DNA of 32,000 nt from Candidatus Saccharimonadota bacterium (GTDB lineage Archaea; Nanobdellota; Nanobdellia; Pacearchaeales; GW2011-AR1): the NCBI GenBank assembly GCA_041659445.1, contig JBAZYG010000001.1, positions 450,001 to 482,000 of the forward strand, read 5' to 3'. Positions 1 through 32,000 of this stretch are shown piece by piece. Position numbers and translations under genes: made by a program. Numbering within the stretch: position 1 is the first letter of the stretch; every line of letters starts with the position of its first letter. The notes under the pieces are model-generated. The model did no database searches. It was not told the DNA's origin and saw only the letters and a program-made list of their open reading frames with translations.

Positions 1-94
1 TAGAAATTATTGAAATTGCCCTTCTTGTTTTTGGATCAAAGTAATCTGTGGATAAACTTGAGGTAAACCTATAACATTTTATTTTTTCTGTCAT
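1..94 (-). CDS. Partial CDS (5' end only, runs off the window); hypothetical protein
   Basis: A minus-strand ATG at 94..92 opens the frame MTEKIKCYRFTSSLSTDYFDPKTRRAISIIS, with no stop before position 1. The start lies 1 nt after the TGA of the upstream TrmB-like gene (TGA-A-ATG-ACA), the junction type recurring across the window. Confidence 0.35.
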   Translation of the reverse strand, partial: MTEKIKCYRFTSSLSTDYFDPKTRRAISIIS

Positions 95-95
95 T

Positions 96-872
96 TCACT
101 CACCTATTGTTTTTTCGAATAATGTTGCAAAAGCTTCTGCGAAAAATTCTGAGTTAAGCCAGATTGCCACATCATCTTTTCCTTTTTCTTTAGATAAGTA
201 AAATAAAATTTCTTTTCTGTCGATTATGAAGAATTTAGCGTCGACATTTGTTCTTGCTATTTTTAATTTAAGTTTGTTCTCTACTTGACTTATTAAAAAT
301 TCTTCTCCTGAAAGAGCCATTTTCACTTTGATTTTTCCTTTTTTCAAAATGTCCATTGTTTCCATGAAAAGTCCTAACTTAAGTTTGATTTCTTCAGCAT
401 TAGTACAAATTATTACTTCTTTTTCAGCATTTTCAAGAATTTCTCTTAAATAATTTGTAATGTTTGATTTTCCTCTTAATGCTGCTGAGAGATCTTCTCT
501 TTTAACAGGATTAATTCCAACAGTGTATAATTCTTCTAAATTTACAAATTCTTCTGTTGATTGAATATTAGATAATGATTGAATTCTGTCTTCTGCATCT
601 TTTCTAACATTGTTTTTTAATTTTTCAAGAATTATTTTTGGTTTTACTCCAAGATATTTTACAGGTTTTCCTAATTTTACAATTGCAAATCCTTTTTTTT
701 CAAGACTTTCTAATACATCATAAGTTCTTGATCTTGGAACTCCGGAAATTGATGCAATTTCTCCTGCAGATGCGCTTCCTTTTCCAAGCAAAGCTAACCA
801 AACTTTTGTTTCATAAATATTCAAATCAAAGTAATCTTTGATTTTCGCAATAAGATCTTGTTTTAATATCAT
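96..872 (-). CDS. TrmB-family transcriptional regulator (N-terminal winged HTH plus C-terminal TrmB-type domain)
   Basis: The 258-aa ORF has an N-terminus (NIYETKVWLALLGKGSASAGEIASISGVPRSRTYDVLESLEKKGF) that matches the TrmB wHTH pattern. Its start overlaps the stop of the upstream gene (ATGA). Confidence 0.85.
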   Translation of the reverse strand: MILKQDLIAKIKDYFDLNIYETKVWLALLGKGSASAGEIASISGVPRSRTYDVLESLEKKGFAIVKLGKPVKYLGVKPKIILEKLKNNVRKDAEDRIQSLSNIQSTEEFVNLEELYTVGINPVKREDLSAALRGKSNITNYLREILENAEKEVIICTNAEEIKLKLGLFMETMDILKKGKIKVKMALSGEEFLISQVENKLKLKIARTNVDAKFFIIDRKEILFYLSKEKGKDDVAIWLNSEFFAEAFATLFEKTIGE

Positions 873-1237
873 TTTTTATTTCTCCTTTTAAGATTTAATT
901 TATTCTTTTCAATTTCAAAAGAGTATTTAACAGGTGTTCCAGGAGTATGATTTCCAGATTTATCTGTACGGGTTATTTGTGCTTGAGTTTCATAATTTCC
1001 AGTTATGATTAATGAAACATTATCCTCGTATTTTATAGGTACAACTTTAATTTTACTAAAATAAACATTATATCTAGATAATCCTGAAAGTTCATTCCTT
1101 AATTCTATATCTGGAAACCCAATAGTTTCTATATCTATTCCATTTGCTTTTAAAAAGGGTTTAATTTCATCTGCACTAAACCATTCGGGATTTAATTTTT
1201 CTTTAAATTTATTTATTAAATTTTGTAATTGTTTCAT
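869..1237 (-). CDS. Hypothetical protein (122 aa), middle gene of the TrmB operon
   Basis: Clean ATG-started ORF joined to the upstream gene by TAA-A-ATG and to the downstream gene by an ATGA overlap. No motif recognised. Confidence 0.6.
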   Translation of the reverse strand: MKQLQNLINKFKEKLNPEWFSADEIKPFLKANGIDIETIGFPDIELRNELSGLSRYNVYFSKIKVVPIKYEDNVSLIITGNYETQAQITRTDKSGNHTPGTPVKYSFEIEKNKLNLKRRNKK

Positions 1238-1238
1238 T

Positions 1239-1718
1239 TTATTTTTTGCCCCCTATCTTTTCAAATTTATCTATACCTTCAGCTGTTTCTTTATTTAATT
1301 GCTCAATTTTTATATGTGATAATTTCTTTGATATCCCGCTAGCAAGGTCATGAATTTTTGAATATTCGTATAATAAATCTGAACTTACATCAATTCCTTT
1401 TTTATTATAATTAGAAGGTAAATATTTTATTTGCTTTTTGTTATTTGAAGTTTCACTGTCTACCCATTTTTCTTCACTTTCTCCAACATCAAGACTATAT
1501 TTTTTTATATATTTTGTCCGTAAATTAAAGAAAAGATTTGTGAAAGCATTAACATATCTAAAACTTCCATAATCTTGAGTTAATATTTTTGCATTTTCTT
1601 CCTCTTTGTAATAAGTCAAAACAGTTTTACATCTAAATAAATCTTCTTCAAATTCGTCATTGAACTTTCTAGATAAAACTTCGATTTCAGATAAAAAATC
1701 TTTTTTTTGTTTTTCCAT
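1239..1718 (-). CDS. Hypothetical protein (159 aa from ATG 1718; the ORF extends to a GTG at 1784)
   Basis: The tracked 181-aa ORF begins at a GTG (1784). The first ATG (MEKQKKDF, 1718) lies 30 nt downstream of a TTTATAAA box at 1741-1748, the same spacing seen at other first genes. No motif recognised. Confidence 0.55.
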   Translation of the reverse strand: MEKQKKDFLSEIEVLSRKFNDEFEEDLFRCKTVLTYYKEEENAKILTQDYGSFRYVNAFTNLFFNLRTKYIKKYSLDVGESEEKWVDSETSNNKKQIKYLPSNYNKKGIDVSSDLLYEYSKIHDLASGISKKLSHIKIEQLNKETAEGIDKFEKIGGKK

Positions 1719-1740
1719 TAATTTACTACGTGTCAGTGAC

Positions 1741-1748
1741 TTTATAAA
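1741..1748 (-). promoter_or_regulatory. TATA-like box (palindromic TTTATAAA) for the 1718 start
   Basis: The 8-mer lies 30 nt upstream of the minus-strand ATG at 1718. The AT-rich background makes chance matches common. Confidence 0.35.
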
Positions 1749-1794
1749 TGTTTCGATTGTGTTGTTTCTTATAAGTGGGTACACTTTAGAAAAG

Positions 1795-1802
1795 TTTATA
1801 AA
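1795..1802 (+). promoter_or_regulatory. TATA-like box (TTTATAAA) for the 1824 gene
   Basis: The 8-mer begins 29 nt upstream of ATG 1824, and no SD-like GGAGG lies between them, so the mRNA is probably leaderless. Confidence 0.4.
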
Positions 1803-1823
1803 GAACTAGAAATAGAATAAGAT

Positions 1824-2279
1824 ATGAAAAATTTATTTAACACTAAAAAAAACAGAGAACATAAAAAAATACTTTATGCACTAATGAAATCTAACTCAGA
1901 TGTTAGATTTGTAGATAGAGGTAAAACTTATATGGGTAAGATTAAAAAATTAACAGATAATGAAATAATTTTAAAACCTTATTTAACTATGGAACCTTTT
2001 CCAGGTCCAAGAGGTTATATTGATAGAATTAGAATGGAAGAGGAAATAGGCGTAGCTCTTCCTATAACAGCACAAGTTGAAAGATTAGGAGAAAATTATA
2101 TTATAGAATTTATGTTATCATCAAATTATTTTCAATGGAAAACACTTAAAAATACACCCTTAGAAAAGGTAGCATTTAAAGGAGGTTATCCTTTTCCAAA
2201 TGAAGAGGGTATAAAATTTCTTGAGGGAAAATCAGAAAAAGAAAGTCCAAAAAATAAAATAGGTTTTCAATTTTATTAA
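1824..2279 (+). CDS. Hypothetical protein (151 aa)
   Basis: ATG-started ORF with its own TATA-like box. It is convergent with the protease gene and their stops overlap (TTAA). No motif recognised. Confidence 0.6.
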   Translation: MKNLFNTKKNREHKKILYALMKSNSDVRFVDRGKTYMGKIKKLTDNEIILKPYLTMEPFPGPRGYIDRIRMEEEIGVALPITAQVERLGENYIIEFMLSSNYFQWKTLKNTPLEKVAFKGGYPFPNEEGIKFLEGKSEKESPKNKIGFQFY

Positions 2280-3184
2280 AAAATCAAATAACTAATTCCT
2301 ATTGCTAAGAAAATTCCTGCAGAAATAAATGGCATTGCTGGATAGAATTTATTCTTCTTTGAAATTAAAAATAAAAATCCCAACCCTAAAACAGCTCCGA
2401 TTATAACCAAAATTGCAGGTATAAAATTTGGAGAAAATGCTTTTAACATTACACCTGAAGCAATTATTGGAAATACAACATCGCCTCCTCCTAAAATTGC
2501 AGCACTTACTTTTATTTCTTTTTTTACGAATTTTGAATTCTGGTTTTTGATTTTTAATTTTTTAATTTTATCTCTTTGTTGCTTAGTTAGATATGGAATT
2601 AAAAATCCTGAAAAAACTTTTAACTGGTCCATTTGGTATTTTGCCATTTTTTGCATAATTCCTGATTTCCAAACAGCCCACATATCATAAAGTGAAATTA
2701 AAACTAATAACAAAATCAAATAAAACACATTTAAAATAGGAACAAAAATTGCAGCAATTCCAGGATAAATTAATAATTCAGAAAGATTGTGAGAAATTAA
2801 ATTTCTTGAATAAACTTTGCTTAATGCAATTGGAAGTGCAAACAAAAGTGCAATGAAAGACATCAACCTATATTCAGTTGAAAAATTAAAAAGTATTGAA
2901 CTAAATGAAACTCCTAATGCAATTAATACAACTACAAAAAACCAAAGTCTCAAGAAAAATCTTGATTTAAATTTTGTTAATAAAAAAACCAAAGAAATTG
3001 CAATCACAAATGCTATTAATATTGAGATAAACGCAGGAGCATAACTTTGTTCAACAGGTTGCGAATAACCTAAACCATAAGGCAATTCATGATTAAAATA
3101 AAACCCAACAACAAATAATCCAATAAACTGGGTTATAATAAACATAACTAAAATAATTGCAGTTACTTTTAATGTGTGTTTCAT
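2276..3184 (-). CDS. Presenilin/signal-peptide-peptidase-like intramembrane aspartyl protease (A22 family, archaeal PSH type)
   Basis: 302-aa polytopic membrane protein carrying the three hallmark motifs in the correct order: YD (SLYDMWAVW), GxGD (LGGGDVVFP) and a PAL-like motif (YPAMPFISAG). Confidence 0.8.
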   Translation of the reverse strand: MKHTLKVTAIILVMFIITQFIGLFVVGFYFNHELPYGLGYSQPVEQSYAPAFISILIAFVIAISLVFLLTKFKSRFFLRLWFFVVVLIALGVSFSSILFNFSTEYRLMSFIALLFALPIALSKVYSRNLISHNLSELLIYPGIAAIFVPILNVFYLILLLVLISLYDMWAVWKSGIMQKMAKYQMDQLKVFSGFLIPYLTKQQRDKIKKLKIKNQNSKFVKKEIKVSAAILGGGDVVFPIIASGVMLKAFSPNFIPAILVIIGAVLGLGFLFLISKKNKFYPAMPFISAGIFLAIGISYLIF

Positions 3185-3192
3185 CTTCTCTT

Positions 3193-3477
3193 TTATTTTT
3201 TATTTTTGTAAATTATTTTATAAAAATCTTTGTAAGTCAAACCTTGAACAAAGATTCCTATTAATATTCCATAAATAAAATAATTATAGTATTTAAAAGC
3301 TATTAATATTATTAAAATTGCTAATGAAATAATCCAATGATGAATATGGATTTTATAATTTTTAAAATTAAATTTTAATGAACCTAAAATTCCTTTTTCA
3401 CCAGATTTTTTTCCAGATAATAAATAAGCAAAAATAAATCCTAAAACAAACCCTATTATAAAATAAGGATAATCCAT
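3193..3477 (-). CDS. Small membrane protein (94 aa, about 3 hydrophobic helices), function unknown
   Basis: Hydrophobic segments FIIGFVLGFIFAYLL, WIISLAILIILIAF and YGILIGIFVQGL, with a conserved-looking HIHHW. It lies between aCPSF1 and the protease gene on the same strand. Confidence 0.6.
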   Translation of the reverse strand: MDYPYFIIGFVLGFIFAYLLSGKKSGEKGILGSLKFNFKNYKIHIHHWIISLAILIILIAFKYYNYFIYGILIGIFVQGLTYKDFYKIIYKNKK

Positions 3478-3484
3478 ATTATTT

Positions 3485-5371
3485 TTATTTCAATCTCAAA
3501 GTTTCTAATCCTCTTGGAACATTTGTTTCTACTTTATTAAGTTTATACAACGAAGAAGCTAAATCTAAACATTTTGAAACTTCACCGTGATTGACAATTA
3601 TTCTTTTTGCTTTAGGTTTTAAATTATTGAAAAAAGATAAAATTTCATTTCTTCCTGCATGTGCTGTGAATCCTGTGACTGTTGTGACTTCTAAATTTAT
3701 TTTTACAGTTTCTTCTCTTCCGTCGACAATCATTCTTGTTTCTTTTGTTCCTTCTTGAACTAATCTTCCTAAAGAACCAACACCTTGATAACATACAAAA
3801 ACAATTGCATTGTTTGGATTACTTGCGAATTCTCTGAGATATTCTACTGACGCTCCTCCAACTAACATACCTGAAGTAGCGAGAACAACGCACGGGCCTC
3901 CTTCAACAACTGCTTTTCTTTCTGCAGGAGAACCAACTCTTGAGAAAATATCTGAAGTGAAAGGATTTTGGTCTTGAAAAATTTGCGCACGAACTTTGTT
4001 TGATAAAAAATCAGGATATGCTGTATGAATTGCATTAATATCCCAAATCATTCCGTCGATATAAATTGGAATTTTTGATAATTTTCCTGTTCTTATTGCA
4101 TCTTCTAAAACAAGCATTGTTTCTTGTGCTCTTCCCAAACCCAATTCTGGAATTAAAACTTTTCCTCCTCTATCAATTGCTTTTTTAACTGCATCTAAAA
4201 AATCTTCTTCTGATTTTTCTCTTGGAGGTAAAACATCTCCTTTTGCACCATAAGTTGATTCAGTAATAACAGATTCTATTCTTGGATAAGTTGTAACTGC
4301 TGGATCTAAAAGACGAGATTTTCCGTATTTGTAATCTCCTGTATAAAGTAAATTGTGTAATCCATTTCCGATGTTTAAATGAACTAACGCACTTCCTAAA
4401 CAATGTCCTGAATTATAAAAAGTAATTCTTACGTCGGGTGTAATATCTGTGACTTCATTGTAATTCAAACACACAGAATTTTTTACCATTTCTTTTATAT
4501 CTGAAGAACCAAAAATTGGAGCTTCTGCTTGTTTGTAAGCCACACCTATAAAATCTAATGCTAACAAAGCAGCAATATCTCTTGTAGGAGTTGTCATGTA
4601 AACTGGTCCTGTATAACCCATTTTATACAAATAAGGAAGTAATCCGACGTGGTCCAAGTGTGCGTGACTAATTATAACTGCATCTAATTCATTTATATTA
4701 AATTCAGGAATATTAAAAACTGGAAAACGATCTTTTCCTGAAGAAGCAACATCTATTCCACAATCCATTAAAATTTTTGAAGTTTGCGTTTGCAAAAGCA
4801 TACAACTTCTTCCAACTTGTCTTGCTCCTCCTAAAAAAGTTAGTCTAACCCAACCATCCATTTTTTCAGGATTCCACTCTTGGTAAATTTTTTTTCCAAT
4901 TTGGTCTAAAAATTTTCTTCTATGAGAATTATTTGCATAGAGAACACTTCGAATATTTTCTGTAATTTGTGATTTTATTGCAGGGGATCTTTGAACTTGA
5001 GGAGACCACAAAGTTTCTTTTTTCACTTCGTCTAAAATTGAACCTTGTTTTCCAATAACCATTCCTGGTCTTTTTGCTTCAATTGTTACAATACTTCTGT
5101 TTGGTTCAAAAATAATTTCTGTAATTTCTGCTTCTTCTGGAATAAGTTCTCTAATTTTTTTCTGAGTTTTTTCTTCACTTAATAAAATTTTTGAATCTGC
5201 TCTTAATTCAATTCTTTTTTTAAAATCATTCACCAATTCTTTTATTTTTCCTTCACCTGTTTTGAAAAAATCCTCGTCAAGTGTGTAAAGAACTATATTT
5301 GCTCCTTCAAAATTTGCTTCTTTAACTTTTCCGTGCAATCTGTCAATTATACTTTTTAAGATGTCAACCAT
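3485..5371 (-). CDS. fttA: aCPSF1 / FttA: KH-domain beta-CASP metallo-beta-lactamase ribonuclease (archaeal transcription termination factor)
   Basis: 628 aa. It has N-terminal KH-type domains (VIGKQGSILDEVKKET), then a metallo-beta-lactamase HxHxDH motif (SHAHLDHVG) and a beta-CASP region. Length and architecture are typical of aCPSF1. Confidence 0.92.
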   Translation of the reverse strand: MVDILKSIIDRLHGKVKEANFEGANIVLYTLDEDFFKTGEGKIKELVNDFKKRIELRADSKILLSEEKTQKKIRELIPEEAEITEIIFEPNRSIVTIEAKRPGMVIGKQGSILDEVKKETLWSPQVQRSPAIKSQITENIRSVLYANNSHRRKFLDQIGKKIYQEWNPEKMDGWVRLTFLGGARQVGRSCMLLQTQTSKILMDCGIDVASSGKDRFPVFNIPEFNINELDAVIISHAHLDHVGLLPYLYKMGYTGPVYMTTPTRDIAALLALDFIGVAYKQAEAPIFGSSDIKEMVKNSVCLNYNEVTDITPDVRITFYNSGHCLGSALVHLNIGNGLHNLLYTGDYKYGKSRLLDPAVTTYPRIESVITESTYGAKGDVLPPREKSEEDFLDAVKKAIDRGGKVLIPELGLGRAQETMLVLEDAIRTGKLSKIPIYIDGMIWDINAIHTAYPDFLSNKVRAQIFQDQNPFTSDIFSRVGSPAERKAVVEGGPCVVLATSGMLVGGASVEYLREFASNPNNAIVFVCYQGVGSLGRLVQEGTKETRMIVDGREETVKINLEVTTVTGFTAHAGRNEILSFFNNLKPKAKRIIVNHGEVSKCLDLASSLYKLNKVETNVPRGLETLRLK

Positions 5372-5397
5372 TTTAGATTTATTAAATAAACATGAAA

Positions 5398-6081
5398 TTA
5401 TTCATCCTTGTAATCAGGTAAAATTCCTTGTGAAACCACTTTTTTAATTCCCTCTTTAGTTATTGTAAAAACATCAATTCCATAACCACTTCCTAAATCT
5501 CTTTGTGTTGAAGATTTTAAAGCTTCTTTTGCTAATTCAATTCCTTCTTTAACTGTTAACCCTTTTTTATATTGTCTTTCTAATAATCCTAAAACATAAG
5601 GCATACCGCTTCCAAAATTTGCATCATAATCTTCTACTTTATAAATTCCGCCAGCTGGCTCTATAGTATATAATTCTACTGAACCATCTTCATTAAACCC
5701 TCCAATCAAATTTCCTACAATATGTGGAATCATTGATGGTTGTCTTATTGAAGAGTATAACATAGTAGATAATAATCCTGCGGATTGTTTCACTGTAGGT
5801 CTAAACTTTGAACGCAATTCTTTAAGTTTTAACTCTGCAGGCAATAATTTTGCAACTCTTTGAGCATCAGCAACACTTCCTGTAAAAGATAATAATAAAT
5901 AATCGTTAATTTGAACTGTTTTTCTAAAATTCTTATCCATTACTAAATTTCCTGCAGTAACTTGTCTATCAGAAGCCATTACAACTCCGTCTTTGCAAAC
6001 AATTCCTAAAATAGTTGTTCCTGTTTTCAAGATTGATTTTTTTAATTCTTCGTCCATTTTAGATTTATTTTCTATATACAT
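5398..6081 (-). CDS. psmB: Proteasome beta subunit with propeptide
   Basis: 227 aa. The motif LKTG/TTILGIVCKDGVVMASDRQ has the catalytic Thr following a short propeptide, in a typical Ntn-hydrolase proteasome beta sequence. Confidence 0.92.
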   Translation of the reverse strand: MYIENKSKMDEELKKSILKTGTTILGIVCKDGVVMASDRQVTAGNLVMDKNFRKTVQINDYLLLSFTGSVADAQRVAKLLPAELKLKELRSKFRPTVKQSAGLLSTMLYSSIRQPSMIPHIVGNLIGGFNEDGSVELYTIEPAGGIYKVEDYDANFGSGMPYVLGLLERQYKKGLTVKEGIELAKEALKSSTQRDLGSGYGIDVFTITKEGIKKVVSQGILPDYKDE

Positions 6082-6188
6082 AGAATGATTTGATAATTAT
6101 AATTTCTTTAAATAAGATTATTTTATAAATGTTTTGGTTTGTGGGATTTTTTGGAAGGAAATTAATTATACGGAAATTATTTTAGAGG

Positions 6189-6485
6189 TTATATAGCGTG
6201 ATGAGTTTCCTTTAGCATTATTTTAAGACGCATTAATTGTTTTTGAGATAATTTAGAAACTAATCCTCTATCTTTATTATAAATCTCTCCTGTAAATACA
6301 TTAACTTTATCCCCATTTTCTTTATCGTGTCCGTGTGGGGTGCTTGGAAAAGTATCTTTATCATTTAAATTAAATCTCCAAATTCTCCCACTTGTTTTAA
6401 CTTCATGTAATTTAACCAATATTTTTCCATCCAGAGAAATATCATTATCGTCATTAGGGATATAAATTGTAAATTCTTTTTCCAT
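6189..6485 (-). CDS. Hypothetical protein (98 aa), stand-alone gene
   Basis: ATG ORF flanked by gaps of about 110 bp on both sides, with a TATA-like TAATTTAAAAA about 27 nt upstream. Contains STPHGHDKENGD. No family recognised. Confidence 0.5.
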   Translation of the reverse strand: MEKEFTIYIPNDDNDISLDGKILVKLHEVKTSGRIWRFNLNDKDTFPSTPHGHDKENGDKVNVFTGEIYNKDRGLVSKLSQKQLMRLKIMLKETHHAI

Positions 6486-6597
6486 TCTAAATCAAAATAA
6501 AAATCATTTTTAAATTATTCACTATAAAGTATATAATTTACTTTCCCTCACATCACCACTAATATTTATTAAACATCCATAGTTAAATATTTTTCTC

Positions 6598-8646
6598 TTA
6601 AACAACTCTCTTACTAACTTGGTTTTCTTTTTTGAATTTAATAACATTTTCAACAAATCCTTCAATTTTTTGTTCATGACTAACTATAATTAATTGCTTT
6701 ATTTTTAATTGGTCTAAAACTTCACGCATTTTGTCTAATTGAGTATCACTAAATCCATCTGTTGGTTCGTCGAGAATTACTAAATCTTTTGTTTTAATTT
6801 TGCTCATCAAAGAATTTATAACTTGATTCAATGCAAGACGATAAGCCAACGCAATGGCTGTTCTTTCTCCGCCTGAAAGGTAAGAATAATCTAATTCATA
6901 ATCTTGCTGTTCTATTATTGGTGTGAAATTCTCGTCCAAACGAACATTAAAATTATCAGAAACAAGCATTGAAAACCATTCTTTTAAGAGATTTGAAAAT
7001 TCATTTCTCAAAGTAATCATAACATTTTTTTCAATAAATGAAACCAAAGGAACAAATTTTTTAGAAATCCAATTTTCTAATTCTGTAATATAATCAAGCT
7101 GAGACTTTGTTTCTTGAGTTTTTTGAATACGTTCTTTAATAAATTCTATTTGTCGTATAGATAATTCAATTTCCTTTTTCAATTCTGCTACTTTTATATC
7201 AAATAATCTTTCTTCTCTTAAAGCCTCGCTGAGTTCATTTATTTTCAACTCATAAATTTTCTCATACTTTGAAAAAGACAAAACAACATTGTTTAATTCT
7301 TGTAAATGATTTTCCAAGAAAGAAATATCTTTTTCAAAATCTATATTCAAATTATTCAATTCTTCTAATCTTATTTTTTTGTCTTTAAGTGATTCTAATC
7401 TCATTTTTTGTATTTTTAATTCTGTCAAATCTTTTTCTTTTAAATGAGTTTGATAATCTATTTCTCTTATTTTACTGAAAATTTCTTGCTTCTTTAAATT
7501 TAATTCTTCTATTTTATTTTTATTTTTAGAAATATCATTATGAGTTTTATTTAAAACATTTGAACGATAAACAGAATCAACAGTTTGAAGACAAGTTGGA
7601 CAAACATCTAAATTAGACATTTTTCTATGAAGAGAGTCTAATTCTTCATTTTTTAAGTTTAAATTTGCTAACTCACCAATAATTTCAACTCTTTCTAAAT
7701 CTAATTTCTCTTCTGATTTTTTTAATAATGAAATTTCTTTTTCTAATTCCATTATTTTTGAATTATCGAATTGAAATTTTTCAAATTCTGCAATTTCTTT
7801 TTTAAGGTTTACAATCAATTTCTGATTGTTATTGAATGAGTCTCTTTTAGACAAAATCATGATTCTTGTTTTTTCAATTTCTCTCGAGAAATTGGATTTT
7901 TCTTCTACTTTACTAAAGGTTTCTTCTTTTTCTTTTTCAATTCTTTTTCTTTTATCTATTCTGAAAGACAATTCTTTTGTCAATCCAACAAGATTAAATT
8001 TCATTTGTTCAATTTCTTTTTCTCTTGAAATTAAATTTAATTTATCTTCTTCTAAATTAGAAATCATTGCTTCTTTTACTTTTTTTTCTTCTCTTAATTT
8101 TAAAGAAACAACTGAAATATTTTCTAAAACTTTCTTGTATTTGTCTACTCCAAAAACATGTCTTAAGGTGTTAATTCTTGTTTCAGCGTCTTGCAAAATA
8201 ATCTGTTTCATTTCTTCTTGAGGAGTATAAACAGTAAATTTATACAAGAGATTTTGTTTTTTTGCAAATTCCTTTGAATAATCCAACAATTCCAAAATTT
8301 TGCTCTTTAATTCTGTAACAGATAATTCTTTTTTTTCACCGTTAATTGTTATAGAAGCATATTCTTGTGAAATGGATTTTCCTCTTTTAAGTGTTCTCTC
8401 GACAGTAATTTCGTTTTCTTCTACTACAAAATCCATAATTACTCTTCCTTCATTTTTTCCATTTCTTAACAAAAAAGAACCTCTTTGCCCGGGTTGCAAT
8501 CCAAATAATGCAAATTCAATTGCTAAAAGAATGGATGTTTTTCCACAACCAATGTCTCCAGATAAAAGAGTTGAACCTTCTGGAAAAACTATTTCTTCGT
8601 TTTCATAACTTCTTATATTCTCTAATATTACTTTTTTTATTATCAT
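6598..8646 (-). CDS. rad50: Rad50 ATPase (short-coiled-coil form, 682 aa)
   Basis: Walker A (LSGDIGCGKTSILLAIEFALFG), central zinc hook CPTC (DVCPTCLQ, about nt 7590-7601), ABC signature LSGGE and Walker B (LVILDEPTDGF). The start abuts the mre11 stop (TAAATG). Confidence 0.9.
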   Translation of the reverse strand: MIIKKVILENIRSYENEEIVFPEGSTLLSGDIGCGKTSILLAIEFALFGLQPGQRGSFLLRNGKNEGRVIMDFVVEENEITVERTLKRGKSISQEYASITINGEKKELSVTELKSKILELLDYSKEFAKKQNLLYKFTVYTPQEEMKQIILQDAETRINTLRHVFGVDKYKKVLENISVVSLKLREEKKVKEAMISNLEEDKLNLISREKEIEQMKFNLVGLTKELSFRIDKRKRIEKEKEETFSKVEEKSNFSREIEKTRIMILSKRDSFNNNQKLIVNLKKEIAEFEKFQFDNSKIMELEKEISLLKKSEEKLDLERVEIIGELANLNLKNEELDSLHRKMSNLDVCPTCLQTVDSVYRSNVLNKTHNDISKNKNKIEELNLKKQEIFSKIREIDYQTHLKEKDLTELKIQKMRLESLKDKKIRLEELNNLNIDFEKDISFLENHLQELNNVVLSFSKYEKIYELKINELSEALREERLFDIKVAELKKEIELSIRQIEFIKERIQKTQETKSQLDYITELENWISKKFVPLVSFIEKNVMITLRNEFSNLLKEWFSMLVSDNFNVRLDENFTPIIEQQDYELDYSYLSGGERTAIALAYRLALNQVINSLMSKIKTKDLVILDEPTDGFSDTQLDKMREVLDQLKIKQLIIVSHEQKIEGFVENVIKFKKENQVSKRVV

Positions 8647-9807
8647 TTAAAACCCCAATATTTTTTTTGATTCATCAAGCAAACGTAAATTAAAATTTTC
8701 AGTTGTTTCTCCTTCTTGTTTTTCTATTGCTAATGAAGATATTAATTGAAAAATCAAGTCATTAAACTTAGAAGGATTATCCATTGAATAAATATTTACT
8801 GTTTGTTCCTCTATTTTGTCATTGTTTTTTACTTCTATTTCAAGTTTAACTTCTTTTGTTTTTAAATCATGAGTATTTTTCAAAACAAAATAAGCTCCTT
8901 TTGATTTTACAAAATCTTCTATTTCTTGAAAATTTATATCTGAAATTTTTTGATCTTCTAATTCTCCTTCAATTCTTAACAAAACAATTTTATCTTTCAA
9001 TTCTTTTTTATTTAATTCTTGAATTATTTGTCCTTTTGCAACAAGTGCATTTTTTATATAAATTGTTATAGGCAATATTTCTTTTATTTTAATTGAAATT
9101 TTTTCAAGAGGTTTTGGATTTTCTGTATCTACAATGTAAAAACTTCCTTGTTTTAATGTTTCTAATTCTGCAAAATTATTCGGAAAAATTGGTCCAGGAT
9201 AAACAAAATTTTCATATCGAAAATCTATATGTAAATGCCCTAAAGCATAATAATCTACTGAAGGAAGTATTTCTGTTTCTAAAGAATCAATTGGCAAAAA
9301 CCCTTTTGCTTTATCAATTGTTGTGTGTAACATAAAAATTTTGAACATTCCAGGAGTGTCGTTTAATTTAATATTTCTTAAATCAGGAATTTCCAAACCA
9401 GATTTTTTTCCAGGATATCCATAAATTGCAATTCCCTCGTGAATTGTTGGATTCAAAACAATTTTTCCTTGAATTTCTTCAAAGTCAAAAACATTTTTAC
9501 AAAAACCTGCTTTTTCTAAAACATCTAAAAATGTTTTTCCAGAGACACTATAATCATGACTTCCTGCAATTAAAAAACATGGAATTCTTTCATCTTTTAA
9601 TCTTTTAAATTGTGCAAAAGTTTCTTTTAAAATATCAATTGGAGGGTATGCTGAATCAAATAAATCACCTGCAATTAAAATAAAATCAACTTTTTTTTCA
9701 ATGCAAGTATCTATTGCTTTTGTAAATGCTTGGAAGTTTATTTCTTGCATTTCTGGCTGTCTCCAACCTCCTAAATGCACGTCTGCTATGTGAGCGAATT
9801 TTACCAT
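8647..9807 (-). CDS. mre11: Mre11 nuclease (calcineurin-like phosphoesterase)
   Basis: Phosphoesterase motifs FAHIADVHLGG, AGDLFD, AGSHD and LGHLH, in a 386-aa protein directly upstream of rad50. Confidence 0.92.
   Translation of the reverse strand: MVKFAHIADVHLGGWRQPEMQEINFQAFTKAIDTCIEKKVDFILIAGDLFDSAYPPIDILKETFAQFKRLKDERIPCFLIAGSHDYSVSGKTFLDVLEKAGFCKNVFDFEEIQGKIVLNPTIHEGIAIYGYPGKKSGLEIPDLRNIKLNDTPGMFKIFMLHTTIDKAKGFLPIDSLETEILPSVDYYALGHLHIDFRYENFVYPGPIFPNNFAELETLKQGSFYIVDTENPKPLEKISIKIKEILPITIYIKNALVAKGQIIQELNKKELKDKIVLLRIEGELEDQKISDINFQEIEDFVKSKGAYFVLKNTHDLKTKEVKLEIEVKNNDKIEEQTVNIYSMDNPSKFNDLIFQLISSLAIEKQEGETTENFNLRLLDESKKILGF
9790..9807 (-). repeat. Direct repeat copy A (the mre11 start, codons 1-6)
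   Basis: Minus strand ATGGTAAAATTCGCTCAC (MVKFAH). It matches copy B at 17/18 nt, and the single mismatch is synonymous (GCT/GCC). Confidence 0.8.
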
Positions 9808-9856
9808 CTTATTTTTTTAAGTAAAATTCTTACTACCTAATCGAACAAGTTCTCAG

Positions 9857-9874
9857 GTGGGCGAATTTTACCAT
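9857..9874 (-). repeat. Direct repeat copy B (upstream duplicate of the mre11 start; opens a 13-codon uORF, 9833-9874)
   Basis: Minus strand ATGGTAAAATTCGCCCAC, continuing CTGAGAACTTGTTCGATTAGGTAG, which reads MVKFAHLRTCSIR-stop. It lies 67 nt upstream of the real mre11 ATG. Confidence 0.8.
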
Positions 9875-9967
9875 TTTGTATTAAAAAAAGAATTTGTTTT
9901 AAGTATATAAGTATTGTTGGAGTGCGTTAATAAATATTTTGATTATTTTTCTTAAGTGCAATAATGC

Positions 9968-9975
9968 TTATAAAT
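9968..9975 (+). promoter_or_regulatory. TATA-like box (TTATAAAT) for the 9996 gene
   Basis: Begins 28 nt upstream of ATG 9996. No SD-like element intervenes. Confidence 0.4.
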
Positions 9976-9995
9976 ACAAAATTTATTGAAAATTC

Positions 9996-10661
9996 ATGCT
10001 AAGATTACATGAACTAATAGAAGATGAAACATTAAATCCAATTTATGAAATTGTAAATTCTGAAGAATTCTTAGAAAAACAAGAAAATCCAATCATAGAA
10101 TTTTATGGATTTGAAAATATCTCACCTAAATATATCAAAACAAAAATAAAAGAAATTGCTTTTAACCTTAATGATATTAAATTAAGTGATGATAAATATC
10201 TATATAACTGGAAATTAAAACAAGAAATAGAAGAAACAAAACAAGAATTAAATAATTCGAAATTTTGGAATTATCATGCTTTTTGGAAAAGAAGTGGTTG
10301 GAAAAAAGATAGAGGGAGTGCTTGGGATGCATGTTCTTTAATATTAGCTGGTCTGACTTTTGCTCCAGGTGGTGAAATTATATGTCCTTTACTTGCTGGT
10401 TTTGCAGAAACATTTAATGAATGGTCAAGAAGAAGAACTAAAAAAATAAAAACTAAAAAATTAAATTCTCTTGAGGAAATTCAAGATAAATATAATGCTT
10501 TTATGGAAAATGTAGAAAATGCAAAAGTAAAAGAATATATTCCTTCAGATGCTACAAAATTCATAAAAAAAATAAATGAAGAATTAAAAGATAATTCAAA
10601 TTATTTTAATCTTAACATTGAAAGTGTTAATGAGAAATTAAAACAAATTTACAATCCTTGA
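9996..10661 (+). CDS. Hypothetical protein (221 aa) with one central hydrophobic segment
   Basis: ATG ORF with its own TATA-like box and a downstream T7 run. Contains the hydrophobic stretch ACSLILAGLTFAPGGEIICPLLAGFAETF. No family recognised. Confidence 0.55.
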   Translation: MLRLHELIEDETLNPIYEIVNSEEFLEKQENPIIEFYGFENISPKYIKTKIKEIAFNLNDIKLSDDKYLYNWKLKQEIEETKQELNNSKFWNYHAFWKRSGWKKDRGSAWDACSLILAGLTFAPGGEIICPLLAGFAETFNEWSRRRTKKIKTKKLNSLEEIQDKYNAFMENVENAKVKEYIPSDATKFIKKINEELKDNSNYFNLNIESVNEKLKQIYNP

Positions 10662-10679
10662 AAACCTTTATAACTCTTG

Positions 10680-10686
10680 TTTTTTT
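10680..10686 (+). terminator. Oligo-T tract (T7), candidate archaeal terminator
   Basis: TTTTTTT lies 19 nt after the TGA of the 9996-10661 gene and before the OFOR gene. Confidence 0.3.
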
Positions 10687-10710
10687 AATAATTTAGTAAA
10701 TAAAGAGGAC

Positions 10711-12195
10711 ATGAAATATAATATTCTTTTTGGAGGCCAGGCAGGACAAGGTCCAAATTTTTTAGCTCAAATACTTGGAAAAACTCTAATTGAAAAAGGA
10801 TTTTATGTATTTTTCTCAAGAGACTATCAATCTTTAATAAGAGGGGGACACAATTTTAATGTTTTGACTTTTTCAGACAAACCAGTTTTTAGTAATGAAA
10901 GTGAACTAGATTTAATTGTGGCTTTAGATAAAAAAACTTTGAATTTTCATCAAAAAAATTTGAAAAAAACTGGAATTATCATTGATGAAAATCCCTCAAA
11001 TGCAAATTTATCTGGAAAATTATTTAAAAAATTAGGTCTGGAATTTAAAGATCTTGAAAAACAATTAAAATCTCAAGATAAATTCAAAGAAAATTTGATT
11101 GAAGCAAAAAAAGGGTATGAATCTGAAACTGAATGGATTAAATTGAAAAACAACGGTAAAAAAAATTTAAATTTTTATAATGGGACACAGGCGATTGCAA
11201 AAGGAGCAATAGATTCTGGTTTAGATATTTATTATGCATATCCTATGACTCCTGCAACACCTTTGCTCGGAGAACTTGCTGAAAAATCAAAAGAGAAAAA
11301 TATTTTGGTTCTAGAATTGGAAAATGAAATTGGAATAATTAATGCTGCAATTGGCTCTTCGATAACTGGTGCGAAATCAATGATTGGAACTTCTGGCGGA
11401 GGTTTTGATTTAATGACTGAAGGATTGAGTTTGACGGGTATTGCTGAAATTCCGTTGGTAATTTATTTATCTCAAAGACCAGGACCTGGAACAGGAGTTG
11501 CAACTTACACTGCTCAAGGAGATTTAAACATTGCAAGACACGCAGGACATGGTGAATTTAATCGAATTGTTTTGGCCCCAGGAGATTCTAAAGAGTCTGT
11601 TGAATTAACAAATCAATGTTTTTATTTTTCTCAGAAATTTAAAATTCCAACAATTGTTTTAGGAGACAAACATTTAGCAGAAAGTTATTTTACTTTTGAA
11701 AAAAAACCAAAATTAACTTCAGTTTTAAAATCAACTGAATTAAAGAGATATAATAGTTATGAAAGTGATTCTGAAGAAAGTTCTACAGAAAACCCAGAAA
11801 TTATAATTAAAAATGTAAATAAAAGATTAAAAATAAAAGAAGAAATTGAAAAAGAATCTAAAAATTTTTCAACATACGAGATTCATGGAAACAAAAATTT
11901 AAAAAATCTAATTGTTTCTTGGGGTTCAACAAAAGGTGCAATTATCGACGCTATTAAAGATTTGAATTGTGGTTTTTTGCAAATAAAATATCTTGAACCT
12001 TTTCCAAAAATTGAAAATATGATTCAAGGAAAAAATTTAATTTTAATTGAAAATAATTCAACAGGACAACTAGGACAATTAATTTCAGAAAAAACAGGGA
12101 TTTTTATTTCAGACAAAAATAAAATTTTAAGGTTTGATGGAAGACCTTTTCTTTCAAATGAATTAAAATTAGAAATAAAAAAGAGGATGAGATGA
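10711..12195 (+). CDS. 2-oxoacid:ferredoxin oxidoreductase, fused gamma-alpha subunit
   Basis: The N-terminal ~150 aa are gamma-type (MKYNILFGGQAGQGPNFLAQILGK, RGGHN). The remainder is alpha-type (GTQAIAKGAIDSGLDIYYAYPMTPATP, GGGFDLMTEGLSLTG). An SD-like AAGAGGA lies upstream of the ATG. Confidence 0.85.
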   Translation: MKYNILFGGQAGQGPNFLAQILGKTLIEKGFYVFFSRDYQSLIRGGHNFNVLTFSDKPVFSNESELDLIVALDKKTLNFHQKNLKKTGIIIDENPSNANLSGKLFKKLGLEFKDLEKQLKSQDKFKENLIEAKKGYESETEWIKLKNNGKKNLNFYNGTQAIAKGAIDSGLDIYYAYPMTPATPLLGELAEKSKEKNILVLELENEIGIINAAIGSSITGAKSMIGTSGGGFDLMTEGLSLTGIAEIPLVIYLSQRPGPGTGVATYTAQGDLNIARHAGHGEFNRIVLAPGDSKESVELTNQCFYFSQKFKIPTIVLGDKHLAESYFTFEKKPKLTSVLKSTELKRYNSYESDSEESSTENPEIIIKNVNKRLKIKEEIEKESKNFSTYEIHGNKNLKNLIVSWGSTKGAIIDAIKDLNCGFLQIKYLEPFPKIENMIQGKNLILIENNSTGQLGQLISEKTGIFISDKNKILRFDGRPFLSNELKLEIKKRMR

Positions 12196-12410
12196 AAATA
12201 AATAAAAAAGAAAAAATATTATTTTGGAATGCTATTTTAGCAGGAATAATTGGGGGAGTTATAGGTAATTTCTGGGTAGGGTCTTATTTTAATATGGTTT
12301 CTCAAAATTATAATTGGATGAGCTTAACAACTTTTATCATATTTAGCTTAATCTTCTTAATAACAATAATCTTAGCTTCAAACATAATAAAAAAAATAAA
12401 TAAAAAATGA
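12192..12410 (+). CDS. Small 2-TM membrane protein (72 aa) embedded between the OFOR subunit genes
   Basis: ATGA overlaps at both ends (12192-12195 and 12407-12410), with GAGGA 5 nt upstream. Two hydrophobic helices (ILFWNAILAGIIGGVIGNFWVG and LTTFIIFSLIFLITIILASNII), Lys-rich termini and no Cys. Confidence 0.6.
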   Translation: MKINKKEKILFWNAILAGIIGGVIGNFWVGSYFNMVSQNYNWMSLTTFIIFSLIFLITIILASNIIKKINKK

Positions 12411-13255
12411 CAACAACAAATTTATCAACAAACGCAGATATAACATGGTGTCCGGGATGTTTTAATTTTCAGATACTTGCAGGTTTTAAAAATTTTCTTG
12501 AAAAAGAAATAAAAAAAGGACAGAAAAAAGAAAATTTTGCAATTGTTTCTGGAATTGGATGTCATGCAAAAATATTTGATTATGTTAATTTAAACGGAAT
12601 AAATGGATTGCATGGAAGAGTTTTACCGACTTGCTTGGGAATTAAAATTGGAAATCCAAACTTAAAAGTTTACGGGTTTTCAGGAGATGGTGACGCATAT
12701 TCTGAAGGAATTGAACATTTAATTCATGCAGCAAGATATAATTCTAATTTTACTCTTATTGTTCATAATAATCAAGTTTTTGCTTTAACAGTTGGACAAC
12801 CAACTCCAACTACAGAAAAAAAATTTTCAGATAAAACAACTCCTGAAGGAGTAAAACTTTCCCCATTAAATTCAATAAAATTAATGCTTGCAAGTGGTTG
12901 CGGTTTTGTTGCAAGAGTTTTTGCTGACGTAAAACAAATAGAAAAAATTCTCAATGAAGCAAAAAAACATAAAGGATTTAAATTTATAGAAATAATTCAA
13001 CCTTGCCTGATTTTTCATTCAGACAAAAAATACAAAGAAAAAACTTATTTATTAAATAAAAAAAATCACAATTCAAATAATTTTGAACAAGCTATGAAAA
13101 AAGCAGAAGAATGGAATTACGACGGAATTGACTCTAAAACAAAAATTCCTTTAGGAATTTTTTATCAAAAAAAAATGCCAACTTTTGAAGAAAATCATTG
13201 GCAATTACAAAATTTAATAAAAAATAACAAAAGTTGGAAAGAAATTAAAAGATAA
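12407..13255 (+). CDS. 2-oxoacid:ferredoxin oxidoreductase beta subunit (TPP- and [4Fe-4S]-binding)
   Basis: WCPGCFNF, GIGCH, the TPP motif GDGDAYSEG...NN and a distal QPC give the four-Cys pattern of two-subunit OFOR beta subunits. Confidence 0.9.
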   Translation: MTTTNLSTNADITWCPGCFNFQILAGFKNFLEKEIKKGQKKENFAIVSGIGCHAKIFDYVNLNGINGLHGRVLPTCLGIKIGNPNLKVYGFSGDGDAYSEGIEHLIHAARYNSNFTLIVHNNQVFALTVGQPTPTTEKKFSDKTTPEGVKLSPLNSIKLMLASGCGFVARVFADVKQIEKILNEAKKHKGFKFIEIIQPCLIFHSDKKYKEKTYLLNKKNHNSNNFEQAMKKAEEWNYDGIDSKTKIPLGIFYQKKMPTFEENHWQLQNLIKNNKSWKEIKR

Positions 13256-13483
13256 TTAAAATTTTGAATTAATAAATTCTTTAACTATTTTATTTCTATT
13301 TTTTAAAGTATATTCTTTTAATTTTCCATTTTCATAAATTAATGCCCACGGAGTAGACAAATCTCCAGAATTATATCTTCTTGTAAGAACAAATTCATAA
13401 TTTGCAATCTCGTCTTCAAACATCTCACAAATTTCATTTAAATCTTTATCTAAATTTAAAAGTATTTTATCAATTAATTCCAT
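13256..13483 (-). CDS. Hypothetical protein (75 aa)
   Basis: ATG ORF whose stop abuts the OFOR beta stop (TAATTA). No motif recognised. Confidence 0.45.
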   Translation of the reverse strand: MELIDKILLNLDKDLNEICEMFEDEIANYEFVLTRRYNSGDLSTPWALIYENGKLKEYTLKNRNKIVKEFINSKF

Positions 13484-13527
13484 ATTAATAAAAAGAGTCT
13501 TTTGCTTTTAAAGATTATTATAATTGA

Positions 13528-14091
13528 TTATATTCTTAATTCCCAAACATATAATTCTTCAAAAAATAATTTCTTTGATGCAATCTTCTTTTTTTTATAA
13601 TCCAACCATTTAATTCCTTTGGTCAGTGAAGAAGTTAAAATTAAAATTTTTCCATTTTTATTTAAGTGGTTTTTTGCTTGTTCAAGAAATTTATTAATTA
13701 CACTTGAACCATTTTTTCCTCCAACAAGAGCTATTTTTAAATCATCAAATTTTTCTTTATATTCAGGATTATAAGGATTGTCGTCGGGCAAATAAGGGGG
13801 ATTAAAAATAATAATATCAAATTTTTCTTTAACGTTTTTAAATAAATCCGAATAAAAACATTTAAATCCTAACTTCCTACAATATTTTACTGAATCTTCA
13901 TTAATATCTATTCCAAGAATGTTTTGCTTTTTTATTCCTGCTTTTAAGGCGGTATTTAAATTAACTCCAGAACCACAACCCATTTCAAGAAATTTTAAAT
14001 CTAAATTACTTTTAATAATTTTTGAGATTTCTTGAAAAGTAACCTCTGATAAAAAATAAGAATCTTCTTCTGGTTCGTAAATTAATGACAT
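13528..14091 (-). CDS. Class I SAM-dependent methyltransferase, HemK/PrmC/Mtq2-like (NPPY type)
   Basis: SAM motif I (LEMGCGSGVN) and motif IV (IIIFNPPYLP). The tracked ORF starts at a TTG (14100), whereas the first ATG (14091) gives a TAA-A-ATG junction with the upstream gene. Confidence 0.8.
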   Translation of the reverse strand: MSLIYEPEEDSYFLSEVTFQEISKIIKSNLDLKFLEMGCGSGVNLNTALKAGIKKQNILGIDINEDSVKYCRKLGFKCFYSDLFKNVKEKFDIIIFNPPYLPDDNPYNPEYKEKFDDLKIALVGGKNGSSVINKFLEQAKNHLNKNGKILILTSSLTKGIKWLDYKKKKIASKKLFFEELYVWELRI

Positions 14092-14092
14092 T

Positions 14093-14635
14093 TTAACCAA
14101 ATAAATTATTGAAAAAAGTAACTAATTCCTCTTTAAATAAAAATACTGAGACCAAAATTCCAATTAAAAGAACTAATAATAAAACTAAAGTTATAGTGAT
14201 TGGTTCTATTTTTCTTTTTCTAGAACTTTTTGAAGAAAAATTATAATCTGAAAATTTTTGATTTGCTTTTATTTCTTTATTACCAGATTCAAAAAATCTT
14301 TGTTTTTCAAAAACCTTTTGCTTTTCAGATTTCTGTAAATCTTCTTTTTTAACATTTAATTTTTCTTCTTTAACTAAATCAACTTTTTTTTCTGTAACTT
14401 TTGCTTCTTCTTTTTTTTCATCTTTTTTCAATTTTTTGTAATTAACATCATAAATTTTTTCTTCACTTTTTCCAAGCATGTATCTTCTCGCAGAATCTTC
14501 AATTTCAGATTTTTCATATCCTGCATTATAGAGGGCTACCATGGATTGCTTAAGTGTTTCTCCTCTAGAAATAGCAGATTTTATTCCTCCAAGAATGTCT
14601 TCATTTGAATTATCTAATAGCTCACCTTTTTCCAT
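14093..14635 (-). CDS. Hypothetical C-terminally membrane-anchored protein (180 aa) with a Lys/Glu-rich linker
   Basis: Small N-terminal helical domain, a low-complexity K/E-rich middle and a C-terminal TM helix (PITITLVLLLVLLIGILVSVFLF). Coupled to the methyltransferase gene. Confidence 0.55.
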   Translation of the reverse strand: MEKGELLDNSNEDILGGIKSAISRGETLKQSMVALYNAGYEKSEIEDSARRYMLGKSEEKIYDVNYKKLKKDEKKEEAKVTEKKVDLVKEEKLNVKKEDLQKSEKQKVFEKQRFFESGNKEIKANQKFSDYNFSSKSSRKRKIEPITITLVLLLVLLIGILVSVFLFKEELVTFFNNLFG

Positions 14636-14670
14636 ATTTTTTAAAGGGAAATCAGATTTAAAAAGTTATT

Positions 14671-16008
14671 TTAAAGTTTTAAAACACTTCCATTTGAAGC
14701 CAAGTGAGAATTCTCTCGAAATTTATAACCTAACTCTTTTGCTAAATCTATCATTGGACTTTCTTGTTTAAGACTGCCATGTGCAGGAATTACATGCTCT
14801 GGTTTAAGAATTTCTAAAACTTCTCGCAAGTCTTCACGACTTCCGTGTCCATGAACATGAACATCAACTTGAATTTTAACTCCCAATGCTCTTAATCTTT
14901 TATCAAGTTTTTCTCTTGCAAGAATATTAACTTCTGTTGGAATAACACTTGAAGAAAAAATCAAATTGTCTCCGGATTTAAAAGTAAAAGGGGTTTCACC
15001 TTTAACAATTCTATCTAATATGGAATTTTTTTCACCTTGATGCCCTGTACATACTACAAGATAATCTTCCCTATTTTTTTCCACTTCTTTTAAAAAAGAA
15101 TTTATTTGTCTTCGGTATTTTAAAATTTTAATTTTATTTTTGAAATGACATTTCCCAACTTTTGAAGCACATTCAACATATCTTGAAAGACTTCTACCAA
15201 TAAAAACAATTTTTCTTTTTGTTTTTAATCCTAAATTTACAATATTATTTAATCTTTCAATATGTGATGAAAAAGTTGTTACAAAAAATGCAGATTTTTT
15301 ATCTGTAACTTTTGAAAAAGCCTCTTCTAACAAATGTCTTGCAATTATTTCTCCACCTGGTTTTTTTTCAACAGAAGAATAAAGCGAATCAATTACCAAA
15401 GCTTTCACACCCTGATTTCCTAATTCTTTTAATCTTTTATAATCTGGAGGATTTCCCAAAGTAGGATAATTATCAAATTTTAAATCCAATGCATAAAAAA
15501 ATATCCCTTCAGGAGTATGAAGAGCAACAAAAGCACAATCAATTGTAGAATGTGTTGTATGGACAAATTCAAATTTTATTTCAGAAGACCCTTTCACAGA
15601 ATAAATTTTTCCTGTTTCAGCTCTATTCAAAGAATTACTTATTCTTATTTTTGAATCTTCTAAAAGAGATTTTAAAACTTCTAATGTAAAAGATGTAGCA
15701 TAAACTGGAACGTTTGGATATTCATGAATTAAAAAAGGTAAACCACCGACGTGATCCAAATGTGCGTGACTTATAAAAATTGCTCTTACTTTATCTTTCC
15801 AACCTAATTCTTCTAAAACTCTGTCATCAGGTAAAGCTCCGACTCTTCGCAAATCTTTAATATTATATCTTTGCCCTTCTTCTTCTTGTAATTCAATTAC
15901 TCCTGGTAAAAAAAACCCAGCATCAAAAATAAAAACATCATCTTTGACTTTTACTGCAGTCATATTTTTACCAACTTCTTCAAATCCACCAATTGTACAT
16001 ATTTCCAT
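14671..16008 (-). CDS. rnj: Archaeal RNase J (beta-CASP metallo-beta-lactamase 5'-3' exoribonuclease)
   Basis: 445 aa. The N-terminus (IGGFEEVGKNMTAV ... GALPDD ... SHAHLDHVGG) matches the aRNase J pattern, and there are no KH domains. Confidence 0.88.
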   Translation of the reverse strand: MEICTIGGFEEVGKNMTAVKVKDDVFIFDAGFFLPGVIELQEEEGQRYNIKDLRRVGALPDDRVLEELGWKDKVRAIFISHAHLDHVGGLPFLIHEYPNVPVYATSFTLEVLKSLLEDSKIRISNSLNRAETGKIYSVKGSSEIKFEFVHTTHSTIDCAFVALHTPEGIFFYALDLKFDNYPTLGNPPDYKRLKELGNQGVKALVIDSLYSSVEKKPGGEIIARHLLEEAFSKVTDKKSAFFVTTFSSHIERLNNIVNLGLKTKRKIVFIGRSLSRYVECASKVGKCHFKNKIKILKYRRQINSFLKEVEKNREDYLVVCTGHQGEKNSILDRIVKGETPFTFKSGDNLIFSSSVIPTEVNILAREKLDKRLRALGVKIQVDVHVHGHGSREDLREVLEILKPEHVIPAHGSLKQESPMIDLAKELGYKFRENSHLASNGSVLKL

Positions 16009-16033
16009 TTTATTTTATTAAAAATCAAGATTA

Positions 16034-16041
16034 CTTTATAA
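16034..16041 (-). promoter_or_regulatory. TATA-like box (TTTATAAA) for RNase J
   Basis: The 8-mer lies 33 nt upstream of the minus-strand ATG at 16008. Confidence 0.35.
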
Positions 16042-16082
16042 ATCTAATTTATATATGTTTTTAAAATGTTATTTAAAAGATT

Positions 16083-16421
16083 TTAATTTTCTAATGATTT
16101 TTTAACAAGAGTTTTAGTTAAAAAACCTTCTTTTTTAACAATTTTATCCAAACGATTTAAATTTATTGAATGTTCTGAACAAGAACAAATCTTAGCAATA
16201 CCCCATTCATCATCTAAACCATATTTTAATTTAAGACCATCTAAAATACTTTTAAAATTAATCAAATTATTTTGAAGATATTTATTATCTAACCAATATT
16301 CTGAATAAACCACTCCATCTTTTCCACAAATATAACAATCATTATTTTTAAATTCTTCAGCTAAGTCTATTTCTTGATTAATAACTTCAATACATAAAAA
16401 AGATTTTCTTTCGTTTACCAT
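16083..16421 (-). CDS. Hypothetical Cys-containing protein (112 aa)
   Basis: ATG ORF with CYICGKDG and CSCSEH clusters, a possible small metal-binding site. No family recognised. Confidence 0.5.
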   Translation of the reverse strand: MVNERKSFLCIEVINQEIDLAEEFKNNDCYICGKDGVVYSEYWLDNKYLQNNLINFKSILDGLKLKYGLDDEWGIAKICSCSEHSINLNRLDKIVKKEGFLTKTLVKKSLEN

Positions 16422-16443
16422 AAATTAAACACTCATGAAAAGG

Positions 16444-16451
16444 TATTTAAG
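16444..16451 (+). promoter_or_regulatory. TATA-like box (TATTTAAG) for pop5
   Basis: Begins 29 nt upstream of ATG 16473. Confidence 0.35.
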
Positions 16452-16472
16452 TTTTTGTATTCTTTAAAGTAT

Positions 16473-16751
16473 ATGAAACCACTCAAACCATCAATGCGAG
16501 AAGACAAAAGATATTTATTAATTTCTGGAGAAAACCTTAAAGAAGATGTGGTAAAATCTATTAAAGAATTTATTGGAATTTTAGGATTAGCAAAATCAAA
16601 TCTTTCTTTTATTGAATTAAAAAAAGATAAAGCCATAATTTGCGTTGATAGAAAATCTCTAAATCATGTTAAAGCTAGTTTTGCTATGTGTAATGAAAAA
16701 ATTGATGTTTTAAAAGTTAGTGGAACATTGAAAGGATTAAAAACTAATTAA
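16473..16751 (+). CDS. rnp2: RNase P protein component Pop5/Rpp14 homolog
   Basis: MKPLKPSMREDKRYLLI matches the conserved Pop5 N-terminus (LPPxLRxKxRY), in a small alpha/beta protein. The tracked ORF starts at a TTG (16455), but ATG 16473 fits both the homology and the TATA spacing. Confidence 0.72.
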   Translation: MKPLKPSMREDKRYLLISGENLKEDVVKSIKEFIGILGLAKSNLSFIELKKDKAIICVDRKSLNHVKASFAMCNEKIDVLKVSGTLKGLKTN

Positions 16752-19700
16752 AATATCCCCCATTCAGAAGAATATTCTTTACATAAATTATAATATTTCT
16801 TAAAGAATTCTCCAATTTTTGAGAAAATTTTCTTGAACAAACCTGGAGAATTGTCTTCTGAATTTGAATCTTGATTTGGTTGTTCTAATGAAAAATCACC
16901 CAAAACAATTTTTTCATCTAAAAGATTTTCTTGATCAACTACTACAAAAATTAAATTTCCATTAAATTTAGTATTATGCTTATCATAAGAAATTTTTAGC
17001 ACTTCATTTTCATTATTTAATTTAAAGAAATAATTTTCATGAATGCCTATGGAAAAAAATTGTGAATCTATAGAAAGATTTACAAAATTTTTATTTATAT
17101 CTAATATTTTTAAAATATAAGTATTATTTTCATAAAATAATTTTAAAGTATCATATTTAGAAACTTTTTGTTTTAATTCTTGGGTTGTTAAATTTAAATT
17201 TATTTTATTAAATGGCAACCCGCTCCCACCAGAAGTTGTTGTGACATCTTCACTACTTGAAGGAGTTTCCTCAGAAGAATAATTACTAAAAGATATTACA
17301 TCAAAAATAAAAGTTCCACCAGTATAAGAAACTTCTGTACAATCTGAACAAAAAACTCCGTCTTTTAAAGGTCTTGGATTTGTAAAAGTTAAATCATATA
17401 AAGTTATTCTTGCAGAAGCATTCAAAAAAGTTAAATTACTAGAATTTACGTATGCACTATTTAACCCTATAATTATATAATCATCTAAATTTGCACCTTC
17501 TTCAAGATTTACATTTTCTGAAAAATTAATTTTACCATAAGGATAATTATCAATTACAAAATTTGAAATTTCTGAAACATCTAAATCACTTAAATTAGTT
17601 GAATTTGTTGTAAAACCTTGAAACCTAAAAACAGATAAGTTGTTTGTTGAACTAAAATAAACTTCTGAATCATTATTTGTGCAATTTATACTCCAATTAT
17701 AATGACCAATTGCAAGATTATTCAATGTGAAATTTTGAGTAGTATCTTCGGTAATAGAAATATTTGTTGAATTCAAAATATTGTTTAAAATTAAAGAACA
17801 ATTTTCAATATTTACTCCTGAGTCTGAAACATTATAAGAAAAAGTTACATTTCCGTCAGAGTCTCCTTTTTTATTTCCTGGAGAAATTAATGTTACAACT
17901 GAAACATCTGCAACATTTGTAACATTTACCAAAAAACTATTTACTCCTGTTAAAAATAAAGAATCATATGCTGTGCAAGTAACATTTACTGAACCATAAA
18001 AATTATTTAAAGCTGTTATATTTAGCAATTTTGTTTCATTGTTAACTTCTGAAGTAAAATTTGTTTCATTATCTGAGCAAGTCCAATTAATTAAAGAATC
18101 AGCATCATCTATATCTAAAACATAATTTGATAAATTAATTGTAGAATTTGAATTACCTTCTTCTAATGTCATTAAATCTAAAGAAGAAAAATCTATATTT
18201 GGTGCAGAATTAGAAACAGTAGTATTTGTTAAATTTACAGCTGTGGAGTTTGCTGTTCCATCTCCTGTCCAAACTTCAAGAGTAATATTATCCCCAGCAT
18301 TATATTCAGAAGAATCAAATGTCGCAATTAAAGTGTTTGTATTGTTCGTCGCTGTTTGAGATTGAATTGTTGTATTTGGAGTGTTATTAACATACATTCT
18401 TACATAACCTGTTAAAGTATCTCCTAAATCAGGGTCTGTGATTGTTAAATTTACTAACAAACTAGTATTTGTGTAAACTGTTGCTGGACTTGTTGCATTT
18501 GCTATAATTGTTGGTGCAGTGTTTAAAACTGGAGCTAAATCTTTTAAAGGAAGATAGTCAATATTTCCAGTTGTGCAATTTGAACCTGCAATACAAGATG
18601 CATTTGTTTCAATATCATAAGCCAAATCACAAACACCATTAGCATTACTATCTGCACAAGTTTCAGAATAACCTGTTCCGTCGGGTTTTGCCCAAAAATT
18701 CCCACCATAAGCTAAATCCCCGACGATATTTCTTAAACTAGAATTAAAAGTAGTATTGAAAAGATTATCTGCACCAGTGCTACCAAATTTTACATTCAAA
18801 GAATTATTAAAGAAATTATTGTAAAAATAATTACTATCTGTTCCAAGTTGATTAAAAGTTACTCCTGCTGTTGTAGCATTAGTTAAATTATTATTATAAA
18901 TTTCACTTCCAATACTTGTTGAATCAATATAAATGTTAACTGCATTATTATAAATACTTGAATTGTAAATCCGAATATAATCTGGACTTGATTGTAAATA
19001 AAACCCATTTCCAGTATTACCATAAACTGTGCAATTTGAAAAATTAGAATAATTGCTAGTATAATATAAATGAAACCCGTGTGCTGTAGAATTAATAATA
19101 AAATTCTCAAATAAATTTCTATCCAACCCTTGCCTTAAATAAATTCCTGTAGTTAACGCAGAAGTAGAAGTAATATTAGAAAAATATGAATCTTGAACAA
19201 AATCAAAATACATAGAATATTGAAAATCATTAAATTTACAATTTTTTACAGTTAGATTTTTATACTCACTTCCTGCAGCAGTATCTGCAACAACACCATA
19301 CAAAACTGCATTCCCTCCATCAACTAAATGATTTTGACAATCTAAAGTTACATTACTTGAACTAATAGTAAAACATGTTGAACCAGAATCTGTAACGTCT
19401 GCTGTTAATAGGTATTCTCCTGGAAGATTTAAAGTAGCACATCCAGAAATTTCTCCCCCTCTTTGGACAATTGTGAAAGAATCCATATTTCCCGACGATA
19501 AAGTTGAAGTAAAAGTATAATTTATTGAATTTGTAGAAACTAAAGAACCTGAAGAATTGTAAACATCATGGTTTACTCCAATACTTTCAAAACTTATTGT
19601 TATATTTGTTAAATTATGATCATAATTGTTTGTCATATTACAAGTGTAATTTCCCTGTGAATTTTGTGAACAATTTACTTTTAAGTTCTGCCAATCTGTG

Positions 19701-20944
19701 ATTCCGTCTGCAGTATAACCTGTTCTATTTGAATCATGCCCAATTAAAGTATAATCTCCTGAACCTGTTCCAAAATCAAATGCATATAAATTTCCGTCGT
19801 CAGTTACAACATAAATATTTCCTTGAGCAATAGAAGTGTAACCAAAAACATCTTCATTGACATGATATTTCCAAATAAAATTTCCATTTGTTTCGTTTAT
19901 AGCATAAATGTAACCATCTCCGCCTGTAGCAGCGTCGCAACTAGCACATATCACATTAAAAAAAATCATTCCATTAGAAATTGCAGGTTGATTATAAATT
20001 GCATCAGTACCGTCGGCACCAGAATCATAAAATATCCATTTTTCAGTTCCATTCAAATAATAAGAATGTACTAAATCTGTGGTTGTTACTGTAGTTGTTT
20101 TTCCAATGAAAAAAACATCGTCGTGAACTGAAGGAGTACTTATAGTGTTAAAAGAGGCAGTATCCCAAACAACTGAACCATTTTCAAGATACCTTGATAA
20201 TAAAAGTGGTCCTCCTGCAGAAGAACCAATAAAAATTTGATTGTTATATAAAATTGGAGAACTATCCCAAAAAGTTCCTTCATCTCTTGCCCAAAGTTGA
20301 GTTCCTGTTGTAATATTATATGCTGCTAAATCTTCATTTGTTTCAGAATTTGATGTTGCAATAATTAAATATTCTCCATACAATAAAGGCTCTGCAGCAA
20401 TTGCGGCTGTTCCAACTCCAATAGTGTCATTCCATATGTAAGCTCCTGTTGTTCTATTTAAAACAACAAATGTATTTGAAGCATATGAAATCGCAATTAA
20501 ATAATTTTCATCTAATGCAACACCTTGAGAAAATTTCATTGCTGTTGGACTTGTATAATTCCAAATTTGAATTCCTGTTGTAGAATTTATTGCCCACACA
20601 TTATTAAAAGAATTATAAATAGTTCCGTTGTAATAAACAGGCCCTCCGAAACCAGTCAATCCTGCTCCAGAATTTCCAACATCAAATTCCCATATAATAC
20701 TTCCATTTGTTGCATTAACTGCATAAGTTTTATTATCTCGTCGTGAATTTACAAACAAAGTATCGTTTGCATAAACTGCAATTGCCTGTTCGTCATAAGT
20801 TCCTGTAACATTTGCTGTCCAAAGCAATTCATGACCATAAGTAGTTCTAGATGTATTCAAATCAACTAAAACAGAAGTTGCAGAAATACTTGGAAGAATT
20901 AACAAAGAAATTAATAAAACAAAAAAGAAGAAATTTTTTTTCAT
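16748..20944 (-). CDS. Giant secreted surface protein (1398 aa): signal peptide, PQQ-like beta-propeller, right-handed beta-helix (NosD/PbH1-like), Asn/Ser/Thr-rich Ig-like region and an unknown C-terminal domain
   Basis: Signal peptide MKKNFFFFVLLISLLILPSISA. There are about 7-8 propeller blades with (T/N)G..(I/L)W motifs (about nt 20840-19750). A beta-helix has repetitive N..(F/I).N..G(F/I).L units and GGNFWAKPDGTGYSETCADSNANGVCD (about nt 19440-18560). Dozens of N-x-S/T sequons follow. Coordinates within the protein are approximate. Confidence 0.8.
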   Translation of the reverse strand: MKKNFFFFVLLISLLILPSISATSVLVDLNTSRTTYGHELLWTANVTGTYDEQAIAVYANDTLFVNSRRDNKTYAVNATNGSIIWEFDVGNSGAGLTGFGGPVYYNGTIYNSFNNVWAINSTTGIQIWNYTSPTAMKFSQGVALDENYLIAISYASNTFVVLNRTTGAYIWNDTIGVGTAAIAAEPLLYGEYLIIATSNSETNEDLAAYNITTGTQLWARDEGTFWDSSPILYNNQIFIGSSAGGPLLLSRYLENGSVVWDTASFNTISTPSVHDDVFFIGKTTTVTTTDLVHSYYLNGTEKWIFYDSGADGTDAIYNQPAISNGMIFFNVICASCDAATGGDGYIYAINETNGNFIWKYHVNEDVFGYTSIAQGNIYVVTDDGNLYAFDFGTGSGDYTLIGHDSNRTGYTADGITDWQNLKVNCSQNSQGNYTCNMTNNYDHNLTNITISFESIGVNHDVYNSSGSLVSTNSINYTFTSTLSSGNMDSFTIVQRGGEISGCATLNLPGEYLLTADVTDSGSTCFTISSSNVTLDCQNHLVDGGNAVLYGVVADTAAGSEYKNLTVKNCKFNDFQYSMYFDFVQDSYFSNITSTSALTTGIYLRQGLDRNLFENFIINSTAHGFHLYYTSNYSNFSNCTVYGNTGNGFYLQSSPDYIRIYNSSIYNNAVNIYIDSTSIGSEIYNNNLTNATTAGVTFNQLGTDSNYFYNNFFNNSLNVKFGSTGADNLFNTTFNSSLRNIVGDLAYGGNFWAKPDGTGYSETCADSNANGVCDLAYDIETNASCIAGSNCTTGNIDYLPLKDLAPVLNTAPTIIANATSPATVYTNTSLLVNLTITDPDLGDTLTGYVRMYVNNTPNTTIQSQTATNNTNTLIATFDSSEYNAGDNITLEVWTGDGTANSTAVNLTNTTVSNSAPNIDFSSLDLMTLEEGNSNSTINLSNYVLDIDDADSLINWTCSDNETNFTSEVNNETKLLNITALNNFYGSVNVTCTAYDSLFLTGVNSFLVNVTNVADVSVVTLISPGNKKGDSDGNVTFSYNVSDSGVNIENCSLILNNILNSTNISITEDTTQNFTLNNLAIGHYNWSINCTNNDSEVYFSSTNNLSVFRFQGFTTNSTNLSDLDVSEISNFVIDNYPYGKINFSENVNLEEGANLDDYIIIGLNSAYVNSSNLTFLNASARITLYDLTFTNPRPLKDGVFCSDCTEVSYTGGTFIFDVISFSNYSSEETPSSSEDVTTTSGGSGLPFNKINLNLTTQELKQKVSKYDTLKLFYENNTYILKILDINKNFVNLSIDSQFFSIGIHENYFFKLNNENEVLKISYDKHNTKFNGNLIFVVVDQENLLDEKIVLGDFSLEQPNQDSNSEDNSPGLFKKIFSKIGEFFKKYYNLCKEYSSEWGIF

Positions 20945-21123
20945 TTTATATTTAACTCCTTTTTTATTTTCAAAATTTCTTCTGCTTCTGAAATTTTTTT
21001 CAAGGCATTGTTTAGAAAATTAGAAACAGCAGGTTGAGTAATTTTTAATTTTTTAGCAATTTCTAATTGAGTCATATTCTTGTTTTTAAGTTCCAAAACT
21101 TCTCTCTCTTTTTCTGTTAGCAT
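20941..21123 (-). CDS. Small HTH DNA-binding protein (60 aa; Tfx / LuxR / sigma-70 region-4-like)
   Basis: LTEKEREVLELKNKNMTQLEIAKKLKITQPAVSNFLNNALKKI is a classic region-4-type HTH. Its stop overlaps the start of the giant surface-protein gene (ATGA). Confidence 0.7.
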   Translation of the reverse strand: MLTEKEREVLELKNKNMTQLEIAKKLKITQPAVSNFLNNALKKISEAEEILKIKKELNIK

Positions 21124-21237
21124 TATAATTTATAGTAATTATATTAGTATTATAAGTATTATGGTTTTTAAAGGTTTTGATGGTCATGTATACTTAAATA
21201 TAAATATATTTAAAAATAAATTTATTGTAAAATTTTT

Positions 21238-21714
21238 ATGAAACTCGATAAAAAAATTTGTATAAAAGATTATACAAAGTTTGAGCCAAGCGAAATTTAT
21301 GAAATGGCGAGACATATTGCAATTACTAAAGGACATGTTTCAATTGGATTAAATGATAAAAAAAACATTGGAGATTCAATAATCCATATTTTTTCAAATG
21401 TTCCAAAAAACAATATAAACATTATTCACACATTAGAAGAACCAAAAATTAAAATCGCAAATCATCAAGAACTTGTTAACATTATAAATGACCTTCCAAT
21501 GGGAGAAATAAAAATTTATAACCAATGGCCTGTCAAATTAATTCTTAGTTCAAATGAGATACATGAAGGAGAATTATTATTCCATCAATTAACAGAGGAT
21601 CCTCTGACAAATAATAAATTTTTATTTGGAAAATGGATTCTGAAATTGGTTGAATTATATAAACACTCAATAGCTCAACCAAAGACTGACCCAAGATATG
21701 AGCCTTTTAGGTAA
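21238..21714 (+). CDS. Hypothetical protein (158 aa) immediately upstream of psmA
   Basis: ATG ORF on the same strand as the exosome superoperon. No motif recognised. Confidence 0.55.
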   Translation: MKLDKKICIKDYTKFEPSEIYEMARHIAITKGHVSIGLNDKKNIGDSIIHIFSNVPKNNINIIHTLEEPKIKIANHQELVNIINDLPMGEIKIYNQWPVKLILSSNEIHEGELLFHQLTEDPLTNNKFLFGKWILKLVELYKHSIAQPKTDPRYEPFR

Positions 21715-21799
21715 AGTTTATAAAATAAATTTTACTCCAAAAAGTTTAAAAACTAGTAATTTTTCTAAAAATAGAGAAGAAAAGAAAAAGAAATTAAGA

Positions 21800-21807
21800 T
21801 TATTAAA
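21800..21807 (+). promoter_or_regulatory. TATA-like box (TTATTAAA) for psmA
   Basis: Begins 27 nt upstream of ATG 21827. A second TTTATAAA at 21717-21724 is an alternative candidate. Confidence 0.3.
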
Positions 21808-21826
21808 TTCTCACAAAAAACATAAA

Positions 21827-22549
21827 ATGGAAATGCCTATAGATATGCAACACCAACAAATGGGGTATGATAGAACTGCTACAATGTTTACTCCTGAAGG
21901 ACATTTATTACAGGTAGAGTATGCTGAAAAAGCAGTAAGACTTGGAAGTTCAAGTATTGGAATGGTTTGCTCTGATGGGGTTTTTATACTTTCTGATAAA
22001 AGAAATGAAGACAAATTAATTGTTCCAAGTTCTGCGAACAAAATTCATGAAATTGATGAACACATAATTGTAAGTATCGCAGGAATTGTTTCAGATGCAA
22101 GAGTTTTAATTGACAGGTCCCAAGTTTTAGCACAGCAACATCGAGTAACTTATGATTCTCCTATTGAAATTGAAACAGTTATAAAAGAAATTTCAAACTT
22201 AAAACAACAATTTAGCCAGTATGGTGGTGCAAGACCTTTTGGTGTTTCATTAATGCTTGCTGGAGTTTACAACAAAAAATTCCAACTTTACACAAGTTAT
22301 GTAACTGGAAATTATTTTGAATATTATGCAAATGCTATTGGAGAAAATGACGAAAAAATAAGAGATAAATTAAAAGAAGTATATAAAAAAGATTTAACAA
22401 TTAAAAAAGGCGTGAAAATTGCTTTAGATATTTTTAAAGAAATTCAAGGACAAAAATTTGATATAGACAGGTTTGAACTTGTTTATCTTTCAAAAGAACA
22501 TGAAAAAATGCAAAGACTTGAAGGAAATAAAATTAACGAATTAAAATGA
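21827..22549 (+). CDS. psmA: Proteasome alpha subunit
   Basis: QMGYDRTATMFTPEGHLLQVEYAEKA is the canonical alpha N-terminus. The ORF is open from ATG 21698, but those 43 extra residues (K/N-rich) have no alpha-subunit counterpart and overlap the previous gene, so I call ATG 21827 as the start. Confidence 0.88.
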   Translation: MEMPIDMQHQQMGYDRTATMFTPEGHLLQVEYAEKAVRLGSSSIGMVCSDGVFILSDKRNEDKLIVPSSANKIHEIDEHIIVSIAGIVSDARVLIDRSQVLAQQHRVTYDSPIEIETVIKEISNLKQQFSQYGGARPFGVSLMLAGVYNKKFQLYTSYVTGNYFEYYANAIGENDEKIRDKLKEVYKKDLTIKKGVKIALDIFKEIQGQKFDIDRFELVYLSKEHEKMQRLEGNKINELK

Positions 22550-22558
22550 ACGAATTAA
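22535..22558 (+). repeat. 14-nt tandem duplication AACGAATTAA-AATG-AACGAATTAA spanning the psmA stop and the next start
   Basis: Exact 10-mer AACGAATTAA at 22535-22544 and at 22549-22558, separated by AATG. The first copy encodes NELK-stop and the second encodes (M)NELR. Confidence 0.85.
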
Positions 22559-22710
22559 GAGACAAATTAAAAAAATTAGGAATTGATTATGAAAGTTTTG
22601 AAAGAAGAACAAGAATTTATGAATTAGCAAGAGAAGCAGAAGAAAGAACAAGATTAGAAGAAATGAATAAACTCGAGGAGGATATTATTATACAATACTT
22701 AAAAAATTAA
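22546..22710 (+). CDS. Un-tracked small ORF (54 aa), highly charged and helical; possible split-off C-terminal tail of PsmA
   Basis: ATG 22546 overlaps the psmA TGA (ATGA). Translation is MNELRDKLKKLGIDYESFERRTRIYELAREAEERTRLEEMNKLEEDIIIQYLKN, with TAA at 22708-22710 followed by A-ATG of the next gene. It exactly fills the otherwise unexplained 162-nt gap. Confidence 0.5.
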   Translation: MNELRDKLKKLGIDYESFERRTRIYELAREAEERTRLEEMNKLEEDIIIQYLKN

Positions 22711-22711
22711 A

Positions 22712-22975
22712 ATGACAATCAAAAAATATCAATTTAATAATTATGCCTATGGAACATTTTGCAGTGAATTCAGGGAAAATATTGTAGAGAAAAGAGAATT
22801 TGATAAAGGATTTTACAACTATAGTATTTTTAATATAAATAATACCACTGTAACTTTAATGAAAATGGGAACAAATTCAAAAAAAGTTTTAACAATAGGA
22901 TTGAATGAAAAAGAAATAGATAAAACTATTAAATTAATTAAATCAAAAGGATTTCAATTAGAGGAAATAATTTAA
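22712..22975 (+). CDS. Paralog 1 (87 aa) of an unrecognised small-protein family, upstream of SBDS
   Basis: Homologous to the ORFs at 24361 and 25362. The C-terminus IDKTIKLIKSKGFQLEEII matches IKKVVKSIKSKGFSLEEIN at 13/19 residues, and it shares SEF...GF..Y motifs. TAA-A-ATG junctions on both sides. Confidence 0.7.
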   Translation: MTIKKYQFNNYAYGTFCSEFRENIVEKREFDKGFYNYSIFNINNTTVTLMKMGTNSKKVLTIGLNEKEIDKTIKLIKSKGFQLEEII

Positions 22976-22976
22976 A

Positions 22977-23648
22977 ATGACTAACACTACTGCGAGAATA
23001 AAGAAAAACGGAATTAATTTTGAAATTCTTGTAGACATGGACAACGCATTAAAATTCAGAAAAGGTGAAATTAATTTTATCAACGCTGAAGGAGACAAAA
23101 TATTTTCAGATGTAAAAAAAGGTACTGCTTCATCAAAAGATGATTTAGAAATTGCTTTTAACACTACTGATACTGATGAAATTGCAAAAGTGATTGTAAA
23201 ACACGGAGACGTTTTAGTTAATCAAGAACATAGAGACGAGGAAAAAGAAAAAAGAATAAGACAAGTTGTTGATTTTTTATCAAAAAATGCTATAGACCCT
23301 AAGACAGGACATCCACATTCTCCGAATAGAATAAGAGATGCACTAGAACAAGCACATGTTAACATAAAAAATGTTCCTATTGAAAATCAAATTTCAGAAA
23401 TTTTAGAACACATTGCAAAACTAATTCCAATAAAAATTGAAACAAAGAAAATAAAAGTTAGAATTCCTGCAATACAAACTGGAAAAGCTTATGGAATTGT
23501 AAGCCAATATAAAGGAAGCGAAAAGTGGCTTGAAAACGGAGATTTAGAAACTATTGTTGAAATTCCTGCTGGCATGATTTTGGATTTTTATGATAAATTA
23601 AACTCAATAACACACGGAAGTGCCTTAACAGAGGAAATAAAACAATAA
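22977..23648 (+). CDS. SBDS-family ribosome maturation protein (Sdo1 homolog)
   Basis: 223 aa. The N-terminus (ARIKKNGINFEILVDMDNALKFRKGE) and overall length and pattern are typical of archaeal SBDS, and it holds the canonical superoperon position. Confidence 0.85.
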   Translation: MTNTTARIKKNGINFEILVDMDNALKFRKGEINFINAEGDKIFSDVKKGTASSKDDLEIAFNTTDTDEIAKVIVKHGDVLVNQEHRDEEKEKRIRQVVDFLSKNAIDPKTGHPHSPNRIRDALEQAHVNIKNVPIENQISEILEHIAKLIPIKIETKKIKVRIPAIQTGKAYGIVSQYKGSEKWLENGDLETIVEIPAGMILDFYDKLNSITHGSALTEEIKQ

Positions 23649-23658
23649 AAACGAAAGA

Positions 23659-23666
23659 CATATAAA
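23659..23666 (+). promoter_or_regulatory. TATA-like box (CATATAAA), candidate internal promoter for rrp4
   Basis: Lies in the only real gap of the operon (39 nt) and begins 29 nt upstream of ATG 23688. No SD-like element. Confidence 0.35.
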
Positions 23667-23687
23667 CTAAAAATAAGACAAACTAAA

Positions 23688-24359
23688 ATGACAGAAAATA
23701 AAAGAAGAGCAGCAATACCTGGAGAGATAATCGCCGAAGGCGAAGAATATTTACCTGGAGAAAATACTGAAAAAAGAAATAATAAAATTTATTCTTTGAG
23801 ATATGGATTAATTGAAGAATCAAACAACCTTGTAAGAATAATTCCTTTATCAGGAATTTACGAACCTCGACGAGGAAATGTAGTTATAGGAAAAGTAGAA
23901 TTAGTTACATTCAATGGATGGGTTATTGATATTGGAACCTCTCAAAATGCTTTTTTGAGTTTATCTGAAGTACCAAGATTTGTTAACAAAGATGAAATAG
24001 ACGAAGTAATGGACATTGGAGATATGGTTATGATAAAAATTGTTTCATCAAACAAAAGAGGAATTGATGCTACAATAAAAGGAAGAGGACTTGGAAAAAT
24101 AGAAGAAGGAATTATTTTTGATATTAACTCACATAAAGTTCCAAGAGTAATAGGAAAAGAAGGAAGCATGATTAAATTAATAAAAGACGAGACAAATGCA
24201 AATGTCAGCGTCGGACAAAATGGTAAAATCTGGATAAAAGGAGACAAAGTTGAAGAAGAACTTTTAGCAAAAAAAGCAATAATGTTCATATCAGAAAGAT
24301 CTTTTATTTCTGGATTAACTGAAGAAGTAATTAAATGGTTCAACGAGAGGAAAAAATAA
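23688..24359 (+). CDS. rrp4: Exosome cap subunit Rrp4 (N-terminal domain, S1 and KH)
   Basis: S1 domain (GNVVIGKVELVTFNGWVIDIGTSQNAFLSLSEV) and KH domain (VPRVIGKEGSMIKLIKDETNANVSVGQNGKIWIKG). Confidence 0.9.
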   Translation: MTENKRRAAIPGEIIAEGEEYLPGENTEKRNNKIYSLRYGLIEESNNLVRIIPLSGIYEPRRGNVVIGKVELVTFNGWVIDIGTSQNAFLSLSEVPRFVNKDEIDEVMDIGDMVMIKIVSSNKRGIDATIKGRGLGKIEEGIIFDINSHKVPRVIGKEGSMIKLIKDETNANVSVGQNGKIWIKGDKVEEELLAKKAIMFISERSFISGLTEEVIKWFNERKK

Positions 24360-24373
24360 AATGACAACAAAAA
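24357..24373 (+). repeat. 17-nt direct repeat, copy 1 (TAAAATGACAACAAAAA) at the rrp4/paralog-2 junction
   Basis: Exact match to 24646-24662. It covers the stop codon, the 1-nt spacer and the first four codons (MTTK). Confidence 0.85.
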
Positions 24374-24648
24374 ATTATAATATCTTTTTAAAAGAAGACT
24401 TGAATTTGAAGCAGTGTTATAGCGAATTTTTTGGAAATTACAGGGATTACATAAAAAAAATTGGAGATGGCTTTACTACCTATGATTTTAAAGATACTGC
24501 AATAATTTTATTTGGAAACTTAACAGACATAAAACAAATTAGAACAAAGGGCGTTAATAATTTGCATTTAATTGGAACAGAAGATAATATTAAAAAAGTT
24601 GTTAAAAGTATAAAATCAAAAGGATTTTCATTGGAGGAAATAAATTAA
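24361..24648 (+). CDS. Paralog 2 (95 aa) of the unrecognised small-protein family, upstream of rrp41
   Basis: See paralog 1. It shares GVNNLHL with GVNTLNL of paralog 3, and YSEFFGNY with YEEFYDTY. GGAGGA lies in its last codons, 11 nt before the rrp41 ATG. Confidence 0.7.
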   Translation: MTTKNYNIFLKEDLNLKQCYSEFFGNYRDYIKKIGDGFTTYDFKDTAIILFGNLTDIKQIRTKGVNNLHLIGTEDNIKKVVKSIKSKGFSLEEIN

Positions 24649-24662
24649 AATGACAACAAAAA
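24646..24662 (+). repeat. 17-nt direct repeat, copy 2 (TAAAATGACAACAAAAA) at the paralog-2/rrp41 junction
   Basis: Exact match to 24357-24373, with the copies spaced 289 nt apart. Confidence 0.85.
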
Positions 24663-25360
24663 CATTCAAAAGACCAGACGGAAGAAAACCTGAAGAATTA
24701 AGACCAATAAAAGCAAAAGTTGGAATTATCCCAAATGCCGACGGAAGTGCAATGTATCAATCAGGAGACACAATCGCGATTGCTGCAGTTTATGGTCCAA
24801 GAAAAATGCATCCGCAACATCAGCAAGATCCGAAAAAAGCTCAATTAAGATGCACTTACAATATGTTAAGTTTCTCAGTTAATGATAGAATTAAACCTGG
24901 AACTAGTAGAAGAAGCACTGAAATTAGTAAAATAACTGAATGGGCTTTAGAACCTGTTTTAATTTTAGACAAATTCCCAAATATGGTTGTAGATGTTTTT
25001 ATCCAAATAACTCAAGCAGACGCAGGAACAAGATGCGCAGGAATAAATGCAGCTTCAATGGCTCTTGCTCATGCAGGAATTCCAATGAAAAATCTTATAA
25101 CTAGTGTTTCTGTTGGAAAATTAGATAAAAATTTAGTTGTTGATTTAACTAAAGAAGAAGAAGATTTTGAAGAAGGAGAAGGACCTACAGACATTCCTGT
25201 TTCAATGACTCCAGAAGGAGAAATAACACATTTACAATTAGACGGAAAAATAAGTCCAACTCAATTAAAAGAAGCAATTGACATGGCAAAAAAAGCTTGT
25301 AATCAAATTTATGAAATTCAAAAAGAAGCTTTAACAAAATCAATAGAGGAAAAAGGATAA
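24650..25360 (+). CDS. rrp41: Exosome RNase PH-ring catalytic subunit Rrp41
   Basis: RPDGRKPEELRPIKAKVGIIPNADGSAMYQSGDTIAIAAVYGP is the canonical RNase PH domain 1 signature; 236 aa. Confidence 0.92.
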   Translation: MTTKTFKRPDGRKPEELRPIKAKVGIIPNADGSAMYQSGDTIAIAAVYGPRKMHPQHQQDPKKAQLRCTYNMLSFSVNDRIKPGTSRRSTEISKITEWALEPVLILDKFPNMVVDVFIQITQADAGTRCAGINAASMALAHAGIPMKNLITSVSVGKLDKNLVVDLTKEEEDFEEGEGPTDIPVSMTPEGEITHLQLDGKISPTQLKEAIDMAKKACNQIYEIQKEALTKSIEEKG

Positions 25361-25361
25361 A

Positions 25362-25646
25362 ATGACATATAGAGAATATATCTTAGGTTCAAAAGAGAAA
25401 AATTTAGAAGAAACTTATGAAGAATTTTATGATACTTACTGGAAGAATAGGCATGCACATTATCATCTTTATAACGATGCTTTATTAGAAGTTTATGATA
25501 TAAAAGATGTTTCAGTATTAGTGAATCAAGGTGTAAATACCTTGAATTTGGTAAATCTTAAGATGATTGGATTAGAAAATCTAATTGACGAAGTTGAAAA
25601 AGATATAATCAAAAATAAATTTAAATTAAAAAGAGTAACTAAATAA
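25362..25646 (+). CDS. Paralog 3 (94 aa, most divergent) of the unrecognised small-protein family, upstream of rrp42
   Basis: Shares YEEFYDTY, GVNTLNL and a C-terminal amphipathic helix (IDEVEKDIIKNKFKL) with paralog 2. TAA-A-ATG junctions on both sides. Confidence 0.65.
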   Translation: MTYREYILGSKEKNLEETYEEFYDTYWKNRHAHYHLYNDALLEVYDIKDVSVLVNQGVNTLNLVNLKMIGLENLIDEVEKDIIKNKFKLKRVTK

Positions 25647-25647
25647 A

Positions 25648-26457
25648 ATGACAAACGGAAGCACAACACCATCAACAAATAGAGAAAGAATAAATGAATA
25701 CTTAAAAAATGGAAAAAGATTTGACGAGAGAAAACCAGAAGAGTTTAGAGAAATAATTATTGAAAAAAATGTTTCAAAAAAAGCAGAAGGTTCTGTTAAA
25801 GTAAAAATGGGAAACACTGAAGTTTTAGTTGGAATCAAAATGGGAGTTTCAGAACCATATCCTGATTCTTTGGATGAAGGTGTTTTAATGACAACTGCAG
25901 AATTATTGCCTTTAAGTTCTGAGAGATTTGAAAACGGACCTCCAAAATTTCCAGCAATAGAATTAGGAAGAGTTATTGACAGAATTTTAAGAGAAAGTAA
26001 ATTTATTGATTTAAAAAAATTATGCATTGAAAAAGGTAAGAAGGTTTGGACTGTTTTTGTAGACATATATTCTTTAAATGACGACGGAAATTTACTAGAT
26101 GCTGCTGGAATCGGAGCTGTTGTTGCATTAAGAAATGCGGTACTTCCAAAATATGATGAAAAAGAAGGTAAAATTAATTATGATGAACCTTCAAAAACAA
26201 AATTACCTTTAAGTAAAAGCACACCAATCTCAATAACAATTCATAAAATTGGAAATTCTTTGCTTACAGATCCAACAAGAGAAGAAGAAGACATTAGTGA
26301 AACAAGAGTAACTATTGGAATGATGGATAATTCAATTTCATCAATGCAAAAAGGAGAATCACAAATTCTAACAATTGATGAAACTAAAAAAATAATTGAC
26401 ATGGCTGAAAAAGTTCATGAAAAGGTTTTAAAAAGTATAAACAAATATTTAGATTAA
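25648..26457 (+). CDS. rrp42: Exosome RNase PH-ring subunit Rrp42
   Basis: NGKRFDERKPEEFREIIIEKNVSKKAEGSVKVKMGNTEVLVGIK, in a 269-aa RNase PH-like protein at the canonical position after rrp41. Confidence 0.9.
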   Translation: MTNGSTTPSTNRERINEYLKNGKRFDERKPEEFREIIIEKNVSKKAEGSVKVKMGNTEVLVGIKMGVSEPYPDSLDEGVLMTTAELLPLSSERFENGPPKFPAIELGRVIDRILRESKFIDLKKLCIEKGKKVWTVFVDIYSLNDDGNLLDAAGIGAVVALRNAVLPKYDEKEGKINYDEPSKTKLPLSKSTPISITIHKIGNSLLTDPTREEEDISETRVTIGMMDNSISSMQKGESQILTIDETKKIIDMAEKVHEKVLKSINKYLD

Positions 26458-26458
26458 A

Positions 26459-26839
26459 ATGCAAGCAGAAAAATTTACAAAATACGAAAAAGCAAGAATT
26501 CTTGGGGCAAGGGCTTTACAAATTGCAATGAATGCTCCTTTATTAATTAAAATCAGCAATGAAGATTTGGAAAAAATAAAATTTGATGCGTTGAAAATTG
26601 CAGAAATTGAATTAAGTTCTGATGTTTTACCAATTTCAATTAAAAAACCATTTCCACAGAAAAAAGAAGAACAACTAAAGAGACCTAAACCTGTAATAAT
26701 TACTGAAGAAAAGAAAGAAGAAACTGAATCTGAAGAAGAAAAAGAAATAATCGAAGAAGGCGAAATCATGGAATTAGCAGAACCTGAAGAAGAAAAAGAA
26801 GATTTTGCCGAAGATGATTCTAGTGGTGGGGAAGAATAA
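26459..26839 (+). CDS. rpoK: RNA polymerase subunit K (Rpo6/Rpb6 homolog) with a ~60-aa acidic C-terminal extension
   Basis: The core FTKYEKARILGARALQIAMNAPLLI ... LPISIKKP matches RpoK. Residues from about 65 to 126 are an E/K/D-rich tail ending in DDSSGGEE. Confidence 0.85.
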   Translation: MQAEKFTKYEKARILGARALQIAMNAPLLIKISNEDLEKIKFDALKIAEIELSSDVLPISIKKPFPQKKEEQLKRPKPVIITEEKKEETESEEEKEIIEEGEIMELAEPEEEKEDFAEDDSSGGEE

Positions 26840-26842
26840 AAC

Positions 26843-26849
26843 TTTTTTT
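26843..26849 (+). terminator. Oligo-T tract (T7), candidate terminator of the superoperon
   Basis: TTTTTTT begins 4 nt after the rpoK TAA and is followed by a 180-bp gap, the largest gap on this strand. Confidence 0.4.
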
Positions 26850-26991
26850 AAATTAAATGTATTTGCCCATTTTGTTTTTATTTATTTTAAACCTCCAATC
26901 TTGAGATAAATTAATTATTTTTGATTTTTCAGGATGAAGCTCTAATTTTAATTTACTTTCAAAGAAGTAACAAAATACCTTAAACAAAAAC

Positions 26992-26999
26992 TTATAAAT
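26992..26999 (+). promoter_or_regulatory. TATA-like box (TTATAAAT, preceded by an A-rich BRE-like run) for eno
   Basis: Begins 28 nt upstream of ATG 27020. No SD-like element. Confidence 0.4.
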
Positions 27000-27019
27000 T
27001 TAGGATTTCTTTTTATTTC

Positions 27020-28186
27020 ATGATAATAAAAGAAGTGAGTGCCAAATCTATTTTGGATTCACGAAAAGACAAAACAATTCTTGTTAAAATTAAAACAAAC
27101 GTTGGTGATTTTTCAAGTTCCGCGCCAAACGGAAAATCCAAGGGAAAGCACGAAGCAAAACCATATAAAAAATCTCTTGAAAAAGACATTGAAACTTTGA
27201 AAAAATTTAAAGATTATTTTTCAAAAGAACATCTTGACAAATTTGATGATTTGCGAAGGATTGAAGATATTATAAAAAATGAAATTGGAGCAAACACTCT
27301 TTTTGCTTTGGAGTCTGCTTCATTAAAAGCAATTGCAAAAGAACAAAAAAAAGAAATCTGGCAAATAATTAATGAAAACGCAAAAAAAATACCCAGATTT
27401 CTTGGAAATTGTATAGGTGGTGGAATGCATAGTAATGAAAAATCTAGTTTAGATAAAAAACCAGATTTCCAAGAATTTTTATTAATTCCAAATGAAAATT
27501 CTGCAATTGAAAATTTCAAAAAATTGAAATCTGGAAAAGAAGATTCAGAAATCTTCTTGAAAAAATTAGATTCAAATTTCAAATCCAGAAAAAATGATGA
27601 AGATGCATGGAATACTTCGTTAGATGACAAAAGAGTTTTAGAAATTTTAGTAAAATTAAATATTTCTTTGGGTTTAGATGTTGCTTCTTCAAGCTTTTGT
27701 AAAAGAAAAAAATATCGATATGAAAATCCAAAATTAGATAGAACTTCAGAAGAGCAAATGGGTTATTTATCAAATTTAATAAAAAATTTTAACATTTTTT
27801 ATGTAGAAGATCCATTTAATGAAGAAGATTTTGAAAGTTTTTCAAAGCTTTTACAAAAGTTTCCAAAGACTTTAATTGCCGGAGATGATTTAACAGTAAC
27901 AAATCTTAAAAGATTGAAAAAAGCAATTGATGAAAAAAGCATAAATGCATTAATTGTAAAACCAAACCAAAATGGCTCGCTTTTTGAAGTCAAGGAAATA
28001 TGCGAAATTGCAAAGAAAAATAACATTAAAATTATTTTTTCACATAGAAGCGGAGAAACAGAAGAAAAAATTCTTTCAGATTTGGCTTTTGGGTTTGAAG
28101 CAGATTTTTTAAAATGCGGAATTACAGGAAAAGAAAGAGAAGTCAAAATAAAAAGATTAATTGAAATTGAAAAAAGTTTGAAATGA
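27020..28186 (+). CDS. eno: Enolase (divergent, 388 aa)
   Basis: Conserved motifs SHRSGETE, VKPNQNGS, GDDLTVTN, VEDPF, QEF and LDVASS. The N-terminal loop is APNGKSKGKHEA rather than the usual PSGASTG..EA, and NDEDAWN replaces GDEGGFAP. Confidence 0.8.
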   Translation: MIIKEVSAKSILDSRKDKTILVKIKTNVGDFSSSAPNGKSKGKHEAKPYKKSLEKDIETLKKFKDYFSKEHLDKFDDLRRIEDIIKNEIGANTLFALESASLKAIAKEQKKEIWQIINENAKKIPRFLGNCIGGGMHSNEKSSLDKKPDFQEFLLIPNENSAIENFKKLKSGKEDSEIFLKKLDSNFKSRKNDEDAWNTSLDDKRVLEILVKLNISLGLDVASSSFCKRKKYRYENPKLDRTSEEQMGYLSNLIKNFNIFYVEDPFNEEDFESFSKLLQKFPKTLIAGDDLTVTNLKRLKKAIDEKSINALIVKPNQNGSLFEVKEICEIAKKNNIKIIFSHRSGETEEKILSDLAFGFEADFLKCGITGKEREVKIKRLIEIEKSLK

Positions 28187-28872
28187 AAATAAAAGAAATT
28201 CTCAAAAGATTACCTGTTCTTCCTGTAACAGCATTAGTATTTTATTCAATCATTCTTTTACTATGGAACATTGATTTAATTCCATCTCCAACAATAATCG
28301 TCAAATTTTTAGAAAATCTTTATGATAAATATGGACTTTTTGGTTTATTTCTTTCTTCTTTTTTAGAAGGTATTGTTTATTTGGGATTATATTTTCCTGG
28401 CTCTTTTATTATTGCATTGGCTGTTTTTCTTTCTAATGGAAGTTTTATTTCTTTACTTTTAATAAGCATTTATGTTGCAACAGCCTTAACAATAACCTCT
28501 TTTATAAATTATTTTTTAGGCAGACTTATTTCTTCGCATAAATACAAAGGAAATAAATATCCCAAGAAAGTTGGCAAGGCATTATTTTTATCTATGATTC
28601 ATCCAAACATTCTTGCTTTTTATTTTTTCAATCAAGGAATTGAGAGAAAAAAATTATGGAAAATAATTTTTGTTCCAATTATAATGATTCCTTATGGATT
28701 CATTGTTGCAGAAATTTTATATTTAATATCTAGTTTTGCTAAACAAAAAATTGAAAACCCCTTATTTATATTTCTTTTAATTCTTCTTTGGTTAATGATT
28801 GCAATTATATTAAATTATGATAAAAAAATAAAAAATACTTCTGAAAATTTAAAAAAAGAATTTAAAGTTTAA
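28183..28872 (+). CDS. Polytopic membrane protein, DedA/VTT-like
   Basis: 229 aa with multiple TM helices. FLEGIVYLGLYFPGSF resembles the DedA E-x8-(F/L)PG motif. ATGA overlap with the eno stop. Confidence 0.5.
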   Translation: MKIKEILKRLPVLPVTALVFYSIILLLWNIDLIPSPTIIVKFLENLYDKYGLFGLFLSSFLEGIVYLGLYFPGSFIIALAVFLSNGSFISLLLISIYVATALTITSFINYFLGRLISSHKYKGNKYPKKVGKALFLSMIHPNILAFYFFNQGIERKKLWKIIFVPIIMIPYGFIVAEILYLISSFAKQKIENPLFIFLLILLWLMIAIILNYDKKIKNTSENLKKEFKV

Positions 28873-28917
28873 CTTCAACATATAAATCTTTAAAAATAAT
28901 GGGTTAATTATTAGGAT

Positions 28918-29136
28918 ATGGTAAAACTTGAAATAAAAATATCTGAAAAAAGTTTCGGAGAAAGAATGAAATCCTATTTAAATAATAAATCAATATGTGA
29001 TAAAAAAGGACATATCCCAAAAAAAGAAATAACTGCTCATAATAGTGTTGGAAGAACAACAGAATATTTTACTTGTGAAAGGTGTGGGATTCCTTATCAT
29101 TTTGATAAAAGCCCATATGGCTTAAATAAACATTAA
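28918..29136 (+). CDS. Small CHCC zinc-motif protein (72 aa), paralog of the next gene
   Basis: ICDKKGH-x20-CERCGIPY shares the pattern C-x4-H ... CERC-x-x-PY with the ORF at 29188. Confidence 0.55.
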   Translation: MVKLEIKISEKSFGERMKSYLNNKSICDKKGHIPKKEITAHNSVGRTTEYFTCERCGIPYHFDKSPYGLNKH

Positions 29137-29158
29137 TTTGATTTTTTGAATATAAATT

Positions 29159-29166
29159 TTTATAAA
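29159..29166 (+). promoter_or_regulatory. TATA-like box (TTTATAAA) for the 29188 gene
   Basis: Begins 29 nt upstream of ATG 29188. Confidence 0.4.
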
Positions 29167-29187
29167 TAGAGTTTTATTTAATTTTTT

Positions 29188-29595
29188 ATGAACAAATTAG
29201 AAACAAGATTAAAAAGAGAAATAAATCATTTAAGAGTAGAATTAAAAAAAACAAATAATTCTAAAGAAATATTTCTAAATGAAAAGCAAAAAAAAGAATA
29301 TGAAGAATGGAATTCTTCAGAAAATGTTAAAAAAGAAAATATTTCTGCTTACAAAGATGAAAAAGATTATTTAATTAGAGAATTAAAATATGAAATAAAT
29401 TCTACGAAACAGAAAATATTTAATTTAATTTGTGAAGAAAAAGGACATGCATATAATATAAAAAATGAATGGTTTAATGATGGTAAAATAATATCTGGAA
29501 TTTGTGAAAGATGTAAATCACCTTATGATAGATATTTAACACAAGAAGAAATAGAAAACTGGAACAATGAATTAAAAGGACATTTTATAATTTAA
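29188..29595 (+). CDS. CHCC zinc-motif protein with an N-terminal coiled-coil extension (135 aa)
   Basis: ICEEKGH-x18-CERCKSPY in the C-terminal half. The N-terminal ~85 aa are K/E-rich and helical. Confidence 0.55.
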   Translation: MNKLETRLKREINHLRVELKKTNNSKEIFLNEKQKKEYEEWNSSENVKKENISAYKDEKDYLIRELKYEINSTKQKIFNLICEEKGHAYNIKNEWFNDGKIISGICERCKSPYDRYLTQEEIENWNNELKGHFII

Positions 29596-29631
29596 AATCA
29601 CTAATTAACTCCTTAAATTCAATTGAAAACC

Positions 29632-29639
29632 TTTTTAAA
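29632..29639 (+). promoter_or_regulatory. TATA-like box (TTTTTAAA) for rps2
   Basis: Begins 29 nt upstream of ATG 29661. Confidence 0.35.
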
Positions 29640-29660
29640 CTAATTTTTCTCTAATTCATC

Positions 29661-30488
29661 ATGGTAGTAAAAAAAACAGAAGTTCAAGATAAAGATTCAA
29701 GCAAAAAACAAAAAATAAAAACAACACCTGAAGAAGAAATTAAAGGCAAGGCTTTAATGAGAGTTGCAGAGGAAGAATCTTTGGAAACAGAAAACTTTGA
29801 AAAAAAGAAAAAAGAATTATTAGAAAAAGCAAAAAAGCTTAAAGAAAAAATTGATGTTGCAAGCACTGAATCTTTAAAAGAAGAAATAAAAGCTTCTAAG
29901 AAAAAAGATATGCTCGTGCCTTTAGAAGATTATGTCAAAACAGGAATTTATCTTGGAACAAAAGTTGTTACACCTGATATGAAACCATTTGTTTATAGAA
30001 GAAGAGCTGATGGATTGGCAATTTTCAATACTGATTTAATTGATGAAAAAATAAAAGAAGCAATTGAATTTCTTTCAAAGTTTAATCCAGAAGAAACAGT
30101 TTTAGTTTGTAAAAGAGAAGCTGGATGGAAAGCTGCAAAAAAATTCAGTGAATTGACTGGAATAAGAGTTTTCACAAAAAAATATCCTGCTGGAATTTTA
30201 ACAAATATTAGATTAGAAGATTTTTTTGAAAATGAATTAACAATTGTAACAGATTCGTGGCTTGATAAAAATGCATTAAAAGATACTTTGGACGTCAAGA
30301 AAAAAGTTTTAATGATATGCGGAACAAATAATTTTTCAAAAGGTGCAAGTCAAATTATAATTGGAAACAACAAAAGCGGAAAAAGCTTGGGAATAATTTT
30401 TTATCTTTTAGCAAGAGGCTATTGTAAAGCAAAAGGAATCAAAGCAAATATTCCAGAATTAGATTGGTGGATTGAAGGCAGTGATTAA
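29661..30488 (+). CDS. rps2: Ribosomal protein uS2 with an ~83-aa K/E-rich N-terminal extension (alternative start ATG 29910)
   Basis: The core LVPLEDYVKTGIYLGTKVVTPDMKPFVYRRRADGLAIFNTDL matches archaeal S2 from residue ~85 onward. The upstream 83 codons are in frame and low-complexity. Confidence 0.85.
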   Translation: MVVKKTEVQDKDSSKKQKIKTTPEEEIKGKALMRVAEEESLETENFEKKKKELLEKAKKLKEKIDVASTESLKEEIKASKKKDMLVPLEDYVKTGIYLGTKVVTPDMKPFVYRRRADGLAIFNTDLIDEKIKEAIEFLSKFNPEETVLVCKREAGWKAAKKFSELTGIRVFTKKYPAGILTNIRLEDFFENELTIVTDSWLDKNALKDTLDVKKKVLMICGTNNFSKGASQIIIGNNKSGKSLGIIFYLLARGYCKAKGIKANIPELDWWIEGSD

Positions 30489-30508
30489 ATATTTCTGACT
30501 ATAATAAT

Positions 30509-30516
30509 ATTTAAAA
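30509..30516 (+). promoter_or_regulatory. TATA-like box (ATTTAAAA) for the 30540 gene
   Basis: Begins 31 nt upstream of ATG 30540. Confidence 0.3.
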
Positions 30517-30539
30517 AGGAATAATACAATTGAAAAAAC

Positions 30540-31007
30540 ATGACAAATAAAACAGAACTCAAAAGTTTTGAAATGAGTGAAGAAGATTTTTTAGGTTTAC
30601 ATAAAAAGTTTCCGAATTTAAGTGCAATTTATAATAAAGAATATTTCATAGCTTATTCTTTAAATAACCACCTGATAATATGGGACGATGGAAGAGTATA
30701 TACATATTCTAATGAAATATTAGAAGCATTTAAAGAATTAAATCCAAAAACTTATTCAGAAAGGTTACTTGAAAAATATAAAATTGAAGAACAAAAAGAA
30801 TATCAAAAAACAATTTCTGAAACAGACAAAGAAGGAATAAACAATGCATTAAGTCCAATAAAAAATTATTTTGCAATGCTAAAAAGATATAATGAATGTT
30901 CTAAAGATGATGCAAAATTAGAAAAAATTAAAAAACATTTAGATAATAGCGTGGAAATAGCTATTTCTTCTTTAAATAGAATTGAAAAAATTTTAAGAAA
31001 TAAATAA
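30540..31007 (+). CDS. Hypothetical protein (155 aa)
   Basis: ATG ORF (MTNK...) joined to the next gene by TAA-A-ATG. The C-terminal half is predicted helical. No family recognised. Confidence 0.55.
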   Translation: MTNKTELKSFEMSEEDFLGLHKKFPNLSAIYNKEYFIAYSLNNHLIIWDDGRVYTYSNEILEAFKELNPKTYSERLLEKYKIEEQKEYQKTISETDKEGINNALSPIKNYFAMLKRYNECSKDDAKLEKIKKHLDNSVEIAISSLNRIEKILRNK

Positions 31008-31008
31008 A

Positions 31009-31440
31009 ATGGGATTTATAAATGCAAAAGTTTATCCAGAATTGAAAGGAAAAGTTTATCTTCATAGTTCTGGAAAAGAAAATTATCCAACTGAAAATGA
31101 TTCTCTTCATTATTTGATGAATTGTATTGCGAATAATCGAAAAGAAGTTGAAAAAGGAGATTATTTTATATCAATACTTTGGAGTAATTCAAAAAAAGAA
31201 AAACTTATGGATTTTTTTAGATATTCTGGAGTTAAAGAAAATTGGGAAAGCAATCCAGATATTTCTCCGTGGGTTGTAAATAATGGAATTTGGAGAAAAA
31301 ATCAGAGTATAACTTGTGGAGATGGAATAATTTTGTTAGGAAGAGAAGAAGAATATCGAAGATGCACAAAAAACCTTAATGAATATTTATCTCAAATAAT
31401 TAGTTTGGAAAATCTTAAAGATTTAACTGAATTTATTTAA
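31009..31440 (+). CDS. Hypothetical protein (143 aa)
   Basis: ATG ORF coupled to the previous gene. No family recognised. Confidence 0.55.
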   Translation: MGFINAKVYPELKGKVYLHSSGKENYPTENDSLHYLMNCIANNRKEVEKGDYFISILWSNSKKEKLMDFFRYSGVKENWESNPDISPWVVNNGIWRKNQSITCGDGIILLGREEEYRRCTKNLNEYLSQIISLENLKDLTEFI

Positions 31441-31675
31441 CTAGAATCTCTAAAACTTTTCCAGCAATTTCTTGTGACTCAATTATTCCTTTTGCAAATA
31501 AAAATGCTCCTGCACATCCTGTAATTGTATTATATAATGGAATTGCTACACTAAAAAATTTATTTTTTGATTCAGAATAATTTGGATCTTCTTTAAATGG
31601 AAGATTAATTACAGAAGGAGTTATATTAAAAATTGGAACAAGATATATCCCATGAAATTTATAATTTTTTTCCAT
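31433..31675 (-). CDS. Hypothetical small protein (80 aa), tandem paralog of 31685-31948
   Basis: Shares Y(L/F)(V/I)P(I/F), KE(D/N)P, YN, a Gly-containing hydrophobic segment and the C-terminus LE.L(V/I)K with its neighbour. Confidence 0.5.
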   Translation of the reverse strand: MEKNYKFHGIYLVPIFNITPSVINLPFKEDPNYSESKNKFFSVAIPLYNTITGCAGAFLFAKGIIESQEIAGKVLEILVK

Positions 31676-31684
31676 TTTTTATTT

Positions 31685-31948
31685 TTATTTAATTAAATTT
31701 TCTAAATTTCCATGAGTTAATTCATTAATACCCAAAATTATTCCTGTTCCAGTAAATGCAAATAATTCTAAATTATAAAAACCTAAAACAACCTTATTTC
31801 TCATATCTTTTAATTCATCTTTCCAATTAAAACCATCAAATAATTTTAATGTAGGACTAGGATTTTCTTTAAGATATTTATGTAAACCAACAAAAGGAAT
31901 AAAATATTTTCTTTTTAGATTATAATCTAGTTTTAATTCTTCTCCCAT
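31685..31948 (-). CDS. Hypothetical small protein (87 aa), tandem paralog of 31433-31675
   Basis: See the previous entry. Same strand, with a 9-nt gap. Confidence 0.5.
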   Translation of the reverse strand: MGEELKLDYNLKRKYFIPFVGLHKYLKENPSPTLKLFDGFNWKDELKDMRNKVVLGFYNLELFAFTGTGIILGINELTHGNLENLIK

Positions 31949-32000
31949 AATTAAATGACAAATAGATTATTTTTAAAGATTTATATTCTGAATTATTCCT

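Follow-up and report, generated by a model that had tools for sequence, protein, structure and literature searches.

The gene cluster psmA-SBDS-rrp4-rrp41-rrp42 is regarded as being among the most conserved gene arrangements in archaea; in the superoperon described by Koonin, Wolf and Aravind the core genes are reportedly contiguous, and the prediction of an archaeal exosome is said to have rested on this contiguity. Among the cap and accessory subunits of this exosome are Rrp4, Csl4 and DnaG. Cluster 2 DPANN archaea, which include the lineages considered here, are without the cap subunit Csl4, and it has been suggested that their exosome differs structurally or functionally (PMC7414124, 2020); no reason for the absence of Csl4 in this group was found in the literature searched. 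As regards small stand-alone proteins, Thermococcales encode single TBP-domain proteins whose function is not known (Brindefalk et al. 2013, PMC3597702).

The window analysed here, a stretch of 32,000 nucleotides, belongs to a MAG of a Candidatus Pacearchaeota archaeon, a tiny uncultured organism, and contains the gene run psmA-SBDS-rrp4-rrp41-rrp42-rpoK, interrupted by three small ORFs, F1, F2 and F3 (Table 1), annotated at NCBI as hypothetical proteins WC812_03255, WC812_03270 and WC812_03280. A sequence-only reading of this DNA had described the three ORFs as mutually homologous neighbours of SBDS, rrp41, rrp42 and the proteasome/exosome set. Their coordinates, strand and lengths (87, 95 and 94 aa, all with ATG starts) were confirmed, the motifs that it quoted are all found in the translations, the count of 13 identical residues among the last 19 of F1 and F2 is correct, and Pfam identifies the neighbouring genes as proposed. 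Homology is clear from pairwise BLASTP for F2 and F3 (E = 5e-8), while F1 gives E = 0.006 with F2 and 0.04 with F3; a profile HMM built only on homologs from other genomes, without F1-F3, matches these three and no others of the 224 ORFs (40 aa or longer) in the window, at E values from 1.7e-24 to 1.2e-20. F1-F3 are real protein-coding paralogs of one undescribed family of single-domain alpha/beta proteins of about 90 aa; F3, which is divergent, is without the KSKGF-LEE motif. The 54-aa ORF that precedes F1 has no relation to the family and no homolog in the other loci compared. In psmA, translation probably begins some 44 codons into the ORF, orthologs being 235-240 aa long.

Table 1. The three family members, the genes around them and the conserved 3' ends (coordinates of the window)
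Feature	Position	Strand	Remarks
psmA (proteasome alpha)	21698..22549	+	Pfam Proteasome, E = 1.4e-44
54-aa ORF	22546..22710	+	Predicted helical; between psmA and F1
F1, 87-aa family member	22712..22975	+	Between 54-aa ORF and SBDS; short subfamily; independent HMM E = 4.6e-21
F1 conserved 3' end and junction	22907..22981	+	Encodes IKSKGFxLEEI; GAGGA Shine-Dalgarno-like element 10-14 nt before next ATG
SBDS	22977..23648	+	Pfam SBDS_N, SBDS_domain_II, SBDS_C
rrp4 (exosome cap)	23688..24359	+	N-terminal, S1 and KH domains (Pfam)
F2, 95-aa family member	24361..24648	+	Between rrp4 and rrp41; independent HMM E = 1.7e-24
F2 conserved 3' end and junction	24580..24654	+	Repeat partner of 22907..22981
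rrp41 (RNase PH ring subunit)	24650..25360	+	Pfam RNase_PH, E = 1.1e-32; top match Rrp41 of relatives
F3, 94-aa divergent member	25362..25646	+	Between rrp41 and rrp42; independent HMM E = 1.2e-20
rrp42 (RNase PH ring subunit)	25648..26457	+	Pfam RNase_PH, E = 3.5e-31
rpoK (RNA polymerase subunit K/Rpb6)	26459..26839	+	NCBIfam NF002208, E = 4.9e-20; final tightly coupled gene of the run

Each ORF had been placed one nucleotide from a core gene; this spacing is indeed present, and on both sides, in the form TAA-A-ATG (22710/22712 and 22975/22977 for F1, 24359/24361 and 24648/24650 for F2, 25360/25362 and 25646/25648 for F3). Nearly all junctions across the loci compared have either a gap of 1 nt or a start codon overlapping the stop codon, and 1-nt gaps are found at other gene boundaries of the window too. 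The 3' ends of F1 and F2, including the junctions, were recovered by a repeat search with 76% identity over 75 nt. Of 17 family copies, 8 use GAG for the first Glu of the terminal LEE, whereas 12 of 180 Glu codons in core genes are GAG (binomial p ~5e-6, uncorrected for relatedness). The stop-1nt-start junctions (TAAAATG), together with the frequent Shine-Dalgarno-like GAGG element for the next gene at the 3' end, make it almost certain that F1-F3 share a transcript with the proteasome, SBDS and exosome genes and are coupled to them in translation, in agreement with the earlier claim of same-strand, coupled junctions.

Homologs of F1-F3 at E <= 1e-3 number 64 among 1.84 billion cluster representatives, of which 63 are credible (85-119 aa); their ORFs are intact across 25-65% identity and have so far been seen only in Pacearchaeota/Woesearchaeota-type DPANN archaea; the family is not universal in Csl4-less DPANN. 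The proteins had not been assigned to any known family from the sequence, and profile searches against Pfam, NCBIfam and PDB sequences led to the same result, with nothing above threshold for F1-F3 in Pfam and NCBIfam. The defence collection PADLOC and the viral collection PHROGs returned no family match, just scattered single-member matches at chance level; a structural search in BFVD gave no match, and no relative was found on the viral contigs of IMG/VR. By hmmscan of 71 family members (E <= 1), the best recurrent Pfam matches among those listed are Ski2_beta-barrel (3 members) and NIL (2 members). A NIL or ACT-like ferredoxin-fold identity is not supported: F2 reaches 17.7 bits where the Pfam gathering score for NIL is 24, no more than 2 of the 71 members match, and the Foldseek TMq to the NIL structure 2qsw is 0.34.

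The family does not look like an exosome subunit of known domain type: RNase PH, S1/KH and S1/Zn-ribbon domains are absent from it by Pfam and NCBIfam, and hhalign against the Rrp4, Rrp41 and Rrp42 profiles gives probabilities of less than 1%. The canonical superoperon has several small proteins, one of which, Pop5, is similar in size, so that the ORFs could be degenerate or split-off domains of core proteins or of superoperon members (Pop5/Rpp14, Csl4, Pcc1 etc.) diverged past recognition. This explanation is largely refuted and keeps hardly any probability: hhalign also stays below 1% with the psmA, SBDS, RpoK, enolase and Pop5 profiles, none of the core proteins is truncated or lacks a domain, and Foldseek returns none of these folds. 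Pop5/Rpp14 identity in particular was rejected on an hhalign probability of 0.9% and on a separate Pop5 gene, located at 16473-16751 of the window.

AlphaFold (AF2) models of F2 (pLDDT 92.6, pTM 0.83) and F1 (pLDDT 88.5) give the same architecture for both subfamilies, a beta-alpha-beta4-alpha-beta two-layer sandwich. The sole Foldseek neighbours of both models are weak TBP-like domains (OGG1 N-domain, TBP, CENP-L/N, beta2-adaptin appendage platform, Roco COR), with TMq 0.40-0.66 and 0.40-0.47 to TBP itself; the best E is 0.06 and none is significant. At the sequence level, Pfam TBP (PF00352) is not among the 25 families listed, out of the 64 matched by hmmscan of the 71 members at E <= 1. From the models we infer that the fold is a TBP-like sandwich. 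The conserved loops DINN, GN and KSKG, together with the absence of conserved catalytic-looking residues in the family, suggest a non-enzymatic binding module; the pI of the members ranges from 4.8 to 9.6, hence it carries no consistent signature of a nucleic-acid binder.

Genomic context in relatives shows where the family resides. In a sampling of lineages seeded on the family itself, 19 copies lie inside the operon, in 15 of the 18 non-redundant lineages with context, and 4 copies in 3 lineages lie outside; thus the proposed linkage to exosome genes stands for most lineages, but it is not strict. Outside copies occupy three contexts, one downstream of trmB, one between S19e and L31e and one beside a nucleotidyltransferase; one of the three is a ribosomal-protein gene cluster, and in another psmB and aCPSF1 are about 2-3 kb away. 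Operon copies are distributed among the junctions upstream of SBDS (about 10), SBDS-rrp4 (2), rrp4-rrp41 (6) and rrp41-rrp42 (1, namely F3, the sole copy there among loci with DNA). There are from 1 to 3 or more copies per lineage and no junction is fixed. The sequence-only reading had seen in the three paralogs a mirror of the three-fold symmetry of the exosome; close relatives, however, carry one, two or a far larger number of inserted small ORFs, which makes the count of three incidental.

The subfamily of a copy does not track its junction. F1-type copies are at rrp4-rrp41 in L001 and L002 and upstream of SBDS in the window, F1 and the L001 copy sharing 65% aa and 80% nt identity; conversely, F2-type copies are at psmA-SBDS in L008 and L012 and at rrp4-rrp41 in the window, with 55-58% aa identity between F2 and the P0013 and P0016 copies (both psmA-SBDS). 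By blastn, relocated copies are 70-80% identical at the nucleotide level and homology stops at the ORF plus the junction consensus. Filled and empty sites can be paired: rrp4-rrp41 is empty in L012 and holds F2 in the window, and psmA-SBDS is empty in L015 and holds a copy in L024, flanked by a 21-nt direct repeat of 90% identity that includes the psmA tail. A 17-nt repeat brackets F2 in the window; it is not clearly above background, exact matches between unrelated junctions reaching 15 nt. The incongruence of subfamily and junction indicates that copies relocate as exact ORF-sized cassettes, which fits well with an alternative already raised, that of a cassette spreading into operon junctions. 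In most lineages the family has not left the operon, even as its copies multiplied, disappeared and shifted from junction to junction. Relocation would occur by unequal or illegitimate recombination between near-identical junction sequences, a route that would account for its mostly local movement.

A selfish homing cassette would produce similar traces: the protein, or a partner that it recruits, would act as a site-specific nuclease on empty TAAAATGAC junctions, into which the element would be copied by repair. Presence/absence polymorphism at precise junctions, the ORF size of the relocated units and the repeats around F2 and the L024 copy are in its favour; however, these repeats do not clearly exceed the background similarity of junctions, and copies are nearly confined to one operon even if 1-nt-gap junctions exist elsewhere in the window. 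Moreover, the homing endonucleases known to us are larger than 85-119 aa, the family has no conserved His, Asp or Glu constellation and is not found on viral contigs, and no consistent match to a nuclease domain (LAGLIDADG, GIY-YIG, HNH, PD-(D/E)xK) was obtained in Pfam, PDB sequences, PHROGs or PADLOC; a lone member matches a PHROG HNH family (6e-5), a match that none of the other 70 backs up. Homing is thus very improbable.

The rate of evolution is a further peculiar feature. Orthologs at the same position have dN/dS of 0.61-0.75, against 0.08-0.13 for the adjacent SBDS, about 7 times faster, and are 48-59% identical where the adjacent SBDS is 76-92% identical. Such an unusually fast rate would be uncommon for an obligate stoichiometric subunit or for a partner of highly conserved surfaces, and counts against the accessory binder considered below. 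It also favours a different interpretation, according to which the ORFs are operon hitch-hikers comparable to phage 'morons', fast-evolving accessory genes with an unrelated role, e.g. in symbiont-host or virus conflict: the operon would offer strong constitutive expression, its uniform junctions would tolerate seamless insertion, and local duplication with vertical inheritance would explain the association. Variable copy number is in line with this interpretation, one contig having up to about ten inserted small ORFs, including three of 107-108 aa in a row, and so are the unrelated singleton small ORFs found at the same junctions in relatives and the members at other loci within the clade. 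In addition, hosts form a fairly narrow clade, their core genes being 68-90% identical at the nucleotide level over aligned stretches, so that residence in the operon could trace back to one ancestral insertion instead of being kept by function. Conversely, the family accounts for most junction inserts (22 members, versus one other recurrent small ORF, in two loci) and has stayed in one operon down to 25-30% identity, two of the outside contexts are again near ribosomal-protein genes or psmB and aCPSF1, and the defence and viral collections hold no match. On balance the hitch-hiker is a serious competitor, nearly as likely as the accessory binder considered next.

The explanation tentatively preferred here, at somewhat less than an even chance, makes the family a non-enzymatic accessory binder whose genes are coupled in translation to those of the exosome, SBDS and the proteasome and shuffle between near-identical junctions, hence a candidate lineage-specific cofactor. 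The module would be an exchangeable cofactor of a machine translated from the mRNA that also encodes the module, and not an obligate core subunit; its likeliest candidate partner would be the Csl4-less DPANN exosome, at the cap or the ring, or else SBDS and the ribosome. Against this proposal count, besides the fast evolution, the variable copy number with no fixed junction, the unrelated singleton ORFs at the same junctions, the copies outside the operon, the relatedness of the hosts, the wide pI range and flanking repeats that are not clearly above background. A bolder form of this proposal, which we consider unlikely, sees in the family a new kind of operon-resident cassette, whose ends are the stop-start junction of the operon and whose conserved C-terminal codons also supply the ribosome-binding site for the gene that follows, so that copies could enter or leave any junction, or multiply there, without upsetting coupling; it would spread by recombination, and the protein would be an interchangeable cap or adaptor diversifying the substrate choice of the Csl4-less exosome. 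The junctions of a highly conserved operon have here been occupied by an undescribed protein family, whose copies move from one junction to another. Binding to the exosome, if it occurs, would make the proteins the first candidate lineage-specific cofactors of the exosome in Cluster 2 DPANN archaea, which is without Csl4; if it does not, the locus is still a clean natural case of accessory genes that enter an essential operon with translational coupling, and shuffle within it, while leaving it intact. F1-F3 are small and soluble-looking, and the idea is therefore testable by heterologous co-expression.

Several described systems resemble parts of this picture. Free-standing homing endonuclease genes and phage 'morons' are likewise fast-evolving, gene-sized inserts at exact boundaries of a conserved gene order, patchy in close relatives; here, however, the site is an essential cellular operon, there is neither a nuclease domain nor an autonomous promoter or terminator, movement is almost wholly within the operon and coupling is preserved. 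The stand-alone single TBP-domain proteins of Thermococcales are likewise archaeal and about 90-97 aa long, and their two-layer beta-alpha-beta4-alpha sandwich of the TBP-like (helix-grip) fold is similar to the one predicted for F1-F3, whereas the F1-F3 family has an additional C-terminal strand, the motif IKSKGFxLEE and another genomic context; it may enlarge the short list of single-domain examples of a stand-alone TBP-like domain. As regards the exosome subunits Rrp4, Csl4 and DnaG, the family is encoded with rrp4, rrp41 and rrp42 and almost certainly coupled to them in translation, and its host clade, being without Csl4 (PMC7414124), would offer a place for a substitute cap or adaptor protein; unlike those subunits, it lacks S1, KH and zinc-ribbon domains, varies in copy number and position and shows a rate of evolution about 7 times that of core genes. 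Finally, the core order psmA-SBDS-rrp4-rrp41-rrp42 of the archaeal exosome-proteasome superoperon is kept, with Pop5 upstream and rpoK downstream; whereas the published superoperon is reportedly contiguous, here and in relatives up to four of its junctions are filled by one small paralogous family.

The genes from psmA to rpoK form an unbroken run on the forward strand of the AT-rich window (21698-26839; G+C about 27%), in which the three paralogous genes F1, F2 and F3 are annotated at NCBI as hypothetical proteins; the coordinates, lengths, motifs and spacing assigned to them by the sequence-only reading all proved right on re-check. The boundaries within the run are of the type TAA-A-ATG, with a 1-nt spacer, except for two: the start of a 54-aa ORF overlaps the stop codon of psmA (ATGA), and a 39-nt spacer divides SBDS from rrp4. 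All seven genes from F1 through rrp42 start with ATGAC (Met-Thr). The 54-aa ORF, charged and probably helical, ends 1 nt before F1 and has neither a Pfam match nor a homolog among the other collected loci; unrelated small ORFs are found in relatives, one of 55 aa between psmA and SBDS (locus L004) and one of 60 aa between SBDS and rrp4 (L001). The psmA ORF encodes 283 aa, versus the 235-240 aa of all relatives, and shares 17 nt with the 158-aa ORF that precedes it; its true start is probably about 44 codons downstream, at a Met pair (KMEMPID...), and the shorter gene could free about 110-120 nt upstream as a possible seat of the operon promoter. The promoter and terminator scan of the window used bacterial models, uninformative for an archaeon, and no Rfam RNA element was matched in the window.

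Coordinates of features in the window and in the collected loci of relatives (L-numbers); X/Y, junction between genes X and Y
Sequence	Feature	Position	Strand	Remark
window	psmB - aCPSF1/FttA - signal peptide peptidase - trmB	96-6081	-	syntenic with L030
window	72-aa hydrophobic ORF	12192-12410
window	Pop5/Rpp14	16473-16751	+
window	1398-aa protein	16748-20944
window	psmA	21698-22549	+
window	54-aa ORF	22546-22710	+
window	F1	22712-22975	+	WC812_03255
window	SBDS	22977-23648	+
window	rrp4	23688-24359	+
window	F2	24361-24648	+	WC812_03270
window	rrp41	24650-25360	+
window	F3	25362-25646	+	WC812_03280
window	rrp42	25648-26457	+
window	rpoK	26459-26839	+
window	rpoK-enolase gap	26840-27019
window	enolase homolog	27020-28186
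L008	RVT_1 gene	13896-14897
L031	RVT_1 gene	10312-11853
L032	RVT_1 gene	9030-9482
L026	Cys-rich ORF	8943-9107		SBDS/rrp4
L028	Cys-rich ORF	3355-3489		SBDS/rrp4
L030	psmB to trmB	2113-8677		syntenic with window
L024	21-nt direct repeat	4077-4097, 4372-4392		90%
L021	psmA-tail fragment	1093-1152

The Pop5/Rpp14 gene has its usual place in the superoperon directly upstream of psmA. In the window the two are parted (region 16473-21123) by the gene for a 1398-aa protein, rich in Asn, Ser and Thr and with a hydrophobic N-terminus that is probably a signal peptide, by a 60-aa HTH gene, both on the strand opposite to Pop5 and psmA, and by the 158-aa ORFan. Beyond rpoK, the enolase homolog is short (388 aa) and reaches 209.8 bits against an NCBIfam equivalog cutoff of 300; it is a divergent enolase, whose position is conserved in all relatives. 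Between rpoK and enolase, three relatives carry reverse-transcriptase (RVT_1) genes on the opposite strand; the same interval in the window is a bare gap of 180 nt. Small operon inserts may be common in these genomes generally, since a 72-aa hydrophobic ORF lies between two pyruvate:ferredoxin oxidoreductase genes of the window, with a 4-nt overlap on each side, and the same site in relatives holds a 121-aa ORF and an acetyltransferase.

Pairwise BLASTP values for the three paralogs (F2/F3, E = 5e-8; F1/F2, E = 0.006; F1/F3, E = 0.04) are, taken alone, no more than suggestive. A profile from which the window was left out, made of homologs in other genomes alone, matches just F1-F3 among the 224 ORFs of the window (E = 1.7e-24 for F2, 4.6e-21 for F1 and 1.2e-20 for F3), so that their homology, as first proposed, is beyond doubt: they are real genes of a new family. 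Among 5.8 billion proteins, a word-indexed search picked out 28 at E <= 1, F1-F3 included; among 1.84 billion cluster representatives, scanned exhaustively with HMMER, only 64 matched at E <= 1e-3. These span 85-119 aa, bar one repeat-rich protein (P0074, 642 aa) discarded as spurious. The hosts, where named, are Pacearchaeota, Woesearchaeota and the unclassified DPANN 'archaeon GW2011_AR19'. The family consensus reads M-x-T-K-N-Y-x-L ... Y-x-x-F ... Y-D-I-N-N-x-A-V-I-L ... G-N-L-x-L-I-G ... I-K-S-K-G-F-x-L-E-E-I; pI ranges from 4.8 to 9.6, and no catalytic-looking constellation of residues is conserved.

The family is previously undescribed. Searches of Pfam, NCBIfam, PADLOC and PHROGs with F1-F3 and 71 family members produced only chance-level, non-recurrent matches, and the best profile match among all PDB sequences was a de novo designed protein (E = 0.08). 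The original statement that no known family is recognisable in F1-F3 holds. No relative was found on IMG/VR viral contigs, and a viral origin was rejected on this ground; the literature on small exosome-superoperon proteins in DPANN yielded no description of the family. That the inserts are a diverged known component of the superoperon is the least probable of the readings weighed and hardly credible; derivation from their neighbours was rejected, as hhalign against all co-operonic protein profiles and Pop5 gave probabilities below 1%.

Once redundancy is removed, the 33 collected loci represent 18 lineages, among them the window and one contig known by gene list alone; they were annotated with the family HMM and the core proteins of the window. 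The family is mostly operon-resident: in 15 of the 18 lineages, all found via the family itself, it lies inside the same superoperon, at any of four junctions, namely upstream of SBDS (psmA/SBDS, about 10 lineages), SBDS/rrp4 (2), rrp4/rrp41 (6) and rrp41/rrp42 (the window only). An operon holds one, two or three copies, and in one contig about ten small ORFs, including three consecutive ones of 107-108 aa, are interleaved from psmA to rpoK. Since copy number and junction contents vary among relatives, the proposal that three paralogs echo the three-fold symmetry of the exosome ring is unsupported, and the number three has no special meaning. The linkage to exosome genes stands as a prevailing association but not as an exclusive one, because in three lineages of this clade copies lie at other loci: two in a small-ORF array downstream of trmB, near psmB and aCPSF1 (L030; aCPSF1 70% identical to that of the window), a divergent one between the genes for S19e and L31e (L033), and, on the 2.2-kb contig L029, one adjoining a nucleotidyltransferase. 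The L030 copies come after trmB; the corresponding region of the window is cut off by the left edge, and the 32 codons visible beyond trmB (MTEKIKCYRFTSSL...) do not evidently belong to the family.

The remaining small ORFs at the junctions of relatives are unrelated ORFans. They were rejected as diverged members, with no HMM match at E < 1 (L012, L026 and L028) or at E < 10 (L027 and L030-L032). The sole other recurrent insert, a Cys-rich ORF of 44-54 aa (CNECTE.(Y/H)C(V/L)CER), represents a second, far rarer junction-resident family, found in two lineages.

Family copies move between junctions. F1 matches the copy that L001 has at rrp4/rrp41 with 65% identity in protein and 80% in DNA, and F2 is 55-58% identical to the homologs P0013 and P0016, both at psmA/SBDS. 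Subfamily by sequence and junction occupied thus disagree, and the positions of the F1 and F2 types are swapped in the window relative to relatives. DNA homology between relocated copies extends from about 10 nt ahead of the ATG to about 7 nt past the stop codon, which defines the moved unit as the ORF plus the junction consensus. The empty rrp4/rrp41 site of L012 reads ...GAAAAAATAAAATGACAACAAAAACATTC; in the window F2 is flanked by two copies of TAAAATGACAACAAAAA. In L024 the insert lies between the two copies of a direct repeat, one of them being the 3' end of psmA. The flanking repeats were rejected as target-site duplications: in an ATG-anchored comparison they were not clearly above the background similarity of junctions, with exact runs of up to 15 nt between unrelated junctions versus 17 nt for the repeat flanking F2. 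Because all operon junctions resemble each other, such repeats were not used as proof of transposition. The junction repeats would rather be a likely substrate for unequal or illegitimate recombination.

The L024 family protein ends in ...EKIKEI*, identical to the psmA tail, and its orthologs end otherwise (L023, ...LEEIK*; L016, ...LEELK*). On L021, a 1.15-kb contig, a fragment downstream of the second family copy encodes RLEGEKIKEI*, the psmA C-terminal tail, with TAAAATG directly after it. This is either a chimera of the assembly or the scar left by a recombination or duplication event between junctions.

The family genes are seamlessly embedded in the operon. Nearly every junction across the clade (window 22712-26460 and L001-L032) is a TAAAATG or an ATGA overlap, a strikingly regular operon grammar. 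The conserved F-x-L-E-E-I C-terminus lies 10-14 nt before the next ATG, where TTR-GAG-GAA spells GAGGA, and similar GAGGA elements are found at the same distance at the 3' ends of rrp4 and rrp41; therefore, the inserts obey and supply the translational-coupling grammar of the operon. The first Glu codon of the motif is GAG in 8 of 17 copies, compared with 12 of 180 Glu codons in the core genes of the window (p about 5e-6 in a binomial estimate that ignores kinship among copies). Conservation of the C-terminus may be partly a constraint at the DNA or mRNA level. The family would be co-translated with exosome, SBDS and proteasome genes.

The family evolves fast. Between same-position orthologs at matched dS (Nei-Gojobori), its proteins are 59%, 58% and 48% identical in the pairs L023/L024, L016/L023 and L015/L021, with dN/dS of 0.61, 0.75 and 0.62, whereas SBDS is 91.5%, 91.9% and 75.8% identical, with dN/dS of 0.084, 0.090 and 0.126. 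In L023/L024, where dS is 0.46 (family gene) and 0.47 (SBDS), the non-synonymous rate of the family is about 7 times that of SBDS (dN 0.28 vs 0.04). Despite this fast change, the ORFs remain intact, the fold is predicted with confidence and invariant motifs persist. Such a pattern is consistent with an accessory protein that is loosely constrained or subject to diversifying pressure, and does not fit an obligate core subunit.

AlphaFold2 models made with a 27-sequence alignment (F2, pLDDT 92.6, pTM 0.83; F1, pLDDT 88.5, pTM 0.78) have a common beta-alpha-beta4-alpha-beta architecture, with one additional short helix in the beta4-beta5 loop of F2. Foldseek returned nothing at E <= 0.001 for the two models against PDB and one against BFVD; the top-ranking neighbours, none of them significant, are TBP-like (helix-grip) domains throughout: the OGG1 N-terminal domain, TBP itself (TMq 0.40-0.47), Iml3/CENP-L and CENP-N, the beta2-adaptin appendage platform (TMq 0.56) and the Roco COR domain (TMq 0.66). 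The protein is best read as a binding module, with a putatively non-enzymatic role.

Among the readings of this role, an exchangeable cofactor of the operon-encoded machine is placed first, tentatively. A candidate exosome-cofactor role would be attractive because Cluster 2 DPANN, including these lineages, are without the cap subunit Csl4, and their exosome has been suggested to differ (Dombrowski et al., PMC7414124); the family has a far narrower distribution than Csl4 loss. A hitch-hiker with an unrelated function ranks second and is a serious, if somewhat doubtful, contender; a homing cassette ranks third and is very improbable. In sum, the observation of the sequence-only reading is borne out, and its interpretation in part. 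The family has an unusual genomic habit within a narrow clade of uncultured archaea but is less remarkable than was implied: the argument from symmetry fails, the link to the exosome is non-exclusive and the function is inferred. Although sequence-level membership among TBP-domain proteins fails, the closest described kind in size and fold class are the stand-alone single TBP-domain proteins of Thermococcales, mostly 91-97 aa long and of unknown function (PMC3597702).
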